A stretch of 64,000 nt of DNA. Source: Arenicellales bacterium. GTDB taxonomy: Bacteria; Pseudomonadota; Gammaproteobacteria; Arenicellales; Poriferihabitantaceae. This document shows positions 1 to 64,000 of this stretch, piece by piece. The notes under the pieces were generated by a model. The model did not search any database. It had not been told where the DNA came from and saw only the letters and a program-made list of their open reading frames with translations. The stretch lies in contig OZ220708.1 of assembly GCA_965116595.1 (NCBI GenBank), positions 1,590,875 to 1,654,874 of the forward strand, read 5' to 3'. The translations under genes and the position numbers were made by a program. The stretch's first letter is position 1. Each line of letters opens with the position of its first letter.

Positions 1-504
1 CTCGATCAGAGCTATCCTGTGCCGCAACATATCTGTGAGCTTACCCATGATCTGATTCAACAGGGCGCTTTGAAGTTTGATCCTGAAGTGCATGATGACA
101 AGGTGATCACATTCCATGACTCCTGCAATGTTTCGCGGGGATCACGTATGGGCAGCATGCCGGGTGGACAGTTCATTATACCGCGGCAGATTATCAAGGC
201 ATGCAGTCGCCATTTTGTAGAAATGGCGCCGGATACGATTCGTGAGAATACCTTTTGCTGTGGTGGAGGGGGCGGACTGCTGACCGATGATCTGCTGGAA
301 CTCAGGGTAAAGGGCGCGATGCCAAGGGTTCAGGCGTTGCAACAGGTGATTGAAGATCACGGTGTCACCCACATGGCTGCGATCTGCGCAATATGCAAAA
401 GCCAGTTCACAAAGGTTCTGCCGATGTACGGCATGGGCATGGATATGGTGGTCAGTGTGCACCAACTGGTTGGTGATGCGCTGATCATGCAGACCGAGCA
501 CTAG
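1..504 (+). CDS. dsrK: DsrK, C-terminal part (CCG-domain Fe-S subunit of DsrMKJOP); truncated by window edge
   Basis: Frame open from base 1; FHDSCN and CCGGGGG motifs, CAICK; directly upstream of dsrL-J-O-P-N. Confidence 0.92.
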   Translation, partial: LDQSYPVPQHICELTHDLIQQGALKFDPEVHDDKVITFHDSCNVSRGSRMGSMPGGQFIIPRQIIKACSRHFVEMAPDTIRENTFCCGGGGGLLTDDLLELRVKGAMPRVQALQQVIEDHGVTHMAAICAICKSQFTKVLPMYGMGMDMVVSVHQLVGDALIMQTEH

Positions 505-538
505 AAAATGATGATGTTATATAAGTCCGGAAGCTGAA

Positions 539-2491
539 ATGTCAAAAGCAACAGAGCAGGAAAAAAAGCCAACCTTCAGGAAATTCAGGGAGGGCGCATT
601 CAAGTGGGCAAACTATCAGGACGATATCTTTAATGAAGACACCTCCCATAAATGCCCCACTTACGTCAATCGCACGCCGCCGTGCCAGGGCAGTTGTCCT
701 TCGGGCGAGGATATTCGGGGGTGGTTGCAGATTATCCGTGGTATTGAAAAGCCGCCGGGCGATATGAGTTGGCAAGAGTATGCATTTCGCCGCTCAACCG
801 ATGCCAATCCATTCCCCTCGATGATGGGCCGGGTATGTCCCGCCCCTTGTGAAGCGGGCTGTAACCGCAATAATGTGGATGACTTTGTCGGCATCAATGC
901 AGTCGAACAATATATTGGTGATACCGCTTTTGATGAAAACTTCAGGTTTGAGACTGCGCCGCCTCTCAATCAACAACGTGTTGCCGTCATCGGCGGCGGG
1001 CCGGCCGGGCTGGCCGCAGCTTATCAGTTAAGGCGAAAAGGCTATGGCTCGGTGATTATCGAGAGGCAGGCGGAGCTTGGTGGTATGTTCCGTTACGGGA
1101 TTCCGGGATATCGAACGCCAAGGAGCGTACTTGATCATGAGATTCAGCGGATACTGGATCTCGACGGTATCGAGGTCAGATTGAATACCCGGGTGGGTAC
1201 TGACATCACTGTGCAGCAACTCGAAAGTGACTATGATGCAATCATCTGGGCGATTGGCTGCCAAAGCGGCAACGGTTTGCCTCTTGAAGGCTGGGATGAC
1301 GCACCGAATTGTGTCAGTGGCGTTGCCTTCCTGGAGGCTTTCAATAAAGGCCACATGAAGGTCACGGCTGAAAAGGTGGTCTGCGTCGGTGGCGGCGATA
1401 CTTCGATCGACGTGGTTTCGGTGGCTCGTCGATTGGGCAAGATAGTGAATATCAACCAGAAGGATCGTCCGGAGGAAGTCATTGGCGGGTACACGGCCCA
1501 TGATGCGGCGATGGTTGCACGCAGACAGGGTTGCGATGTGACCCTGACCGCGTTGTTCAAGCGCCAGAATATGACAGCATCGGAAATCGAGGTGGAAGAC
1601 GCCACTACGGAAGGTGTCAATATCATTGATGGCGTGATGCCGGTTGAAATTCTGATTGGTGACACTGGCAGAGCAGTTGGACTGAAGATGGCGCAGTGCG
1701 AAATGGACAATAAAGGTACGCCTGTGGCTGTCGAGGGTACGGAATTCGAGTTGGAAGCGGATTTGCTCGTCTCTGCAATCGGACAGGGCGGTGATCTCGA
1801 AGGTATCGAGGATCTGGGTAACCAGCGAAACCTGATCAATGCCGATCCTGGTTTCCGGGTGCCTGACCGGCCAGGACATTTTGTTGCGGGAGATATTGTT
1901 CGTCCCCATTTGTTGACCACTGCGATCGGTCAAGCCTCCATCGCTGCGACCAGCGCAATCGGTTATATGGCAGGGAACGACCCATCAAGGCGCCCCAGGG
2001 TGGATGTACATCACTTCAATTTGCTGAACAAATTGAACGAGCAGGGCCTGGAGGTGAGTGAATACGACAAAAGCCAGGTGCATGGTACCGACAGCGCCGG
2101 ATTTGCGGTACATAATTACGAGGATCGTTCCGCCAATGAAATCATTCCATCAGACGAATTGTTTCTTGCCCACTTCAAGCCTGAGGAACGAAATAAACGG
2201 ACCTCGGTGGTGCCCGATGCGGATCAGGTCCTGGGTCACTTCGAGGAACGTCACATGATCCTGAGTGAAGAACAGGCAGTGGCGGAGTCGAACCGATGTA
2301 TGAGTTGCGGCATGTGTTTTGAGTGCGATAATTGTGTGATCTACTGCCCGCAAATAGCTGTTTTCCGCGTCAAGAAAGACAAAGCCACGCTCGGTCGTTA
2401 TGTCGATACCGACTACAGCAAATGCATTGGCTGTCACATCTGTGCCGATGTCTGCCCTTCTGGATATATTGACATGGGTCTCGGAAAATAA
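539..2491 (+). CDS. dsrL: DsrL iron-sulfur flavoprotein (NAD(P)H:acceptor oxidoreductase of reverse Dsr)
   Basis: GltD-like N-terminal Cys cluster (PCQGSCP, GRVCPAPCE), GGGPAG FAD motif, C-terminal ferredoxin (CMSCGMCFECDNC, CIGCHICADVCP); dsr context. Confidence 0.95.
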   Translation: MSKATEQEKKPTFRKFREGAFKWANYQDDIFNEDTSHKCPTYVNRTPPCQGSCPSGEDIRGWLQIIRGIEKPPGDMSWQEYAFRRSTDANPFPSMMGRVCPAPCEAGCNRNNVDDFVGINAVEQYIGDTAFDENFRFETAPPLNQQRVAVIGGGPAGLAAAYQLRRKGYGSVIIERQAELGGMFRYGIPGYRTPRSVLDHEIQRILDLDGIEVRLNTRVGTDITVQQLESDYDAIIWAIGCQSGNGLPLEGWDDAPNCVSGVAFLEAFNKGHMKVTAEKVVCVGGGDTSIDVVSVARRLGKIVNINQKDRPEEVIGGYTAHDAAMVARRQGCDVTLTALFKRQNMTASEIEVEDATTEGVNIIDGVMPVEILIGDTGRAVGLKMAQCEMDNKGTPVAVEGTEFELEADLLVSAIGQGGDLEGIEDLGNQRNLINADPGFRVPDRPGHFVAGDIVRPHLLTTAIGQASIAATSAIGYMAGNDPSRRPRVDVHHFNLLNKLNEQGLEVSEYDKSQVHGTDSAGFAVHNYEDRSANEIIPSDELFLAHFKPEERNKRTSVVPDADQVLGHFEERHMILSEEQAVAESNRCMSCGMCFECDNCVIYCPQIAVFRVKKDKATLGRYVDTDYSKCIGCHICADVCPSGYIDMGLGK

Positions 2492-2512
2492 GATCAGGGC
2501 AGTGGACTGATC

Positions 2513-2914
2513 ATGATATTTTTCTTTCGAATGACAGGACTGGTTTTGATATCCGGCATGATCGGCCTTTCTCACTCATCCCGGTCTTATGATCAACTGC
2601 CGCAGTCAGTTCTGAATCTCCCGAAGGCGGTCAAGGGTGATAGCTGTGTTGCGCCGGTTGAAGAGATGCGACGGAACCACATGGAGATGCTTTTCCACCA
2701 GCGTGATCAAACCATGTATTTTGGTGAGCGTGATGCCGAACACAGCCTGATCGGGTGTCTGTCCTGTCATACCCAAAAAGATGCCGGGGGGGAATACATT
2801 CCGATCAATGCTCCCGGCCAGTTTTGTCAGGAATGCCATTCCTATACGGCAGTAAAGATGGACTGCTTTCAATGTCATGCCGCCACTCCTGTACGGACGA
2901 CTTCCAATAAATGA
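2513..2914 (+). CDS. dsrJ: DsrJ triheme cytochrome c
   Basis: Three CxxCH motifs (CLSCH, CQECH, CFQCH), RRNHM..L.HQRD..M motif. Confidence 0.93.
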   Translation: MIFFFRMTGLVLISGMIGLSHSSRSYDQLPQSVLNLPKAVKGDSCVAPVEEMRRNHMEMLFHQRDQTMYFGERDAEHSLIGCLSCHTQKDAGGEYIPINAPGQFCQECHSYTAVKMDCFQCHAATPVRTTSNK

Positions 2915-3651
2915 GTAATTTGAGCAAGCCCACCCACTCGCGCAGGACAGTCCTGAAACAGTCCGGTATCTTACTTGCCGGTCTGGTATCAGGAATAAAG
3001 CTGGTTGACCTTGCGATGGCGGCTACGAAGACCGAAGCAAGCGACCAGCTTGTCCGATGGGGCATGCTGGTGGATGCAACCCGGTGCGCGGATGGTTGTA
3101 CCGACTGTGTCGATGCCTGCAATACGGAACACGGACTGACCGGCAAAGGCCGCCCTCAGACCGATGCACAGTATATTCGTGTCGTTGATCTGAAAGATAA
3201 ATCCACCGGGCACACTACTTCACTGCCGTTGATGTGCCAGCATTGTGAAACCGCGCCGTGTGTCGATGTCTGCCCGACCGGGGCATCTTTTCGAAGAGAG
3301 GATGGGGTCGTGCTGGTGGATAAACACACTTGCATTGGCTGTCGCTATTGCATGTTGGCCTGTCCCTACAAAGCGCGTTCGTTCATTCACGAAAATCTGA
3401 CCGATCAGGTACCAACCACCCCCCGTGGCAAGGGTACGGTGGAGTCCTGCAATTTTTGCACTCATCGGGTGGATCGCGGTGGAACCCCAGCCTGCGTTGA
3501 AGCCTGTGACGCCAACGGTCACAAGGCCCTGGTGTTTGGTGATATGAATGACCCGGACAGCGAGTTGTCCAGGCAACTACGGGAAAAAACCTCTGTGCAG
3601 ATTCGTGCAGACCTCAACCTCAATACCGGGGTGCGTTACCATGGCGTTTGA
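2911..3651 (+). CDS. dsrO: DsrO periplasmic 4Fe-4S protein
   Basis: Tat-like SRRTVLK, CADGCTDC, CQHCETAPCVDVCP, CIGCRYCMLACPY, CNFC. Confidence 0.93.
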   Translation: MSNLSKPTHSRRTVLKQSGILLAGLVSGIKLVDLAMAATKTEASDQLVRWGMLVDATRCADGCTDCVDACNTEHGLTGKGRPQTDAQYIRVVDLKDKSTGHTTSLPLMCQHCETAPCVDVCPTGASFRREDGVVLVDKHTCIGCRYCMLACPYKARSFIHENLTDQVPTTPRGKGTVESCNFCTHRVDRGGTPACVEACDANGHKALVFGDMNDPDSELSRQLREKTSVQIRADLNLNTGVRYHGV

Positions 3652-3678
3652 CCTGGACCCCTGGGCCGCCACCTGAGC

Positions 3679-4863
3679 TTGATGAAGCGGATCACTTATA
3701 CCCCTCTGGCATATAATTGCAGGCTGTACTGGATGTTGCTGGTCGGTTTTGCGATCCTCACCTTGAACGGTTTGTATTTTGCATGGTTCATGGAACATCA
3801 TGGTCACTGGGTGACCGGTATGAACAATCAGATTGTCTGGGGGTTGCCGCATGTTTTTGCGATTTTCCTGATCGTCACCGCATCGGGTGTCCTGAACATC
3901 GCATCGCTGTCATCCGTATTTGGGAAACCCGCATACAAGGCATGGGCAAGATTGTCAGGACTGCTTGCGATTACCTTGCTGGCTGGAGGCCTGATGGTGC
4001 TGGTACTCGACCTCGGTCGGCCTGATCGCCTGATCATTGCCATGACCCACTACAACTTCAAATCAATTTTTGCCTGGAACATTTTTCTCTATACCGGGTT
4101 TGTGCTGGTTGTCGCGGTCTATCTGTGGATGATGTTCGAGCCGAAGATGGCGCAAAAAGTAAACCCGGTGGGTCGGGTCGCCTTTGTCTGGCGAATCATT
4201 CTGACCACCGGGACTGGATCAATCTTCGGGGTGATCATCGCCCGTCAAGCCTATGATACCGTCATCCTGGCCCCCTTGTTCATTGCCATGTCATTGAGTT
4301 TCGGCGCCGCATTTTTCGTAACTTACCTGTTTGCCTTGAGGCAACCCGTTTTTACCGGTGATTCAGACTTGCTCCTGAAATTACGGAAGCTGCTGATAAT
4401 ATTTATCTGTTCGGTCTTGCTGATCACAATGATTTTTCACATCACAAAAGCCTGGGACACGGCGACCCGGGATTACGAGCGGTTCATTTTGCTTGACGGC
4501 GGTCTGTTGACTGCATTGTTCTGGGCAGGGTCTATCGTGCTCGGTATGCTGGCGCCGATTTTGCTGCTTTCGGGTACGGGCGGCGCCGCTTCAAGCCGAA
4601 TACTGTCCGCTTGTGTCCTGCACATCCTGGGCGGCCTGGTCCATCTTTACGTGATCATTATCGGTGGGCAGGCGTATCCTTCTGTGCTTTTTCAGAACAA
4701 GGAAATTTCAAGCAGTTTTTATGATGGCGCTATTGCAGGTTATTGCCCTTCATTTGCTGAACTGTCGCTTGGCCTGGGCGGAATGTCGCTTGCAATTGCT
4801 GCAAGTTTGCTGGTGATCCGGGTTTTGCCCTTTTTACCTGAAAACAGCCCATCTCCCGATTAG
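3679..4863 (+). CDS. dsrP: DsrP NrfD/PsrC-family membrane subunit
   Basis: Polytopic membrane protein, WGLPH and DLGRPDR motifs, follows dsrO. Confidence 0.93.
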   Translation: MMKRITYTPLAYNCRLYWMLLVGFAILTLNGLYFAWFMEHHGHWVTGMNNQIVWGLPHVFAIFLIVTASGVLNIASLSSVFGKPAYKAWARLSGLLAITLLAGGLMVLVLDLGRPDRLIIAMTHYNFKSIFAWNIFLYTGFVLVVAVYLWMMFEPKMAQKVNPVGRVAFVWRIILTTGTGSIFGVIIARQAYDTVILAPLFIAMSLSFGAAFFVTYLFALRQPVFTGDSDLLLKLRKLLIIFICSVLLITMIFHITKAWDTATRDYERFILLDGGLLTALFWAGSIVLGMLAPILLLSGTGGAASSRILSACVLHILGGLVHLYVIIIGGQAYPSVLFQNKEISSSFYDGAIAGYCPSFAELSLGLGGMSLAIAASLLVIRVLPFLPENSPSPD

Positions 4864-4869
4864 CCCCTG

Positions 4870-6273
4870 ATGGCAACGCCAGATCAACACATGCCTGGCT
4901 TCTATCTTTCCGCTGCCCGAAAGTCTTCCGGCAAAACGATTGTGTCAATCGGCATTTGCGCTGCTCTTGTCGCGCGCAACAGAAAGGTTCAGCCATTCAA
5001 GAAAGGGCCTGATTACATAGACCCGTTGTGGTTGAGCCAGGCTGCCGGAACCCACTGTTATAACCTGGATTTCAATACGCAGAGTCCCGAGCAGATAGTC
5101 CGGTTTTTTTCGCGTCGATCCAGTGGTTCAGACATGGTTGTCATCGAGGGCAACAAGGGGCTGTATGATGGTGTTTCGATTGACGGGCATGACAGCAACG
5201 CTGCGCTGGCGAAACTGTTGGCGTTGCCCGTAGTATTGGCGCTTGATACCCGGGGAATCACCCGCGGTATTGCGCCGTTGCTCCTCGGATACCAGCAGTT
5301 TGATCCGGATATACACTTCAAGGGCGTTATCCTGAACAGGGTTGCTGGCTCCAGGCACGAACAAAAACTGAGAGCGAACATCGAGACGTATACCGATTTT
5401 CAAGTAATCGGCTCGATACCGAACGATGACCGCTTGTTGATCGATGAAAGGCATCTCGGACTTACGCCCAGTAACGAGGTCGACCGGACAGAGGTCAGGA
5501 TTGAGGCGATCAGGGATGTTATTGAAGACAGTGTGGATGTTGATCTTCTTGTTCCGGACAAATCAGGACCTCGACGGGCAGAGCATGAAAAGGCAGCCAA
5601 AAGTGTGATGTCCGGGCACAAGGTAACCGATGTGTGCATCGGCGTGCCGAAAGATCCTGCATTCGGTTTTTACTATGCGGATGATCTCCAGGCATTTTCA
5701 GACAATGGCGCCGAAATTGTCCATTTCAGTACAATAGAAGATGATGGCATACCCGAGGGACTTGATGGCTTGTTTATTGGCGGTGGTTTCCCGGAAATTT
5801 ATCTGGACGAACTCAGCAGTAATTCAGCCATGCGGCAATCAGTACTCGAATTCATCAATGCCGACGGTCCGGTCTATGCTGAATGCGGCGGGCTGATGTA
5901 TCTGGCAAATTCAATACGATGGAATGGCAGGCAGGTGGGCATGGTCGGCGCGTTGCCGGTTAATGTGGTGATGGAGGACAGGCCTGTGGGCCGTGGATAT
6001 GTCAAATTGCGTGAAACCGGTGATTCGATCTGGGGGGGGCTGGTGGCGGCGGATGAGACCATTCATGCCCATGAGTTTCACTATTCCAGAGTTGAAATAA
6101 CCGGAGACATCGATCATTTTGCTTTTGAGGTCAAGCGCGGATGGGGACTGGATGGGAAGCGTGACGGCATGGTTTGCAAAAACGTTCTGGCAGGTTATTC
6201 CCATTTGCGATCGACGGGTGGTGTAGACTGGGTATCGAGGTTTGTAGATTTTGTAAGACAATGCAAAACCTGA
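4870..6273 (+). CDS. dsrN: DsrN siroheme amidase (CbiA/CobB-like)
   Basis: KSSGKT, FKKGPDYIDP, IEGNKGLYDG, YAECGGLMYL, HAHEFHYS; dsr operon position. Confidence 0.9.
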   Translation: MATPDQHMPGFYLSAARKSSGKTIVSIGICAALVARNRKVQPFKKGPDYIDPLWLSQAAGTHCYNLDFNTQSPEQIVRFFSRRSSGSDMVVIEGNKGLYDGVSIDGHDSNAALAKLLALPVVLALDTRGITRGIAPLLLGYQQFDPDIHFKGVILNRVAGSRHEQKLRANIETYTDFQVIGSIPNDDRLLIDERHLGLTPSNEVDRTEVRIEAIRDVIEDSVDVDLLVPDKSGPRRAEHEKAAKSVMSGHKVTDVCIGVPKDPAFGFYYADDLQAFSDNGAEIVHFSTIEDDGIPEGLDGLFIGGGFPEIYLDELSSNSAMRQSVLEFINADGPVYAECGGLMYLANSIRWNGRQVGMVGALPVNVVMEDRPVGRGYVKLRETGDSIWGGLVAADETIHAHEFHYSRVEITGDIDHFAFEVKRGWGLDGKRDGMVCKNVLAGYSHLRSTGGVDWVSRFVDFVRQCKT

Positions 6274-6312
6274 TGCTGTCTTTATCAATCATCAAATCAC
6301 AGTATAATTCAC

Positions 6313-7008
6313 TTGAACCCAGAGATTGACCAGCGATCATTAATCATGCTTTCGGATCAGGAACAATCAATTCAACAGTCCCGTATGCTGGAAAGGACCG
6401 ATCTTGCCCATGAGTTGCATGATTCCCTGGCCCAGACACTGGCCAGTGTTCGTTACTACATTCGTAATCTCGATCATGCGATTCAAGGCGGGGATGAGTG
6501 TGAAATCTACGAACTGCTGGAAGTGGTGGAAGATAACGTGGAGATCGCAAATACCGAGTTGCGTGCGCTGATCAGCCGATTCCGTGCACCGATAGAGGAA
6601 GACAGTTTCATCCCGGCCATCGAAGGCATCATTCGCAAATTCCGGAATGAGACAGGCCTGAATGCGGTTTTTCAGAACCGGCTTGGAGAGCCTGATTTTC
6701 CACCCGTCGTGGTCACCCAGGTGGTCAGGATCGTCCAGGAAGCAATGGCGAATATTCGCAAGCATGCCAAGGCGCACATGATTCGCGTGATGCTGTATTT
6801 CGAATCGGAATGCCATCATCTGCTGGTCGAAGATGATGGCATCGGTTTTGATCAGGAAATGTTGCCGGACGGCAAGAACGAGCATTTCGGTTTGAAGGTA
6901 ATGCGTGAACGAGCTGCCCGAATTGGCGGCGAACTCGGTATTGACAGTGTTCCCGGAGAAGGCACCCGAATTCGCCTTGTATTTCCTGAACAGGGACAAT
7001 TCCGATGA
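6313..7008 (+). CDS. NarX-type histidine kinase (HisKA_3 + HATPase_c only, no sensor domain)
   Basis: AHELHDSLAQ H-box, EAMANIRKHA N-box, DDGIGF and HFGL G-boxes; start uncertain (TTG 6313 or ATG 6346). Confidence 0.85.
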   Translation: MNPEIDQRSLIMLSDQEQSIQQSRMLERTDLAHELHDSLAQTLASVRYYIRNLDHAIQGGDECEIYELLEVVEDNVEIANTELRALISRFRAPIEEDSFIPAIEGIIRKFRNETGLNAVFQNRLGEPDFPPVVVTQVVRIVQEAMANIRKHAKAHMIRVMLYFESECHHLLVEDDGIGFDQEMLPDGKNEHFGLKVMRERAARIGGELGIDSVPGEGTRIRLVFPEQGQFR

Positions 7009-7646
7009 AATTGCTTGTAATTGATGACCACATGTTATTCCGGGCCGGATTGAAAAGCCTGCTGGAGCGAAGAAAAATTGATGTGTTTGAGGCCGGAGAT
7101 GGAGGGACAGGGATAGAATTGCTGGCCACGGAAGAGTTTGAAATCATTCTGCTTGACTTGAGAATGCCGGATATGAGCGGGCTCGAAGTTCTGCATTGGC
7201 TGCGACAGGCGCGGATCAAAACCCCTGTTGTCATGTTGTCAACCTCCAGCGAAGAAAAGGATCTGATTGAATCCCTGCGGCTCGGTGCACAGGGTTATCT
7301 GCTGAAGGATATGGATCCGGATGATCTGGTCAAATCATTGAGAAATGTACTGGATGGAGAAACCGTCGTTGCTCCTGACCTGACCGGGGTATTGGCCAGT
7401 GCAGTCCAAAAAGAGGTGACCACCAGTAATTCACCCACCTTTCAGTCGGTCCGTGATGTATTGACTTCAAGAGAGATGGATGTACTGAAGGATATAACTA
7501 AAGGGTGGAGCAACAAAATTATTGCCAGAGACCTCGGCATCACTGATGGCACTGTCAAGTTGCACGTCAAATCCATTCTCAGGAAACTCAATGTCCATTC
7601 CAGGGTCGAAGCCGCCGTGATTGCAGTAGAAGAAGGACTGGGTTAA
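7005..7646 (+). CDS. NarL/LuxR-family response regulator
   Basis: Receiver domain (IDDH, LLDLRMP, GYLLK) plus LTSREMDVL..SNKIIA..TVKLHV HTH; overlaps kinase stop. Confidence 0.92.
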   Translation: MKLLVIDDHMLFRAGLKSLLERRKIDVFEAGDGGTGIELLATEEFEIILLDLRMPDMSGLEVLHWLRQARIKTPVVMLSTSSEEKDLIESLRLGAQGYLLKDMDPDDLVKSLRNVLDGETVVAPDLTGVLASAVQKEVTTSNSPTFQSVRDVLTSREMDVLKDITKGWSNKIIARDLGITDGTVKLHVKSILRKLNVHSRVEAAVIAVEEGLG

Positions 7647-7690
7647 GCGCAATCGTGCGCGTGTGCAGTTCTTCACTGGCATTCAGAACC

Positions 7691-8332
7691 ATGTCGTCCA
7701 TGTCCATCAAGCGTTACCTTGGCCGATTCGAAGGTGAAAAATTATTAACCCTGGTCGGACCATTTTGTGATCCATCGACGCCGTTGGAAGAGCCGGTCAT
7801 ATTTGTCGATGGCGGTACCCGTTGCCGAAAATCCAGTCATGGTATTGCCGTCGGTGATGGTGATTCTTTCGATGGTGAACTGGATGTATTATTGAACCCG
7901 GACAAGGATTTTTCTGATCTGGCTTTTGCCCTGGACAATATCCCGCAAGGATTTTCAGATATTCATCTGCTTGGGTTTCTGGGCGGACGACGGGATCATG
8001 AATTATTCAATTTTGGCGAGGTGCACCGGTTTTTGACAACAGCCGCACCGGTGCGGGCGCGGTTCGATGACAAGGTGGTTGTCTATTCCGCCGGACGATG
8101 GAGCTTCTGCCGTCATGGCGGATTCAGCCTCGGTGTGCTGGAAGAAACCCGGGTCAGGGTTGATGGTGATTGTCTGTATCGATGTACCGACCCGACGCTG
8201 TTCAAACCGTTCACTTCGCTGGGTTTGAGTAATATCGGAAGTGGTACAATACGGCTGGAGTGTTCTCAGCCGGTTTTTGTCTTTTTTGTGGATCTGGAAT
8301 ACTCGGCAAACCGTCCCGATCACCCGCGCTGA
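7691..8332 (+). CDS. Thiamine pyrophosphokinase-like protein
   Basis: VDGG, GDGDS, KDFSDL, GGRRDH motifs match the TPK/ThiN catalytic domain; start uncertain. Confidence 0.7.
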   Translation: MSSMSIKRYLGRFEGEKLLTLVGPFCDPSTPLEEPVIFVDGGTRCRKSSHGIAVGDGDSFDGELDVLLNPDKDFSDLAFALDNIPQGFSDIHLLGFLGGRRDHELFNFGEVHRFLTTAAPVRARFDDKVVVYSAGRWSFCRHGGFSLGVLEETRVRVDGDCLYRCTDPTLFKPFTSLGLSNIGSGTIRLECSQPVFVFFVDLEYSANRPDHPR

Positions 8333-8340
8333 TCTTTGTC

Positions 8341-9213
8341 ATGACTGACCTGTTCGACTTCCAACCAGAATCTTCTGCCTTTGCAGTGATAGGAAATCCG
8401 GTCGCACACAGCCTGTCGCCGCTGATACACGGTTTGTTCGCCCGGCAATTCGGGATATTGCTCAGCTATGACCGGATCCAGGTGGATACCGGCGGCTTTG
8501 AGCAGGCAGTGAGCCATTTCTGCGCCCACGGTGGTGCGGGACTTAACATTACCATCCCTTACAAGGTTGAAGCCTGGCATATGTGCGGTCAGGGGAAGCA
8601 TAGTCTGTCAGCAAGAGCGGACCTCGCCCGGGCCGTGAATACCCTGAGCATCGAAAAGTCAGGAAAAATCCATGGTGACAATACCGATGGGGCAGGACTG
8701 GTGACCGATCTCCAGAAAAATCTCGGGGTTTCCCTGCACAATAAAAACCTGCTGGTAATTGGCGCCGGCGGCGCTGTCCGCGGCGTTCTTGGTCCGCTTC
8801 TTGAATGCCGCCCGGCTTCAATCTCGGTCGTGAATCGTACATTTACTAAAGCCGGTGATCTGGTAGAAGCATTCTCCAATACTGTGGACAGTAGCCGTAC
8901 ACTGCTTGAGAGTAGCCGTATTGAGGATTGCGTCAGGCAACGTTATGATCTGATTATCAACGGCACCGCAGCCAGCCTGGCCGGAACGTTGCCGGGAATC
9001 AGCGGGGCCTGCATCAATTCGGGTACGATCGTCTATGATATGGTGTATGGTTCCTGGCCGACAGTTTTCATGAAGTGGGCATTGTCCGAGGGTGCGGACC
9101 AGGCCCATGATGGTTTGGGAATGCTGGTCGAACAGGCAGCGGAATCATTTTTTGCATGGCATCGCAAAGCCCCGGATACGGAACCTGTTATCCAGGCAAT
9201 TCGAAAAAATTAG
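8341..9213 (+). CDS. aroE: Shikimate dehydrogenase
   Basis: GNPVAHSLSP, GLNITIPYK, AVNT, NTDG, GAGGA, DGLGMLVEQAA. Confidence 0.95.
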   Translation: MTDLFDFQPESSAFAVIGNPVAHSLSPLIHGLFARQFGILLSYDRIQVDTGGFEQAVSHFCAHGGAGLNITIPYKVEAWHMCGQGKHSLSARADLARAVNTLSIEKSGKIHGDNTDGAGLVTDLQKNLGVSLHNKNLLVIGAGGAVRGVLGPLLECRPASISVVNRTFTKAGDLVEAFSNTVDSSRTLLESSRIEDCVRQRYDLIINGTAASLAGTLPGISGACINSGTIVYDMVYGSWPTVFMKWALSEGADQAHDGLGMLVEQAAESFFAWHRKAPDTEPVIQAIRKN

Positions 9214-9227
9214 CCGGCAGGAAAGAC

Positions 9228-10136
9228 ATGGCACAGACATTTGGAAAAACCCTGGTGATTGCGATTTCTTCAAGGACACTGTTTGATCTGTCCGAGAGTC
9301 ACCGGGTTTTTGAAAAAGAAGGCATTGACGCTTATTGCAAATACCAGATCCGTCGTGAGACAGAAAAGCTGGAGCCGGGCATCGCTTTTCCGATGGTCAG
9401 GAAATTTCTTTCTCTGAACCGGAATACCGACAAGAATGCCCCGCATGTGGAAATTGTCCTGGTGTCGAGAAACAGTGCGGATACGGGTTTGCGCATATTC
9501 AATTCGATTCAGCATTATGGGCTCGATATCACCCGTGCCGCTTTTACCGGGGGCAGTATTGCTTATCCTTATGTCGAAGCATTCGGCGCCGATTTATTCC
9601 TGTCGGCTGACCAGGAAGCTGTAAGAAAGGCGCTCGATGCAGGTCATGCGGCAGCTACCATTTTACCCTCCCGGGCCGATCACTATGAGAATAATTCCGA
9701 TGGCGACCAACTGAAAATCGCGTTTGATGGCGATGCCGTCATTTTCTCTGATGAGGCAGAACAGGTTTTTCAGGAAAAAGGGTTGGCCGCTTTCGCTGAA
9801 AATGAGAAGCAGGCCGCCAATTATCCCTTGCCTGGCGGTCCTTTCAAGAAATTTCTGTCTGCCCTGCAACAGATTCAACAAAACCATGATGAGTCTCCGA
9901 TACGGACTGCCTTGATAACTGCGCGGGCGGCCCCTGCCCATGAGCGCGTGATCAAAACCCTGCGTGCGTGGGATGTGCGTATCGATGAGAGCTATTTTCT
10001 CGGCGGTATGGATAAGGCAGTGTTTCTGAAATCCTTCAAAGCGGATATATTTTTCGACGACCAGCACGGCAATTGTGAATCAGCAAGACAACATGTTCCG
10101 ACAGGGCATGTACCGAGCGGTATTGCCAACCTCTGA
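9228..10136 (+). CDS. 5'-nucleotidase (cytosolic, HAD-like PF06189 type)
   Basis: AISSRTLF, SRNSADTGLR, AFDGDAVIFSDE, IFFDDQ. Confidence 0.88.
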   Translation: MAQTFGKTLVIAISSRTLFDLSESHRVFEKEGIDAYCKYQIRRETEKLEPGIAFPMVRKFLSLNRNTDKNAPHVEIVLVSRNSADTGLRIFNSIQHYGLDITRAAFTGGSIAYPYVEAFGADLFLSADQEAVRKALDAGHAAATILPSRADHYENNSDGDQLKIAFDGDAVIFSDEAEQVFQEKGLAAFAENEKQAANYPLPGGPFKKFLSALQQIQQNHDESPIRTALITARAAPAHERVIKTLRAWDVRIDESYFLGGMDKAVFLKSFKADIFFDDQHGNCESARQHVPTGHVPSGIANL

Positions 10137-10149
10137 ACAAATGGACGGA

Positions 10150-11403
10150 TCAAGGCAGCAGGCGTTCCCCTGCGTATAGCATTGCCAACTCTTCTCTTGG
10201 TTTAATGATGTGGTATTGATCGCCGTCGACCATGACTTCCGCCGGGCGGGGACGTGAATTGTAATTTGAGCTCATCACCGAACAATAGGCTCCACAGGTT
10301 CTGACCGCGAGCAGGTCATTTTCCCTGACTTGCAGAGTATGGTCCTTGCCAAGAAAATCACTGCTTTCACAGACCGGACCCACTACATCATAAACTTCAG
10401 ATTGCGTCTCGGGATTCTGCTCAACTTCAATGATTTTTTGGGAGGCTTGATACAGGGAAGGTCGGATCAGGTCATTCATTCCCGCATCGACCACACAAAA
10501 ATTAGAGACCTCGCCCTTTTTCAGATAATGCACCCGGGTCAGCAGGATGCCGGCATTCGCCATGATCGCCCGCCCCGGTTCGATTGCAATCTGAATTTTA
10601 TCCTTGCGGTGGCGTAACTGATCGAACATCATTTGCCAGTACTGATCCGGGTCGGGTGGTTGCTCATCCAGGTAGCGCACTCCGAGACCGCCGCCAAAAT
10701 CAATCTGCGTCAGGGTGATGCCGTGGTCGGACAACTGGTCAACGAAATGCAATACCCGTTTCAAGGCATCGCGATACGGCGACAGTTCGAGGATTTGGGA
10801 GCCAATATGGCAGGCTACACCGTGAATCCTGAGATTCCGGTCTTTTGCCGCGGTTAGATAGATTGGCAGAGCCTTGTCAGGCGATAGCCCGAATTTGTTG
10901 TTGCGAAGACCGGTCGAAATATAGGGGTGGGTTTTTGGATCGACATCGGGATTAATCCGTACCGAGATCTCGGCAACCGTACCGAGTTCACAGGCAATAC
11001 TGCTGATGTGATCGACTTCACCCTGGGATTCGATATTGAAGCGGCTGACTCCGGATTTGAGCGCCAGACGGATTTCCCAATCCTGTTTGCATACACCGGA
11101 AAAAATGACCCTGGCCGGATCTCCTCCCGCCTTGATCACTTTCAACAATTCACCACCCGATACGATGTCAAAGCCCGAACCAAGGCGGGCCAGCAGGTCG
11201 AGAACTGCCAGATTATCGTTCGCTTTTACTGCGTAGCAAATCTGGTGGGGATAATTCCCGAATGCATCGTTGAAGGCATGCCAGTGTCTTTCCATGGTTG
11301 CGCGGGAATAGATATAGCACGGTGTGCCGATTTCTTCGGCAATCTTTGCCACAACCACATTCTCGGCGCACAATACGCCATTGCGATACTCAAAGTAATC
11401 CAT
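10150..11403 (-). CDS. lysA: Diaminopimelate decarboxylase
   Basis: YAVKAN PLP lysine, HIGSQ, EPGR, GPVCESSD. Confidence 0.97.
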   Translation of the reverse strand: MDYFEYRNGVLCAENVVVAKIAEEIGTPCYIYSRATMERHWHAFNDAFGNYPHQICYAVKANDNLAVLDLLARLGSGFDIVSGGELLKVIKAGGDPARVIFSGVCKQDWEIRLALKSGVSRFNIESQGEVDHISSIACELGTVAEISVRINPDVDPKTHPYISTGLRNNKFGLSPDKALPIYLTAAKDRNLRIHGVACHIGSQILELSPYRDALKRVLHFVDQLSDHGITLTQIDFGGGLGVRYLDEQPPDPDQYWQMMFDQLRHRKDKIQIAIEPGRAIMANAGILLTRVHYLKKGEVSNFCVVDAGMNDLIRPSLYQASQKIIEVEQNPETQSEVYDVVGPVCESSDFLGKDHTLQVRENDLLAVRTCGAYCSVMSSNYNSRPRPAEVMVDGDQYHIIKPREELAMLYAGERLLP

Positions 11404-11411
11404 ATTGCAGG

Positions 11412-11600
11412 TCAGGACAGATCAACTGACGTTGCGGCAGACCCTGCGGCAGACCCTTCAATCGATGACACTTCAACTGACTGGTAAACCTGTTCCTGCC
11501 CGGTTTCGTCCGGGGGCAGGTATAACGGGCCTTTCTGGCCACAGGCGGTCATCCACAAACAAATGAGCAGACTCGCAATCAGTGTTTTATTCATTATCAA
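11412..11600 (-). CDS. LppL/YifL(LptM)-family small lipoprotein
   Basis: Lipobox MTAC followed by GQKGPLYLP; usual position upstream of lysA. Confidence 0.85.
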
Positions 11601-12990
11601 CCCCTCTTGTATCGAGTAATTCCCGCGCTTTTACAACCTGTTCGCTGACCCGATCAGGAGCGGTCCCACCAAAATGATTGCGCGCATTGACCGACCCCTC
11701 AAGGGTCAGTATCTGATAAACATCCTCCTCTATGAGATTACAGAATGACTTCAGTTTGTCGAGTTTTATGGCCGATAGCGGCTGGTCGGAAGCTACGGCA
11801 TGACTGACGATCTTTCCCACGATCTCATGCGCGTCGCGAAACGGTACGCTCCTGCTGACCAGGTAGTCGGCAAGATCAGTGGCCGTGGCATGTCCGCGTG
11901 ACGCCGCACGCCGCATCGCATCGCGATTTATTTTGATCTGCGGAACCATCGCGGTAAAAACCTGAAGGCACAATAGCAGGGTATCGACAGTATCAAATAA
12001 GGGTTCCTTGTCTTCCTGGTTATCGCGATTGTATGCAAGCGGTTGTCCTTTCATCAAAACCAGTAATGCCACCAGGTTTCCAATCACCCTGCCGTTCTTG
12101 CCCCGGGTCAACTCCGCGACATCGGGGTTTTTCTTTTGTGGCATGATGCTCGATCCGGTACAGAACTGATCACCTGGATCGACAAAGCCGAAGGCATCCG
12201 AAGACCATAACACCAGCTCTTCGGAAATACGGGACAGATGTACCATCAAAAGGGCGCCATGGCCCAGAAATTCAATGATGAAATCCCGGTCTGAAACCGC
12301 ATCAAGCGAGTTGCCCGCAACTTCGTCAAAGCCAAGTTCCCGGGCGGTCATTTCCCGGTCAATCGGAAATCCGGTTCCAGCCAGCGCTGCGCTGCCGAGC
12401 GGACAGACATTGATCCGGCGCCTGCACTCGCGCAATCGCTCAAAATCCCGCTGGAACATTTCGTTCCAGGCCAGAACGTGATGCCCAAAAGTAACGGGTT
12501 GAGCGGATTGCATGTGAGTATAGCCAGGCATGATTGTCCCGGCTTCCGTGTCTGCAAGTTCAACCAGCGTGTACTGGAGCCGGGTCAGATGGTAGCAGAT
12601 CCGGTCAACTTCCTGGCGCAGATACAGTCGCATGTCAGTCGCAATCTGATCATTTCTGCTGCGCCCGGTATGGAGTTTTTTACCTGCCTGGCCTATTCGT
12701 GCAGTCAGCGCCGATTCGATATTCATATGGACATCTTCGAGGCTTTCGCACCAGTTGAATTGTCCGTCCTCTATTTCGAGGCGAATCGCTTCGAGGCCAT
12801 TCCTTATTTCTTCATAATCCGAGCTGGAGATAATGTCCTGTTTGGCCAGCATTCGTGCATGTGCGATTGAGCCGGTTATATCCTGACGATACAGACGGTA
12901 GTCGAAGTTGACCGATTGTGAATATTTTTCCATCAACGAACTGGTGGGTTCATCAAACCGTCCGCCCCATAACTTTTTTTCCTTGCTCAT
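11587..12990 (-). CDS. argH: Argininosuccinate lyase
   Basis: [25 protein letters not shown] signature. Confidence 0.97.
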
Positions 12991-12995
12991 TTCGA

Positions 12996-13607
12996 TCAGC
13001 CGATGCGGGAAATTTTAAGCAGTTTTTTCAGGTCTTTCAGAAACAATCGCGGGTCCAGGTTCGCAGGGATGGCCATCATGGCATTACCCAGCGGATCAAT
13101 CAATATCGCATCGTTGGCGTCAAGGTTGTTCTTTCTGACGATTGCTCGAATCTGATCTTCCAATCCCTGGCCCGAATCGATCAGGAAACTTGCATCACCG
13201 TGCCCGGTCTGCAGCCGATCCAGCAGATCCCTGTTCTGCAGTATCAGGTATCTTTGAACCCGTCCTGAATCCTTGCCGACCGCAATACGTGTCTGTCGGG
13301 TGTTGTAGATTGATTTCTGGCAGACATCATCGCATGGCTGTTCCACCAGATGCACTACAGTCCAGAATCTTTTCAGCGATTCCTGATTAACCGGGTCCTG
13401 GCCATAACGCATGTTTTCGAATGCCCCGAGCGGCACAGCGGGCTGGATCAAATGCGCGTGATTCGATTTACCTGCCGGCGCCTGGCTGGCATCGAATCCG
13501 TAGTACCAGATGAAAGCAGCCAGCATTGGTCCCAGGAAAACCGAGATAACCAGCGCCAGTTTCAGTCTGGATACCAGTACGCCAGGTTTTCCTGAATTAC
13601 TTCCCAC
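12996..13607 (-). CDS. Cox-cluster membrane-anchored thioredoxin/SCO-like protein
   Basis: N-terminal TM helix, CDDVC (CxxxC), IDPLGN motif; usual neighbour of SURF1. Confidence 0.65.
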
Positions 13608-13625
13608 TGTGTTTAACCGGCATCG

Positions 13626-14333
13626 TCATGGTTGTTTTGCAGAGCTGTTTTTCAGCCAGATGATCCCGAAAACAATCAGTACCACGGCCAGCCCCCACCA
13701 CTGCACAGCATAGCCAAAATGACGGGTAGCGTCCATTACATAAGGTTTCCAGATTCTGATCAAAGATTGACTTTCATCGGGGTCGATGATCAGGATGGCG
13801 GGAGCAATGTTCATGCCGAGAGCTTTCGCAAGTTCAGTGCGTTCGAAATACTGTATACGCCTTGGCCAGGTCGATTGATCAGTGTAGGCTGGTCCCAGGG
13901 TGAATCCTGTACCGGGGAGCGTCAACTGGCCCTTGATTGTGACGTTGCCGGTATCATTCGCGCCAGCATCTGGCAGTGCTTGCACATCAGTACTCCAGCC
14001 AAGGTTGACCAGTATGACCATATCGTCCTCTTTCAGCATGAATGGTGCCCATAATTCATGTCCCACCGTCCCATTGTAAACGCGATTCTCCATCAGGAAT
14101 ACCTTCTCCTGTAACCATTTTCCGTTCAACTCAACCTGCTGGTGGTTCAGCGTCCGCCAGTTCTCCGTGGTCCTGTACAGTCTGACCGGACTGTCTCCCC
14201 CGGCTGTAAGTTGCCGGTCAATGGCCTGCTTTTCAAGTCCGCGAACAAGCTGCCAGCCGCCCAGTAGAATGAGTACACCCAACCCCGCAAAATACAAGGC
14301 ATGAATGATAACTTTTACTGGTTTTTTGTGCAT
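13626..14333 (-). CDS. SURF1-family cytochrome oxidase assembly protein
   Basis: LGGWQLVRG, VNLGW, HFGYAVQW. Confidence 0.9.
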   Translation of the reverse strand: MHKKPVKVIIHALYFAGLGVLILLGGWQLVRGLEKQAIDRQLTAGGDSPVRLYRTTENWRTLNHQQVELNGKWLQEKVFLMENRVYNGTVGHELWAPFMLKEDDMVILVNLGWSTDVQALPDAGANDTGNVTIKGQLTLPGTGFTLGPAYTDQSTWPRRIQYFERTELAKALGMNIAPAILIIDPDESQSLIRIWKPYVMDATRHFGYAVQWWGLAVVLIVFGIIWLKNSSAKQP

Positions 14334-14378
14334 TTTCGTGATGATATGCCAATCTGTTATTAATCATCGGTTCCGGAC

Positions 14379-14588
14379 ATGTTGTTCAAGATTTCACTGG
14401 TTGCCTTGTTACTTTTTGTCGTCGTAAGTCTGTTTACCGCGTTTTACTACCTGGTAAAAGACCCGTCCAGTTCCACCCGGGTCGTCAAATCCCTGTTCAT
14501 CCGGGTTGGGTTATCGCTGTTTATCATGGCGCTTCTGGCATTGGGTGTCAAAATGGGGTGGGTGACACCGCATGGTTTCGGACAATAG
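14379..14588 (+). CDS. DUF2909 twin-transmembrane small protein
   Basis: Two TM helices, L..RVGLS motif; antisense position between SURF1 and coxC typical of this cluster. Confidence 0.8.
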   Translation: MLFKISLVALLLFVVVSLFTAFYYLVKDPSSSTRVVKSLFIRVGLSLFIMALLALGVKMGWVTPHGFGQ

Positions 14589-14693
14589 CTGGTTTTGAGG
14601 AGTAAAGCATATTTCCTGTAATTCAAGACAACAGGAACCGGAAACAGCCTGGCTTATGGCGCTTTTTCGGTATAACCGGGTCGGGGATTTGAT

Positions 14694-15560
14694 CTACAGG
14701 ATGTAGACAAACAGGAACAGCCCCAGCCAGACTACATCCACAAAGTGCCAGTACCATGCGGCCGCCTCGAAAGCAAAATGACGTTCTGCGGTAAAATGGC
14801 CCTTGATTGCACGAAACAACATCACGGTGAGCATGATGGCGCCGAGAGTCACATGCATGCCGTGGAATCCGGTCAGCATGAAAAACGTTGAACCGTAGAT
14901 ACCACTGCTCAGTTTCATGCCTTCATGGTAGGCTTCCACATACTCCACACCCTGAAGATAGACGAACAGGAAGCCCAGAGTTACCGTCAGGAACAAGCCG
15001 ATGACGATTTGTGCACGATGCTGGGTCTTAATTGCGTGGTGCGCCCAGGTCACAGTCAAGCCGGAGGTCAACAGGATCACCGTATTAATGAATGGCAACG
15101 GCCACCAGCCCATGTGAAAATCACTGCCCCCAAGGTCGCCAGGACCATTGGTTGGCCAGATCTCGCTGTATTCGCTCCACAGATAAGTATGTGTAGAGAG
15201 ACCCGTACCCTCACCCAGCAGCCATGGAACGGACAATTCCCGTGCGTAGTACAATGCGCCGAAAAATGCCGCAAAAAACATCACTTCAGAAAAAATGAAC
15301 CAACTCATCCCCATGCGGAAAGAGACATCTTCCCAGGATTTGTAAGTCCCGGATTCACTTTCATGAATCACCGTACCAAACCATCCGAACAGCATTACAA
15401 TGAAAAGCGCGAAACCCGCTGCAGTGAATTTAAGGCCGTTCTCGCTGCCGTTCAGATAAGCCGCGAATCCGCATACCATCAACGTGAGCGCAATGGAACC
15501 GACGAACGGCCACTTTGCAGCATCCGGAACAAAGTAATGACCGCGCGCTGTGTCTGACAT
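14694..15560 (-). CDS. coxC: Cytochrome c oxidase subunit III
   Basis: FIFSEVMFF, TGFHGMHV, WYWHFVDVVW. Confidence 0.97.
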   Translation of the reverse strand: MSDTARGHYFVPDAAKWPFVGSIALTLMVCGFAAYLNGSENGLKFTAAGFALFIVMLFGWFGTVIHESESGTYKSWEDVSFRMGMSWFIFSEVMFFAAFFGALYYARELSVPWLLGEGTGLSTHTYLWSEYSEIWPTNGPGDLGGSDFHMGWWPLPFINTVILLTSGLTVTWAHHAIKTQHRAQIVIGLFLTVTLGFLFVYLQGVEYVEAYHEGMKLSSGIYGSTFFMLTGFHGMHVTLGAIMLTVMLFRAIKGHFTAERHFAFEAAAWYWHFVDVVWLGLFLFVYIL

Positions 15561-15581
15561 AGTTGTACCTCTGTGTAAAAT

Positions 15582-16136
15582 TTAGTTGATTTGACGGTTT
15601 ACATCAAAAAAAGTATAGGAAAGTGTCACCGTGCCGATATCTGCCGGTAGCGCCGGATCCACTATAAAAGTGAGTGGCATCAGCTTCTGCTGGTTTGCCT
15701 CGAACACCTGCTGGTTGAAACAGAAACATTCGATCTTGTTGAAGTGAGTGGCCGCCTTCGCTGGCGCAACGCTTGGTATTGCCTGGCCGACCATGGCATG
15801 GTCACGCTTGTTAATCGCGATGTATTGCGCGGTATATTGCCTGCCCGGGTTGACTGTCATATTTTTAACCTCAGCCTTGAATTCCCATGGCGCATTCCGG
15901 TTGATTGAACTCACGAACTCGACCTTGACCAGACGATTCGGGTCAACCTCAAGAGCATTCGCCTGGGCTTCGCTGGTACGGCCGGTTTTTCCATTCAGGC
16001 CTGTCCAGTCACAGAAAACATCATAAATAGGCACCATCAGATAACCGAAGCCAAACATGACAACCGGAATCAGAAACAAATGCCATGTATTGATCTTTTT
16101 CTTCATTTTCCTGTTTTGGTCTTCCCCGGATTTCAT
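15582..16136 (-). CDS. ctaG: Cytochrome c oxidase assembly protein CtaG/Cox11
   Basis: FCDWTGLNG, KIECFCF. Confidence 0.95.
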   Translation of the reverse strand: MKSGEDQNRKMKKKINTWHLFLIPVVMFGFGYLMVPIYDVFCDWTGLNGKTGRTSEAQANALEVDPNRLVKVEFVSSINRNAPWEFKAEVKNMTVNPGRQYTAQYIAINKRDHAMVGQAIPSVAPAKAATHFNKIECFCFNQQVFEANQQKLMPLTFIVDPALPADIGTVTLSYTFFDVNRQIN

Positions 16137-16150
16137 GTCTGCAAACGGCC

Positions 16151-16264
16151 TTACAGTCGGCCCGTGCCGGCAAGAAAAATAAATCCGAAGTAAATCAGGC
16201 AGACGACGGCAAATAATATGATCACCGTCATCCTGGCGTTTTTCGCTGCAGATCGAACCATCAT
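16151..16264 (-). CDS. 37-aa single-TM cytochrome oxidase small assembly protein (not in ORF track)
   Basis: Hand-translated MMVRSAAKNARMTVIILFAVVCLIYFGFIFLAGTGRL*, lying between coxA and ctaG. Confidence 0.65.
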   Translation of the reverse strand: MMVRSAAKNARMTVIILFAVVCLIYFGFIFLAGTGRL

Positions 16265-16280
16265 GCCCTGTTTCTGATAC

Positions 16281-17861
16281 CTATCTGACGATCGGTTGGG
16301 GGTCGAAGGTATGGTATGGTGGCGGCGAACTTACGCTCCACTCCAGTCCCCGCGCTCCCTCCCAGACCTGATCGGTGGCTTTTTCTCCACCGCGGATACA
16401 TTTGACCACCACCACCAGCAACAGAATTTGCGCAAAACCGAAGCCAAATGCGCCGATGGTTGCGATCTGATTGAAATCAGTAAATTGTACCGCATAGTCG
16501 GGAATACGCCGCGGCATACCCGCCAGGCCGACAAAGTGCATCGGAAAGAACAGGATATTGACAAAAATCGTGGATAACCAGAAATGGATTTTGCCGAGCT
16601 TTTCGTCGTACATGTTGCCGGTCCACTTCGGCAGCCAGTAGTAAACCCCGCCGATGATGCCGAAGATTGCGCCCGGGACCAGCACATAGTGGAAGTGGGC
16701 AACGACAAAATAGGTATCATGGTACTGGAAATCGATGGGTGTCATTGCAAGCATCAGGCCGGAGAACCCCCCGATCGTGAACAGGATGACAAAACTCAGC
16801 GCAAACAGCATCGGTGTTTCGAACGTCAGCGCACCTCTCCACATCGTCGATACCCAGTTAAACACTTTCACGCCGGTCGGGACCGCAATCAGCATGGTGG
16901 TGAACATGAAGAAAAGTGCACCGGTCAGTGGCATGCCCACTGTAAACATGTGGTGAGCCCATACGATGAAGGACAAAAATGCAATGGATGCGGTCGCATA
17001 AACCATGGAACTGTAACCGAACAGTCGCTTTCGGGAGAAGGTAGGAATTATTTCAGATACCAGGCCAAACGACGGCAGGATCAATATATAGACTTCCGGA
17101 TGTCCGAAGAACCAGAAGATATGTTGAAACATGACCGGATCACCCCCGCCAGCCGCATCGAAAAAGCTGGTGCCGAAGTATTTATCCGTGAGCAACATAG
17201 TGACGGCGCCCGCCAGTACCGGCATTACCGCGATCAGCAGATAGGCCGTAATAAACCAGGTCCAGACAAATAACGGCATTTTCATGAATGTCATGCCCGG
17301 CGCCCGCAGATTCATGATTGTGGCAATGATGTTGATGGCCCCCATGATTGAAGAGATACCCAGCAGATGGATGGAAAAAATCAGGTACGGCAAAGCATTA
17401 CCGGTTTGCAGAGACAGGGGCGGGTACAGAGTCCAGCCCGATGCCGGTCCGCCGCCCTCCATGAACAACGTGGAAAGCATCAAACCAAATCCAAAAGGCA
17501 GTATCCAGAAACTCCAGTTATTCATCCTGGGTAACGCCATATCCGGAGCGCCGATCATCATCGGCACCATCCAGTTGGCCAGTCCTACGAATGCCGGCAT
17601 CACCACACCAAAAATCATCACCAGCGCATGCAGTGTCGTCATCTGGTTGAAAAAATGCGGATCCACGACCTGCAATCCAGGCTGAAACAGTTCAGCCCGA
17701 ATCACCAGGGCCATGGCGCCACCGATAAAAAACATGATCAGCGAGAACCACAGATACAGGGTGCCGATATCCTTATGGTTGGTAGTGGTCACCCAGCGCA
17801 TCAACCCAGGCGCCGGACCATGGTGATCGTCATGATGGGTGGTCGTTGCGTATGCGTTCAT
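16281..17861 (-). CDS. coxA: Cytochrome c oxidase subunit I (A1 type)
   Basis: GHPEVY, WAHH, AHFHY metal ligands. Confidence 0.98.
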   Translation of the reverse strand: MNAYATTTHHDDHHGPAPGLMRWVTTTNHKDIGTLYLWFSLIMFFIGGAMALVIRAELFQPGLQVVDPHFFNQMTTLHALVMIFGVVMPAFVGLANWMVPMMIGAPDMALPRMNNWSFWILPFGFGLMLSTLFMEGGGPASGWTLYPPLSLQTGNALPYLIFSIHLLGISSIMGAINIIATIMNLRAPGMTFMKMPLFVWTWFITAYLLIAVMPVLAGAVTMLLTDKYFGTSFFDAAGGGDPVMFQHIFWFFGHPEVYILILPSFGLVSEIIPTFSRKRLFGYSSMVYATASIAFLSFIVWAHHMFTVGMPLTGALFFMFTTMLIAVPTGVKVFNWVSTMWRGALTFETPMLFALSFVILFTIGGFSGLMLAMTPIDFQYHDTYFVVAHFHYVLVPGAIFGIIGGVYYWLPKWTGNMYDEKLGKIHFWLSTIFVNILFFPMHFVGLAGMPRRIPDYAVQFTDFNQIATIGAFGFGFAQILLLVVVVKCIRGGEKATDQVWEGARGLEWSVSSPPPYHTFDPQPIVR

Positions 17862-17899
17862 CTATTAATTCCTCTGTATCTGTTCTCGTATTGTACGGG

Positions 17900-19054
17900 C
17901 TATTGCACGCGCAGGTCTTTAATTGTCAAAGGCTGTACTACATCGCCGGTATCGTTGCCCCACGCATTTCGCTCATAGGTGATGACCGCAGCCAGGTCGG
18001 CGTCATTGAGCTGGGTGGAAAAGGCCTGCATCGCGGTGCCGGACTTGCCATTCATAACGACATCGATATGGCCCTCAATGTCCTCAAGCATCATCGGGGT
18101 GCCGACCAGTGAAGGGAATGCCCCTTGAATGCCCTGACCATTTCCCTGGTGGCAGACAACGCAGTAGGTCCCGTAAACTCCTTCACCTCTCTCCATCAAC
18201 TCTTCCATCGCCCATTCTCGGTCCGCAGAATTTGCCGCCGCCTCGGCTGCAGCCAGCTCTGCCGTCACCCAGTCGTCATATTCGCTTTGCGATCTTGCAT
18301 CGACCACAATCGGCATGAAGCCGTGGTCCCGGCCACACAGCTCGGCGCACTGCCCCCGATAAATGCCTTCTTCTTCGATAATCATCCACATCTCGTTGAT
18401 GAATCCCGGTATCGCGTCCTTCTTGACCGCGAATGCAGGCAACCACCAGGCGTGCAGCACATCGCTGGCAGTCAGCAGAATTCGTACTTTCTTGCCGGTA
18501 GGCAATACCACATGCTTGTCGGTTTCCAGCAGGTAGTTTTCAACACTTGCCGGGTCAATGCCGGAGCCGAGCTGCGCCGCTTCACGGCTATCCGCATGAA
18601 GATTACTGATGAATCTGATGCCGGACTCAAGGTATTCGTATTCCCATTTCCACTGATGGCCCGTAATTTTCAGCGTGATTTCAGCATCCTCTGTCTGCTC
18701 CATCACGATCAGGGTTTTCGCTGCGGGAACCGCCATCACAATCAGGATAATGAAAGGGACCACTGTCCAGGCAATCTCCGCTGTCAAACTGTCATGGAAA
18801 TCAGCGGGTTTGACTCCTTTCGATTTGCGATGCTTGACGATACTGATGGTCATTGCGCCAAACACCACGACACCAATCCAGAAGCAAATCCACAGCACCA
18901 TCATGTGCATGTCGAATACCCTTCGACTGATTTCTGTGACTCCTTCGGTCAGATTGAGTTGCCAATCGGCTGAAGCGGTGGAACTGAGCGTCGACAGAAG
19001 TATTGCGGACAGAATCGCGGGTCTGAGAGCGGACATTCGTTCAAATATTTTCAT
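17900..19054 (-). CDS. coxB: Cytochrome c oxidase subunit II with C-terminal cytochrome c
   Basis: CuA site CAELCGRDHGFM plus CVVCH heme motif. Confidence 0.97.
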   Translation of the reverse strand: MKIFERMSALRPAILSAILLSTLSSTASADWQLNLTEGVTEISRRVFDMHMMVLWICFWIGVVVFGAMTISIVKHRKSKGVKPADFHDSLTAEIAWTVVPFIILIVMAVPAAKTLIVMEQTEDAEITLKITGHQWKWEYEYLESGIRFISNLHADSREAAQLGSGIDPASVENYLLETDKHVVLPTGKKVRILLTASDVLHAWWLPAFAVKKDAIPGFINEMWMIIEEEGIYRGQCAELCGRDHGFMPIVVDARSQSEYDDWVTAELAAAEAAANSADREWAMEELMERGEGVYGTYCVVCHQGNGQGIQGAFPSLVGTPMMLEDIEGHIDVVMNGKSGTAMQAFSTQLNDADLAAVITYERNAWGNDTGDVVQPLTIKDLRVQ

Positions 19055-19304
19055 TATGACTATGGGTCCTCACCGACAGTAAAGATAAACCGGATTGATA
19101 GATACGATCGTTGCCTTGTGCAGCATGGATTTTCCAGATGTTAATGTGTTTGATCAAATAGTTTAGAAACGTCCCTTTTCCGGAAGCGCTTCGGATGCGT
19201 CCGCGATTATATCAAATTATGGATGATTGCAAAGGTGGAATACAATGACAGGTAATCCAACGCCTGTATATTGAACATTGATTCCTGATCCAACTCACCA
19301 CCGT

Positions 19305-19346
19305 AGAGCCTGTCCCCGGCTTGATCGGGGGCCGGGGACAGGCTCT
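19305..19346. repeat. 16-bp inverted-repeat hairpin (REP-like)
   Basis: AGAGCCTGTCCCCGGC-N10-GCCGGGGACAGGCTCT. Confidence 0.8.
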
Positions 19347-19583
19347 GTGCATCGGTGATTACGGTATCCATATTATCGTGGATTCCCGCTTTCGCGGGAA
19401 TGACGGAATGAGGCCACGACCGCCATCGTAGGGGCGGGCCTCGCGCCCGCCCGCAAAACGTCATCAACCGAATACAGAAAATCCAACTGGATGAGAAGCA
19501 CTAGACCATAGGCCGCAAATCAGCAGCATTTCTTTTATCAGGAACAACTATCGGGCAACCGCGTTCACTCATCAAACAAGTCA
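19309..19583. repeat. Direct repeat copy 1 (~275 bp): REP cluster plus yafQ 3' end
   Basis: Matches 20311-20583; 19322-19500 reads identical to 20324-20502; contains GATTCCCGCTTTCGCGGGAATGAC (19381-19404) and GTAGGGGCGGG..CCCGCCC (19428-19452). Confidence 0.92.
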
Positions 19584-19837
19584 ATATGTCTGCCCGTTCG
19601 TTCAAAACGCACTTCCTTGTTGTCAACTTTGTAAATCAGCAACCAATCCGGTTCAATGTGGGCATCCCGGAAACTGCGCCACTGACCTTTAAGCGGATGG
19701 TCCTTGTATTTCGCGGGTAAAGGTTTTTCATCAATCAACAGGCTCATCAACTCCTTGATTTTTACCATGTCCCTGCCGCGCTTCCGGGCCGCTTTCAGGT
19801 CACGCTTGAACTGGCCGGAATAGACCGGGGTACGCAC
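19565..19837 (-). CDS. yafQ: YafQ-family toxin (RelE superfamily)
   Basis: KYKDHPLKG, RDAHIEPDWLLIY, RTGRHIDLF. Confidence 0.92.
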   Translation of the reverse strand: MRTPVYSGQFKRDLKAARKRGRDMVKIKELMSLLIDEKPLPAKYKDHPLKGQWRSFRDAHIEPDWLLIYKVDNKEVRFERTGRHIDLFDE

Positions 19838-20097
19838 TAAATACCCAGGTCTTCAAACAGGGTTTTGGCATCTTCAGCGCGGTGTATGTCCTCGCCACGC
19901 TCGCTCCTGGCGAGAGTTTCAGCGGTGAATTGGTTGGGCACTCGCATTTCAAATGGCAGCCCTTGTTCGCTTACCACCCTGGTCAGTCCAATACGCACGA
20001 AATCAGACACGGTAAGCCCCATGGTAGCCAATATTGCGGTGGCCTCCTCTTTCAGGCGCTCATCAACGCGAGCGCGTACGACCTCGGTTGCAGCCAT
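19837..20097 (-). CDS. dinJ: DinJ/RelB-family antitoxin
   Basis: VRARVDERLKEEA..MGLTVSD..LPFE..PN; AGGAG RBS before ATG at 20097. Confidence 0.92.
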   Translation of the reverse strand: MAATEVVRARVDERLKEEATAILATMGLTVSDFVRIGLTRVVSEQGLPFEMRVPNQFTAETLARSERGEDIHRAEDAKTLFEDLGI

Positions 20098-20130
20098 ATT
20101 ACTCTCCTGTTCGTTACTTGAGCCTGATAG

Positions 20131-20150
20131 TGTAGCCCAAACAGGCCACA
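20131..20150 (-). promoter_or_regulatory. Putative dinJ-yafQ operator
   Basis: Imperfect palindrome TGTAGCC-N6-GGCCACA next to a TACACT -10-like hexamer (minus strand). Confidence 0.5.
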
Positions 20151-20218
20151 TTAGACAGCACTCAGTCGAAGTAAATATCCATAACCCGAAACATCATCCC
20201 TGCATACCAACCATTATC

Positions 20219-20295
20219 GTAGGGGCGGGTCTTGTGCCCGCCCGCAACCATCATCAGCCGTATACAGAAATCAACACGGGCACCCACAAGGGGCG
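20219..20295. repeat. GTAG-type REP with truncated partner REP
   Basis: GTAGGGGCGGGTCTTGTGCCCGCCC...CGGGCACCCACAAGGGGCG; spacer resembles 19453-19483. Confidence 0.7.
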
Positions 20296-20310
20296 TCTCC
20301 CCGATCAATG

Positions 20311-20583
20311 CCTGCCCTCGGCCTGATCGGGGGCCGGGGACAGGCTCTGTGCATCGGTGATTACGGTATCCATATTATCGTGGATTCCCGCTTTCGCGGG
20401 AATGACGGAATGAGGCCACGACCGCCATCGTAGGGGCGGGCCTCGCGCCCGCCCGCAAAACGTCATCAACCGAATACAGAAAATCCAACTGGATGAGAAG
20501 CATTAGGCCGAAGACCGCAAATCAGCAGCATTCCCCTGTCAGGAACAACTATCGGAAACCGCATTCACTCATCAAACAAGTCA
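20311..20583. repeat. Direct repeat copy 2 (~275 bp)
   Basis: Second copy of 19309-19583, about 1 kb downstream. Confidence 0.92.
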
Positions 20584-20588
20584 GAATG
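20565..20588 (-). pseudogene. Relic 3' end of a second yafQ-like toxin gene (HSDLFDE*)
   Basis: Minus strand CATTCTGACTTGTTTGATGAGTGA versus intact gene ending HIDLFDE*. Confidence 0.7.
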
Positions 20589-20589
20589 T

Positions 20590-21033
20590 TTACCCATTCA
20601 GGTGGTTCTTTCGCCTGTTGAATAGCCCCCATAATTTACCAACCAGTCTGGGAACGCCGACCAGAAGCAGAAAGGGAAGCAGGCCGTATAGTATTACGCC
20701 GAACGGCCCGAACAAACCGCCCATCAAGCCTGCCAGGACCGCGAGCGGTGTGGCCAGGATAGCCGCAATCAGTAACAGAGTGCGAAGGCCGGATGTCGTA
20801 CCCCGAAACAGGAGTTGGAGCAGCAGCCCGATCAATACGCCGGTGACAAAGAACAGACCCAGTCCGATCCACATCTGGTCATTAGAAAGCCCGGAAAGGA
20901 AGGAGTTACCGCCAAATCGGTACAGGACAATCAGAATTTGCAGGGCACACATTGCCAAGCCGCAAATGATCGGGAAAAACCGACAGCTCCACCGGGAAAT
21001 ATTTGTGGTCGCCGTCATGTTTAGAGGCGGCAA
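20590..21033 (-). CDS. Hypothetical multi-TM membrane protein
   Basis: About four hydrophobic segments; abuts cyoE stop; ATG at 21018 is a likely start. Confidence 0.7.
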   Translation of the reverse strand: MPPLNMTATTNISRWSCRFFPIICGLAMCALQILIVLYRFGGNSFLSGLSNDQMWIGLGLFFVTGVLIGLLLQLLFRGTTSGLRTLLLIAAILATPLAVLAGLMGGLFGPFGVILYGLLPFLLLVGVPRLVGKLWGLFNRRKNHLNG

Positions 21034-21951
21034 TCAGGCATCCAGGATAAAGGCGCGGATAAAGATTCGCGCGTAATGATCAATCAGCAGGAACGCGAAC
21101 AGGGCGCTTAAATAAAAGATCGAATAGCCAAAGGTTTTCATCGCATACTGATCGCCCGGCGAACGATAGAGCCGGACCGAATAAAACACGAAGCCGGCGC
21201 CGAGAGCCAGGGCGCCGGCCAGATAGATCGTACCGCTCATCAGGGTGACGAACGGCATGATCGTTACCACCACCAGCAAAATGGTATACAGCAGGATATG
21301 CAGCTTGGTATAGGCAATGCCATGGGTGACCGGCAGCATCGGCACCTGTGCCCGGCTGTAGTCGTCGACACGCTTGATCGCCAACGCCCAGAAATGAGGG
21401 GGTGTCCAGACAAATATAATCAGAAAAAGCAACAGCGCTTCACCATGAAGCTCGCCGGTCACCGAGGTCCAGCCGAGTACCGGCGGCGCCGCTCCGGCCG
21501 CTCCTCCGAGGACAATATTCTGAGGCGTACTGTGTTTCAGGAACATGGAATAAATGACGGCATAACCGATCATGGAGGCAAAGGTCAGAACCGCTGTCAG
21601 CACATTCACGAAAGCCAGCAGAATCACCATGGACAACGTCGCCAGGGCAAGCGAAAATGCCACTGCCTGCTTTCCGCTGACATTTCCCTGAGGCAGGGGT
21701 CTTGCCCGGGTGCGTTCCATGCGGGCATCAATTTCCTCATCCACCCAGTGGTTGAGGGCGGCGCCAGCGCAGGCAGCCAGCCCGATTCCGATCAATCCAA
21801 AGAACCAGGCATCAAAAGGCACCAGCCCATCGGTCGAAAGAAACATACCGACCAGCGCCGTGAACAGGATCAGCAACACGACTTTGGGTTTGCACAGTTC
21901 CAGATATTCCTTCCAGTCAAAAGGCCGGGGGAGAGTCTGCGTCAGCTTCAT
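21034..21951 (-). CDS. cyoE: Protoheme IX farnesyltransferase (heme O synthase)
   Basis: LCKPKV, DARMERTRARPL, WTPPHFWAL. Confidence 0.96.
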   Translation of the reverse strand: MKLTQTLPRPFDWKEYLELCKPKVVLLILFTALVGMFLSTDGLVPFDAWFFGLIGIGLAACAGAALNHWVDEEIDARMERTRARPLPQGNVSGKQAVAFSLALATLSMVILLAFVNVLTAVLTFASMIGYAVIYSMFLKHSTPQNIVLGGAAGAAPPVLGWTSVTGELHGEALLLFLIIFVWTPPHFWALAIKRVDDYSRAQVPMLPVTHGIAYTKLHILLYTILLVVVTIMPFVTLMSGTIYLAGALALGAGFVFYSVRLYRSPGDQYAMKTFGYSIFYLSALFAFLLIDHYARIFIRAFILDA

Positions 21952-22200
21952 CGTTATCGGGTCGGGCAGAGGGTCAGGTAAGATAGTTGCCGGATTTTAT
22001 CAAAAAAGTGCAGACAATCCGGTTTATTTCGTTGGTCCGTGCTTCAGGGGCGAATATCAGAGACACTCGCCAAGGCGTACTGCGTCTCGTGGACAAGGCC
22101 GGGCCGTGGCAACCAGAGTCGAAAGTATCGGCTGGAACCAGGCCCGTCCGATCAACTCGATATCCCGTTTCGATCCGGATGCGCGGGCGCCGACAGAGAG

Positions 22201-23694
22201 TCAGTCCTTCTTCTGGACTCCCGCGAGAAAGGTTCTGATGACCACGAAGAATGTCAGAGCCATCAGCAACATCGCTACGGGACGTCGAAAGAACATGAAG
22301 GTATCGAACTGGGATATGATCACCACCTGCTGCAATGCTCTCTCCCATTCGGGCACGAGGATAAACCCGATCAGGAACGCCACATAGGAAAAATCGAATT
22401 TGCGCATGAAGTAGCCAATCACCCCGAATACCAGCATCACCATCACATCGAACATCGAGGATTGCCCGAGATAGGCACCCATGATGCAGGTGAACATCAC
22501 CAGTGGATACAATATAACCGCGGGAATCTGGACTGCCTTGCAGAACAGCTTCAGGCCGAATCTGCCGATAATGAGCAGGAAGAAACTCGCAACCACGAGG
22601 CTGCCGAAAACGCCATACATCAGTTGCGAGTTTTCCTCGAACAGGAGCGGCCCAGGCATCATGCCATGGATCATGAAGGCGCCCATCAACATCGCCACTG
22701 CGAGATTACCGGGAATGCCGAGCACAAATAATGGAATCAGACTGGCGCCCACCACAGCGCTGTTGGCAGCTTCCGACGCGGCGATACCCTCCAGGCGCCC
22801 CTTGCCGAATTCTTCCGGCTTTTTTGATCGTTTAAGCGCCTGATCGTACGAAAGGAATGAAGCCACGGGAGCGCCCAGGCCGGGCATGGCGCCTACCCCG
22901 ATGCCGATAGCGCTTGCACGCAGCAACGTTTTCGTGTTCGCGAAGAATTCCTTCAGTGAAATGAATTTGTCTTCCGGTTTGTCAGAAAACCTTCGGGCGG
23001 CCTCATTGTCGCCGACGCCGGATTTGATCCGTTCGAGTTGAATCAAGATCTCCGAGAATGCCAACAGGCCAATCGCAACCGGAATCAATGACAGCCCGCT
23101 TTCGAGCTGGTAAATATCGAACGTCAGACGCGGCAACGCGGTTACAGGCTCGGTTCCGATCATACCTGCAAGGAGGCCCGCCGCCGCGGCCACGAGTCCG
23201 CGTGATATCGATTTGGTGCCAATTCCCGCGATCACCGTCAACGCCAGTGAAATCAAAGCGAACATTTCCGGTGGCCCCATATACAACGCCACCGTGGCCA
23301 GCGGGGCCGCGATCAACACCAGCACCGCGGTGGCAATGAAATCGCCGGACACGGAACTGTATAGCGCCATTCTGAGCGCTTTTTCTCCCTTGCCCTGCTC
23401 TGTCAGGGGATATCCGTCCCAGGTCGTCGCCGCCGCTTCGGGCGTACCCGGCGTTCTCAGTAGAACCGCCGATATGGCACCGCCAAAAAATGCGCCCTTG
23501 TTTAGCCCCACCAGGAATCCAATGGCCGCAAGGGGAGACATGTAATACGTCAGCGGGATGAACAGGGCAATGGCCATGGGACCATTGATACCCGGGATCG
23601 CACCGATCGCCACGCCGACCGCCACACCCACGAACACGTATATGAGGCTCACGGGAGACAGTGAGTCCATCAGGCCGGCAAGTATCATTTCCAT
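22201..23694 (-). CDS. tctA: Tripartite tricarboxylate transporter permease TctA
   Basis: GAIPGI, LRTPGTPEAAATTWDGYP, EAANSA, LGIPG. Confidence 0.92.
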   Translation of the reverse strand: MEMILAGLMDSLSPVSLIYVFVGVAVGVAIGAIPGINGPMAIALFIPLTYYMSPLAAIGFLVGLNKGAFFGGAISAVLLRTPGTPEAAATTWDGYPLTEQGKGEKALRMALYSSVSGDFIATAVLVLIAAPLATVALYMGPPEMFALISLALTVIAGIGTKSISRGLVAAAAGLLAGMIGTEPVTALPRLTFDIYQLESGLSLIPVAIGLLAFSEILIQLERIKSGVGDNEAARRFSDKPEDKFISLKEFFANTKTLLRASAIGIGVGAMPGLGAPVASFLSYDQALKRSKKPEEFGKGRLEGIAASEAANSAVVGASLIPLFVLGIPGNLAVAMLMGAFMIHGMMPGPLLFEENSQLMYGVFGSLVVASFFLLIIGRFGLKLFCKAVQIPAVILYPLVMFTCIMGAYLGQSSMFDVMVMLVFGVIGYFMRKFDFSYVAFLIGFILVPEWERALQQVVIISQFDTFMFFRRPVAMLLMALTFFVVIRTFLAGVQKKD

Positions 23695-23723
23695 GACGAG
23701 TCCTTACAGAGCGTGAAACTCCA

Positions 23724-24227
23724 TCAGTAGCCCGGGATCGGAACACCGAACCCGTAACGCATGGCTGCGTACATGAAGGCTACCGCCACTACGGACAGGG
23801 CCAGAATCCTGGCCGGGTTTCGGGAACCCACAAGAAACTGGAGCAACAACATGAAGCCCAGTGCTGAGGGGATATAACCGACGGTATGAATACCGACCAC
23901 GAACAGTGCTGCCGGACCGATGAACCTGATCAGGTGAAGAATATCCAGACGGCCTGCCTGGGTGAATCCGGCGCCGCCTTCCTCTTCGGGATATACGCTG
24001 TCTTCCGTAAGCAGTCTGGTTCCCTTCCTGCCGGCCACCAGCGTTCGCACGATTGCCAGTATGGCCATAATCAGCATGATGGCGGCCGCGACATTGGGAA
24101 CCAGCGCCGGTGAGGCGCCGTATCCCGGCCAGGGCGGTGTATACGCTGGAATTACCCAGACAAGAAGAAACACGCTGGCCAGTACGATCAGCGCATAGGC
24201 CAGCGTATCTCGTTGTATCCTCGTCAA
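23724..24227 (-). CDS. tctB: TctB-family small membrane subunit
   Basis: Four TM helices, ends FGVPIP; lies between tctC and tctA. Confidence 0.8.
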   Translation of the reverse strand: MTRIQRDTLAYALIVLASVFLLVWVIPAYTPPWPGYGASPALVPNVAAAIMLIMAILAIVRTLVAGRKGTRLLTEDSVYPEEEGGAGFTQAGRLDILHLIRFIGPAALFVVGIHTVGYIPSALGFMLLLQFLVGSRNPARILALSVVAVAFMYAAMRYGFGVPIPGY

Positions 24228-24276
24228 GGCTGCTACCTTCCTGATTTATCAGACTTGTATGGTAGCAGATTCCGGC

Positions 24277-25236
24277 TTACTGGTTTTTGGCCTGTTCTCC
24301 AAACAGATCATAAAGCTCCTTGAGGGATTTCTCAGCGTGATCCCTGCCCCAGGTCACCGGGATCATCAGGAGTTTCTCTGCAATAAAGGATTCCGTATCC
24401 GCATCGACAGCCAGCTTGTCCGCCGCTGCGGTAATCTTCGCCGCGACATCATCCGGCAACCCCTTGGGCGCGACCAGCCCGACAATCATTTCCACGGCTT
24501 CATCATAGCCCTGCTCTTTCAATGTCGGCACGTCCGGCAGCGGCGGCAGGCGCTCGTTGAGTGCGGACGCCAACAGCTTCAACCGGCCCGCCCTGACATG
24601 TTCGTAGAGAATGGCCCCCACGTATCCTATGTCCGCATGACCTCCGGTTACGGCCTTGATGACGGAAGGGCCGCCTTTGCTGGGAATCAGCGAAATGTTG
24701 ACATCTTCCGCCTTGGCGATACGCTGGATGGCATCCCGGTCGTCTGCACCGTGAAACATACAGACCAGCGCTTTTTCGTTGGACTTGGCCCACTCGAACG
24801 CCTCTTTCAGAGTGTTCCATGGCCGGTCCGGTTTGGAAATGAAACCGCTGGAATTCAGCGCAACCAAAGACAGGTAGTCGAAATCGTCAAAGCCGTATTT
24901 GACCGGAGAGTGGTGCGGTTGGTAGGTGTATGCGGTAACCGCTGCGATGCCCAGTGTATATCCGTCCGGTTTGGTTTTGCTGAGTTCGGTTGCCATCACG
25001 CTGCCATGAGAACCACCGGTGACGTTTTTCACATTCACGGGTTGCCCGAACTCCTTACTGAATCTTTCCGCAAGACCTCTTGCGAGGCGGTCAATCTGGG
25101 CGCCTGGCTGGACCATGGTCATCATTGTGATCGGCCTTTCCGGATACTCCGCCATGGCGGTCGGGATGGTCAGTATCAAGGCAAGGGAGACGCCGATACT
25201 TTTGAACAGTGTTTTAAGCATGATTTTCTCCTTCAT
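24277..25236 (-). CDS. tctC: TctC/Bug-family substrate-binding protein
   Basis: Signal peptide, YPERPI, V.N..GG..G, KPDGYTL, LPDVPTLKEQG. Confidence 0.9.
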   Translation of the reverse strand: MKEKIMLKTLFKSIGVSLALILTIPTAMAEYPERPITMMTMVQPGAQIDRLARGLAERFSKEFGQPVNVKNVTGGSHGSVMATELSKTKPDGYTLGIAAVTAYTYQPHHSPVKYGFDDFDYLSLVALNSSGFISKPDRPWNTLKEAFEWAKSNEKALVCMFHGADDRDAIQRIAKAEDVNISLIPSKGGPSVIKAVTGGHADIGYVGAILYEHVRAGRLKLLASALNERLPPLPDVPTLKEQGYDEAVEMIVGLVAPKGLPDDVAAKITAAADKLAVDADTESFIAEKLLMIPVTWGRDHAEKSLKELYDLFGEQAKNQ

Positions 25237-25393
25237 GGTATGAGTGTGTGGTACTGGGGTTACAAACGCCTGCAAGGGCAGGATTTATGCCGGATTGTGA
25301 AAAATCTTATACCCGTATAGGAGTTGTTTATGTCGTATGGACGACAAATCTATCAAAGCAAACACTTTGGTGTAACCCGGTATCAACCGGCAT

Positions 25394-26119
25394 TCAGGTC
25401 GGGGATTCAGCGAGATCGATACTTAGTTTCGCCAGCGTCTGTGCGGCAATCTGTGAAGACTCGGCTTCCATGTAGAGCATCCGGCGATCCGAACGCAAGC
25501 CGTGTGTCCGTTTCAGGACGCCCAGGGTGGAGGTTACCGTCTGGCGGCAACAGCCGATCATGTCCGCCATTTCCTGGTGCGTAAGCGGTATGTCGATATA
25601 AATCCTCCCGTCGCGACTACGGCCATAACGCTGAAAAAGTCGGGCCAACAGTTTGACCAGCCGCGCGGTGACATCGTTTGAGGTGAGGTTGAGCAACATG
25701 TCGCCCAGAATCCGCAGTCTTTCGGAGAGGATATCGATTACCCGCATCGCCATTGCCGGGTCGTCCATCAGGTATTGCCGGAAGCGCTTGCGATTCAACT
25801 TGATCAGATTGACCGTGCTGCAGGCTTGTGCGTAGACATCCCTGTGCGTCCCGCGCCACACCTCCGCCAATCCGAACAGTTCTCCGGAAAAACAGAACCA
25901 CATGATGACTTCTTTGCCCTGTGGAGAAAGTTCGTAGATCTTGGCCTGACCGTTCAAAATGATGTAAACATATTCGCTGGGCTCGCCGGCGTGAAAAATC
26001 AGGGAATTTTTTTCCACCCGCGCTACCGTGCCGATTCTGAGCAAATGTTCCCGGTCAGTTGGCGAGAGATTTTGCAGCAGATTAGTGGATGGTAGCGAGT
26101 ATGGTTCCTGGGCAGCCAT
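25394..26119 (-). CDS. Crp/Fnr-family transcriptional regulator
   Basis: cNMP domain (GELFGLAE, R..YAQA) and HTH LTHQEMADMIGCCRQTV; no N-terminal Fnr Cys cluster. Confidence 0.92.
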   Translation of the reverse strand: MAAQEPYSLPSTNLLQNLSPTDREHLLRIGTVARVEKNSLIFHAGEPSEYVYIILNGQAKIYELSPQGKEVIMWFCFSGELFGLAEVWRGTHRDVYAQACSTVNLIKLNRKRFRQYLMDDPAMAMRVIDILSERLRILGDMLLNLTSNDVTARLVKLLARLFQRYGRSRDGRIYIDIPLTHQEMADMIGCCRQTVTSTLGVLKRTHGLRSDRRMLYMEAESSQIAAQTLAKLSIDLAESPT

Positions 26120-26190
26120 CAGTCAAATTGGCATAAGGGAGTAATTTGTGGACTTTGCGCTATAATGCCTGAACTGTTCTATATTGTGGA

Positions 26191-27075
26191 GTGTCCATGC
26201 AACTGGAATGGCCCAGGGAAAATGCCGTTGATCCCGCTTTGCCGCAGAATCGCTGGTTCCACGCATCCAGCAACTATTGTCTGGATTTTCACGGTGATCC
26301 GGCTGCTTCGGAGTTGCGGGTGTTTTCCGATGGCAACCACCATATGGCGCTTGAACAAACACTGGAGTCCTTTCGTTTGAACCACGCTCTGTCGTCCATT
26401 TTCTACTGCACGACACCTCCGCAGGTATATCTGGACTGGATGCAAGCGGGTTGCATCGAGATCGGCAACCTCCACCTGGGCGTGACGCCCGATATCGTCA
26501 TCAGTCCCGACGACATCATGGAAAAACTGGTATCCGGGGGAACGGTTTGCCGCTCCGCGATATTCGCGCAAAGCTGCGGAAACAGCTTCCTGGTTCGGAA
26601 GAACAACCCCGGGAACATCCGGGATGTCAGGGACCTCGTCCGTCCGGATGTTCGGCTTTTCATTTCAAACCCCGGGACGGAAAGGGCCAGTCACCTGGTT
26701 TACCGGCAGACCCTGGAAGGGCTGGCAGCCGCGGCCGGCCTCGCCGAAAATTCCATCAGGGATCTCCTGGCCTCCGGGGACAGGGTGCTTTTCGGTGAGC
26801 TGATTCACCACCGCGAAGCGCCTCAGGCCATCGCCGATGGCCGCGCGGATGTCGCTGTGGTATATCGGCATCTCGCGCTGCGGTACACGCGCGTCTTCCC
26901 GGAAATCTTCGACCACATTCCACTTCCGGAGAGCGAGCACAACGTCACCACGCGTTATGCTGTCGGACTGGTCGATGAAAACCAAACAAGGGCCGGTGAG
27001 TTGTTCCGGTATTTTCTGGGCGACGCGGCGGCGGCCATCTACCGTTATCACGGTTTGCGGCCGATCAGTGGATAG
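26191..27075 (+). CDS. ModA-like type-2 periplasmic-binding-fold protein lacking a signal peptide
   Basis: LVRKNNPGNIRDVRDLVRPDVRLFISNP, HHREAPQAIADGRADVAV; no hydrophobic N-terminus. Confidence 0.7.
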   Translation: MSMQLEWPRENAVDPALPQNRWFHASSNYCLDFHGDPAASELRVFSDGNHHMALEQTLESFRLNHALSSIFYCTTPPQVYLDWMQAGCIEIGNLHLGVTPDIVISPDDIMEKLVSGGTVCRSAIFAQSCGNSFLVRKNNPGNIRDVRDLVRPDVRLFISNPGTERASHLVYRQTLEGLAAAAGLAENSIRDLLASGDRVLFGELIHHREAPQAIADGRADVAVVYRHLALRYTRVFPEIFDHIPLPESEHNVTTRYAVGLVDENQTRAGELFRYFLGDAAAAIYRYHGLRPISG

Positions 27076-27127
27076 TGCATCGTTTTGCCAACTATCCCGG
27101 TGAAGACAGGCCCGCGTGGTTTCCGGG

Positions 27128-27901
27128 CTATGGCCTGCGGGCGGCCAGCAAAGCACGATTGAACCGCTGGTAAAGAATGGCTACCTCGAACCCCGCCGCC
27201 CGCAACCAGTCCTCGTAGTCCGGGAGCGCGGTGACGTGGTCCGTTTTCGCGCTGTACCGGGCATGGTAACGATCGAAATCCGGCACCTCTCCCGCATCGG
27301 CCAGCGCATCACGCATGGCATCCCAGATCACCCGTTGGTCCGGTTCAAAATGCGCGTACTGGTAGGTAAAACGGTCAACGATGTAGAAAACACCGTCAGG
27401 ACGGAGCCGGGCCAGCGCCCATCGGAATATGGCCTGCTTTACCGCATGCGCCGACTCATGCAACGCCTGGATGCAGATAATGGCGTGAAACGTTTTACGG
27501 ATGCCGAGGTTGTCCAGGTCGGCAAAATCCGCACAGCGCAATTGAATCCGGTCGTCCAGACCGAGCTCGGAAAACCGCCGTTTCGCCAACGACAGCATGG
27601 CGGTGGAGGCATCGATGCCAAGCAATGAACGAGTCCCGAAGAATGTCGGATCCCTGCCGTGCAAATAAGCTTCCACCTGTCCGCTGCCAATTCCCAGGTC
27701 CAGAATATGCGCGTCCGACGGACAGTTTCCCCTCAGAAGCCGGGCAACGAGATCGACCTGGTGAAGCCGGTCCGGATTGGTTTCGAGGTTGCCAGCGATG
27801 TCCCACTCGCCAGCAAATTCCGCATCTTCCCAGTTGTCCCGAGTCAATGCCGGATCACTTGAAGGTAATAAACAGGGCAGATGTCCAGACCTTGGCATCA
27901 T
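27128..27901 (-). CDS. Class I SAM-dependent methyltransferase
   Basis: ILDLGIGSG, GIDAS..ML, ICIQALHE; start uncertain (overlaps DUF3604 end). Confidence 0.85.
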   Translation of the reverse strand: MMPRSGHLPCLLPSSDPALTRDNWEDAEFAGEWDIAGNLETNPDRLHQVDLVARLLRGNCPSDAHILDLGIGSGQVEAYLHGRDPTFFGTRSLLGIDASTAMLSLAKRRFSELGLDDRIQLRCADFADLDNLGIRKTFHAIICIQALHESAHAVKQAIFRWALARLRPDGVFYIVDRFTYQYAHFEPDQRVIWDAMRDALADAGEVPDFDRYHARYSAKTDHVTALPDYEDWLRAAGFEVAILYQRFNRALLAARRP

Positions 27902-30242
27902 CCACTTGACGTCCCATCAGGTAGACCGGCCTGAATCCGGCTGGTCCATTGACCGGATCAATGTCAAGCGTGCCGCTGATGTCTCTCGGCATGTCCGCGC
28001 CGCTGATCCGATCCACGGAGACGAATAGCCCGACACCCCCCAGATCCTTGCGAATCGAACCATCGCTGGCCAGTAATTCATCACCCGACAAGGTGAGCTC
28101 GAATTCCGGGCAATGGACAAACGGGCTGCCGTCCAGCGGGTTGCCGACCTTTACGTATCCATCGATGGTACCCCTGATCGTGATAGTGGCATTGGCGAGG
28201 TTGGCGAGATCAATCTCAATGGCGTCGGAATCGCCGTAGGTATCCGAGGTGAAGCTGATGGTGGTCGCGGATTGTCGCCAGCAGGTTTCCTCGTTGTGCT
28301 CGAATCCGAGTCCCCTGAAACGGTTGATCACTCCGTTGCGGATAGTAATGTCGCCATTCCACGCGGCCCAGCGGTAGCGGTCCTGGATCCTGGCTCCGCC
28401 CCAGCTGACACGGATGCGCTGGTCGGAGAACCCCGCTTCCTGTTGCAGGTTGCGCCGCCAGATCGGACCGGTATGATCCACCGCGATAATCTCGTCCCAT
28501 CCGGCGTCGCCGAGAAACCGGTAGGAAATGGTGGCTGGTCCGTTGCTGTTGAATTCATCGCCCTGTATGGCGTCGCCGCATTGCGTAAAGCCGGCGATGC
28601 GCTCCCCGGTGGTGGCAAAGGTATGACGGGCGCGCAACGCGGTGCCCACGGTGGCGCGGTCCAGCGCTGACGCCAGAATTCCCGTTACCCCGCCCTTGGT
28701 GCCGAACACCGCGGTACCGGGTACACCGCCGCCACAACGGCCGCGATGTTCATCCCCGTTGGCGGAAGCGCCAAGCTTGTATCCGCGGCGCATGGTTTCC
28801 TCGTAGAGCCAGGGGAAATGTCCCCACGCGGACTCGATTTCCACCAGACGTTCCAGCGTCGGGTGATGCCAGTCCATGATACATCGGCGTCCGCCTACAT
28901 GGGGCATCAGCAAATGCCCTTCCGGGTCATGGGCATAGGTGGCCCATAACTCTTCCAGAGGCCAGGCGCCCGGTTCAATCGTGTCCGAGCTCATGTCCTC
29001 GTTCCACTCGAAGGAGCGGCAAACATTACCGTCCCTGTCGAACGGAAATTCCGGATCTCCGTCCCGCAGAAAGACCACGTTGTGGTCACCGCCAGCGCAG
29101 GAACTGCCGCACCATTCTGTTCCGGGATAACAGACGAACTCGCCGCTTCGGTTGATCTGGTGGATCAACTCCACTGCCTTGTCCCAGCGCGCCCGGGTGA
29201 CATTGAAGTCATTGGCGGTATAACCCAGCACATCCAGACCCGCGATGTCACGACCGTAGGTCAGATTGTAAGTAGTATCGTTGGTGCCGACGGTGTCATC
29301 GGAATGGACATGAAGATCACCATAAAAAACCCTATCGAACACGAATTCATCGTCCACGGTGATGTAGAACGTCTTCTTCGGCACCCAGGGACAATCGAGG
29401 TGCTGTGCCGTAATTTCCAGTTCACCCGCCTGGTCGGTGGCAACCCCATCCACCAGGGCAACCGCCCAGCCCTGGTCCCTGAGTGCAACGGTTCTGGTAT
29501 CCACTGTCCGTCCGTTTCGGCTGGTCGTCAATTCGATGTTCCCACCGACGTCCCGGCAGGTATTGCCCCAGGCGTCCTCCGCTCGGACACGGAGTGGTAC
29601 CGCTACACCGGTACAGACCATCCGGGACGCGGCCATTACCAATTGCTCCGGACGCCCCGGTGTGATGTCGATGGCAGTATCCGGCATGACCGGGGCACAC
29701 CGGGAGGTCCCCAGCGGATCGCAATAGCAGCGGAACCGAAATCCCTCTTCCACAAAGGTCTGCGCCCGAGTACCGGGGCCGCCGTGACGACGATCTCCCA
29801 TGCGAATGATGATGTGGTCCCCCGGTTTCAGATAACCGTCCACGGTATCCACGATGATGGCCTTTTGAAAGGGCCGCTCGTGTCCTTTCTGGTCGAATCT
29901 TACCTTCAGGGACTGAACGGTGGCCGGACTCTGGCCGGGGGCGCAGGGTCCCGCCTGGTATTCCGCTGATACGTAGTTCGCAGCCCTGGGTTCTGCAGTT
30001 TGAAATAGCGCCCAGTCCGAGTAGAACTTGAAAGTTGCCTTGAACCAGGCGCCGTCCGCCATTCCGGACGCCCCGACCTCGTAGTCCAGGATGATCTCGG
30101 TCCATTCGCCGGCCACCAGCCGGTTGACGTTGCAGGTGACCTTTCCAAGGAACGACATGTCCTTGGTCTTCTGATACAGACCTTCGGGCGCGAAGTAGTC
30201 CCCCAGGCGGTCTTTCAGTTCTTGGTCGGTCATCTTTTTCAT
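27855..30242 (-). CDS. DUF3604-type PHP-fold metallohydrolase
   Basis: FYGDLHVHSDDT, PGTEW, GDHNV, PHVGG, ANGDEHRGRCG. Confidence 0.75.
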   Translation of the reverse strand: MKKMTDQELKDRLGDYFAPEGLYQKTKDMSFLGKVTCNVNRLVAGEWTEIILDYEVGASGMADGAWFKATFKFYSDWALFQTAEPRAANYVSAEYQAGPCAPGQSPATVQSLKVRFDQKGHERPFQKAIIVDTVDGYLKPGDHIIIRMGDRRHGGPGTRAQTFVEEGFRFRCYCDPLGTSRCAPVMPDTAIDITPGRPEQLVMAASRMVCTGVAVPLRVRAEDAWGNTCRDVGGNIELTTSRNGRTVDTRTVALRDQGWAVALVDGVATDQAGELEITAQHLDCPWVPKKTFYITVDDEFVFDRVFYGDLHVHSDDTVGTNDTTYNLTYGRDIAGLDVLGYTANDFNVTRARWDKAVELIHQINRSGEFVCYPGTEWCGSSCAGGDHNVVFLRDGDPEFPFDRDGNVCRSFEWNEDMSSDTIEPGAWPLEELWATYAHDPEGHLLMPHVGGRRCIMDWHHPTLERLVEIESAWGHFPWLYEETMRRGYKLGASANGDEHRGRCGGGVPGTAVFGTKGGVTGILASALDRATVGTALRARHTFATTGERIAGFTQCGDAIQGDEFNSNGPATISYRFLGDAGWDEIIAVDHTGPIWRRNLQQEAGFSDQRIRVSWGGARIQDRYRWAAWNGDITIRNGVINRFRGLGFEHNEETCWRQSATTISFTSDTYGDSDAIEIDLANLANATITIRGTIDGYVKVGNPLDGSPFVHCPEFELTLSGDELLASDGSIRKDLGGVGLFVSVDRISGADMPRDISGTLDIDPVNGPAGFRPVYLMGRQVDDAKVWTSALFITFK

Positions 30243-30556
30243 TATGGCTTTTCCTCAGTAATCAGGTGTTAACTGGATATCAGATTCCGGGCTTCGGCAA
30301 GGTTCGCCCAAGAAAGTCAGATTAAGAATTCCCGCCGGGTAGTTCTGTCGTGTAGCCGACAACTGTTTCCGGTGCAGCGCCGGTTCCAGTCTGGAACCGG
30401 TAAATCTCCGGATCTCGAAAATCAGACAATCGAATGTGCGAAATTTTGAAAATATCGAATACGTCAGTACATTTATGAAAAATTTGCAGTTTATAATTAC
30501 CGCTTTTCCAATTCCTGTTTCCGGAATGCTGGCTGAATTCTTCTCGAGCTGAAAAT

Positions 30557-31486
30557 ATGTCAGAAACACTGTTGATCAAATCCGACCTGGATAGATCCGA
30601 TGGCTGGGTCAACGCGTTCCGGGATTTTAACATCGAACTCGTCGATTGGCAGGAGTTTACCGACAAGGAAGATATAGATTATGCTTTGGTCTGGCACCCG
30701 TCCCCGGGGTTTCTCGGACAGTTTCCGAATCTGAAGATCATCTTTTCGGTCGGGGCGGGAATTGATCACCTGAAAGGTGAGAATATTCTACCTGCCGATG
30801 TCCCGGTTGTGCGGATGGTTGAAGAAGGGCTGACGGCGGGCATGGTGGAATACATCATTTACCAGACGCTGCGCTTCCATCGACATATGCCCCAATATGA
30901 ACAGGATAAAAGGGATCGTCATTGGGGTGAAATTGTACAGGCCCCAACCTGCGACCGCACGGTCGGCATTCTGGGGTTCGGGGTGCTGGGGCAGGCCGCG
31001 GCCGGATTTCTGATGGCTCTGGGTTTTAACGTCATCGGCTGGAGCCGGACCGAAAAAACCATACCAGGAGTCAGGAGTTATTTCGGCGATGATCAGTTGG
31101 ACGACATGCTGTCTGCAAGCGAAATACTGGTTTGTCTGTTACCCCGCACCGACCGGACGCAGGGAATTCTGAACGCGAACAATCTGGGTAAACTCCCCAG
31201 AGGCGCCTGGCTGATCAACGCAGGCCGGGGCGCCTGTCAGGTCGAAGCAGACATTATCGCGGCTCTGGACGAAGGACAGTTGGCTGGCGCCGCGCTCGAT
31301 GTGTTTGAAGTCGAGCCGTTGCCGAAAACCAGCCCGGTCTGGGTGCACCCGAAAATTTACTTTACCCCGCATGTCGCCAGTATGACATTGCCGGCATCCA
31401 GCGCAGCCTATGTTTACAGCAACATCGAGCGGTTTCGCAATAGCCTGCCGCTGACTCACGTTGCCGATATGGAGAGGGGGTATTAG
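30557..31486 (+). CDS. ghrA: Glyoxylate/hydroxypyruvate reductase A-like 2-hydroxyacid dehydrogenase
   Basis: GAGIDH, GILGFGVLG, INAGRG, LDVFEVEPL, TPHVAS. Confidence 0.85.
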   Translation: MSETLLIKSDLDRSDGWVNAFRDFNIELVDWQEFTDKEDIDYALVWHPSPGFLGQFPNLKIIFSVGAGIDHLKGENILPADVPVVRMVEEGLTAGMVEYIIYQTLRFHRHMPQYEQDKRDRHWGEIVQAPTCDRTVGILGFGVLGQAAAGFLMALGFNVIGWSRTEKTIPGVRSYFGDDQLDDMLSASEILVCLLPRTDRTQGILNANNLGKLPRGAWLINAGRGACQVEADIIAALDEGQLAGAALDVFEVEPLPKTSPVWVHPKIYFTPHVASMTLPASSAAYVYSNIERFRNSLPLTHVADMERGY

Positions 31487-31492
31487 TGCAGG

Positions 31493-32104
31493 TTGGAAAA
31501 TTCCTGTGATACGAGCTACATAATGTTCGGCGACTCTGGTATACGGCAGCCCAATCGGCTGGATGCGATCTGCAGGGAGACGGTTTCTCTGGGTTTCGAC
31601 ATGTCTTCTGACATCAAAACAGGAAATCTGCTTCGGTTTCTGGCGGGTAGCGTACCGGGCGGCCGCATTCTGGAGCTGGGTACCGGAACGGGCGTTTCCA
31701 CCTGTTGGCTTTTGGACGGAATGGATAGCCAAGCTAAATTAAGTAGCGTGGATATTGATAGTACGGTACAACAAATCGCCCAAAAGCATCTAGGTGAGGA
31801 CCCCAGAGTGACGTTTCATACAAGTGATGCTTTAGAACTGCTTCAGGTCATGGATGCTCAATCCGTTGACCTGCTCTTTGCAGATGCGTGGCCGGGAAAA
31901 TTTGAAGGTTTGGATTTGGCGTTGTCGAAGTTGAGAGTCGGTGGGGTTTACGTTATTGACGACTTGCTTCCTCAATCTAATTGGCCGCAAAATCATCAGC
32001 CCAATGTGGACCGTCTGATTGAACGGCTGACATCCAATCCATTGCTTCAGACTTTGCAATTGAATTGGTCCAGCGGCTTGCTTCTTGCCAGAAGAACCAA
32101 CTGA
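31493..32104 (+). CDS. O-methyltransferase (class I SAM)
   Basis: LELGTGTG, LLFADAWPGKF, VIDDL. Confidence 0.88.
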   Translation: MENSCDTSYIMFGDSGIRQPNRLDAICRETVSLGFDMSSDIKTGNLLRFLAGSVPGGRILELGTGTGVSTCWLLDGMDSQAKLSSVDIDSTVQQIAQKHLGEDPRVTFHTSDALELLQVMDAQSVDLLFADAWPGKFEGLDLALSKLRVGGVYVIDDLLPQSNWPQNHQPNVDRLIERLTSNPLLQTLQLNWSSGLLLARRTN

Positions 32105-32598
32105 ATCGGTTTATTCCCGTCTTGTAGAGTAAGGCTGGCCCGAACAAATGAACCAAATTTTGTCAATGAATTACTAAACATTTGTAGAGAGCAAATGAAT
32201 TACGCTGACATGGAGAAAATTTTATATTGACATTTTGTATGATACTGGTTTAGTTTTCTGGATACCGCTTGGTGCGTACACCGCAACAACGGAAATAATC
32301 CTGAAGCTCGCCCAATCATTGTATGGAAATCCAGAAAAAGTTCAGCATAAACAACAGGTTACCACCCCCCCCCCCTGAATTTCATAGGAAATTCAGGCGT
32401 TTAACAAATGAGCGGCAGCCTGGTTCGCCGTTCAGGAATCTGTCTCGTCCCCTGACGAGCGACTGGAAATACTTCCCTGTTCATGTTCTCCCGGATGCTC
32501 CGGCATCTGCGGGTCTATCCAGGCCCCTGCCCCGACGAAGCGATCAGAATTCATGTTCAGACCAACCCGATACTTCATTAACCATTGGATAATCAATC

Positions 32599-33210
32599 AT
32601 GAAACAAGAGAAACAGAAAACCGACCTGCGGAAACGGCAACAGATTATCAAAACCCTGGCCGTTGGAGGATTGGCGGTCACGGCATGGCATAAGCCGGTT
32701 GTAAGCAGCATCGTATTGCCTGCCCATGCACAAACATCACCGGGTACAACAACCACAACCACAACCGCACCGACATCACCAACCGTAACAGAAATAAAAC
32801 GCTTCCAGATTGGAAGGGCCAGGCTTGTACAATTTCAACCACCCGGCCATGCGAATTATACGGGGACGGTGAGCATGGAAAGAGGCCAGGGAGATGGTCC
32901 AAACAGGTTGGTTGTGGATCTTCATTTTCAAAATGAAAAAAATCTACGGCTTCGGTGGGCGAGAATTAACGAAGCTACCTGTAATGAGCTTGGATACCCT
33001 TCTAATATATTTGACAGAAGCCTTAGACAATTTGATGGAAAAAGAGAAATACTGGACGTACCTGCTGACAAAAACGCGATAGTACAAGTCAATTTTATGC
33101 TCTATGTATCCGAAAACGCCGCACCTAACCAGGATAACGACGCTGATACTCTTGAAGATAAAGAAAATGCTTTCTATTTACCATGTTCAGAGTTGTCCAA
33201 TGGAAGATGA
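32599..33210 (+). CDS. Hypothetical, probably exported protein with WxKPVV..LPAHAQTS leader
   Basis: Basic N-region, hydrophobic stretch, AHA-Q cleavage-like site, Thr-rich linker; AT-rich. Confidence 0.7.
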   Translation: MKQEKQKTDLRKRQQIIKTLAVGGLAVTAWHKPVVSSIVLPAHAQTSPGTTTTTTTAPTSPTVTEIKRFQIGRARLVQFQPPGHANYTGTVSMERGQGDGPNRLVVDLHFQNEKNLRLRWARINEATCNELGYPSNIFDRSLRQFDGKREILDVPADKNAIVQVNFMLYVSENAAPNQDNDADTLEDKENAFYLPCSELSNGR

Positions 33211-33326
33211 GCCTGAGTCCAACAGTTCGCCCTCATAGCGTCAATGAGACGTTGCCGGACGAGACGCAGAATATTTTTCATGTCTTGAATTTCAGGATTC
33301 AGTTGAATTGATTTCGTGATATTCGA

Positions 33327-33614
33327 TCAGGTCTGCAACGCGCGAATCACGGCCGCAGGCTCTTTAGACAGGACTTGCAGTAATACTCGGGAAACGCCTG
33401 TTGGCGTTCGTCTGCCCTGCTCCCAATCTTGTAAAGTTCGCTGACTTAAACCAAATTGTAACGCAAATTGTTTTTGCGTCATGTGCATACTGGAACGAAT
33501 CGCCGAAACATCAATATCATCAGGTACATGAACAACACAGCCATTCTCTTTGCCTTGAGCAAATTCCAGGGCTTCCAACGCACCTTTAATAATACTTTTG
33601 CCTGCTTCACTCAT
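33327..33614 (-). CDS. HigA-like Xre HTH antitoxin
   Basis: MTQKQFA..FGLSQRTLQDWEQGRRTP; overlaps toxin stop. Confidence 0.88.
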   Translation of the reverse strand: MSEAGKSIIKGALEALEFAQGKENGCVVHVPDDIDVSAIRSSMHMTQKQFALQFGLSQRTLQDWEQGRRTPTGVSRVLLQVLSKEPAAVIRALQT

Positions 33615-33963
33615 TATATGATACCTCCGAATTTTTATAGTGTTTGACCATTGATTTTAAAACCCGTTTTAACGTATTTTTTTCATGCTGTGTTAAGTCC
33701 ACTTTCTGATTTTTCGTGAATATTGACAGCAAAAATAATGGAATAGATTCGCCTGAATAAAAAGTAATGACACGATAACCACCACTTTTTCCAGCCCCGG
33801 GACGTGCAAAACGTACTTTTCTAGCTCCACCAGTTCCCGTTATTTCGTCGCCAGCCACAGGATTTTCAGCAAGATAACCAATTAACTCTCTTAACTCAGC
33901 ATCAGATATTTTTACCGCCTTGGCGCAACGGATGAATTCGGGTGTTTCGATGATTGTCTGCAT
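33607..33963 (-). CDS. HigB-like RelE/ParE-family toxin
   Basis: NPVAGDEI.GTGGARKVR..GKSGGYRVI; toxin-first gene order. Confidence 0.88.
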   Translation of the reverse strand: MQTIIETPEFIRCAKAVKISDAELRELIGYLAENPVAGDEITGTGGARKVRFARPGAGKSGGYRVITFYSGESIPLFLLSIFTKNQKVDLTQHEKNTLKRVLKSMVKHYKNSEVSYNE

Positions 33964-33997
33964 ACATTTATTATACGGCGTTGCCGTATTTTATCAA
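33964..33997 (-). promoter_or_regulatory. Sigma70-like promoter with palindromic operator for higBA
   Basis: TTGATA-N16-TATAAT-N6-ATG on minus strand; IR ATACGGC-N3-GCCGTAT (33973-33989) mostly within the spacer. Confidence 0.7.
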
Positions 33998-34038
33998 TAG
34001 ATCCTTTTCGCAATTTGCAGAGTTGGTGAAGACTGTGA

Positions 34039-34830
34039 TCAAGGCGCGTTCAGCCAATTATCCGGGCCTCCCGCCTGCGGACGGAAAAAGCAGATCATCC
34101 GTCCGTCCGGTCCGGCCTCGGCGTTTTCCCTCCAGGGCGCTGTGCCATGCAGCGCCAGGCGATGAACCACGAATGATTCTCCCGGCCGGGCATGGATCAA
34201 AACCCGCCGGCATTGACTGAATATGGTCCGTCGGGCCTGTTTGTAGATTTCGGTGATGTCCAGGTCGCCCCATTGCTCTGGCGGCAGTTTATGCCAGGCT
34301 GACCGGAAAGTTTGCCGGATGATTTCATGGGAGCCTTCCCAGACGACAAAAGGGGCGGCGTCGGAACTGAACGCCACCATTGGGATACCGAGAATGAACG
34401 CATGGTACTCGCGTAGGTGCCTGCGTCTATCGGGCCCTTCCGGCAGCAGGCCATCGACATGGGCGGCATCGCGCCTGAGCCGGTAGCGGTGCGACTGCGG
34501 TGTTTCAGAGGCTCCGGCCCGGGGATAACCCGGATAGCAAACGGAGATTTGGCCGGGGTCCAGGTCAAAATCGGTTATCCGCAGTGATTGCCGGATAAAC
34601 TCCATGGCGGTTCCCGCCAGAGGGCCGGAGTCACCCACCTCGCCGAGCCCGGTGTTGGGCAACACATTGACCCCGGCAAACCAGGTGCCATTACAGCGCA
34701 ACCATTGTCGGTTACGCTTCGCGTTGACCTGCTCTCTGGCACAGGGCAACACCTTGTCCACCCAGGCTTTTAGAACGGGATCAAAGTTAATCAGGCGCCA
34801 ACCGTTTTTATAAAAGAGACGGGTGTTCAT
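34039..34830 (-). CDS. Hypothetical protein, possible PhyH-like Fe(II)/2OG dioxygenase fold
   Basis: AHVDG...VWEGSH...LALHG facial-triad-like pattern. Confidence 0.5.
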   Translation of the reverse strand: MNTRLFYKNGWRLINFDPVLKAWVDKVLPCAREQVNAKRNRQWLRCNGTWFAGVNVLPNTGLGEVGDSGPLAGTAMEFIRQSLRITDFDLDPGQISVCYPGYPRAGASETPQSHRYRLRRDAAHVDGLLPEGPDRRRHLREYHAFILGIPMVAFSSDAAPFVVWEGSHEIIRQTFRSAWHKLPPEQWGDLDITEIYKQARRTIFSQCRRVLIHARPGESFVVHRLALHGTAPWRENAEAGPDGRMICFFRPQAGGPDNWLNAP

Positions 34831-34943
34831 GAAATCATGGTCCGTACAGGGGCATTAATTTTAAGGTGCTGTCCAGCCCCGTTCAATCAGGGTGAATGAG
34901 AGCAACCTGTTTTTTTCGATGCCATCTGATATTATAAGACCTG

Positions 34944-34959
34944 TTAAAAGATCTTTTAA
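34944..34959 (+). promoter_or_regulatory. Perfect 16-bp palindrome, putative antitoxin operator
   Basis: TTAAAAGATCTTTTAA, 12 nt before ATG 34972. Confidence 0.6.
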
Positions 34960-34971
34960 ATGGTTAAAAAT

Positions 34972-36327
34972 ATGAGCAATACACACACCATTCTGGCCGA
35001 TGTGAGCGCTGGAATTTCTGAGTTGAAGAAAAACCCGATGTCAGTTATTGAACAGGGTGAAGGCGCTCCGGTGGCGATTCTGAACCGTAACAAGCCAGTG
35101 TTCTATACAGTGCCTGCTGATGCCTGGGAGGAGTTGATGGATAAGCTGGAAGATATTGAATTGGCCGCGATTGCCAAAACTCGAATGGGGCAGCCGGAAA
35201 TCGAGGTTCCACTGAATGATCTGCCGGAGGTCGGGAGATTTCACGACGACGCTGACCAGTCCTGGACTTTGCCCGGGATCTATTACTACGACCCGGCTGT
35301 CTATGCACAGGAAATGCGCGATATATTTGCTGATAGCTGGCAGTACGTCTGTCATCAAAGCGATCTGCGAAACCCCGGCGATTACGTTGTACGCGACCTT
35401 GGCGACCAGAGTGTGGTGGTGGTGCGTGACCAGAACGGCGCGATACAGGCGTATCACAATGTCTGTCGCCATCGCGCCCACCGGCTGCTCGAAGATTCCG
35501 GCAAGACCGGCGCCCTGATCGTTTGCCCCTATCATAACTGGACCTACACCCTCACCGGTGAACTCAAATTCGCGCGGCACAGCGATCAGATTGCCGGATT
35601 TGCCCGCGCTGAATTTGGTCTGAACCCGGTTCGGGTGGAATCCTTCTGCGGATTCTGGTTCATCAATCTGAACGCTCAGGCCGACTCTCTGGCGGATGGC
35701 CTGGATGAACTGGAATGGGAAATCCGGGAATTGAGTCCCGACCTGGATAATCTCAAACGGGCAAGCCGCCGTGAAATCAGGCTGGCGGCAAACTGGAAGA
35801 ACTCGATGGAAAACTATTCCGAATGCTATCACTGTCCCAATCAGCATCCCGGTCTGGCGCAGGATTCGCTGGAAATGGAGTCCTACCAGATCACCGTCTA
35901 CGACAAGTATCACAGCCATGCCAGCCGTGGGGCTGGCGACGCCGCCGCTCAGGCCGGTTCATCCGATCATGATTCGGGGCGCGAGTTTGGCAGTTGGTTG
36001 CTGTGGCCGAATTTTGTTGTCGAGGTCTATCCGGGGGGCTATCTGAATGTATTTTATCATTTGCCTGTCGGGGTGGAAGAAACCCTGCAAATCTGCGAAT
36101 GGTATTTCCCGAACGAGACGCCAACCGAACAGCAACAGCAGGTGATTGACTTCGTGGACCAGGTGCGCGATGAGGATGTCCCGCTTTGTGAAACCGTGCA
36201 AAAGGGATTACACAGCGCGGGCTATACGCAAGGGAGATTTGTCGCAAATCGGGATCGAAGCTGGTTCAGCGAGCATGGTGTGCATGATTTTCAGAAGAAG
36301 GTTCTGCAGGCTCTCGGCGCCTGGTGA
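34972..36327 (+). CDS. Phd/StbD-type antitoxin domain fused in frame to a Rieske non-heme iron oxygenase alpha subunit (choline/carnitine/betaine monooxygenase-like)
   Basis: First 84 aa: AGISELKKNPM..PVAILNRNKP.FY..V.LNDL; then CRHRAH..CPYHNW Rieske motif and NWK..ENY.ECYHC..H iron site. Confidence 0.88.
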   Translation: MSNTHTILADVSAGISELKKNPMSVIEQGEGAPVAILNRNKPVFYTVPADAWEELMDKLEDIELAAIAKTRMGQPEIEVPLNDLPEVGRFHDDADQSWTLPGIYYYDPAVYAQEMRDIFADSWQYVCHQSDLRNPGDYVVRDLGDQSVVVVRDQNGAIQAYHNVCRHRAHRLLEDSGKTGALIVCPYHNWTYTLTGELKFARHSDQIAGFARAEFGLNPVRVESFCGFWFINLNAQADSLADGLDELEWEIRELSPDLDNLKRASRREIRLAANWKNSMENYSECYHCPNQHPGLAQDSLEMESYQITVYDKYHSHASRGAGDAAAQAGSSDHDSGREFGSWLLWPNFVVEVYPGGYLNVFYHLPVGVEETLQICEWYFPNETPTEQQQQVIDFVDQVRDEDVPLCETVQKGLHSAGYTQGRFVANRDRSWFSEHGVHDFQKKVLQALGAW

Positions 36328-36361
36328 AAGCCTGCCGTATTTCATCCGGCGTTCACGAGTC

Positions 36362-37243
36362 TCAATCCGGGCTTCCCTTCCCCGATCTTAAGGCCCGGCA
36401 AATGAAGGAGACGGTCCTGATTCGGCGTTCGCGGAGATTGCGGACCTGATTTTTGACCATTTCCGGGAAGTCATCGCCGAGAATGACCTGGAAGGATGCC
36501 GGCGGCGCTGATGATTCGGCGGATAGCCCAATCCGGGTCGCGGTTTTCGACGCCATTCTCTCAAACCAGCTTTGGCTTTGTTCGGTGGAATCAATAACTT
36601 CGAGTAACCTGAATCCTGCATCCGCAAGCAGGACAGTCATCCGGTCGGTCGTTGCCAGATGACTGATGTGCGGGTCCCGTGCCCAGGGAACCGGGTACAA
36701 TACGTCGCCTCCCTCGCCCTGGAGTACGTCATAGACCGCGAAAATACCACCGGGTCTGATGACTCTTTTTGCTTCAGCGTATACCCTGTCCTTGGCCTTG
36801 ATATTCATCGCAGCATGAATGGTCATGGCCGCATCGAACTGATTTTCCCGGAAGGGCAGGCGGGTTGCGTCTCCTTGCCGAAAGTCAACCCGGTCTGACA
36901 GCCCTGTCCATTCGGACAGCGTGGTTGCCGCATGGCAAAAAGCGGGGGTCAGGTCAATGCCGGTCACCCTGCAACCATACACTTCGGCCAGGCACCGGGC
37001 GGGCCCGCCCAGACCGCTTCCGATGTCAAGCACATGACTGCCCATCGACAGGTTCATCCACGCTGCCAGTTCCAGGGTCGCGCCACGTCCGCGGATGTGG
37101 AACTCATCGAAGGCAGCCAGGTCCCGGGTGGTCAATTGCGCCAGGCTTTTCCCACTTTCCTCCAGAGCGCCCGCGATCAGATCGGCCAGGGTTTCGCCAT
37201 CGCCATAGTGCGCTATGACCGGGTTTTGCTTCGGTTCTTTCAT
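36362..37243 (-). CDS. Class I SAM methyltransferase (sarcosine/dimethylglycine N-methyltransferase-like)
   Basis: DEFHIRG, VLDIGSGLGGPAR, GDAT.LPF; start uncertain (up to 37327). Confidence 0.8.
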   Translation of the reverse strand: MKEPKQNPVIAHYGDGETLADLIAGALEESGKSLAQLTTRDLAAFDEFHIRGRGATLELAAWMNLSMGSHVLDIGSGLGGPARCLAEVYGCRVTGIDLTPAFCHAATTLSEWTGLSDRVDFRQGDATRLPFRENQFDAAMTIHAAMNIKAKDRVYAEAKRVIRPGGIFAVYDVLQGEGGDVLYPVPWARDPHISHLATTDRMTVLLADAGFRLLEVIDSTEQSQSWFERMASKTATRIGLSAESSAPPASFQVILGDDFPEMVKNQVRNLRERRIRTVSFICRALRSGKGSPD

Positions 37244-37475
37244 GATCTGCTTTGTGAGTTCATGTGTCTTGAGCCTGTACATTAAACCAAATCCATCACC
37301 AGGGACAGGCCGGATGCCTGCCCGCAATCATTTGAGGGCGATGTCGGATTGGGTGATGCAGATTGACCGGTTGTATCCAATACAGTTATGCCAATTCAAA
37401 CCAGGATTTTGAAGTAGCCTGAATTTCTGTTAGACTTCAATCTATACTAATTCCCGCTCAGGCAGAGCGAATTGC

Positions 37476-39161
37476 ATGATTATTCGGGACCTCACGCCAA
37501 AACTGATCAATGCGGCGACTCGGTCGCCCGCAATTACGCTCACCGGGCCTCGGCAAAGTGGCAAGACTACGTTATGTCGCGCCGTGTTTTCCCGGCATCC
37601 GTATGTTACTCTCGAAGCGCCGGATGATCGTGCATTCGCATTGGACGACCCAAGGGGGTTTCTGGATCAGTTCCCGGAAGGCGCGATTATTGACGAAGTG
37701 CAACGCGCGCCAGATCTACTCTCTTATCTGCAAGGTATCATTGATGAGGATCCGCAGCCCGGACGCTGGATTCTCAGTGGCTCGCAAAACCTGTCCTTGC
37801 TGGAATCGGTCAGCCAGTCGCTGGCCGGGCGAACAGAAGTTCACCATCTGTTGCCGTTGACCTGTGGCGAGATTTCACGTTTTGATTCGCATCCCGGAAA
37901 TCTCGAAGAAACTCTTTATGCCGGAGGTTATCCCCGCATCTTCGATCACAATCTGGTTCCGGCAAATTGGCTCCGTTCGTATGTCGCCACTTATCTTGAG
38001 CGGGATGTGCGTACTCTCAGCAACATCGGCGATCTGGTGATGTTCCAGCGTTTCGTCGAGTTATGCGCAGGTCGCACTGCACAGTTGCTTAACTACTCGT
38101 CACTGGCTAATGATTGCGGCATATCGCAGCCGAGCGCGAAAGCATGGCTCAGCATACTGGAGGCGAGTTTTGTTGCTTTTCGCCTGCCGGCGTTTCACGC
38201 CAACCTGCGGAAACGGCTCGTGAAAATGCCAAAACTGTATTTTTACGATACCGGTCTGGTCTGTTGGCTTCTGGGGATCCGTCAACCTGGACAACTTCGT
38301 TCACACCCACTGCGCGGAGCAATCTTTGAGTCATGGGTTGTCTCGGAGGTTCTGAAACACCGGATCAATCGTGGTGAGAGAGGCGGCCTGTGTTTTTATC
38401 GGGACCGCAACGGGGCTGAAGTTGATCTCGTCATAGAAAGGCCGGATGGCCTTACATTGGTCGAAGCCAAGTCGACCATGACGGCCTCTTCAACCCTGTT
38501 CAATGGGCCCCGGCGTGTTCGCGGGCATTTCGACAGTGTCTCCCAATCCTGTAAGATTGTGGTCGCCTATGGCGGTGAGCAGTTTCAGCAGCGCGAGGAC
38601 GGGCGGCTGGTTCCCTGGCGAATGCTGCGCGCTGTGAGTCTGCTGAATTCCGAGTTCATCGTTTCGGTCTTCGCCGATGGCAGGCCAGTCGCTAATGCCA
38701 GCGTTTTGGTCCTGATGACAAACAAGACCTGGAAACGGGCTGTGACTGACAAAAACGGAGAGGCGATGCCCAACCTGTATTCTGTTCATATTCCGATGAC
38801 TGTCTATGTGGCGATGGAAGGTTTTACAGCGCATGTGGAGCGTGACTGGATTCCGGCCGAATGCACGCTCCATATCGAACTGAAAGCGCTTCCCAACGGC
38901 AGTGGAGCCGTGTTTTTTGAGAACGGACAGGGTCGCATTCCGGGGCTGACAGGGAGATTGAATCCGATCCGGGACAGCCAGGACAGATTGCATCTTTACG
39001 CGGACAACATTTCTGTGAACGATGGGGAGCGGCAGCCGGTTCCCTTTGCTATTGGCGAGGAGTTGCGCGCCACTGACACCGATGGAAAGGAAAAGCGGCT
39101 GCGCGTCGTCGATATCACGGGCCGGTCGGCCCTGCTCGAATACCATTCAACCCGCGATTAG
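37476..39161 (+). CDS. AAA+ ATPase with DUF4143 (COG1373-like) plus ~170-aa C-terminal extension
   Basis: GPRQSGKT, IIDEVQ, LSGS, KMPKLYFYDTG, EVDLV..EAK; extra beta-rich tail. Confidence 0.85.
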   Translation: MIIRDLTPKLINAATRSPAITLTGPRQSGKTTLCRAVFSRHPYVTLEAPDDRAFALDDPRGFLDQFPEGAIIDEVQRAPDLLSYLQGIIDEDPQPGRWILSGSQNLSLLESVSQSLAGRTEVHHLLPLTCGEISRFDSHPGNLEETLYAGGYPRIFDHNLVPANWLRSYVATYLERDVRTLSNIGDLVMFQRFVELCAGRTAQLLNYSSLANDCGISQPSAKAWLSILEASFVAFRLPAFHANLRKRLVKMPKLYFYDTGLVCWLLGIRQPGQLRSHPLRGAIFESWVVSEVLKHRINRGERGGLCFYRDRNGAEVDLVIERPDGLTLVEAKSTMTASSTLFNGPRRVRGHFDSVSQSCKIVVAYGGEQFQQREDGRLVPWRMLRAVSLLNSEFIVSVFADGRPVANASVLVLMTNKTWKRAVTDKNGEAMPNLYSVHIPMTVYVAMEGFTAHVERDWIPAECTLHIELKALPNGSGAVFFENGQGRIPGLTGRLNPIRDSQDRLHLYADNISVNDGERQPVPFAIGEELRATDTDGKEKRLRVVDITGRSALLEYHSTRD

Positions 39162-39234
39162 TAAGGAATCAGGTCCTTAAGACCTCCCCTGGGATTGTTC
39201 GCTACAGCGATTTGGTATTCCTGTCCCGCCGGTA

Positions 39235-39756
39235 TCAGGCGAGATCAATTTTTACCGGTACTGCCCGAGTCAGCGTATGGCCTACCGGAGAGGTGGAAGT
39301 CACCTTTTCGTGTAATTCCCGAAGCGCTTCCGGTGAAGCGTCACTGTCGATATCCACTGTAACCGAGATATTGTCATAGCCGGCGTTTCCTTCTTTCAAT
39401 CCAAGAAAGGTATGCAGATCCAGGTCGCCTTCGAGCTTAATGGTGATATCCTTGACTGTGATTCCGGCGGCGGTGGCATTGGCGGCGTAACCGACTGCCA
39501 GACAGTTGCCCAGCGCGCCGAGCACCTGTTCCACCGGATTGGGGCCGGTATCCGTGCCGCCCAACGCGCCCGGTTCGTCCGATGCCTGGGGGGTGAATTC
39601 GCGTATTCTGGCCTCGGAGCGAAACCCTCCGTTCCATTTGACTTCGGCGCTCCATTTTGTTGACGCAACTTCGGGCTGTTGCTGTATCCTTTCAGCCAAG
39701 CTGGCAACGGCAGAGATCTGAACATCATTCAGGGTGGTTGTAGTGGTATTTGGCAT
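39235..39756 (-). CDS. OsmC/Ohr-family protein
   Basis: DEP..LGGTDTGPNPVE..L..LGNC; second Cys not evident (SPV instead of CPV). Confidence 0.85.
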   Translation of the reverse strand: MPNTTTTTLNDVQISAVASLAERIQQQPEVASTKWSAEVKWNGGFRSEARIREFTPQASDEPGALGGTDTGPNPVEQVLGALGNCLAVGYAANATAAGITVKDITIKLEGDLDLHTFLGLKEGNAGYDNISVTVDIDSDASPEALRELHEKVTSTSPVGHTLTRAVPVKIDLA

Positions 39757-39771
39757 GTCGCAAGGTTTCCA

Positions 39772-39850
39772 AGATGAACGATACCGGATTGTATTATTCA
39801 CAGGAATACAAGTAAACCGGACATAAGTCCTCCTCTTGCCATTGTTCTGT
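39772..39850. repeat. Repeat A, copy 1
   Basis: Core TACCGGATTGTATTATT..GGAAT..AGTAAACCGGACATAAGTCC matches 40617-40665. Confidence 0.85.
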
Positions 39851-39854
39851 TCGG

Positions 39855-39926
39855 CAGTCAATCATTTCCGGCAGATTCCTGACACCCCGATCTGGTCTTG
39901 AAATTGATACTTATCTATCAATATCT
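39855..39926. repeat. Repeat B, copy 1 (72 bp)
   Basis: CAGTCAATCATTTCCGGCAGATTCCTGACACCCCGA...TATCAATATCT matches 42064-42135 with few mismatches. Confidence 0.9.
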
Positions 39927-40273
39927 GGCGACTCAATCTCTGCGAGCATGATCTGCACTACGCGGCGCAATTCCGGCAGGTTGCTGGTTGCATAAAGCCA
40001 GACCAGACGCGGCGCTACATGGTCGTAGCCATGGGCCAGATAGTTCCGAAAATCGATGATGTGGCGCATTTCGGGAATCCGACCGGCGAGATCTGGATGA
40101 TCCGCATTCAGGCGATTGACCGCTTCACCGATGATCTCGAACTTGCGTTCGACTGCGGCCTGCGTCCGCGCATCGGACGAGTAGGAGGCGCTGTCCATGC
40201 CGTCAATGAACAACTGTATGTCGGCACCCGCCTGATCAATGTCCGTCAACAGGACTCGGGGGTCACGTCGTAT
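39911..40273 (-). CDS. HepT/DUF86 HEPN ribonuclease toxin; expected start codon reads ATA (possible pseudogene)
   Basis: AVERKFEIIGEA, FRNYLAHGYD (R-X4-H); 5' end ATA CGA CGT GAC CCC overlaps the MNT stop. Confidence 0.8.
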   Translation of the reverse strand: MRRDPRVLLTDIDQAGADIQLFIDGMDSASYSSDARTQAAVERKFEIIGEAVNRLNADHPDLAGRIPEMRHIIDFRNYLAHGYDHVAPRLVWLYATSNLPELRRVVQIMLAEIESPDIDR

Positions 40274-40574
40274 AAACAAGTTCGCGGGATTCGTTGATGG
40301 AGGCACGCAGATACGGGTTGCGGAACTCGTGATTTTCGACCAGATCCACAGGGCGCCCCAAGACATCGCTCAGCGCGTCGACGAGGCCGAAGAACTGTTC
40401 GAGAGGCTGCAGGTCGCTGTCGGGATCGAACTCGACAAGGAAATCGGCGTCACTGGTGTCGGGATTGAAATCCACGCTGCGCGCAGCTGAACCAAACACC
40501 TCAAGACGCACGACATCGTAGCGTTGGCAGAGTTCGGCCAGATATTCCTTCTTGTCAGCAATGGCGGGGTGCAT
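40263..40574 (-). CDS. MNT (minimal nucleotidyltransferase) antitoxin
   Basis: VFGSAARS...SDADFLVEF, VLGRPVDLV. Confidence 0.9.
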   Translation of the reverse strand: MHPAIADKKEYLAELCQRYDVVRLEVFGSAARSVDFNPDTSDADFLVEFDPDSDLQPLEQFFGLVDALSDVLGRPVDLVENHEFRNPYLRASINESRELVYTT

Positions 40575-40600
40575 GCCTGACCCTCCCCGTGGGTGTCTCC

Positions 40601-40685
40601 AGATGAATGATATTGTTACCGGATTGTATTATTTGCGGGAATGCGAGTAAACCGGACATAAGTCCACCGCCTGTCATTATACTGT
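40601..40685. repeat. Repeat A, copy 2
   Basis: Homologous to 39772-39850; TATAAT hexamer on minus strand near 40675-40680. Confidence 0.85.
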
Positions 40686-40706
40686 GTGACTGGTTCAAGG
40701 GAACGA

Positions 40707-41804
40707 TTAGTTGTCTGGAAATGCTGGAAATGCTGGAAATGCTTTCAGCAAACTGTCCGCTATTTGGGTCATCTGTGTGACGGCGTCATCTATGACCCTG
40801 TCTCGTTCGACGCCGGTCTTGAGGCGGATGGGGATATACAGCCATCTGTCGTTAGGATCAGGCTCCTTCACATTATCCAAGAGTCTGCATATCTCCTTAG
40901 AATGGCCGGCAATGCCAGAGAGCTGCTCATTGCAATCAACGTGCCACCACAACGGTGTGATTCCGTTAGCGCGCCATACTTTCAGGTCAACCCCGAACCA
41001 TGATTCAAATTTCCCGAGCACACGTAAATTGCGGCCAGCGGTGTAATATGAGTTAGAAGCGCGTCCCTCCGTATCGGCGATTTTCTCGTTCTTCAGCTTC
41101 ACTGTAATGTCGTAAACCAGGTCGACGTAGTTGATCTGGCGACGTGCTATGCCCTGATCGGTAACCTCATCGGCACGAAGTGGCAGAAATGCTTCTGTAT
41201 CCATCTGGTTCGTCAGCCCCTGCAGTTGGAGGATGTCCCGTCTGATGGCGTCGTATCCGCCGGAATGGGCAGCGTCCAGCAATCCTTTCAGGACGTATTT
41301 CCAGCTCGTGATCAGCATGGTCTTACCGTCAACTTCGGCCCAAATTACGGAGCCATTGTCGGCGCCATCCTTCTGTTCGAGTTTTGCTTCGTCGCATCGC
41401 GCCTTGAGCTCGTTCCAGACCGTATGGATTCTCTGTTCCGGAACGATGAACACGAGGGCAGACGGAGGTTTTTCTACCTTGAGATATGATACAGGTTGCG
41501 CTTCGGTCAGCCCGGCCCAGAATTTGTTCTCGATGAAGATATAACTATCACTGTCACTGTCATAGATCGTCAAGTCTGGACGACTATCTCCATGTCCAAG
41601 CTCTGCCTGGATGCGTACTGGCTTGAACTCCTCGAACTTGCTATTTGCATTACGCAGCATGCCGAGGAACGAATCGGCAATATACGTAGACGATTTCAGT
41701 ATGAAGGCGAGTGCCTGTGTTGCCGCAGGTTTGCTCGAAAGCGAGCCACCAAGAACGACATGCGCCAGTACGCTATTCGGGGGTGTTGTAGCAGTATTTG
41801 ACAT
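40707..41804 (-). CDS. PD-(D/E)XK nuclease-domain protein
   Basis: RPDLTI...IFIENKFWAGLTEAQP.SY. Confidence 0.8.
   Translation of the reverse strand: MSNTATTPPNSVLAHVVLGGSLSSKPAATQALAFILKSSTYIADSFLGMLRNANSKFEEFKPVRIQAELGHGDSRPDLTIYDSDSDSYIFIENKFWAGLTEAQPVSYLKVEKPPSALVFIVPEQRIHTVWNELKARCDEAKLEQKDGADNGSVIWAEVDGKTMLITSWKYVLKGLLDAAHSGGYDAIRRDILQLQGLTNQMDTEAFLPLRADEVTDQGIARRQINYVDLVYDITVKLKNEKIADTEGRASNSYYTAGRNLRVLGKFESWFGVDLKVWRANGITPLWWHVDCNEQLSGIAGHSKEICRLLDNVKEPDPNDRWLYIPIRLKTGVERDRVIDDAVTQMTQIADSLLKAFPAFPAFPDN
40715..40743. repeat. 9-bp tandem repeat x3
   Basis: (CTGGAAATG)3, giving the protein terminus AFPAFPAFPDN. Confidence 0.9.
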
Positions 41805-41889
41805 GTCGAGGCCTCCAAATGAATAATACTATTATTACTGGATTAAGGATACAGATGATTGTATCGGTTCAGGGTGGCTTCTGGGTGTT

Positions 41890-41962
41890 GTAGGGGCGGG
41901 TCTCCGTGCCCGCCCGTTCCGGGCTCAGTCAATAACGGGCGACCACAGAGGGTCGCCCCTAC
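41890..41962. repeat. GTAG-type REP doublet (REPIN-like)
   Basis: GTAGGGGCGGGTCTCCGTGCCCGCCC ... GGGCGACCACAGAGGGTCGCCCCTAC in inverted orientation. Confidence 0.8.
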
Positions 41963-42063
41963 GTCATTTATTACAGACCCTGCCATCAAACCGCCCGTCA
42001 CCAGATAACCATCGCCTGACAGCGTCTTCTACGACCTCGTCCCGTTCAACGCTGGTCTTGAGA

Positions 42064-42135
42064 CAGTCAATCATTTCCGGCAGATTCCTGACACCCCGAC
42101 CTGATCCTGAAATTGATACTTGGCTATCAATATCT
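42064..42135. repeat. Repeat B, copy 2
   Basis: Matches 39855-39926; followed by IR TATCTATCAAT-N9-ATTGATAGATA. Confidence 0.9.
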
Positions 42136-42239
42136 ATCAATTTTTCAATAATTGATAGATAAGTGTTATTATTTGCCGCGAATCCACTTCATTTCGATAA
42201 TCGGGACAACTTGATACTGATCCACTAAACTATCAGTTT

Positions 42240-43166
42240 ATGGAAAAATATAATCTTGATGCTGAAATAAGCCGTTTTTTAACGGATTCGTCACAGTATT
42301 ATCCGGATCATCCGGGTCCCCGCACGGTGGAGGACGAGCGTCGCTGCTATGATCAATTGTGCCGCGCTTGGCAGGCGCCCATTCCCGATGGGGTATTGTT
42401 CACTGACAGTACGGTTGGCGCCGCCAGTGGGGACCTGAAGATACGGACTTATGAAAAACCGGCGGTAGAAACGGATGTCACGATTCTGTATTTCCATGGC
42501 GGCGGGTTTATTCTGGGCGACCTTGAAAGTCATCATTCCATTTGCGCTGAAATCGTGGACCGGTGCGGGTATCGGCTGGTCGCCGTGGATTACCGGTTGG
42601 CGCCCGAATTCACCTGGCCGACCCAGATCGAGGACGCTGTGGATGTGTTTCTGACGCTGGATCGGGGAAAAACAATCGTAGCCGGAGATTCCGCTGGCGG
42701 GCTGATGACTGCGGCAGTGTGCATTTCCCGGTGTGATCAGGAACGGCAACCGGTTGGACAGTTGTTGATTTACCCGGTATTGGGCGGACAGCAATTCGAC
42801 TACGATTCGTATCGACTGTTGAGCGATGCCCCCGGTCTTACCAGCGACGACATCGAACGATACCTGAACTTCTGGGCGACCCCCCCGTTCCCCTGGTCTG
42901 ACCCGCTGTTTGCGCCGTTGAGTTTCGATCAATTTGAAAAACTGCCGCCCTGTTTCGCCATTGCAGCCGAATATGATCCGTTGAAGGATGACGCCAGGGC
43001 TTATGTTGACAAGCTGAATGAGGTTGGCGTGCCGGCGGATTATTTCGAAGAGACGGGTTTGATCCACGGTTACCTGCGTGCTCGTCATTGCAGCGCAAAA
43101 GCCGGCCGAAGTTTCACCAGGATATGTGATTGCCTCAACATTCTTGGCGAAAGAATCAAATCATGA
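42240..43166 (+). CDS. Alpha/beta hydrolase, HSL (family IV) esterase
   Basis: YFHGGG, DYRLAPE, GDSAGG, YDPLKDD, HG. Confidence 0.93.
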   Translation: MEKYNLDAEISRFLTDSSQYYPDHPGPRTVEDERRCYDQLCRAWQAPIPDGVLFTDSTVGAASGDLKIRTYEKPAVETDVTILYFHGGGFILGDLESHHSICAEIVDRCGYRLVAVDYRLAPEFTWPTQIEDAVDVFLTLDRGKTIVAGDSAGGLMTAAVCISRCDQERQPVGQLLIYPVLGGQQFDYDSYRLLSDAPGLTSDDIERYLNFWATPPFPWSDPLFAPLSFDQFEKLPPCFAIAAEYDPLKDDARAYVDKLNEVGVPADYFEETGLIHGYLRARHCSAKAGRSFTRICDCLNILGERIKS

Positions 43167-43310
43167 GTTCGGAGCAGCATGAAAAGCCGGGCGAAATTTT
43201 TTACTTCGCCACTTTTTCCTGAAATCCATCATGGAACCCGAAAATTGAAGTTCGGATACAATGCCGATATAGTTTATGAATCTAAAGAAACAGGATCGGG
43301 ACAAACAGTA

Positions 43311-44099
43311 ATGAAACAAAATTTCGGATGTGGCATCGTGCGGTTTCATGCAGCTATCGCGTTGTCGGCTTTCTTTTTGTTGACTTTCCCTGATCCCTCG
43401 AGCGCCGGGGAGGACGATGTTGTGTCCGCTCAAAGCGGAGTCTACGCAGGCGTCTTCGCTGCCCGCAGTCGAATCAGTAACAGGATCGTCGATGTCGACG
43501 GTTTTGCCAATTGGGGGCAGAGCGGATGGGCCGTCGATTACGACAATTCCGGGTCTGCCGGCGGCGTATTGATCGGCAAGAGGTACGAGCAGGGCGGCGT
43601 GTCACTCAGGACTGAAATCGATATTATGTCAGGCGGTATATCGGCGACATCGAACAGACTGGATCCGGAAGGCCTGGACGAGACGGTCAAGGCGGAGTTT
43701 CGATCCATCGTAACGGCGCGCATGGGAATTGAGCGCTCTTTCGGTCCGGTCGTGGTATTTGCCTCAGGCGGACTGGCGATTGCCTGGATTGAGAATTCGG
43801 TTACCGACATTGATTTTGGTCCGAACATAACGACACGGATCGATCCTGACGATTCTTTTCGCGACAGTTCAATAGAAGGCGGCTGGGTGGTGGGTCTCGG
43901 CGCCGAGGCGCCTCTGTCCGATGCTTGGACGTTGCGGTTTGAGGGATTGCAGATGGATTTCGGGCAGGGCACCCATTATGTCAATCGCTCCGGCAATAAC
44001 CGATGCGGGCCGGGGTTGCCGCAAAGGTCGTGCCCCTACAAGGTCAAGAACAAGGCCGGTGTCTTCAGACTGGCAATCATCTATCGATTTAGCGGATGA
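43311..44099 (+). CDS. Outer-membrane beta-barrel protein (Omp25/RopB-like)
   Basis: Signal-like N-terminus, GVYAG, GWVVGLGAE..W.LR.E, C-terminal YRF; start uncertain. Confidence 0.75.
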   Translation: MKQNFGCGIVRFHAAIALSAFFLLTFPDPSSAGEDDVVSAQSGVYAGVFAARSRISNRIVDVDGFANWGQSGWAVDYDNSGSAGGVLIGKRYEQGGVSLRTEIDIMSGGISATSNRLDPEGLDETVKAEFRSIVTARMGIERSFGPVVVFASGGLAIAWIENSVTDIDFGPNITTRIDPDDSFRDSSIEGGWVVGLGAEAPLSDAWTLRFEGLQMDFGQGTHYVNRSGNNRCGPGLPQRSCPYKVKNKAGVFRLAIIYRFSG

Positions 44100-44148
44100 C
44101 GAAGCCCGGGATATCCGGTTGTTCTCCTCAAGTCAGCGAGGGTTCTGA

Positions 44149-44448
44149 TTGTCGGATCCGGTTTATCCAATGAGTTCGCAGCAACATGAGAAGCTGATCG
44201 AAATTTTTAAGGGCATGATTTCGATGGAGGAGGGCGGGCGGCAGTGGCAGTTTACGCTGCCGGAGTTGTATGAATTCTGTTGCCAGTCAAACAGTGAAAT
44301 AATTGAACTTGGATATCCGGGGTTCAGAAAACTGTTGTATCAACATCCGACCAACCGGAGAATCGCCGACAGCGGCGGCCAATTCGTGGTGGTCGAGAAC
44401 AAGGGGCATATCGACCGGAATATCTATGCCTTGACCGTCAGTGGTTGA
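44149..44448 (+). CDS. Hypothetical protein
   Basis: Clean 99-aa ORF co-oriented with the porin gene; no recognised motif. Confidence 0.55.
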   Translation: MSDPVYPMSSQQHEKLIEIFKGMISMEEGGRQWQFTLPELYEFCCQSNSEIIELGYPGFRKLLYQHPTNRRIADSGGQFVVVENKGHIDRNIYALTVSG

Positions 44449-44460
44449 ATCAACTGGTTA

Positions 44461-44697
44461 TTGATCGATCTCTACCGCATTTCGATCCCATGCCAGCGAC
44501 ATGTATATCGGCTTTCTGTCGGGTTTGACGAACAGATCTGCACGTGTCCGTTTTACAAGGAAGCCACTATCCAGCAGGATACAGAAACGCTGAATGACAT
44601 GGCCGCGCTTCTCCACGCCTACGATCTGGCCCCACGACTTGCTGAGTTCATCGCGAATGCGCATACCAAGGAATTTCAAAATACTGCCTCTGATTGA
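44461..44697 (+). CDS. Hypothetical small ORF or gene fragment
   Basis: 78-aa ORF, TTG start, no motif. Confidence 0.3.
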   Translation: MIDLYRISIPCQRHVYRLSVGFDEQICTCPFYKEATIQQDTETLNDMAALLHAYDLAPRLAEFIANAHTKEFQNTASD

Positions 44698-44983
44698 AAT
44701 GTCTCTGAATCGGCAGAATGAACCTTATCGGCACTCCAAGTCAAGTCATCCGGCCAATTAATTTGCATTATCGGGAGCCAGGGCTTCACAGAAGGCGTGA
44801 CACTGGATTTGCCCGCCATTAAATTGGTCGGTCAGGGATCGTCTCCCCAGCGGGTGAAATTCCAGCGATTCTGAAGTACACTGTGTGTCCAGGCCTGTCT
44901 CCTGGTTGATTGACATAATCTGTTGATGAAAAAACGTTTATGCCACAAGGAGCAGCCTTTTTCTACCTCAAGCGAAAGGTGCG

Positions 44984-45247
44984 ATGAAAGAGCAGTTTAT
45001 TGTCTTCCTGATGCAGGGTACGCGGCCTCTGCGAATTCTGATTTTCGGGGGCATTTTCCTGGCTTGGCTGGTAATGATTCTGCTCGCCTGGCTGTTCAAC
45101 ATCGAGACTGATATCGGTGGCGAAATCGTGATCTCGAATATCGTGCTGATCGCCGTATCGCTGTTAATCGGTTTCGGGGTTGCTTTGTGGATTTTTCGTT
45201 TACTCGAAAATGCCAAATATGAGCGTGATCCCCCAAAGAGGCTTTGA
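44984..45247 (+). CDS. Small two-TM hypothetical membrane protein
   Basis: Two hydrophobic helices; AAGG RBS-like sequence upstream. Confidence 0.6.
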   Translation: MKEQFIVFLMQGTRPLRILIFGGIFLAWLVMILLAWLFNIETDIGGEIVISNIVLIAVSLLIGFGVALWIFRLLENAKYERDPPKRL

Positions 45248-45384
45248 CTGTCTGTACGTGGCAGTGGTCAGGCGTCGGGAACCCTTATATCCGCATGCAA
45301 GCATTGATGTCGCGGACCTTACCGGTATCCGTCAGTTTCTTATCAGGGGATTAAAGGTACTGGTGCGGACTGGGGGTGCCGGGA

Positions 45385-46371
45385 TCAGCGTAGAAAGGAG
45401 GCGGGGAGCACGGAAATTTTGCTGTCAACAGATTTGCGGGGCGATGTTGTCTTCCTCTTGTGCGTTTGCGGGTGCCAATTCGTAGCCAACTCTATAAATG
45501 CTGCACAAGCCGGGTTGATATAGCCGTATCGGTGCCAGATCAGGCTGACGGCGTGTTGCGGCAAATTGACCTCCAGTTTTATTGAATGCAGATTACTCCG
45601 ATTATCGATAATGCTCTTCGGCAGGATGGTAGCAAGCCTGCCGGACTCGACAAGTTCGAGAATGACACTGACCGAGTTGGTTTCGATCGCGATCTGCGGG
45701 GTGAGCGAATGCTTTTTGCAGTATTCATCGATGTGCTGGCGCAGGGCAAAGTCCCGGTTGAGCAACACCATTGAAAGCGGGGAGTCAGATTGCGGCGTCT
45801 TGCCCTGGGCAAACTTCGCAAGTGGATGTTTGTCGCCGACGGCGAGGAACAGCGACTCGTTGAACATGATTCGGGTTTCGAATTCCTGGACACGCACATT
45901 ATTTGCATCGGGTTGGGTGAACGCAATGCCGATGTCGATCGTGTCTTCAGTAACGGACTGTTCGAGGAATTCCTGAGACATTTCGAAGGTCGACAGGATA
46001 ATTCCGGGATGCTGATGGTGGAAGCTGTCGATCAGGTCATAAGTCAGGTGATCGGTTATCGGCGTCCAACCAACCCTTAACGTACCCCGGCTCAAATCAC
46101 GGACATCATTGACCGCACGTGCACCTGCGATCATCTCGGCACGCGCACGCTTGGCGAACCCATGAAAGATTTCACCTGCATCGGTCAGCCGCACGGTACG
46201 CCCGGGTCGGATTAGCAGTCGGGTCTGGAGCAAACCCTCCAGTTGCTTGATCTGTTGCGATAGCGAGGGCTGGGAAACGTGCAGGACCTCCGCTGCCCGG
46301 GAGAAACTGCCATATTCAACGATGGTAAGGAAATACTCCAATGCCCTCGGAAATATGATTTTTCGGTACAT
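45385..46371 (-). CDS. LysR-family regulator, CynR-like
   Basis: GSFSRAAEVLHVSQPSLSQQIKQLE; divergent from scnBAC. Confidence 0.9.
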   Translation of the reverse strand: MYRKIIFPRALEYFLTIVEYGSFSRAAEVLHVSQPSLSQQIKQLEGLLQTRLLIRPGRTVRLTDAGEIFHGFAKRARAEMIAGARAVNDVRDLSRGTLRVGWTPITDHLTYDLIDSFHHQHPGIILSTFEMSQEFLEQSVTEDTIDIGIAFTQPDANNVRVQEFETRIMFNESLFLAVGDKHPLAKFAQGKTPQSDSPLSMVLLNRDFALRQHIDEYCKKHSLTPQIAIETNSVSVILELVESGRLATILPKSIIDNRSNLHSIKLEVNLPQHAVSLIWHRYGYINPACAAFIELATNWHPQTHKRKTTSPRKSVDSKISVLPASFLR

Positions 46372-46510
46372 AGTGGTGCTGTTTTTCCCAGCCTGCCCCG
46401 GACATTCGGATGGTGACGGAGATTCAGGCTGGTAAATTATCTGAATTTTCTATAATATATGGCAATAATATCATTATTTCCAATAATCCACCACGTCAGG
46501 GTTTCATACG

Positions 46511-46542
46511 AGGATATAATTATATCCTATAGACCCGATAGG
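46511..46542. promoter_or_regulatory. Overlapping palindromes, candidate LysR box
   Basis: Perfect 18-bp AGGATATAATTATATCCT (46511-46528) and CCTAT-N7-ATAGG (46526-46542, fits T-N11-A). Confidence 0.6.
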
Positions 46543-46695
46543 AAAATATGACTTGATTATTGCATGGTCTTTAGGGTAGCTTTCTACTAAGAGTTTTATT
46601 TTCGACAGCGATGTTTCCGCCGGAGTGAGAACAACAAAAAGAAGGATTCATCGCCGGGCACACGAACCAGTACTTATTGAGGAGATTTTCCAGAC

Positions 46696-47127
46696 ATGCC
46701 TTCATCCACCCGAGATAGAATCATGCGGCATCTGGATATTGTCAAACAATTCCAGCCTGCCCTGCATGGCGAAACCCACGCTCCCTCTCCCGATATGGTT
46801 GATGACGACCACTATCGCGCCTACACGCGCTCGTCACATGACGTCGGTGGTGAACCGGATATCCCGATTCCCTGGGAAGAGAAGGAAGAGGAGATCTGGG
46901 AACACAATACTTTTGTCACTTGCGAGGTGCTGGCCTGGCGGGGTGTCTGGAATGCCGAGGAGCGGCGGCGGCGTCAAAATGTTGACGTCGGCCAGACGAT
47001 TTACCTCGGCTTGCCGTACTACGGCCGCTGGCTGATGACTGCGGCCCTGATCCTGGTCGACAAGCAATACGCTACCCTGAGCGAGCTTCAGGACAAGATT
47101 CACGAAGTGAGGCAACGTTATGAGTAA
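46696..47127 (+). CDS. scnB: Thiocyanate hydrolase beta subunit
   Basis: HDVGGE, EKEEEIWE.NTF.TCE.LAWRGVW.AEERRR.QN.DVGQT.YLG.PYYGRW, as recalled for Thiobacillus ScnB. Confidence 0.92.
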   Translation: MPSSTRDRIMRHLDIVKQFQPALHGETHAPSPDMVDDDHYRAYTRSSHDVGGEPDIPIPWEEKEEEIWEHNTFVTCEVLAWRGVWNAEERRRRQNVDVGQTIYLGLPYYGRWLMTAALILVDKQYATLSELQDKIHEVRQRYE

Positions 47128-47491
47128 TAAACCTGTTTACGATCGCGAACATCACGTCAAGAAAGCCACGGGGATCGGCGATCCCCAGTGTTTTGCCGGG
47201 GAAGCTGCGCCGGCCAGGTTCAAGGTGGGAGACCAGGTTCGGGTCCGTGACCTGCCTGATCTGTTCTATACCCGGACGCAAACCTACTTGCGAGGAACGG
47301 AGTGCACCGTTTCTGCGCTTGTCTATGAAAGCCCGGCCGCCGAAGACGAGGCCTGGGATAATACCGACAAGGCCGAATGGTTTTACAGCCTCGTCTTCAA
47401 GCAGAGCGATCTTTGGTCCGATTATCCGAAGACCTTTGGCGGCGATACGCTGGAGACTGAATTACCGGAGCGTTGGCTGGAGTCGGCCTAG
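47120..47491 (+). CDS. scnA: Thiocyanate hydrolase alpha subunit
   Basis: ATGIGDPQCF, F.VGD.VR..DLPDLFYTRT, YESPAAEDEA, DTLETE.PER.LE. Confidence 0.92.
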   Translation: MSNKPVYDREHHVKKATGIGDPQCFAGEAAPARFKVGDQVRVRDLPDLFYTRTQTYLRGTECTVSALVYESPAAEDEAWDNTDKAEWFYSLVFKQSDLWSDYPKTFGGDTLETELPERWLESA

Positions 47492-47552
47492 AGCCTGCAC
47501 CGGAACTCACACTTGCACGAATTGACGAAATAACTGTTGAGAGGAAAGATAA

Positions 47553-48248
47553 ATGTCTGACGATCACAAGCATGCGCCGATGGTTGATGAAGTAAGCGAA
47601 TTCGAAATTCTGGAAATCGCGGTTCGCGAACTTGCCATTGAAAAGGGCCTGTTTACCCAAGAGGATCACAATGCCTGGACCGAGTATATGCATACCCTCG
47701 GGCCGCTGCCGGCGGCACGCCTTGTGGCCAAGGCCTGGCTGGATCCTGAATTCAAAAAACTCGCGGTAGAGGATGGCGTCAAGGCCAGCCTTGAAGTCGG
47801 GATCGATTGGATCAAGACTATGCCGACACAGTTCGGTACCCCAAGTGACTATTGCAGTTTCCGCGTCATGGAAGATACGCCGACCCTGAAGCATGTCGTA
47901 GTCTGCACTTTGTGCTCATGCTATCCGCGCCCGATACTGGGCCAGTCTCCCGAGTGGTATCGTACGCCGAATTATCGTCGGCGCCTTGTACGCTGGCCCC
48001 GGCAGGTGTTATCGGAGTTCGGTTTGCAGTTATCGGAAGACGTGGAAGTCCGGGTGGTTGACTCCAATCAGAAATCCCGCTTCACCGTGCTGCCGGTTCG
48101 TCCGGAAGGGACTGAGGGCTGGACCGAGGATCAATTAACCGAAATCGTCACGCGTGATTGCCTGATCGGAGTAGCCTTGCCGAAACCGGGCAAGACCGCG
48201 AACGATCCTCGTCCGATCCGCAAGGCGCTGAAACCCTACAACCACTAG
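47553..48248 (+). CDS. scnC: Thiocyanate hydrolase gamma subunit (Co-binding)
   Basis: VCTLCSCYPRP: Co-type Cys motif with Arg where nitrile hydratases have Trp (YPWP). Confidence 0.95.
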   Translation: MSDDHKHAPMVDEVSEFEILEIAVRELAIEKGLFTQEDHNAWTEYMHTLGPLPAARLVAKAWLDPEFKKLAVEDGVKASLEVGIDWIKTMPTQFGTPSDYCSFRVMEDTPTLKHVVVCTLCSCYPRPILGQSPEWYRTPNYRRRLVRWPRQVLSEFGLQLSEDVEVRVVDSNQKSRFTVLPVRPEGTEGWTEDQLTEIVTRDCLIGVALPKPGKTANDPRPIRKALKPYNH

Positions 48249-48266
48249 ACAACGCGTGATGCCGAC

Positions 48267-48674
48267 ATGACCTTGATCAATCCCGAAAAGATTGCGCTTG
48301 ACGAGGAAATGCAGGCGCGCGATCTTGAAAACTCGCCGATCGACTTGCTGGAAGAGATCAGGCGGGATGGTAGTCATTGGGAAGACCTGGCATCGAAATG
48401 GGGAGTGGACAACCCGGACCCGCCCTGGAAAATATGGCTGGAAGCCACGTGCGAAGTCCTGGCAGATAAAAATTGTGCATTGCCAGCGCTGGAACGCCGG
48501 TGGGAGGAAGACGATCTCAGCGAGGAGCTGTACAAAGATGTTCCTTTTCCGGAACGGCAATTGTTGGCCCTGGCACATTCGATGATTCGACGCGGGTTGA
48601 TCGACGAGAAGGAACTGGCGACGCACAAAAAGGTTGTAGAAAAGCGACTGCACATGGTGGACCAGATAACTTAA
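48267..48674 (+). CDS. SCNase activator/metallochaperone (P15K-like)
   Basis: NHase-beta-like tail (PFPERQLLALAHSMIRRGLIDE.EL), about 15 kDa, directly after scnC. Confidence 0.75.
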   Translation: MTLINPEKIALDEEMQARDLENSPIDLLEEIRRDGSHWEDLASKWGVDNPDPPWKIWLEATCEVLADKNCALPALERRWEEDDLSEELYKDVPFPERQLLALAHSMIRRGLIDEKELATHKKVVEKRLHMVDQIT

Positions 48675-48707
48675 GAGGTTGCACCTAAATATTACGTTGA
48701 TCGAAAT

Positions 48708-49613
48708 TTGAATATTTCCGCAAGCGCCAGTGGTATCCACATCAGTGTCGAAGATCTCTCGCATCGATACACGCATAAATCGCCTTTTACATTCGAAAAG
48801 GTCAGCTTCAAGGCGGAACCGGGCGAAGCCCTGACCATAATCGGCCGGTCCGGATGTGGCAAGTCAACGCTGCTTCAGGTTATCGCGGGATTGTTGCCTT
48901 ATTCCATAGGCAAGGTTCAACTTGAGAATGAAGATGTCGTTGAACCCTCCTCGCGGTGGGTCATGATGTTTCAGGCTCCCCATTTGTTTCCCTGGATGAA
49001 CGTTCGTCAAAACGTCGGCGTGGGCCTGCGTTTTGCGAACTGGCCGAAGGAACGGATTACGGATCGTGTCGATGAGGCGCTTGAACTCGTCCACCTGGAA
49101 GAGTTTGCCAACAAGAACACTCAGGATCTGTCGGGCGGTCAGCAACAGCGTGTTGCGCTGGCGCGATCACTGGTCATGGAACCGGAGATGCTGCTCCTGG
49201 ATGAGCCTTTCTCGGCGCTGGATGCCTTCACCCGCGCCAGTCTCCAGCATGATGTACGCCAGATCGCCAAGCAACTGTGTATCAATGTTGTCCTGGTTAC
49301 ACACGATATCGACGAAGCCATCCTGATGGCTGACCGCGCCTTGGTGATGGCAGGTTCTCCGGGCAAGATCGTACATGATTTCAAGGTGGATCTCCCGGAC
49401 CCGCGTGAGCGCCGCGATCCGAAAGTGCAGGAAATGCGTACCAGGCTGATGGGGGTTTTCCACGATGCTACGCATGAGCAGGGCGAGGATGAAGGTGATT
49501 TACCGATAGTAGACGATGAACCGATAGTAACCGACTCGACAAAACTTGAGTTTTCGGGCCGCGAGTTTAGTCGGTCTAACTGGACCGAGGTGGCATCCGG
49601 CCGCCCAATTTGA
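48708..49613 (+). CDS. NitT/TauT-family ABC ATP-binding protein
   Basis: GRSGCGKST, LSGGQQQR, LLLDEPFSALD, THDIDEA. Confidence 0.95.
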   Translation: MNISASASGIHISVEDLSHRYTHKSPFTFEKVSFKAEPGEALTIIGRSGCGKSTLLQVIAGLLPYSIGKVQLENEDVVEPSSRWVMMFQAPHLFPWMNVRQNVGVGLRFANWPKERITDRVDEALELVHLEEFANKNTQDLSGGQQQRVALARSLVMEPEMLLLDEPFSALDAFTRASLQHDVRQIAKQLCINVVLVTHDIDEAILMADRALVMAGSPGKIVHDFKVDLPDPRERRDPKVQEMRTRLMGVFHDATHEQGEDEGDLPIVDDEPIVTDSTKLEFSGREFSRSNWTEVASGRPI

Positions 49614-49631
49614 CACTGTGGAGGAATCAGA

Positions 49632-50924
49632 ATGACTGATATGAAAAAAATGTACACGAAGCACGGTGATGGTATTCAAGATCCAAATCTCGTAATCGAG
49701 TGTGACCCCAACTTCAAGGGTATCCTTGGGTCGTCGGTCAATCGACGCGAACTGCTGCAACTGGGTGCTGCCGCAACTGCGGCCGGATTTACCTTACCAT
49801 CCTCTAGCCTGGCGCAGCAGACCAACTGGGATCCGGTGGTCAAGATCGGATACATTCCAATCACGGACTCGGCCGCGTTACTGGTTGCCCATGAATTGGG
49901 ATACCTGAAAGAAGAGGGTATCGATTCGGTCAGGCCGACGCTTATTCGAGGGTGGTCTCCGCTGGTAGAAGCCTTCGCCTCCTACCGCTTTAACCTGACT
50001 CACATGTTGATCCCGATTCCGATCTGGATGAGGTACAACAACAATTACCCAGTCAAAATCACCGCCTGGGACCACACCAACGGTTCTGCAATCGTGGTGG
50101 GCAAGAATACCGGTATCAACTCGCCGGCCGATTTCGGCGGCAAGCAGTTTGCAATGCCATACTGGTACTCGATCCACAACATTGTATCGCAACGTCTGTT
50201 ACGTGATGCCGGGATTACGCCAGTCATTCGTCCGCAGGATGCTGAATTGGGGCCGAATGAGTGTAACTTTCTTGTGCTGCCGCCGCCGTCAATGCCGCCG
50301 GCACTGGCTGCCGGCACGATTGACGGCTACTGCGTAGCCGAACCCTTCAACGCCCTGGGTGAACTCAAGGCAGGAGGCAAGGTGCTTCGGTTCACCGGTG
50401 ACGTCTGGAAAGGCCACCCATGCTGTGTGGTCGTCATGCACGAAGAGAACACGATGGATCCAGACCGGGCGGCATGGGCGCAGGGTATCCACAATGCCGT
50501 GGTGAGGGCACAGATCACGTTGGCCGAAAATCGTGAGGAAATGGCCGTGATGTTGTCACGTGACGGTCAGAAGTACCTGCCATTCCCGAAGGAGGTGATT
50601 GAGCGCGCCATGCTGTTCTACGATCCCGCCTACTACAACAATCCGCTTGCAATCAAGCATCCGGAGTGGGGTATGGACCGGATCAACTTCCAGGCCTGGC
50701 CGTATCGCTCGGCGACCGAACTTGTGGTCGATGATCTGAAGCAGACTCTCGTTACCGGTGATGATGCATTTCTGGCTGGCCTGACACCAAAAATGGTGGC
50801 CGACGATCTGGTCAATTACGAGTTCATCAAGAATTCACTCGAAGCCAACCCGAAATGGCGTAACGATGTGAGTGTTCCGAAAGGGGATGATCCCTATACG
50901 CGGACGGAAGTGGTTGAACTGTAG
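49632..50924 (+). CDS. NrtA/CynA-like ABC substrate-binding protein (Tat)
   Basis: NRRELLQ Tat motif, IGYIPITD, NGSAI, VAEPFN, W.GHPCC. Confidence 0.9.
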   Translation: MTDMKKMYTKHGDGIQDPNLVIECDPNFKGILGSSVNRRELLQLGAAATAAGFTLPSSSLAQQTNWDPVVKIGYIPITDSAALLVAHELGYLKEEGIDSVRPTLIRGWSPLVEAFASYRFNLTHMLIPIPIWMRYNNNYPVKITAWDHTNGSAIVVGKNTGINSPADFGGKQFAMPYWYSIHNIVSQRLLRDAGITPVIRPQDAELGPNECNFLVLPPPSMPPALAAGTIDGYCVAEPFNALGELKAGGKVLRFTGDVWKGHPCCVVVMHEENTMDPDRAAWAQGIHNAVVRAQITLAENREEMAVMLSRDGQKYLPFPKEVIERAMLFYDPAYYNNPLAIKHPEWGMDRINFQAWPYRSATELVVDDLKQTLVTGDDAFLAGLTPKMVADDLVNYEFIKNSLEANPKWRNDVSVPKGDDPYTRTEVVEL

Positions 50925-50964
50925 GCGCTGTCAGATCGCGTACATATAGATCCTGAATCTGGAT

Positions 50965-51777
50965 GTGACCATGGATCCAAGCCAGCCTAAGTTCTGGATC
51001 AAAAAGTACGGCCTCAAGTTATTTAACTGGGTGGCCGGACTTCTGATCCTGTTTTCGCTCTGGTGGTTGGGCGGTTTCCTGATCCATCTGAATCCCGACA
51101 CAACCCATTTTTCGGACTTCGGGCCAATCCCGACCCTCCAGGCTTTCCCCGAGCTCTGGGGAGATGGAACGATACTGGATGCAGTCATGTCCAGTGGCTA
51201 TCGGCTCGGTATCGGGTTGTTGATCGCCATCGCCTGCGGCATTCCGATCGGGATTCTAATGGGTCGCAGTCGTACGTTTCGTGAACTGAGTAATTCGCCA
51301 TTTCAGTTGCTGCGTATGATCAGCCCGCTGTCCTGGGAGCCGATTGCTGTTATCGTTTTCGTGACCTGGAACCAGGCGATCATATTCCTGATTGCGGTGG
51401 CCTCAGTCTGGCCGGTTGCCTTCGCAACAGCGGCAGGCCTGGCGAAGGTGGATCCGGCCTGGTTCAAAGTTGCCAGAAACCTCGGCGCCAGTCCCTGGCA
51501 CCGCCTGACGCTGATCATCATTCCGGCGATCACGTTCGATATGTTGACGGGAATCCGCGCTGCCCTCGGCGTCGCCTGGATCGTTCTGGTTCCGGCTGAG
51601 TTTCTCGGCGTAACTTCAGGTCTGGGCTATTCGATCGCGGATGCGCGTGAAACGCTGTCCTACGACTATCTGACCGCGATGGTATTAACAATCGGTTGCA
51701 TCGGCTACATTCTGGACAGTTCCTGTGTGCTGGCAATCAAGCGGTTCAGTTGGCACAGGGGTGATGAATCATCCTGA
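50965..51777 (+). CDS. NitT/TauT-family ABC permease
   Basis: PIGILMG, LR.ISPLSW.P, VARNLGAS, W..LVPAE.LG..SGLGY. Confidence 0.93.
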   Translation: MTMDPSQPKFWIKKYGLKLFNWVAGLLILFSLWWLGGFLIHLNPDTTHFSDFGPIPTLQAFPELWGDGTILDAVMSSGYRLGIGLLIAIACGIPIGILMGRSRTFRELSNSPFQLLRMISPLSWEPIAVIVFVTWNQAIIFLIAVASVWPVAFATAAGLAKVDPAWFKVARNLGASPWHRLTLIIIPAITFDMLTGIRAALGVAWIVLVPAEFLGVTSGLGYSIADARETLSYDYLTAMVLTIGCIGYILDSSCVLAIKRFSWHRGDESS

Positions 51778-51838
51778 CCCGACTTCAATGTTTTTTAATA
51801 ATCTAATCATATAACGAGTTAAATAGGAGAGAAGTAAA

Positions 51839-52024
51839 ATGAGTACTTTAGCAACGACATCGGCAATTAGCGTACCCACTATCGGCACTCGCGTGCTGAG
51901 TCAGCTGGTAGCTGCATTAATTCTGGGTTCAGTCATTCTCTATGGGGCGGGATTTGCGAATATGGGAGTCGCGCATAGTGCTGCCCATGACGCCCGTCAT
52001 TCACAGGGCTTCCCTTGCCATTAG
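51839..52024 (+). CDS. cbtB: Cobalt transporter subunit CbtB
   Basis: Single TM then HSAAHDARHSQGFPCH. Confidence 0.92.
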   Translation: MSTLATTSAISVPTIGTRVLSQLVAALILGSVILYGAGFANMGVAHSAAHDARHSQGFPCH

Positions 52025-52049
52025 TAGTCGCTGATTCCAGGTTTGTGCT

Positions 52050-52811
52050 GTGGTATTTCGGAAAGTCGTCTACTATTCGATTCTGGTTGGGATCGTAGCC
52101 GGCCTCGTCCTGACCGCGGCCCAACGTTTGCAGGTTGTGCCGATCATCTTTACTGCGGAGGTATACGAAAGTACGTCGATAGACACCGGATCAGGTGGGG
52201 CTGACGACCACGCACACTGGTCGCCGGAGGCAGGCATGCGGACTGTGTTAACCGCGTTTTCCAACGTGCTGACAGCTATTGGATACGCACTGATACTGCT
52301 GTCCGTGATGCTGGCTGTACAAACCTGGTCCCCAGGCAAGCCAAACCGACTTACCTGGCAGAGGGCGCTTGGTTGGAGCCTGGCAGGATATGCCATATTC
52401 TGGTTAGTGCCATCACTTGGTTTGCCACCGGAAATTCCTCTGCAAAATGCCGCCGAACTGCAAGATCGTCAGGTCTGGTGGGTAATCTGTGTCGTCTGTA
52501 CGGCTGCCGGGCTTGGTGGACTTGCTTTCGCGTCGACACCCTGGCGATGGCTGGCGCCACTGGTCATCGCGGTCCCTTACCTGATCGGCGCACCGCATCC
52601 GGAAGGTCCGATGTTTATTGGCCAGACCCCGGAATTCGCAGGGGCACTTGAGGCGCTTGCTGCTGAATTTTTCTATGCCACGGCCATCGTGAATGCCGTG
52701 TTCTGGCTGGTTCTTGGTTCGCTGGTTACCTGGTCCGGTGTCCGGATCAGCCGGAGTATGGCAACAGCGGACAAGGATTCTTCCAAACCCGCTACCACAA
52801 CCTCGGCTTAA
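52050..52811 (+). CDS. cbtA: Cobalt transporter subunit CbtA
   Basis: P.I..AEVYE, PSLGLPPEIP, RQVWW, GAPHP. Confidence 0.92.
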   Translation: MVFRKVVYYSILVGIVAGLVLTAAQRLQVVPIIFTAEVYESTSIDTGSGGADDHAHWSPEAGMRTVLTAFSNVLTAIGYALILLSVMLAVQTWSPGKPNRLTWQRALGWSLAGYAIFWLVPSLGLPPEIPLQNAAELQDRQVWWVICVVCTAAGLGGLAFASTPWRWLAPLVIAVPYLIGAPHPEGPMFIGQTPEFAGALEALAAEFFYATAIVNAVFWLVLGSLVTWSGVRISRSMATADKDSSKPATTTSA

Positions 52812-52825
52812 CTCAAGGAGTCAAA

Positions 52826-53218
52826 GTGACCAATAAGATCAGTATCATCTGTTTGTCGGGTGAACACGAAAAGCTGCAAATGGCGGCCATGGTGGCCTCG
52901 GTTGGAGCTGCATCAGGAGATGAAGTCACGGTTTTCTTTTCTATGAACTCGATGAAGTACTTTATCAAGGGCAATGAGGACACTGTCCCGGCCGAGGGTG
53001 AATTCGGCGCTACTGCCCTGAATCGTGAGGGTGTGCCCCCCTTTCGGGATTTGTTCCAACAGGCAGTAGAGCTTGGTGATGCGGCCTTGCTTCCCTGTTC
53101 GATGGCGATGGACCTGCTGGAATTGAAGGATGGTGATCTGATGAACGAGTTCGGACCGTCTACCGGGTTGACCAAATTCTTGAGCGATGCAGAGGGATCG
53201 CAAATTATAACTTTTTAA
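52826..53218 (+). CDS. DsrE/DsrF-like (DsrE2/E3-type) sulfur carrier
   Basis: V.VFFSM, PCSMAMDL conserved Cys. Confidence 0.82.
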   Translation: MTNKISIICLSGEHEKLQMAAMVASVGAASGDEVTVFFSMNSMKYFIKGNEDTVPAEGEFGATALNREGVPPFRDLFQQAVELGDAALLPCSMAMDLLELKDGDLMNEFGPSTGLTKFLSDAEGSQIITF

Positions 53219-53248
53219 TGGTAGAATTTCTGTGTAAGGAGGGATGAC

Positions 53249-53479
53249 ATGAGTGAGCATATCATCATTGATGCAAAGAACACCTATTGCCCGGGCCCAT
53301 TGATGGAGTTGATCCGGTGCGTGAAACAGGCGGAGGTCGGCGACGTACTCGAGTTGCTTTCGACCGACAGCGGCACTGCTAATGACGTTCCCGAGTGGGT
53401 CGCCAAGATCGGCCATGAAATTTTGAGCTCGGAGCAAATCGATGACGTCTGGCACGTCACGGTGAAAAAGGTCAAGTAA
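53249..53479 (+). CDS. TusA-family sulfurtransferase
   Basis: IDA...CPGP.M, LSTD.G..NDVP.W. Confidence 0.92.
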   Translation: MSEHIIIDAKNTYCPGPLMELIRCVKQAEVGDVLELLSTDSGTANDVPEWVAKIGHEILSSEQIDDVWHVTVKKVK

Positions 53480-53520
53480 CGCCCGTTCCAGGTCGCTGCG
53501 CTGAAATACGGAAGGTTGAA

Positions 53521-54654
53521 ATGAAAATTCTGGTAGTGGGTGGCGGTACCGGTGGTACGATCACCGCCAACAATGTGGCCCGACGCCTGGCGTCGGAAAT
53601 AAGTGCAGGCAAGGCGGGTATCACGATGCTGTCCGCATCCGACCGCCACATGTATCAACCCGGCTTGCTGTACGTTGCTTTCGGGCAGATGATGCCTGAT
53701 GAACTGTATCGCGATCAGGCGAGCCTGCTTGAAAGTTCCATAGACTTTCATGTCGATCCGGCTGAAGATTTTGATCTTGACAATAACCGGGTGACGACGC
53801 AGAGCGGCCAGGTTCATGACTACGACGTACTTGTTATCGCAACCGGTTCGCGCATCATGCCGAAGATCATTCCCGGCCTCAACGAGGGCGCCGAAACCTT
53901 TTATACCGAGGAAGGGGCGATCAAGATGTTCAAGGCCCTGCGGGAATTTGAGGGCGGCAAGGTTGCTACCATCGTCGGTGTACCTCACAAGTGTCCTATT
54001 GCACCGGTGGAGGTAACTTTTTCGCTGCACGATTATTTCAAGTCCCGCGGCATTCGCGACAAGGTCGAAATCAAGTACCATTATCCGATCAACCGGATTC
54101 ACAGTATCGAAAATGTGGCTGCCTGGGCGGAGCCCGAGTTTCGACGCATGGGTGTCGAGTACGAAACCCTTTTCAATGTCGAGGAAGTCGACGTAGAAAA
54201 CAAGATTGTCAAGAGCCTCGAAGGTACCGAATATCAGTACGATCTGCTGATTTCGATTCCCGAACATAACGGGGTTGAAGCCATTATCAACAGCGACCTG
54301 GGGCAGGACGGCTGGATACCGACTGATCGGCACAAGCTGACGATGACGGGCTATGACAATGTCTATGTCGTGGGCGACACCACCGATCTGCCGGTCAGCA
54401 AGACAGGGTCAGCAGCTCACTTTCAGGCTGAAGTCATTGCAGAGAATATTGCCTCGATGATCAAGATAGGCACACCGGTCACAGAGTACAACGGCAAGGT
54501 GTACTGCTTTATAGAAGCCGGTTACGATAAGGCAACCTACGCAATGTTCAACTATGACTTCCCGCCCGATTTGAAAGAACCGAACAAATCCATGCACTGG
54601 TTCAAGGTCAGTTATAACAAGATGTACTGGACCAGTGTTCGCGGGCTACTGTAA
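53521..54654 (+). CDS. Sulfide:quinone oxidoreductase-like flavoprotein (short type)
   Basis: VVGGGTGG, KCPIAP, VGD...P.SK.G..AH, YCF; the two Cys lie at SQR-like positions. Confidence 0.8.
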   Translation: MKILVVGGGTGGTITANNVARRLASEISAGKAGITMLSASDRHMYQPGLLYVAFGQMMPDELYRDQASLLESSIDFHVDPAEDFDLDNNRVTTQSGQVHDYDVLVIATGSRIMPKIIPGLNEGAETFYTEEGAIKMFKALREFEGGKVATIVGVPHKCPIAPVEVTFSLHDYFKSRGIRDKVEIKYHYPINRIHSIENVAAWAEPEFRRMGVEYETLFNVEEVDVENKIVKSLEGTEYQYDLLISIPEHNGVEAIINSDLGQDGWIPTDRHKLTMTGYDNVYVVGDTTDLPVSKTGSAAHFQAEVIAENIASMIKIGTPVTEYNGKVYCFIEAGYDKATYAMFNYDFPPDLKEPNKSMHWFKVSYNKMYWTSVRGLL

Positions 54655-54665
54655 GGCAGACATCA

Positions 54666-55070
54666 ATGACCTCTGGACCAGAAAACGAAAACAGCAACAG
54701 CCTGGAAAAAAGTCTTGAAGGGTTGACCGAGATCGGTACCGTCATCGCTGCAGCCAAGGATGCGCTTAACGACGACATGGTTGCCAGAATGTCTTCGGCG
54801 TTTTCCGAGGGCGTCATGTTGCTTGATCGCCTGACCCGGAACCAGGCCCTCGTCCGGTTGCTGCAAAATCTTGATCGGCCGGAGAATCAGGCATTGCTGA
54901 ATAGCCTTTCGGATGCGCTTGGCAAGACCAGTATCGAGATGTCTTCTTCGTCGCCGGCAAAGGGAGGGTTCGGTAACCTGGTCAAGCAATTGAACGACCC
55001 GGATACGCAGGAAGGTCTGCGTATACTCGCCATGTTTGGTAAGCACCTGGGGGCGGGTATACGTAAATAA
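54666..55070 (+). CDS. DUF1641-family protein
   Basis: Helical; GGFGNLVKQLNDPDTQEGL motif; usual SQR neighbour. Confidence 0.75.
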   Translation: MTSGPENENSNSLEKSLEGLTEIGTVIAAAKDALNDDMVARMSSAFSEGVMLLDRLTRNQALVRLLQNLDRPENQALLNSLSDALGKTSIEMSSSSPAKGGFGNLVKQLNDPDTQEGLRILAMFGKHLGAGIRK

Positions 55071-55107
55071 ATGGGGGTTCCTGATCACTTCCAGCGCCGC
55101 GGGAGTT

Positions 55108-55605
55108 ATGATTCACGTATACGAATTCTTCGGTGACAATCCAATTATCGGCGCCTTGATGCTGGATACGGATCGCCGATCTGCGTTGCACTCGATACGC
55201 GTCAGCAAGCCGCTGTTTCGCGCTCCTTTTATCGAGGTGGAACACTCCGACGGTACGCTCGAAGTCCATCAGTTTGCAAAGGATGACTTTACCAATCACT
55301 GGGCGGAGGCGAGGTTGCTGTTCACCTTGTTGACCGGCATGGAAATCAAAACGGATTTCAACCCGGGCGCCCTTGATCGGGGGGCGCAACGGCGGGCGGA
55401 AATTCTGCAGATTCGCGACCAGGGTATTGAGGCCTCAAAGCATCTATTCGAACAGGGTTTGTACGACGAGTTTATCGGATGCTATGGCCCGGATTGCAAA
55501 CATGTTCCTGAGGAGGCGGTTCAAATGCTGGGCGAAGCACGGCGCCGACTCGCGGATAGCCTGCCCCGGACCTCCCTGGACACCGGTTCAGGAGCCCGCC
55601 AATGA
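55108..55605 (+). CDS. Hypothetical protein
   Basis: GGAG RBS before ATG 55108; stop overlaps GST start (ATGA). Confidence 0.6.
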   Translation: MIHVYEFFGDNPIIGALMLDTDRRSALHSIRVSKPLFRAPFIEVEHSDGTLEVHQFAKDDFTNHWAEARLLFTLLTGMEIKTDFNPGALDRGAQRRAEILQIRDQGIEASKHLFEQGLYDEFIGCYGPDCKHVPEEAVQMLGEARRRLADSLPRTSLDTGSGARQ

Positions 55606-56204
55606 AACTGTACGATTTTGCCCGCTCCGGCAATTGCTACAAGATACGATTGTTTCTCTCGCTGATCAATATGCCGCACGAGACCGTGACGGTTGACCTG
55701 TTCAAGGGAGAGCATCGTGAACCCTGGTTTCTGGATATCAATCCTGAGGCCTGTGTACCGGTACTCGTCGATGGCGGAATGACGCTGCAGGATTCGGTTG
55801 CCATACTGGTATATCTGGCCAGGAAGTGGGGCGATGAGCATTGGTTCCCGAAGGAGGCGCTGGCGGTGGCGATGGTGACCCGCTGGCTGGCTTTCGAGCA
55901 GGGTATGATGCGCTACGGGTTGGCTCGGGGTCGATCCATCGCGCTGAACAACCCGGTCAAACTCGCTGGGACCGGCAACCTTGAAGAGTGCCGTCAGATC
56001 GGCGCTGGCGCGCTTAACCTGCTTGAAACACAATTGTCGCGAACGGTCTGGCTGGTCGGGGATGCCCACCCCACGATTGCCGATATCGCGTGTTATCCTT
56101 ACAGCCTGCTGGCCCCTGACGCGGGCCTGTCGCTGGAACCCTATCCGTCGATCAGGGAGTGGTTCAAGAAAATCGAAACCTTGCCGGGTTACCGGGTTAT
56201 GTAA
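55602..56204 (+). CDS. Glutathione S-transferase family protein
   Basis: SGNCYKIRL, NP...VPVL, DSVAILVYLA, PTIADIACYPY. Confidence 0.93.
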   Translation: MKLYDFARSGNCYKIRLFLSLINMPHETVTVDLFKGEHREPWFLDINPEACVPVLVDGGMTLQDSVAILVYLARKWGDEHWFPKEALAVAMVTRWLAFEQGMMRYGLARGRSIALNNPVKLAGTGNLEECRQIGAGALNLLETQLSRTVWLVGDAHPTIADIACYPYSLLAPDAGLSLEPYPSIREWFKKIETLPGYRVM

Positions 56205-56223
56205 TGAGCAAACCAGGCAAATC

Positions 56224-56490
56224 ATGATCAGTGAATCTGAAGCGTTGGATATCGCCACACAGTACCTGCACGAGGAGTACCAGGCGTCGGGGCTGTCCGT
56301 GACTGTCACAGGTCGCAGTGTTGAACTCAAGGACATGGACGAGGGGCTTACGATGGTAGGTCTATTCGGAAAATTCTATTCCGTGACTTTTCATTGCGAT
56401 ATTCAACCAAATGCGTTCGACCCTGACTACATCATCCTTCTCATTGATGCCGAGACGGGGGAACCGTTCTGGTACCCAGGTGAGCACTAG
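56224..56490 (+). CDS. Hypothetical small acidic protein
   Basis: 88-aa ORF (MISESEALDIA...IDAETGE); the longer ORF call from 55981 overlaps GST. Confidence 0.6.
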   Translation: MISESEALDIATQYLHEEYQASGLSVTVTGRSVELKDMDEGLTMVGLFGKFYSVTFHCDIQPNAFDPDYIILLIDAETGEPFWYPGEH

Positions 56491-56573
56491 ATTCTGGAGG
56501 CATGATTGGCGAAGCTCAACTGGAGATTGACGATTGGTTGTGATAGGGTGGACTGTTCAAGGTAGAGGCTATT

Positions 56574-57401
56574 TTGATGATCAGTGTAGACCCCCATTGC
56601 CGATCCCATTCGCTGGATGACGAAACCTCCGGGCGCCTGATCAGCCGGCTGGAAAGCCGTGCGCAGGATGACGTGTTCACCCGACTGTTCGACCGCTATG
56701 CCGACACCCTGGAATTTTCCGACGATACACTCACGCTGGAGGTGGGGTGCGGAACCGGGGCCATGATTCGCTCGCTGGTAAACAAACCGAATTTCCGCGG
56801 CCGCATTGTCGGTGTCGATCAGAGTCCGGCTTTCATCGATGCAGCGTCCGGCTTCGCCGAAAATGCCGGTATCACGGATCGGGTCGAATTTCATGTCGGC
56901 GACGCGCATAATCTTGATAGTGAAGACGGAAAATTCGATCTGGTCATCGCCCATACTGTGATCAGCCATGTTGTTGATCCGCAATCGGTTGTCAACGAGT
57001 GCGCCCGAGCCTTACGTCCTGGAGGAATGCTTGTTGTTTTCGATGGTGACTACTCGTCGCTGACCTACGGGTTTCCTGACGATCCGGAACTGGGACGGCG
57101 TATGGATCGTGCACTTGCCGAAACCACCTTCCACAATCCTTTGGTAATGCGGGATCTGATCAAGCTGTTGCCCGAAAGTTGTTTTGACATCGAAGATACC
57201 CTTGCCGAGGTCGTTTCGGAAATTGGGGAGGCCAGCTACTTCAAGTCCTTTGCCGACACTTACGCGCCCATGGTGGCGAGTGGTGACATGATGGACGCCG
57301 GTGAGGTGGAGCGTTGGGTCAATGGGCAGGCCGAACTGATTGCCAGCCGACAGTTTTTTGCCTCATGCAACTACTACACCTATCGGTCACGGCGCGTCTG
57401 A
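56574..57401 (+). CDS. Class I SAM methyltransferase (UbiE-like)
   Basis: LEVGCGTG, GVDQS, VGDAH, LRPGG. Confidence 0.9.
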   Translation: MMISVDPHCRSHSLDDETSGRLISRLESRAQDDVFTRLFDRYADTLEFSDDTLTLEVGCGTGAMIRSLVNKPNFRGRIVGVDQSPAFIDAASGFAENAGITDRVEFHVGDAHNLDSEDGKFDLVIAHTVISHVVDPQSVVNECARALRPGGMLVVFDGDYSSLTYGFPDDPELGRRMDRALAETTFHNPLVMRDLIKLLPESCFDIEDTLAEVVSEIGEASYFKSFADTYAPMVASGDMMDAGEVERWVNGQAELIASRQFFASCNYYTYRSRRV

Positions 57402-57511
57402 GCGGTGGTGATCCTGTTTATCGGCACCACCAACCTTTCACACAGTCTGATACAGTTTATAATTCCCGGTTGATTTGCATTATCCGGAACCAGAGCTTCA
57501 GACCGGTCATG

Positions 57512-57802
57512 CTATTCGAGAATCAGCGGCTGGAAATCTGACCACAGAATGACCGGTTCAGCCGGGGGCGGCCTGTCCGCTGGAAAATGGTTCAGGTTTG
57601 AGGTTATTTCGAGCCCGGAGTTATAGGCGCCGAGAACCATGTACTGGATAAAATCGTCGGGATGATCTTCCAGAATGGTCTCGGCGCCGCATTTGTAGTT
57701 GAGTTGAATCCGCCATTTCATGCGCGAAACACGCTCGTAAGTATGTTCACAGATGGGAGGCCAGAACATATTAAACTTCTTGATTTGACTATTAATAACC
57801 AT
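57512..57802 (-). CDS. Hypothetical 96-aa protein downstream of the tubulin-like gene
   Basis: Perfect AGGAGG RBS 5 nt before ATG. Confidence 0.7.
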   Translation of the reverse strand: MVINSQIKKFNMFWPPICEHTYERVSRMKWRIQLNYKCGAETILEDHPDDFIQYMVLGAYNSGLEITSNLNHFPADRPPPAEPVILWSDFQPLILE

Positions 57803-57880
57803 TATCGCCTCCTGACATCAATCTTGAGCCGGGTTTCAGTTGCCATTGGATCAACCATTTTCAATCAACCACGTTTCTGC

Positions 57881-59071
57881 TTAACTCTTACCTGCCTGGT
57901 TGTATTGATCAAGGTCCTTTTTTGAAAGTCCTGGCAGGCAAATATCAGCGTAAGACGTAAGATGATCGAAAAACTCATGGAAATCCATCGTCACGTTCGA
58001 TTCATTGCCTTCGGACAGGAAGCTGTCAGCCAGTCGTTGGCGTAACTTGTCGCTTATTCCGTCAAAACCGATCTCCCTTGGAACATGTAAATGAACATCT
58101 GCACAGTGCGAACGGAAATCCTTGCTGACGCATGAAAAGTCATCCAGATGGTCAATCCACTGGCAGATGACATTACGCCATTTGCTCAAGGGTTCACCAG
58201 GCAGAACCTGTACACCGGGGTGGGTGAATTTCGCCAGATTGTAATAAATCCAGTTCCCACCTTCAGAGGCAGATGCCAGCACCCGGGATAGTGCGCCGCC
58301 GTCGTCGTGAACCGCAAGGCGCATGAACGCATCTTGCGTAAACTTGGTGGTCACCTCCTGGCGGATACGGTTACGCAAGTCTACTTCACCGGTATTCGTA
58401 TACGAGGTCAGGCGCTGCCATGAATGTTCGGTATTGGTTACAAAAAACCCGCCGTTGAATGGATTTGCATCGTCAGACAAGCCGTCGAGCTCGTCGAGGC
58501 TTTCGCGCAGAGTCGCCGGGACATCACCATCACCACTATGAGGCAACTGTCCGACACCGATGATCGTACCGTTGCCGTCAAGCTTGTCGTTTGCCAGGTG
58601 GGATGCAAGATCCACAGCCATGCCACTCCCGGTTCCACCCGCCAGATTGAAGCAAACCATAATCCTGGATGACAGTTCCGTTTGACCGATATGCCCGGCG
58701 AAATCTGTCAGGGCAGCGTTCAAAGCGCCTGCGTCATCATTGTAGTCGTCGTTGTAGATTTTCCTGGCTGCAGCACGGGAAAGATGCGACCCGGCTTCGG
58801 CTCCATCAAGCGAGACCGACTGGAAATGAAAATTCTCAGGTGGAATATCCAGTTCTTCGAGTCGTGTCTTCATGGCATCTGCATAGCCTATTGCACGATC
58901 CAGATCCGCGTCCCCCACATCCACCACAAGAGCGGCAACCCGTGCCCCTGGGTTCATTAGAATATCTTCGACTTCCCCGGTACGCAAAAGCCCGTCTACG
59001 TAACCGGCGCCGGAACGTCCAATACCCACAACATGCAGGCAATAAGGTGATTCATTAGCATTCGACATCAT
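57881..59071 (-). CDS. Tubulin/FtsZ-like GTPase-domain protein
   Basis: N-terminal VVGIGRSG, ALVVDVG, signature NLAGGTGSG; GGAGG RBS. Confidence 0.78.
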   Translation of the reverse strand: MMSNANESPYCLHVVGIGRSGAGYVDGLLRTGEVEDILMNPGARVAALVVDVGDADLDRAIGYADAMKTRLEELDIPPENFHFQSVSLDGAEAGSHLSRAAARKIYNDDYNDDAGALNAALTDFAGHIGQTELSSRIMVCFNLAGGTGSGMAVDLASHLANDKLDGNGTIIGVGQLPHSGDGDVPATLRESLDELDGLSDDANPFNGGFFVTNTEHSWQRLTSYTNTGEVDLRNRIRQEVTTKFTQDAFMRLAVHDDGGALSRVLASASEGGNWIYYNLAKFTHPGVQVLPGEPLSKWRNVICQWIDHLDDFSCVSKDFRSHCADVHLHVPREIGFDGISDKLRQRLADSFLSEGNESNVTMDFHEFFDHLTSYADICLPGLSKKDLDQYNQAGKS

Positions 59072-59352
59072 CTATCCTCCGATAGTCCAGATTGATACAA
59101 GTCAATAGTGTAGGGTGCTACTTTTGAGCATCCTCTTGAAACACACCACCAATAACCGCTATGGGCACTCTAATTCAATAGGGAATACTACCTATTTTAC
59201 CGATAATTCGTGCAGAATTTATACGCATCAATACTAGACAAGTAAATTAATGTGTGTTAATAAAAGATTGATGTAGGTGGTAGATAATTAGACAAAACGA
59301 ATAATTAAGAAGTCTAAGAGCGAAATACCCCAATTGGAACGTTTGTTCCTGT

Positions 59353-60522
59353 ATGCTTTTTGACAAGAAGGAAATAATTATGGGGTTAGTGAAAACCAGG
59401 ACATCCGCCCCTTGGCGGGTTGGTGTACTATTCTCTATAACGGGGAATACTGCGGTAATTGAGAAAACTCAATTAGCCGGGACTATGCTCGCTATTGAGG
59501 AAATCAATAACGCTGGGGGAATTCGTGGTCGTCCGCTTGAGCCGGTAGTCTACAATCCCATGTCGGATACGTCTGCTTTTGGTCGTTACGCCAAACAGTT
59601 GATGATCAAGGACGGCGTCAACACCATTTTCGGGTGTTATACCTCCAGTAGCCGGAAGTCTGTTTTACCGGTCGTAGAGCGACTCAATGGATTGTTGTGG
59701 TACCCTACGCTGTATGAAGGATTCGAGTTTTCCCCGAACATTGTTTACACCGGAGCGGCACCCAACCAGAACGTGACCGTGTTGTGCCACTATTTGATGA
59801 GGCGCTATGGAAGCCGTTTCTATTTTATCGGTTCTGACTACATATATCCCCGTGAGTTGAATCGCCTGATGAAGGAATTTCTTGGCCACAATGGTGGCTC
59901 GGTGGAGGGGGAGTCGTACTTGAGTCTCCGCGCCAGTCGGGGTGATTTCAATCCGATCATCAGTGAGATAAAAAAATGTCGACCCGACATAATTTTCTCA
60001 ACGGTGGTTGGAGAGACAACATCTTATCTGTATCAGGCCTATGCTGATTCCGGTCTCGACCCCAAGACCATGCCGATTGCAAGTCTGACCACGACAGAAA
60101 CAGAAATCCGGGATATGGGTTATGATGTCGGCGAGCATCATCTTACTGCTGCGAGTTATTTTCAAGGGATAAAGAGCGATACGAATTCTCAATTTATAAG
60201 AAAATACAAAGAACATTACGGCGAAGACGAGCCGACCAATGTTTGTGCGGAAGCCTCCTATTTTCAGGTGCATCTTTTTGCCAGGGCGCTGCATGAAGCT
60301 GGAACAATGGACACCGATGTCTTGAGAAAAATGGTTATGGAAACCGAATACACCGCACCCCAGGGAAAAGTCTCACTGGATTCGAGAAATGGTCACACAG
60401 CCCTGTGGTCAAGGATAGGACGCGCAAATCGTGAAGGTCAGTTTGATATTGTTTATGAATCATCAAAACAGGTTGCAGCAGATCCGTATCTGATTGGTTA
60501 TGGAAGGGTCGCTTCCGATTGA
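59353..60522 (+). CDS. AmiC-like cytoplasmic amide sensor (periplasmic-binding fold)
   Basis: FGCYTSSSRK, YPTLYEGFE, GSDYIYPRE; no signal peptide; start may be 59380. Confidence 0.85.
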   Translation: MLFDKKEIIMGLVKTRTSAPWRVGVLFSITGNTAVIEKTQLAGTMLAIEEINNAGGIRGRPLEPVVYNPMSDTSAFGRYAKQLMIKDGVNTIFGCYTSSSRKSVLPVVERLNGLLWYPTLYEGFEFSPNIVYTGAAPNQNVTVLCHYLMRRYGSRFYFIGSDYIYPRELNRLMKEFLGHNGGSVEGESYLSLRASRGDFNPIISEIKKCRPDIIFSTVVGETTSYLYQAYADSGLDPKTMPIASLTTTETEIRDMGYDVGEHHLTAASYFQGIKSDTNSQFIRKYKEHYGEDEPTNVCAEASYFQVHLFARALHEAGTMDTDVLRKMVMETEYTAPQGKVSLDSRNGHTALWSRIGRANREGQFDIVYESSKQVAADPYLIGYGRVASD

Positions 60523-60547
60523 TCATTAATCAAGGGATGCCAGCAGT

Positions 60548-61135
60548 TTGGGAACTGACAGAGAATATTTAAAGGAGTTCAGAAAACTGGAATTTCTGGT
60601 CGTAATTCCGTTTGATGAAGATGGTAACAATATTACGCGGGAACTGCGGCACCTCGGTGGTATCGTAAAGCAGCTATGGCCTGCCCCGGTGCCCTTGCCG
60701 ACGGAAGGTGGAATACTGATTTGCGAGCTTGTTCCTGATATTGCCGAGTGTACGTCCTGGCTGCCGGGAAATTCCCCGCTCCCATTCATATTGCATGTGC
60801 CCAGGAACCAGGAAGTCGATTTCAGGGAAATCCGCAATAGTGCACCCCATGGATTACTGTATTCCCCGGTAACTGAAACATCAATTGTTACAACAATTCT
60901 GCTTGCGCGGGACCAGTTCAACTATGAGCGGCGGTTGCGGTTTCGGATAAACAAGCTTGATGATAATCTAAGATCAATGCGTTCGGTGGAGAAAGCCAAG
61001 GCGATCCTGATGGAAGCCAGGAATATTGGTGAAAGTGAGGCATACCGGGTACTCAGACAAACTGCGATGGAACGCCGGATTACCCTGGGGACTATCGCAA
61101 AAGCAATTGTTGACTCTCACGAACTATTGAGGTGA
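60548..61135 (+). CDS. AmiR-like pseudo-receiver/ANTAR antiterminator
   Basis: C-terminal VEKAKAILM....E.EAY..LR..AM; follows the AmiC-like gene. Confidence 0.9.
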   Translation: MGTDREYLKEFRKLEFLVVIPFDEDGNNITRELRHLGGIVKQLWPAPVPLPTEGGILICELVPDIAECTSWLPGNSPLPFILHVPRNQEVDFREIRNSAPHGLLYSPVTETSIVTTILLARDQFNYERRLRFRINKLDDNLRSMRSVEKAKAILMEARNIGESEAYRVLRQTAMERRITLGTIAKAIVDSHELLR

Positions 61136-61158
61136 TAATACACAGGCTGCAGTCATAA

Positions 61159-61193
61159 CAACAATGACGTTGCAAAATGGCAACGGCGCCATT
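61159..61193 (+). promoter_or_regulatory. ANTAR-binding dual-hairpin RNA motif
   Basis: CAAC-AATGAC-GTTG and AATGGC-AACGGC-GCCATT: two stems with hexaloops carrying A1/G4. Confidence 0.85.
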
Positions 61194-61206
61194 ATAAAAT
61201 TGAGCG

Positions 61207-61260
61207 AAAACGCCCCATGAAGATGTCCGGTAAACCGGGCCTTTGGTGTGGGCGTTTTTT
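61207..61260 (+). terminator. Intrinsic terminator in the transporter leader (attenuator)
   Basis: AAAACGCCC...GGGCGTTTT followed by a T-tract. Confidence 0.7.
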
Positions 61261-61341
61261 ATTGGCTGTTACAGTTCAATATATTATAGTGAAAATTATT
61301 TGAATTATGGGGTTTTAAATTACAATCCAGGAGAATAGATT

Positions 61342-62529
61342 ATGAGTACGATTAACAGACGCAAGTTCCTCAAGTCAAGTTCGGTGGTCGCCGCAGCTGG
61401 TGCATTGCCGATGCCTTTTATCTGGCCTAAAGGCGCCAGCGCCGATACCGTAAAGATGGGAATCCTGCATTCCCTTACCGGTACCATTGCAATCGCTGAA
61501 AAATCGGTTGTCGATGCCGAATTGCTTGCAGTAGAGGAAATCAACAATGCTGGCGGAGTCATGGGGCAGCAAATCGAGGCTATTGTCGAAGATGGTGCAA
61601 GCGACTGGCCTACCTTCGCTGAAAAAGCGCGCAAACTGATCGACAAAGACAATGTGGCGGCAGTAATGGGATGTTATACCTCGGCCTCGCGCAAGGCGGT
61701 ATTACCGGTTTTCGAAAAACTGAATGGCCTGCTTTATTACCCGACCTATTACGAAGGACTCGAGATCTCGCCCAACATAATGTATACCGCACAAGAGGCC
61801 ACTCAATCATCGATTGCGGCGACCGAATGGTTATATGAAAACCGCGGAAAGAGTTATTATCTGGTGGGTTCGGACTATATCTGGCCACGCACCACGATCA
61901 AACTGTGCAAGATCACCCTCGACCGTCTCGGTGGCACCGTAGCAGGTGAGGACTACTACCCTCTGGGGGATATCGAGTTCTCTTCAGCGATCAACAAGAT
62001 CAAGGCAGCCAAACCGGATGTCATCATCAATTGTGTGGTCGGCGGCAGTAATGTGGCATTTTTCAAGCAATTGAAAGCAGCCGGTGTAATTGATAGTGGC
62101 ACGACGGTATTATCGCTCGCGGTCTCCGAGGAAGAGGTATCCGGAATCGGTAGCGAAAATACTGCCGGCACCCTGACTTGTATGAGTTATTTCCAGAGTC
62201 TGCAAAATCCGGCCAACCAGAAGTTCGTCAGTGCGTTCAAAAACAAATATGGCGCTGACCGGGTGACCGGTGATACACTTGAATGTGCCTATATTTCGGT
62301 ATACCTGTGGGCGATGGCGGTTGAGAAAGCACAGAGCATTGAAGTAGAAAAGGTAGTAGCGGCATCGTCTGAACTTGCAATCGACGCACCGGAGGGCAAT
62401 GTGAAGTTCCATGTTGACAATCATCATCTCTGGAAACACGTCAGGGTCGGCGAGTTTCTGCCTGATGGACAAGTGAATATGCTTTATGAATCACCTCTTA
62501 TTGAGCCTGACCCGTTCCCGAAACTGTAA
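61342..62529 (+). CDS. UrtA/FmdD-like urea/short-chain amide ABC substrate-binding protein
   Basis: Tat NRRKFLK, GILHSLTGT, ASDWPTFAEKA, TSASRKAVLP. Confidence 0.9.
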   Translation: MSTINRRKFLKSSSVVAAAGALPMPFIWPKGASADTVKMGILHSLTGTIAIAEKSVVDAELLAVEEINNAGGVMGQQIEAIVEDGASDWPTFAEKARKLIDKDNVAAVMGCYTSASRKAVLPVFEKLNGLLYYPTYYEGLEISPNIMYTAQEATQSSIAATEWLYENRGKSYYLVGSDYIWPRTTIKLCKITLDRLGGTVAGEDYYPLGDIEFSSAINKIKAAKPDVIINCVVGGSNVAFFKQLKAAGVIDSGTTVLSLAVSEEEVSGIGSENTAGTLTCMSYFQSLQNPANQKFVSAFKNKYGADRVTGDTLECAYISVYLWAMAVEKAQSIEVEKVVAASSELAIDAPEGNVKFHVDNHHLWKHVRVGEFLPDGQVNMLYESPLIEPDPFPKL

Positions 62530-62553
62530 AATTACAGTATGAAAGCAGTGTAT

Positions 62554-62654
62554 TGAAGGGTTGCAACATGCAACCCTTCAGGTACGCTCCTGAAACGTAT
62601 CAGTATACATTTGCCGGAGGGCGGTATTGGTTGCAACATGCAACCCTTCAGGTA
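62554..62654. repeat. Palindromic element present in two copies
   Basis: TGAAGGGTTGCA-ACA-TGCAACCCTTCA (62554-62580); 26-bp GGTTGCAACATGCAACCCTTCAGGTA at 62559 and 62629. Confidence 0.88.
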
Positions 62655-62732
62655 TTATCTTGAAACAGTTGATTTCCTGCTTCACCATGAGAATCAGATA
62701 GTGAGAATCATTTTGTTAGAGTCAGATTAATT

Positions 62733-63635
62733 ATGAGCGGCGAGATGCTTGTGCTGCAGGCCTTTACCGGTCTTAGCATATTCACGGTGCTGATGTTGAT
62801 GGCCCTGGGGTTGGCCATTGTTTTTGGTTTGATGGGCGTGATCAACATGGCCCACGGCGAGTTGATGGCGATGGGCGCCTACACGACCTACGGTACATCG
62901 CTTCTGTTCCAGGCTTTCTTCCCCGACCTGATGGGCATTTATTTCCTGGTCGGTATCGTACTCGCGTTCTGTACTACATTCGTGTTCGGCTATTTGCTGG
63001 AGCGCAGCCTGATCCGTTTTCTGTATGAACGTCCGCTCGATACGATGCTTGCGACATGGGGGGTGGGGTTGTTGTTGCAACAACTCTATCGCCAGTTTAT
63101 CAATCCAAGGCCGGTCAGTGTTCCCACCGCCTCCTGGCTGCAGGGGGTCTGGCAGGTTACAGACAGCATCTCCTTTCCGATGAGCCGGATATTTATTATC
63201 GCACTGGCCTTCGTCACGGCAATACTGGTTTACCTGTTGCTTTACAAGACCCGCTGGGGACTTCTGATCCGGGCAGTGACCCAGAATCGCGGGATGAGCG
63301 GGGCGGTTGGAATAGATCAGAATCGGGTCGATTCCTACACCTTCGCGCTTGGCTGTGGTCTGGCCGGTATCGCTGGCAGTTCGTTTACCATGCTGGCATC
63401 AACGGCGCCGGACACCGGCCAGGCCTATATTGTCGACACTTTCATCGTAGTCGTATTTGGTGGGGTAGAGAGCATACTGGGGACAATACTGTCGGCATTT
63501 ATAATTGGTGAAATACAGGCCTGGTTAGGGTATTACCTGAGCGGATCGATGGCGCGTGCGGGTGTATTGCTACTGGTGATTGTAGTGTTGTATTTCAGAC
63601 CAAACGGTCTGTTCTCCACCCGGGTCAGGCGATGA
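62733..63635 (+). CDS. UrtB-like ABC permease (short form)
   Basis: ALGLAIVFGLMGVINMAHGE, RPLDTMLATWG. Confidence 0.92.
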   Translation: MSGEMLVLQAFTGLSIFTVLMLMALGLAIVFGLMGVINMAHGELMAMGAYTTYGTSLLFQAFFPDLMGIYFLVGIVLAFCTTFVFGYLLERSLIRFLYERPLDTMLATWGVGLLLQQLYRQFINPRPVSVPTASWLQGVWQVTDSISFPMSRIFIIALAFVTAILVYLLLYKTRWGLLIRAVTQNRGMSGAVGIDQNRVDSYTFALGCGLAGIAGSSFTMLASTAPDTGQAYIVDTFIVVVFGGVESILGTILSAFIIGEIQAWLGYYLSGSMARAGVLLLVIVVLYFRPNGLFSTRVRR

Positions 63636-64000
63636 CGGCTGCCAGGCAGGCCAGGGTTGGAGCGTCCTTGCGTCACACGCTGGTGGATATTCTTGAACGA
63701 TTCGGTGTGCTGATTCTGGCCGTGTTGTTATTGCTTGTTATCCCGTTTACCTTTGATATGTTCAGGCTGGGGTTAGCCGCAAAGTACCTTTGCTTCGCAT
63801 TTCCGGCGGTCGGAATCGTTCTTATCTGGGGTTATGCCGGCATCCTGAGTCTGGGTCAGGGCATGTTCTTCGGCTTGGGCAGTTACATGATGGCGATGTT
63901 TCTGAAGCTCGAAGCCGCAGCCAATCCGGATTCATCTTCGGGCACCGCACTGGCGGCCTTTTTTGGGGCTGCTGGCTTGCCCGACTTCATGGTCTGGAAC
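63632..64000 (+). CDS. UrtC-like ABC permease (5' part, truncated by window edge)
   Basis: Hand-translated KYLCFAF...WGYAGILSLGQG.FFGLGSYMMAMFLKLE..LPDFMVWN. Confidence 0.9.
   Translation, partial: MTAARQARVGASLRHTLVDILERFGVLILAVLLLLVIPFTFDMFRLGLAAKYLCFAFPAVGIVLIWGYAGILSLGQGMFFGLGSYMMAMFLKLEAAANPDSSSGTALAAFFGAAGLPDFMVWN

Follow-up and report, generated by a model that had tools for sequence, protein, structure and literature searches.

Organization of the locus

The window is the whole stretch of DNA that was analysed (64 kb). The region 52826-55070 encodes a DsrE-like protein, TusA, a 377-aa SQR-like flavoprotein and a DUF1641 protein; these genes, hereafter the cassette, lie on the same strand and are separated by 11-41 nt. 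The sequence-only reading had named the same four genes, and the ORFs and the Pfam matches (DrsE_2, TusA, Pyr_redox_2, DUF1641) bear out both its identifications and its coordinates exactly. It had also placed the cassette after scn. The cassette does lie downstream of scn, and this arrangement recurs in other loci, but it is not immediately adjacent: the gene of a 135-aa activator-like protein, an ABC importer and CbtB/CbtA separate it from scnBAC. The features are given in Table 1.

Table 1. Features of the window, sorted according to their position
Feature	Position	Strand	Evidence and remarks
dsrK (3′ end), dsrL, dsrJ, dsrO, dsrP, dsrN	19..6273	+	Pfam CCG; Pyr_redox_2 + Fer4_20 + Fer4; Fer4_11; NrfD; CbiA + GATase_3
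LysR-type regulator	45385..46371	-	Divergent from scnB; Pfam HTH_1 + LysR_substrate
scnB, thiocyanate hydrolase beta (N-terminal half of NHase beta subunit)	46696..47127	+	Pfam NHase_beta_N, 61.3 bits
scnA, thiocyanate hydrolase alpha (C-terminal half of NHase beta subunit)	47120..47491	+	Pfam NHase_beta_C, 71.7 bits
scnC, thiocyanate hydrolase gamma, catalytic	47553..48248	+	NCBIfam TIGR03887; Pfam NHase_alpha; VCTLCSC metal site
135-aa ORF, activator-like according to its conserved position after scnC only	48267..48674	+	No family match
NitT/TauT-type ABC importer (ATPase, NMT1_2 binding protein, permease)	48708..51777	+	Pfam ABC_tran, NMT1_2, BPD_transp_1
CbtB + CbtA, cobalt uptake for the Co-dependent hydrolase	51839..52811	+	Pfam CbtB, 63.8 bits; CbtA, 130.7 bits
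DsrE2B-like sulfur carrier (Cys9, Cys91)	52826..53218	+	Pfam DrsE_2, 50.3 bits (cutoff 25)
TusA sulfur carrier (Cys14, CPGP motif)	53249..53479	+	Pfam TusA, 68.2 bits
Type III-like sulfide:quinone oxidoreductase (SQR), 377 aa, C-terminally short	53521..54654	+	Pfam Pyr_redox_2, 62.8 bits; NCBIfam, PDB, Foldseek
DUF1641 protein, 134 aa, no cysteine; predicted quinone/membrane-coupling partner of SQR	54666..55070	+	Pfam PF07849, 27.5 bits (cutoff 21)
Methyltransferase of the conserved scn neighbourhood, no assigned role	56574..57401	+	Homology, linkage
The dsr names are given according to gene order and domain content. dsrJ is a multi-CxxCH ORF (2513-2914) with no Pfam match, named from its position and sequence alone.

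The NHase beta subunit is split, its NHase_beta_N and NHase_beta_C domains being carried by two separate, overlapping ORFs. ScnC (231 aa) has the metal-binding C(S/T)LCSC motif (VVCTLCSCYP). It passes the NCBIfam equivalog model of thiocyanate hydrolase gamma, TIGR03887 (379.8 bits; cutoff, 291.45), and scores 204 with the nitrile hydratase alpha model, under the cutoff of 249.85. ScnBAC is predicted to convert SCN- to COS and NH3. No match was found for the 135-aa ORF in Pfam and NCBIfam searches; a homologue lies directly after scnC in nearly all of the 80 scn loci surveyed. The ABC importer, kept downstream of scn across these loci, presumably takes up thiocyanate. A LysR gene is found at the equivalent position in most of them and the methyltransferase gene adjoins scn in many. 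Along its entire length, the methyltransferase of the window shares 51% identity with a Thiohalophilus methyltransferase encoded between cynS and scnB.

The cassette is co-expressed with scn in an environmental sample. RNA contigs from four metatranscriptomes cover positions 46676 to about 55192, i.e. scnB through the DUF1641 gene only, and bridge the cbtA/dsrE and dsrE/tusA/sqr junctions. Their depth is zero over the LysR gene and over 55416-56283; the RNA belongs to a related strain, at about 90-95% identity, and depth of assembler contigs is a poor proxy for expression. Promoter and terminator scans of 46300-57600 gave nothing better than shuffled sequence, and operon boundaries were therefore not drawn from them. 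A search of the available literature for a thiocyanate-induced cassette (proteomic or transcriptomic data, Thiobacillus) found nothing.

Proteins encoded by the cassette

The flavoprotein carries the N-terminal FAD-binding GxGxxG Rossmann motif (MKILVVGGGTGGT). Its PDB matches include human SQOR (6e-36) and the A. ambivalens SQR (9e-29), and the best Foldseek matches of its model are SQRs (TM 0.61-0.66). The best NCBIfam match, NF049943 (322.8 bits; cutoff, 525; profile positions 2-351 of 406), describes a special, selenoprotein subtype of type III SQR and is the sole type III model in the library. Cys158 (HKCPIAP) and Cys329 (VYCF) align with the cysteines of the KCAGAP and TSCP motifs of human SQOR, which we take to be Cys201 and Cys379, and are invariant in sets of 32 and of 54 homologues. 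The protein is shorter than the solved SQRs (377 aa versus 409-437 aa), its alignment to human SQOR stopping about 30 residues short of the human C-terminus. Its last 20 residues or so, with the tail HWFK..YN.MYW..RGLL, are nearly invariant across homologues and have low confidence in the AlphaFold model. This model (pLDDT 65; input, a shallow alignment whose members share at least 79% identity) confirms the fold but does not resolve the C-terminus, the part in which SQRs carry amphipathic helices that reach membrane and quinone. Sulfide-dependent quinone reduction is the activity predicted from these features. The absence of a signal peptide is no proof of a cytoplasmic location, because the Rhodobacter SQR is exported despite lacking one.

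An identity as NDH-2 or CoA-disulfide reductase was rejected (E values of 1e-4 to 1e-9, versus about 1e-36 for SQR, plus the cysteine pair). The flavoprotein could also be imagined to work reductively on persulfides, polysulfides or CoA-disulfide, either in sulfur assimilation or to mature an enzyme, e.g. at the oxidised cysteines of the SCNase metal site. Distant matches to CoA-disulfide reductase and NAD-dependent persulfide reductase agree with this reading, but they are far weaker than the SQR matches (about 1e-4 versus about 1e-36), and the protein paired with it is a predicted quinone-coupling DUF1641 protein, not an NAD(P)H module. Nor is the cassette needed for maturation, since the 135-aa ORF is retained after scnC in 11 cassette-less proteobacterial scnBAC loci and in actinobacterial scnB/scnC loci (no scnA match there). 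A reductive role is scarcely credible.

The PF07849 domain lies in the C-terminal part of the DUF1641 protein and scores above its cutoff (Table 1). A single-sequence search of the PDB with this protein gave no match; the profile of the scn-linked DUF1641 proteins matches YjlC directly, weakly (E = 0.013). The same profile aligns with the DUF1641 proteins of stand-alone cassettes (hhalign: 98.6%, E = 1.2e-15), and the latter match YjlC/Ncp (1e-7), ForE1 (0.02) and HucM (0.07). The link to YjlC/Ncp is solid only because these longer homologues bridged the profiles. The AlphaFold monomer is all-helical and of low confidence (pLDDT 55); a Foldseek search with it gave a meaningless result, which was discarded.

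DUF1641 proteins bind quinone and deliver it to soluble enzymes (PMC8808070, PMC13524794); Ncp, ForE and HucM were recognised in 2021-2026 as quinone-delivering scaffolds of soluble oxidoreductases. By analogy, the window protein would assemble into a hydrophobic, quinone-binding oligomeric tube in contact with the membrane. Its gene lies directly 3′ of the SQR gene in the window, in 49/49 SQR-bearing scn loci and in 5/5 stand-alone cassettes. SQR/DUF1641 also gives the highest pairwise-identity (mirror-tree) correlation among the gene pairs tested (r = 0.70), a hint only as these correlations are moderate overall (r = 0.36-0.70). As the direct YjlC match is weak and the monomer model poor, the SQR-DUF1641 complex is argued from homology and adjacency: it would pass electrons to quinone, and sulfane sulfur would go to TusA and DsrE and from there to the Dsr system.

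With the NCBIfam DsrE2 equivalog model, the DsrE-like protein scores 23.8 bits, under the cutoff of 210. Among solved structures, 2QS7 (S. solfataricus DsrE2B) is the closest to it (E = 8e-10, cysteine aligned), and the protein is better described as DsrE2B-like than as DsrE2. All 52 sequences compared have Cys91, and 96% of them have Cys9. In TusA, the active-site Cys14 belongs to a CPxP-type motif (YCPGP) and is invariant across 54 sequences. The archaeal DsrE2B prototype was unreactive in vitro with all six sulfur compounds (PMC4175335); the role of the DsrE-like protein is therefore unproven.

Distribution of the cassette

Eighty scn loci were surveyed; cassette counts are given for the 60 split-beta loci from other genomes that have at least 8.5 kb downstream. 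The full four-gene cassette lies downstream of scn in 46 of these 60 loci and three of the four genes in 3 more (49/60). The cassette-bearing loci belong to Gamma-, Beta- and Alphaproteobacteria and to Gemmatimonas, and include Thiobacillus thioparus DSM 505 and Thiohalophilus; gene order and strand are unchanged across classes. Among the SQRs, those linked to scn group in a discrete, tight clade and share 63-94% identity with the window SQR, against 49% at most for the next full-length relatives.

The cassette also occurs alone, in unrelated bacteria. Four loci (a P0156 contig, Inmirania, Persephonella, Magnetospirillum) carry the series DrsE_2-TusA-SQR (376-379 aa)-PF07849 with no NHase genes nearby; a fifth carries TusA-SQR-DUF1641 only. 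The Persephonella SQR is 52% identical to the window SQR, C-terminal tail included. In Methylacidiphilum fumariolicum SolV, an operon encoding a type III SQR, TusA and DsrE2, proposed to oxidise H2S with quinone, is up 1.7-1.8-fold in sulfide-adapted cells (PMC10205796). Given these stand-alone cassettes and this sulfide-induced operon, the cassette most likely acts on sulfide rather than COS.

Fate of COS

About 63 likely genes, which together cover the whole window, were scanned with Pfam; none has a Pro_CA, Carb_anhydrase, gamma-CA-type or Cyanate_lyase domain. Searches of the window with E. coli CynT, Can and CynS (six-frame tblastn, phmmer) gave nothing better than E = 0.18, and the CxDxR...HxxC zinc motif has zero occurrences in any frame. 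The absence of a beta-carbonic anhydrase (beta-CA) and of a cyanase from the window, on which the sequence-only reading was built, is thus upheld. It is also without exception for beta-CA elsewhere: none was found within 10 kb of scn in the 80 loci, T. thioparus included. Seven regular-expression matches to the beta-CA zinc motif in scn loci fell in shadow frames or inside other genes and were discarded.

The two absences are of different kinds. The gene cynS lies at most 10 kb from scn in 39 of 55 other loci (local search; Pfam-confirmed in L083-L090), so the missing cyanase is a real lineage difference. Cyanase is dispensable in the COS pathway, and its absence is therefore uninformative on the fate of COS. 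In T. thioparus THI115, a COSase, i.e. a clade-D beta-carbonic anhydrase, was separately purified and is highly active on COS (PMC5745022). Because beta-CA is linked to scn in 0/80 loci and T. thioparus has a separate COSase, it is normal, and no clue, that no COS hydrolase lies nearby: this is the rule for scn operons, not an anomaly. Since COS hydrolysis is never operon-encoded in these loci, what becomes of COS depends on an enzyme that is not linked to scn. For the step from COS to H2S, neither the window nor any of the 80 scn loci offers a candidate gene, which counts against the sulfur flow proposed below.

Three options for COS had been put forward: an unlinked carbonic anhydrase, release as a gas and direct capture by the cysteine-bearing proteins of the cassette. 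The unlinked enzyme is the best supported, owing to the survey count and the separate COSase of T. thioparus (PMC5745022).

Release would mean that COS mostly escapes, the cassette serving general sulfide metabolism and having hitch-hiked to its position after scn by accident. The want of a COS-hydrolysing gene in the window and the generic, elsewhere stand-alone nature of the cassette are what it would predict. It does not account for a linkage kept across classes in 49/60 loci with unchanged order and strand, nor for RNA contigs that continue from cbtA into dsrE. Loss of this sulfur would be the waste of an energy source for an rDsr sulfur oxidiser, and carbonic anhydrases are, to our knowledge, near-universal. 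Escape is very unlikely to be the main fate.

Direct capture is weakened. Here the scn-linked cassette would be specialised for sulfur taken from COS, or straight from the hydrolase, with no carbonic anhydrase and no free H2S. Two versions can be conceived: a thiolate of DsrE2B, TusA or SQR attacks and cleaves COS, giving a protein persulfide, or ScnBAC, SQR and DUF1641 form a channelled assembly. Such specialisation would explain at once the 0/80 count for beta-CA, the 49/60 linkage of the cassette and the tight SQR clade, and a DsrE2B-type carrier without known substrate (PMC4175335) would suit it. Against it, the same cassette is found in genomes without scn, a related operon is up-regulated by H2S (PMC10205796), the SQR retains the standard sulfide-oxidising cysteine pair, and T. 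thioparus has both the same cassette and a dedicated, highly active COSase (PMC5745022). Conversion of COS sulfur to a persulfide also requires an oxidation without known chemistry. Taken together, both versions are highly improbable.

Proposed flow of sulfur

The probable explanation, as a whole, is that the cassette is a widespread self-contained unit for sulfide oxidation and sulfur relay, recruited to the 3′ end of a thiocyanate hydrolase operon and fed by thiocyanate hydrolysis; its activities are predicted. Thiocyanate would be imported by the ABC system and hydrolysed in the cytoplasm to COS and ammonia by the cobalt enzyme ScnBAC. A putative enzyme of the carbonic anhydrase type, encoded elsewhere, would convert COS to H2S and CO2. 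The sulfide would then be oxidised by the SQR, presumably also in the cytoplasm, at the Cys158/Cys329 pair and FAD. DUF1641, by analogy with Ncp, ForE and HucM, would relay the electrons to quinone and scaffold the C-terminally short SQR at the membrane. Cys14 of TusA and Cys91 of DsrE would take the sulfane sulfur, which would be handed over to the Dsr system of the window, its likely sink.

The last step is where a purely detoxifying role would depart from this scheme. The cassette would then remove thiocyanate-derived cytoplasmic sulfide, protecting oxidases and the cobalt enzyme; zero-valent sulfur or polysulfide would be deposited, TusA and DsrE would be scavengers and there would be no dedicated Dsr feed. 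Since electrons go to quinone in either case, only the fate of the sulfane sulfur differs. The homologous operon of Methylacidiphilum was read as detoxifying H2S to elemental sulfur (PMC10205796), the stand-alone cassette is found in diverse non-lithotrophic contexts, and some of the scn loci that carry the cassette belong to organisms that are not known to be sulfur lithotrophs (Gemmatimonas L039, Hyphomicrobiales L027). The window host, however, carries dsrKLJOPN, and in rDsr oxidisers TusA reportedly donates sulfur to DsrEFH and DsrC (Stockdreher et al. 2014). Detoxification alone is considered unlikely here, although less so than the readings above. The link to Dsr cannot be general, because the cassette is also found in scn loci of probable non-Dsr organisms such as this Gemmatimonas. 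The dependence of COS on an unlinked enzyme matters for predicting COS release by thiocyanate-degrading communities or bioreactors from genomes alone.

Comparison with known systems

The layout of the scn operon was published in 2017 for T. thioparus DSM 505 and Thioalkalivibrio thiocyanodenitrificans (Berben et al. 2017, PMC5328954), and the finding of the sequence-only reading, as it was worded, therefore adds little. The order is the same: scnBAC, a hypothetical gene, a NitT/TauT ABC transporter, a "peroxiredoxin (DsrE/F-like)", tusA, sqr and a hypothetical gene, the last of which is the DUF1641 gene. The T. thioparus locus of the survey (L037) reproduces this order with homologues of all four window cassette proteins. 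The window differs by CbtAB between transporter and cassette, by the missing cynS, by a methyltransferase gene that is downstream rather than upstream, and by its host: an uncultured gammaproteobacterium with a "Ca. Poriferihabitaceae" MAG among its closest relatives, instead of Thiobacillus or Thioalkalivibrio.

The COSase of T. thioparus THI115 (PMC5745022) is the enzyme expected to connect ScnBAC with SQR; a homologue is absent from the window and from the 10 kb or less around scn in 80 loci. The SolV operon, likened here by its description, shares the gene set type III SQR, TusA-like carrier and peroxiredoxin/DsrE2-family protein; it is unlinked to thiocyanate, and no DUF1641 partner is mentioned for it (PMC10205796). 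The TusA/DsrE relays of sulfur oxidisers (rhd-tusA-dsrE2; archaeal dsrE3A-dsrE2B-tusA; PMC4175335, PMC11094781) likewise combine a TusA with a CPxP cysteine and a DsrE-family partner. Unlike them, the window cassette has no rhodanese, DsrE3 or Hdr genes, and the sulfur donor would be the SQR.

The DUF1641 identity of the last gene suggests that in type III, the least understood class of SQRs, the enzyme works in complex with a DUF1641 protein. If true, this would be, as far as searched, the first DUF1641 case found in sulfur metabolism and in Proteobacteria. In Ndh-Ncp (PMC13524794), ForCE (PMC8808070) and Huc-HucM, as here, a DUF1641 gene adjoins the gene of a soluble oxidoreductase without an anchor of its own (presumed for the SQR). 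These pairs use NADH, formate or H2, whereas the substrate here would be sulfide; their partners have 140-250 aa, versus 134 aa for the window protein; Ndh-Ncp is reported from Bacillota only and the host here is a proteobacterium. The SQR-DUF1641 pair, in comparison with these three, is known from genes and homology. Ndh is the nearest counterpart in fold: like SQR, it belongs to the flavoprotein superfamily with two dinucleotide-binding domains, YjlD is a weak PDB match of the window SQR, and a YjlC-YjlD model is among its Foldseek matches.

Composition and position of the cassette

The four cassette genes are closely packed (intergenic gaps of 11-41 nt). They encode a DsrE-like protein, a TusA, a flavoprotein resembling sulfide:quinone oxidoreductases (SQR) and a DUF1641 protein. 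Upstream, on the same strand, are found scnB, scnA, scnC, a 135-aa ORF without family match, a NitT/TauT-type ABC importer, CbtB and CbtA. The relay does follow scn on the same strand, as the sequence-only reading states, but six genes lie between scnC and the relay. ScnC passes the thiocyanate hydrolase gamma equivalog model (379.8 bits; cutoff, 291.45), falls below the requirement of the nitrile hydratase model and carries the metal motif VCTLCSC. The beta subunit of the hydrolase consists of two polypeptides, as in thiocyanate hydrolases.

Features of the window
Position (nt)	Strand	Feature	Size	Match or content
19-6273		dsrK (3' end), dsrL, dsrJ, dsrO, dsrP, dsrN		start of window
30000-45000		patchy composition		GC 0.44 at 32-34 kb, 0.52-0.60 around; RelE-like, HepT-like and DUF4143 ATPase genes; several ORFs without family match
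34960-36327		single ORF		Phd/YefM antitoxin domain (residues 18-68) in frame with a Rieske and ring-hydroxylating alpha-subunit oxygenase
52826-55070 (four genes)	+	DsrE-family protein	130 aa	Pfam DrsE_2, 50.3 bits
	+	TusA	76 aa	Pfam TusA, 68.2 bits
	+	flavoprotein (SQR-like)	377 aa	Pfam Pyr_redox_2
	+	DUF1641 protein	134 aa	27.5 bits (cutoff, 21)
55036-56204		ORF; glutathione S-transferase	189 aa (ORF)	ORF without family match
56574-57401		methyltransferase		51% identity, full length, to that of Thiohalophilus (L055)
57881-63635	- (first gene)	Tubulin_2-like gene, then AmiC-like sensor, AmiR/ANTAR antiterminator, UrtA/UrtB-like ABC transporter

The 30000-45000 stretch, close to the scn locus on its upstream side, is a possible island. 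The ORF at 34960-36327 represents an odd fusion, or else ORF calling joined two genes into one. The Thiohalophilus methyltransferase lies between cynS and scnB, as in many other scn loci; that of the window is a conserved scn-neighbourhood gene, moved downstream. In a Chromatiaceae population (L083), a Peripla_BP_6/BPD_transp_2 transporter similar to the UrtA/UrtB-like one of the window also lies after the scn cluster.

Transcription

Assembler contigs from four metatranscriptomes, belonging to a related strain with about 90-95% identity to the window, extend from 46676, 20 nt ahead of the scnB start codon, as far as about 55192, shortly after the DUF1641 stop. The cbtA/dsrE junction is bridged by contigs 52541-53010 and 52681-53064, and dsrE/tusA/sqr by contig 53047-53991. 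Depth in these contigs is nil over the LysR gene and over 55416-56283. These data, which are assembler contigs from a relative, fit a single transcription unit from scnB to the DUF1641 gene. Contigs from three independent metatranscriptomes share the end at 46676, which may mark the 5' end of a transcript or a position at which the sequence of the related strain begins to differ. The 189-aa ORF and the glutathione S-transferase gene, found after the cassette only in the closest relatives (L003, L004), lie beyond the end of the contigs.

Distribution among scn loci

A ScnC scan, with one genome per species, gave 80 loci with 10-kb flanks, annotated locally using window proteins and E. coli references. 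They include those of Thiobacillus thioparus DSM 505, Thiohalophilus, Ca. Thiodiazotropha and Halochromatium. The nearest ScnC (97% and 96% identity) belong to uncultured Gammaproteobacteria, the second labelled Ca. Poriferihabitaceae. Among 60 split-beta loci with at least 8.5 kb downstream, the full cassette follows the transporter in the same order and strand in 46; three of its four genes are found in 3 loci, and it is wholly missing from 11. Nine of the latter (L005-L007, L061-L062, L065-L066, L068-L069) are Gammaproteobacteria MAGs, several of them assembled into 1.3-2.4-Mb contigs or into chromosomes; L017 and L047 bear other labels. The cassette was likewise not found in MAG locus L063, which has only 4.9 kb after scnC. 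In these MAG loci, L063 included, cynS and CbtAB are located upstream. In the two inspected (L005, L066), and in L017, the activator-like gene and the ABC ATPase gene are separated by an additional ORF of about 120 aa. In the Chromatiaceae loci L083-L090, most of the importer is replaced by a transposase fragment (HTH_Tnp_1) and the cassette is still intact.

The scn-cassette layout is already published: in T. thioparus and Thioalkalivibrio thiocyanodenitrificans, scnABC, a hypothetical gene, an ABC transporter, 'peroxiredoxin (DsrE/F-like)', tusA, sqr and a final hypothetical gene were described (Berben et al. 2017, PMC5328954).

COS hydrolase and cyanase

The reported lack of a beta-carbonic anhydrase and a cyanase was borne out across the window. 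About 63 likely genes, covering all 64 kb, were scanned with Pfam; neither a carbonic anhydrase of any class nor a cyanate lyase was detected. With E. coli CynT, CynS and Can, taken from annotated records, as queries, six-frame tblastn and phmmer gave a best match of E = 0.18. The CxDxR...HxxC motif is absent from all six frames. Such absences are ordinary. Beta-carbonic anhydrase is found in none of the 80 loci (10-kb flanks). The cynS gene lies within 10 kb of scn in 39 of 55, though neither in the window nor in its closest relatives. For eight contigs of the Chromatiaceae population, additional to these loci, the precomputed Pfam annotation (cynS, methyltransferase, scnBAC, DrsE_2, TusA, flavoprotein; no Pro_CA) is consistent with the survey.

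The cassette outside scn loci and its substrate

The best matches of the flavoprotein among solved structures are human SQOR (E = 6e-36), Acidianus ambivalens SQR (9e-29) and Aquifex SQR (9e-19). Among curated models, the flavoprotein scores highest against type III SQR, selenoprotein subtype (322.8 bits, under cutoff; profile positions 2-351 of 406 only). Cys158 and Cys329, aligned with the two catalytic cysteines of human SQOR, are invariant across all homologues examined. The AlphaFold model, of moderate confidence (pLDDT 65), first matches SQRs and flavocytochrome c sulfide dehydrogenases. The nearest structure to the DsrE-like protein is 2QS7, Saccharolobus DsrE2B (8e-10); the window protein scores below the cutoff of the NCBIfam DsrE2 equivalog. 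Its Cys91 and the CPGP cysteine of TusA are invariant.

Among 1.84 billion representative proteins, the closest full-length relatives of the scn-linked SQR share at most 49% identity and are also about 379 aa long. Five contexts were examined. The order DrsE_2, TusA, SQR, PF07849 is kept in a Nitrospirota-type contig (P0156), Inmirania thermothiophila, Persephonella and Magnetospirillum; a MAG (P0322) has TusA-SQR-DUF1641 only. No nitrile or thiocyanate hydratase gene was found near any of the five. The Persephonella SQR shares 52% identity with that of the window, C-terminal tail included. A type III SQR-TusA-DsrE2 operon is up in sulfide-adapted Methylacidiphilum fumariolicum (PMC10205796). 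In Ignicoccus, a DUF1641 gene and the flavoprotein gene next to it rise jointly (PMC3149612). Since the same cassette exists elsewhere without scn and a related operon responds to sulfide, the scn operon recruited a pre-existing sulfide-handling unit, which argues for sulfide rather than COS as its substrate. Direct capture of COS by the Cys-bearing proteins, also proposed from the sequence, is made unlikely by this generic stand-alone cassette.

Thiocyanate would be imported and hydrolysed by ScnBAC to COS and ammonia, and COS probably converted to H2S by an unlinked carbonic-anhydrase-type enzyme; in T. thioparus THI115, COSase hydrolyses COS to H2S (PMC5745022). Sulfide would be oxidised by the SQR, electrons may pass to quinone via DUF1641, and TusA and the DsrE2B-like protein would receive the sulfane sulfur and hand it on to the Dsr system. 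As a reverse-Dsr sulfur oxidiser, the host offers an obvious destination for TusA-bound sulfur.

DUF1641 as a putative SQR partner

The DUF1641 protein lacks cysteine and varies more than the other three cassette proteins (28-81% identity); its monomer structure model is poor. Known DUF1641 proteins (ForE, PMC8808070; HucM; Ncp/YjlC, PMC13524794) serve as quinone-binding or quinone-transporting scaffolds, linking soluble oxidoreductases to the membrane. The profile of 25 scn-linked proteins matches YjlC weakly (E = 0.013) and the longer stand-alone-cassette proteins with 98.6% probability; the latter match YjlC/Ncp (1e-7), ForE1 (0.02) and HucM (0.07). The SQR C-terminus is 30-60 residues shorter than in solved SQRs; despite this, the final 20 or so residues hardly vary. 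A partnership fits this short C-terminus, the invariable SQR-DUF1641 adjacency and the highest pairwise-identity correlation among gene pairs tested (r = 0.70). The link was not found in the literature searched on DUF1641; this hypothesis and the survey numbers are what the finding usefully leaves. We infer a putative SQR-DUF1641 complex, which would be analogous to Ndh-Ncp.

Follow-up and report, generated by a model that had tools for sequence, protein, structure and literature searches.

The gene analysed here lies on the minus strand of a 64,000-nucleotide stretch of an Arenicellales genome (the window), back to back with amide-sensing and putative amide-transport genes on the plus strand. 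The features of this part of the window are as follows.

57512-57802, minus strand: conserved gene for a 96-residue protein, co-directional with the tubulin-fold gene and 78 nucleotides downstream of it, with its own AGGAGG
57881-59071, minus strand: tubulin-fold gene (396 amino acids), assigned below to class C of the acetonitrile hydratase (ANHase) family; predicted tubulin/FtsZ fold, B/AnhB-like lineage
59072-59352, no strand: divergent intergenic region between the tubulin-fold and amiC-like genes, 281 bp, 36% GC (52.7% for the whole window)
59353-60522, plus strand: AmiC-like cytoplasmic amide-binding sensor of the UrtA/Peripla_BP_5-6 family, no signal peptide
60548-61135, plus strand: AmiR-type ANTAR antiterminator, with AmiR_N and ANTAR domains
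61159-61193, plus strand: tandem hairpins of the ANTAR-target type, with A..G.. hexaloops, within the urtA-like leader
61225-61240: terminator-like hairpin in the same leader
61342-62529, plus strand: UrtA/FmdD-like periplasmic binding protein, predicted to bind urea or short-chain amides, with a TAT-type signal
62733-63635, plus strand: UrtB-like ABC permease

The open reading frame at 57881-59071 is a genuine gene. It starts with ATG, has a GGAGG ribosome-binding site 5-8 nucleotides upstream, and shows a dN/dS of 0.11-0.12 against orthologues of 86% identity, the mark of purifying selection. Its product has an intact T1 loop (GIGRSG, residues 16-21) and the sequence AGGTGSG at residues 144-150, which includes an intact T4 loop (GGTGSG, 145-150). 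An earlier description of this DNA (the original prediction) had reported this reading frame, both motifs, the divergent AmiC-like neighbor and the AT-rich spacer, and we confirmed all of them from the sequence; its remark that dcw, phage and plasmid genes are absent likewise holds for the 44-64 kb region.

In the spacer, the minus strand shows a single weak sigma-70-like match (59260-59231) and neither strand has ANTAR-type hairpins; an Rfam scan of the 44-64 kb region gave no relevant match. The AmiC-like protein scores 365 bits against TIGR03407, under the 493-bit cutoff. The tandem-hairpin pair of the urtA-like leader arises in 8 of 500 shuffles and recurs in the same arrangement at a second locus (L007). 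In a relative of 95% identity (L001) the operon goes on past the point where the window ends, with genes for UrtC/D/E-like proteins, an AS-family amidase and urease.

Fold of the window protein

The original prediction described the product as tubulin/FtsZ-like, and profile, model and structure comparisons support this. The protein just passes the cutoff of Pfam Tubulin_2 (29.0 bits; cutoff 27) and falls under that of Tubulin, PF00091 (17.3 bits). Its AlphaFold2 model is globular and two-domain (pLDDT 87.5, pTM 0.90), and Foldseek matched the model in the PDB exclusively to CetZ, FtsZ, TubZ and tubulin, with E-values down to 2e-12, about 400 aligned columns and TM scores of 0.5-0.6. A model of a full-length B paralogue (pLDDT 80.7) matched only FtsZ, TubZ and CetZ. 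Judged from these models, the window protein has the tubulin/FtsZ fold, and so do the A and B large subunits of the ANHase family. Because Foldseek returned only cytoskeletal proteins for the C and B models, the PDB appears to hold no ANHase structure. Searched by sequence, the PDB gave nothing meaningful for the window protein, a B-tail profile or profiles of the two small proteins (DusB at E 0.003, PknB at E of about 1).

With FtsZ, CetZ, TubZ and tubulin the window protein shares the two-domain fold of a Rossmann-like GTPase domain, core helix H7 and C-terminal domain, as well as the T1 GxGxxG and the T4 GGTGSG, but sequence identity is only 10-18%, out of reach of phmmer and hhalign; aligned by hhalign with E. 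coli FtsZ, the family matches across S1-T1-H1 only (residues 10-31). The protein also differs in having no evident T7 loop, no evident C-terminal tether and no dcw or partition neighbors, and in that its relatives are enzyme subunits. The T7 "synergy" loop of the superfamily carries a catalytic acidic residue between H7 and H8. In the AlphaFold2 model one unbroken helix (230-271) runs straight into a strand, and a canonical T7 loop is evident neither there nor in the hhalign alignment, which reaches the T1 region only.

Divergent bacterial members of the tubulin superfamily without a role in division have been described before as FtsZl1 and FtsZl2, the source of the Tubulin_2 concept (Makarova and Koonin, 2010; PMC2875224). 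FtsZl1 proteins, of about 1000 residues, combine an N-domain resembling FtsZ with a long coiled coil and a helical C-domain, and are encoded beside VWA, OmpA and GTPase genes; FtsZl2, typified by PFL_1302, has no conserved gene neighbors (PMC2875224). The likeness lies in Tubulin_2 being the best Pfam match of the window protein. With only 396 residues, both tubulin domains and other neighbors, the protein does not belong to FtsZl1, and its family, at 390-570 residues and in a tightly conserved metallo-enzyme operon, differs from both groups, from FtsZl2 by description.

A third class in the acetonitrile hydratase family

BLASTP aligned the window protein over nearly its full length with a 568-residue B-type protein of Rhodococcus jostii RHA1 plasmid pRHL2 (34% identity, E 2e-80), and with the N-terminal half of a 514-residue A-type protein of RHA1 (28% identity, E 2e-26). 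The pRHL2 genes are ordered aliphatic amidase, A, small, B, nickel/cobalt transporter, and the 99-residue protein between the two RHA1 subunits matches the 108-residue protein found between A and B elsewhere in the family (hhalign probability 99.7%). The 2007 report on ANHase of RHA1 set it apart from other nitrile hydratases (Okamoto and Eltis, 2007; Okamoto et al., 2010; both as cited in PMC3511329, PMC7193024 and PMC6941271). According to these citing papers it is a cobalt enzyme acting on acetonitrile, propionitrile, acrylonitrile and butyronitrile, encoded in the order alpha, AnhE, beta, with AnhE as its metallochaperone. The A, small and B genes of pRHL2, RHA1_RS41530, RS41535 and RS41540, fit anhA, anhE and anhB in organism, gene order, sizes and secondary citations.

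By sequence homology, then, the window gene belongs to the family of the large subunits of the RHA1 cobalt acetonitrile hydratase. The characterised role of this family is catalysis, the conversion of nitrile to amide, upstream of an amidase; in the literature cited here, cobalt content and nitrile-hydrating activity are reported within the family for the RHA1 enzyme only. We had considered A and B, from their context, as a new nitrile-hydratase-like metalloenzyme and dropped the idea, as the RHA1 match identifies a known enzyme. For the same reason the locus is not the undescribed system that was originally proposed: the large subunits and AnhE of ANHase are already described, and what is undescribed within that system is class C. 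NCBIfam lacks models for A, B and C and for both small proteins, the AnhE-like and the 96-residue one. None of the papers searched connects proteins of the tubulin type to amidase, CobW, nitrile hydratase, AnhE or ANHase.

The family falls into three classes, of which A has 64 representatives, B 69 and C 24. The large RHA1 proteins place in classes B and A of the tree, and class C is a single clade nested inside B on a long branch; C proteins share about 55% identity with B and about 30% with A. RHA1 has family members at two places only and no class-C gene. The B-specific invariant loops HPGVQVLPGE and EFFDxLTxY are kept in class C, in the window protein as HPGVQVLPGE (284-293) and EFFDHLTSY (366-374). 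Class C thus appears, from tree and motifs, to derive from the B lineage with its tubulin core retained. Both nucleotide-binding loops, T1 and T4, are conserved in all marine class-C proteins. In some Rhizobiales C proteins T4 is degenerate (GKTGSV), so nucleotide binding is probably not a general property of the class.

The window protein, like all 24 members of class C, lacks four elements of A and B. Three are inserts, REFLKLEYPRYYWNPNYEPWLP, DDxKNxGVxxVWGDLY and GAPHE; the fourth is a 90-residue C-terminal tail with the cysteine motif GECxWGCACW. Compared with the RHA1 B-type subunit, the window protein is about 170 residues shorter, without the three inserts and the Cys-motif tail. At least one subunit carries GECxWGCACW in every complete A/B pair examined; in Firmicutes and RHA1 it is A rather than B, and in the marine clade, to which the window belongs, paralogue A has its own GMAGECLWGCACW motif (L024-L028). 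The spacing of the motif resembles the CxLC(S/T)C claw of classical nitrile hydratases, and it is a candidate metal site of ANHase.

Gene context of the family

The A-small-B operon is common to the wider family, where A, the 108-residue protein and B are followed by CobW, CbtAB or NiCoT, peroxiredoxin and ferredoxin; amidases, AmiC/AmiR and urea/amide ABC transporters lie near these operons. Among 54 loci of at least 15 kb, CobW, a COG0523 chaperone, was present in 81%, an amidase in 72% and a Co/Ni transporter in 67%, and 46 (85%) had an amide gene (AmiC/UrtA, AmiR or amidase), which bears out the proposed amide linkage. Neither a different fold nor homologues unlinked to amide genes, the two outcomes named beforehand as speaking against the original prediction, was found, since the fold is tubulin/FtsZ and the homologues are amide-linked. 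In the window's lineage amidase, Co/Ni transporter and CobW all lie within one island. The acetonitrile-degrading Natronocella acetinitrilica has an A-small-B-CbtBA-CobW cluster, and family members occur in sponge symbionts, lichen-associated Acetobacteraceae, cyanobacteria, rhizobia, Burkholderiales, Firmicutes and Rhodococcus.

Class-C genes lie near those of the enzyme. Wherever the sequence was long enough, C and an A/B core shared a contig, no more than about 20 kb apart; in the closest complete genome, whose C protein is 94% identical, the core begins about 10 kb away, and at the window locus it lies beyond the window's end. The window itself contains a classical Co-type nitrile hydratase 10 kb from the tubulin-fold gene. 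The original prediction had overlooked this enzyme, the core operon past the end, and the nature of the gene as a truncated third paralogue.

The genomic setting of the window gene shares with that of RHA1 ANHase an aliphatic amidase, Co/Ni transport and amide regulators. It differs in that the order large subunit, AnhE-like, large subunit is absent: the window gene is flanked by the unrelated 96-residue gene and by no AnhE-like gene. We ruled out the 96-residue protein as an AnhE paralogue (hhalign probability 0.2% against AnhE-like proteins). Its own family was found at 17 loci, with invariant residues that include His19 and Cys37 and a dN/dS of 0.05-0.07, and precedes paralogue A at related gammaproteobacterial loci; no relatives were found in Pfam, NCBIfam or the PDB. 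Two further candidates were rejected. The adjacent SAM methyltransferase at 56574-57401 shares only 28% identity, across a generic SAM-binding core, with the methyltransferase beside C in Brucella, and was not accepted as a conserved class-C partner (Brucella anthropi CGMCC 1.17299 has its C gene on plasmid p3); the 561-residue reading frame at 37476-39161 is by sequence an AAA-type ATPase and not a second paralogue.

Possible roles of class C

We suggest, with a probability of about 60%, that the window gene encodes a class-C member of the ANHase family that acts as a non-catalytic accessory partner of the A/B enzyme. That enzyme would consist of the two paralogous tubulin-fold large subunits A and B together with the small metallochaperone AnhE, and would hydrate small aliphatic nitriles to amides in a cobalt-dependent reaction, the adjacent amidase then hydrolysing the amides. 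Because C lacks every element that A and B share beyond the core, it is probably not itself catalytic. Its partner would be the A/B enzyme whose genes lie at a distance of 10-17 kb within the shared nitrile/amide/urea island, and its likeliest role is that of an assembly or maturation partner, binding the Cys-motif subunit in B's place; the putatively co-transcribed 96-residue protein may be involved with C in maturation.

Such a role would be reminiscent of the beta-like activators of classical Co-type nitrile hydratases, NhlE, NhhG and P14K, known as "self-subunit swapping chaperones" (PMC3511329, PMC7329996). There too the gene for a truncated subunit paralogue lies close to those of the hydratase, and cobalt must be loaded onto a cysteine-rich site. 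The likeness is one of logic only, as these activators have neither sequence nor fold relationship to class C, and AnhE, the published metallochaperone of ANHase, is reported not to work by subunit swapping.

A rather unlikely alternative is that C is a structural subunit in its own right, replacing B to form a second active heterodimer with A (in Rhizobiales, with B) that has another substrate range or regulation. Since the Cys motif is present in A itself in the marine clade, pairing of A with C could yield a competent catalyst and would keep to at least one Cys motif per pair, and both the retention of the two B-specific loops and the strong purifying selection on C would suit such a subunit. 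However, the three inserts and the tail missing from C are conserved in both A and B across phyla, which argues that both subunits of an active enzyme need them; C also sits on a long branch, and neither an AnhE-like nor a CobW gene accompanies it.

We think it improbable that C forms a GTP-dependent polymer or scaffold for amidase or hydratase, or a GTP-sensing regulator working with AmiC/AmiR. This is the role that the original prediction gave to a non-canonical tubulin homologue recruited into amide metabolism. The fold and the amide linkage of that prediction stand, but the sole characterised relatives are subunits of a soluble enzyme, and the family's characterised role is not that of a scaffold, GTP sensor or filament organiser. 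The fold, the intact T1 and T4 loops and the divergent position of the gene relative to amiC-amiR would fit a scaffold or sensor; a T7-type catalytic loop is not evident in the model, however, and T4 is degenerate not only in some C proteins but also in whole cyanobacterial A/B pairs that still keep the Cys motif. Adjacency to amiC is confined to Arenicellales, C genes in other clades following ferredoxin or CbbQ-VWA genes. None of 20 C genes is preceded by ANTAR-type hairpins. Across all loci, the regions in front of A, B, C, CobW and amidase genes held tandem hairpins of this type no more often than shuffled controls (A, 5 of 62 against 3 in shuffled sequence; C, 0 of 20), though individual cases, the window urtA leader and the A leaders of L024 and L025, look real.

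That C is a functionless, decaying remnant of a duplicated B gene, as its shortness relative to B and its missing elements might suggest, is hardly credible given intact reading frames in 24 loci from several orders, the low dN/dS, and the conservation of its motifs, ribosome-binding site and putatively co-transcribed partner gene.

Returning to the accessory-partner reading, we tentatively extend it to the family as a whole, in a form we consider possible rather than probable: the tubulin/FtsZ superfamily would include ANHase as an enzymatic branch that has gone unrecognised, in which a C-terminal cysteine claw has made a heterodimer resembling alpha/beta-tubulin into a cobalt nitrile hydratase, and the window gene would be its undescribed third member, a putative nucleotide-binding, tubulin-fold maturation or regulatory subunit paired with the catalytic subunit.

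Proteins of the tubulin family are usually treated as cytoskeletal or segregation GTPases; here, by the models, a cobalt nitrile hydratase would have large subunits with this fold. What is gained for the window gene is less, namely its place as a conserved extra paralogue of the ANHase family. For ANHase, the fold assignment, the candidate metal site GECxWGCACW and a map of accessory genes (CobW, CbtAB or NiCoT, peroxiredoxin, ferredoxin and class C) provide a starting point. The spread of the family across taxa suggests that the ANHase route from nitrile to amide, as a source of nitrogen and carbon, may be commoner than its single characterised example implies.

The tubulin-fold gene and its neighbourhood

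The open reading frame at 57881-59071 is a real gene with an ATG start and a GGAGG motif 5-8 nt upstream, and is under purifying selection (dN/dS 0.11-0.12 against orthologues 86% identical). The original prediction had described two nucleotide-binding motifs and an AT-rich spacer shared with the divergent amiC-like gene; we confirmed both, placing GIGRSG at residues 16-21 and AGGTGSG at residues 144-150 of the protein, and measuring 36% GC in the 281-bp spacer versus 52.7% for the window.

Genes around the tubulin-fold gene (window coordinates)
46696-47127, +: nitrile hydratase beta-N (beta is split into two ORFs)
47120-47491, +: nitrile hydratase beta-C, overlapping beta-N by 8 nt
47553-48248, +: nitrile hydratase alpha, carrying VCTLCSC
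48267-48674, +: 135-aa accessory protein
after the 135-aa accessory gene: NMT1-type ABC transporter
51839-52024: CbtB, after the NMT1-type transporter
52050-52811: CbtA, after CbtB
57512-57802, -: 96-aa gene, co-directional, 78 nt downstream of the tubulin-fold gene
57881-59071, -: tubulin-fold gene, 396 aa
59353-60522: amiC-like gene, divergent from the tubulin-fold gene
60548-61135: amiR, after the amiC-like gene
61342-62529: UrtA/FmdD-like binding protein, after amiR
after the UrtA/FmdD-like gene: UrtB-like permease

The protein scores narrowly above the cutoff of Pfam Tubulin_2 (29.0 bits versus 27) and below threshold for Tubulin PF00091, and searches of NCBIfam and PDB sequences returned no meaningful match. 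The proposed tubulin fold was nevertheless borne out by an AlphaFold2 model made from 20 relatives (pLDDT 87.5, pTM 0.90), for which Foldseek retrieved exclusively CetZ, FtsZ, TubZ and tubulins from the PDB (E down to 2e-12, about 400 aligned columns, TM 0.5-0.6). In the model, helix 230-271 runs unbroken into a strand, with no canonical T7 loop evident; hhalign alignment to E. coli FtsZ was limited to the T1 region.

The closest relatives (94-95% identical) are in metagenome-assembled genomes of Arenicellales and Poriferihabitaceae, sponge-associated gammaproteobacteria. One such locus (L001, 95% identical) has the same gene order as the window: on one side a classical nitrile hydratase (beta-N, beta-C, alpha), the 135-aa accessory protein, an ABC transporter, CbtB, DsrE, TusA, an SQR-like protein and a methyltransferase, followed by the 96-aa and tubulin-fold genes; on the other amiC, amiR, five Urt-like genes, an amidase-signature amidase and urease genes. 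Two further sets of genes were seen in the window. Between the tubulin-fold gene and the classical nitrile hydratase cluster are DsrE-like, TusA-like, SQR-type flavoprotein (53521-54654) and HMP-domain genes (52826-55070, +), which make up a sulfur-trafficking or oxidation module; and two small overlapping ORFs (39911-40574, -) with HepT-like (RNYLAHGYD) and MNT nucleotidyltransferase-like (FGSAARS...D.D) motifs are, by eye, probably a toxin-antitoxin pair.

A conserved operon and acetonitrile hydratase

Relatives of 386-576 aa numbered at least 366 in a word-indexed search; an exhaustive phmmer search of 1.84 billion representatives gave only 94 clusters at E<=0.001, and the family is therefore compact and well conserved. 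We retrieved 77 loci from one-per-species genomes, called and clustered their ORFs, and mapped gene order. The tubulin-fold proteins form three classes; in a tree, class C, which includes the window protein, is a single long-branched clade inside B.

Classes of tubulin-fold protein
class A: 64 proteins, about 510-550 aa
class B: 69 proteins, about 550-570 aa, ~37% identity to A
class C: 24 proteins, 390-480 aa, ~55% identity to B and ~30% to A

The canonical operon begins with A, a very well conserved 108-aa protein and B; next come a GTPase of the COG0523/CobW type, CbtB/CbtA or a NiCoT permease, a peroxiredoxin and finally a 2Fe-2S thioredoxin-like ferredoxin. Nearby are the aliphatic amidase AmiE (NF009802, 712 bits), a CbbQ-type AAA+ with a VWA protein, FmdA/FmdB, an AS amidase, acetyl-CoA synthetase, AmiC/UrtA, AmiR and a DUF255 thioredoxin. 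An absence of linkage between homologues and amide genes, posed beforehand as a refutation of the original prediction, is clearly contradicted by these loci.

Share of the 54 loci of at least 15 kb
108-aa gene: 87%
any amide gene: 85%
CobW: 81%
an amidase: 72%
Co/Ni transporter: 67%

From this context alone we inferred a metal-dependent enzyme making short-chain amides, before a tblastn search of plasmids matched twelve Rhodococcus plasmids, among them R. jostii RHA1 pRHL2. Along pRHL2 the genes run MarR regulator, binding protein, aliphatic amidase, 514-aa protein (annotated 'tubulin-like doman-containing protein'), 99-aa hypothetical, 568-aa hypothetical, and nickel/cobalt transporter. The RHA1 acetonitrile hydratase (ANHase) is reported to be of the Co type, to act on small aliphatic nitriles and to contain Co, Cu and Zn, with gene order alpha, AnhE, beta, AnhE being its metallochaperone (PMC3511329, PMC7193024, PMC6941271). 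This layout fits the pRHL2 order. The anh cluster is presumably located on pRHL2, and the pRHL2 genes are identified as anh by organism, gene order, protein sizes and secondary citations. In the tree the 568-aa protein falls in class B and the 514-aa protein in class A; the window protein matches them at E 2e-80 (34% identity) and E 2e-26, respectively, and the 108-aa family matches the 99-aa protein by hhalign (probability 99.7%, E 1.5e-26). The A-small-B-CbtBA-CobW cluster also occurs in the acetonitrile degrader Natronocella acetinitrilica.

A full-length class-B model (pLDDT 80.7) matched FtsZ, TubZ and CetZ only, so by structure prediction the ANHase large subunits have the tubulin fold, and the PDB contains no ANHase structure. 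Our literature search found no paper tying ANHase to tubulin; the connection is present in the NCBI automatic name of the A subunit. The tubulin-fold gene thus belongs to a known, obscure enzyme family: recruitment of a tubulin-fold protein into nitrile/amide nitrogen metabolism stands, but the system is not undescribed. With a classical Co-type nitrile hydratase cluster (46696-48674, +, continuing to 52811) 10 kb from the gene, one island therefore holds two unrelated nitrile hydratase systems.

A cysteine motif in the large subunits

Beyond the tubulin core, A and B share the inserts REFLKLEYPRYYWNPNYEPWLP and DDxKNxGVxxVWGDLY and a 90-residue tail that includes GMAGECxWGCACW. Every complete A/B pair examined retains the three-cysteine motif in one or both subunits: mostly in B, sometimes in both, and in A in the case of Firmicutes and RHA1. 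The spacing of its cysteines, C-x3-C-x-C, is similar to that in the C-x-L-C-(S/T)-C metal claw of classical nitrile hydratases, a resemblance only. The T4 loop GGTGSG, by comparison, has degenerated in Acidisphaera B and in both members of cyanobacterial A/B pairs (GDSVGSG, GESTGSG in the latter); such variants (also GEGVGSG, DGVGSG, GKTGSV) occur at the cyanobacterial loci L037, L042, L051, L078 and L079, at L030, and in L085 at 13625-14773. Degeneracy affects whole A/B pairs or C proteins, and the pairs still retain GECxWGCACW. The cysteine site is therefore the more fundamental feature, and canonical GTP binding, judged from these motifs, is probably not essential to the enzyme. Across phyla, AnhE-like 108-aa proteins from outside Rhodococcus share 55-94% identity (L013, L024, L038 and others) and have an invariant C-terminal Arg-Cys that is missing from RHA1 AnhE.

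Class C as a putative accessory subunit

Class C proteins keep the tubulin core and two invariant B-specific loops, EFFDxLTxY and, between S7 and the helix that follows it, HPGVQVLPGE; in the marine clade their T1 and T4 loops are perfect. They lack all three inserts and the entire tail. Wherever a C locus offers enough sequence, its contig also carries an A/B core no more than about 20 kb away. On contig OY760176.1, with a C protein sharing 94% identity with that of the window, the core begins ~10 kb from C: the island runs C, divergent amiC and amiR, an ABC-transporter ATPase fragment, amidase, urease genes, LuxR-type regulator, A, small protein, B, CobW, CbtB, CbtA, peroxiredoxin, AmiE, CbbQ, VWA, MIP channel and DUF255. 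The MIP/aquaporin-family channel within the ANHase-amidase operon of this closest complete genome (L084, 18621-19340) possibly conducts small neutral nitriles, amides or urea. Given its full Urt operon, the window genome should have its core ~17 kb from C, past coordinate 64000, a spacing seen in the L007/L024 and L006/L026 pairs, each on a single chromosome.

The 96-aa gene (dN/dS 0.05-0.07) is co-transcribed with the class-C gene. This conserved family was found at 17 related loci, and some gammaproteobacteria have it upstream of paralogue A instead; its invariant residues include His19, Cys37 and Trp13/29/86. It has no relatives in Pfam, NCBIfam or PDB, and was rejected as a relative of AnhE.

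Tandem A..G.. hexaloop hairpins of the ANTAR-target type precede a terminator-like hairpin in the urtA-like leader (61159-61193, +), an arrangement repeated in the L007 urtA leader, and similar pairs lie upstream of A in the A-AnhE-B operons of two Poriferihabitaceae loci (L024, L025). Because such hairpins precede both operons, their sequences suggest that AmiR antitermination may control both. A simple family-level scan for them did not exceed shuffled controls; tandem hexaloop hairpins were found upstream of 0/20 C genes and on neither strand of the 281-bp spacer.

We favour, with a probability of roughly 0.6, a non-catalytic accessory role for C, most plausibly as a partner that helps the Cys-motif subunit to assemble or mature. 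The main rival, in which C replaces B as a structural subunit of an active A-C enzyme, is a good deal less probable; it is feasible here because A of the window clade carries its own Cys motif. A polymerising scaffold or GTP sensor, as originally proposed, is unlikely. A decaying remnant, set against purifying selection, is essentially excluded.

The tblastn plasmid search found no class-C gene in RHA1, and class C has therefore never been studied. Class C itself appears to be new, as does, as far as we searched, the view that ANHase is assembled from subunits of the tubulin/FtsZ fold and has a conserved cysteine site and fixed metal-trafficking and redox partners. The full system including class C is carried on plasmids of two cultured strains, Brucella anthropi CGMCC 1.17299 (p3; L085, NZ_CP103349.1) and Agrobacterium tumefaciens (CP129670.1), in the order AmiC-like, ANTAR, CobW, CbtB, CbtA, A, AnhE-like, B, CbbQ, NorD-like VWA, C; these carriers are suitable genetic hosts.
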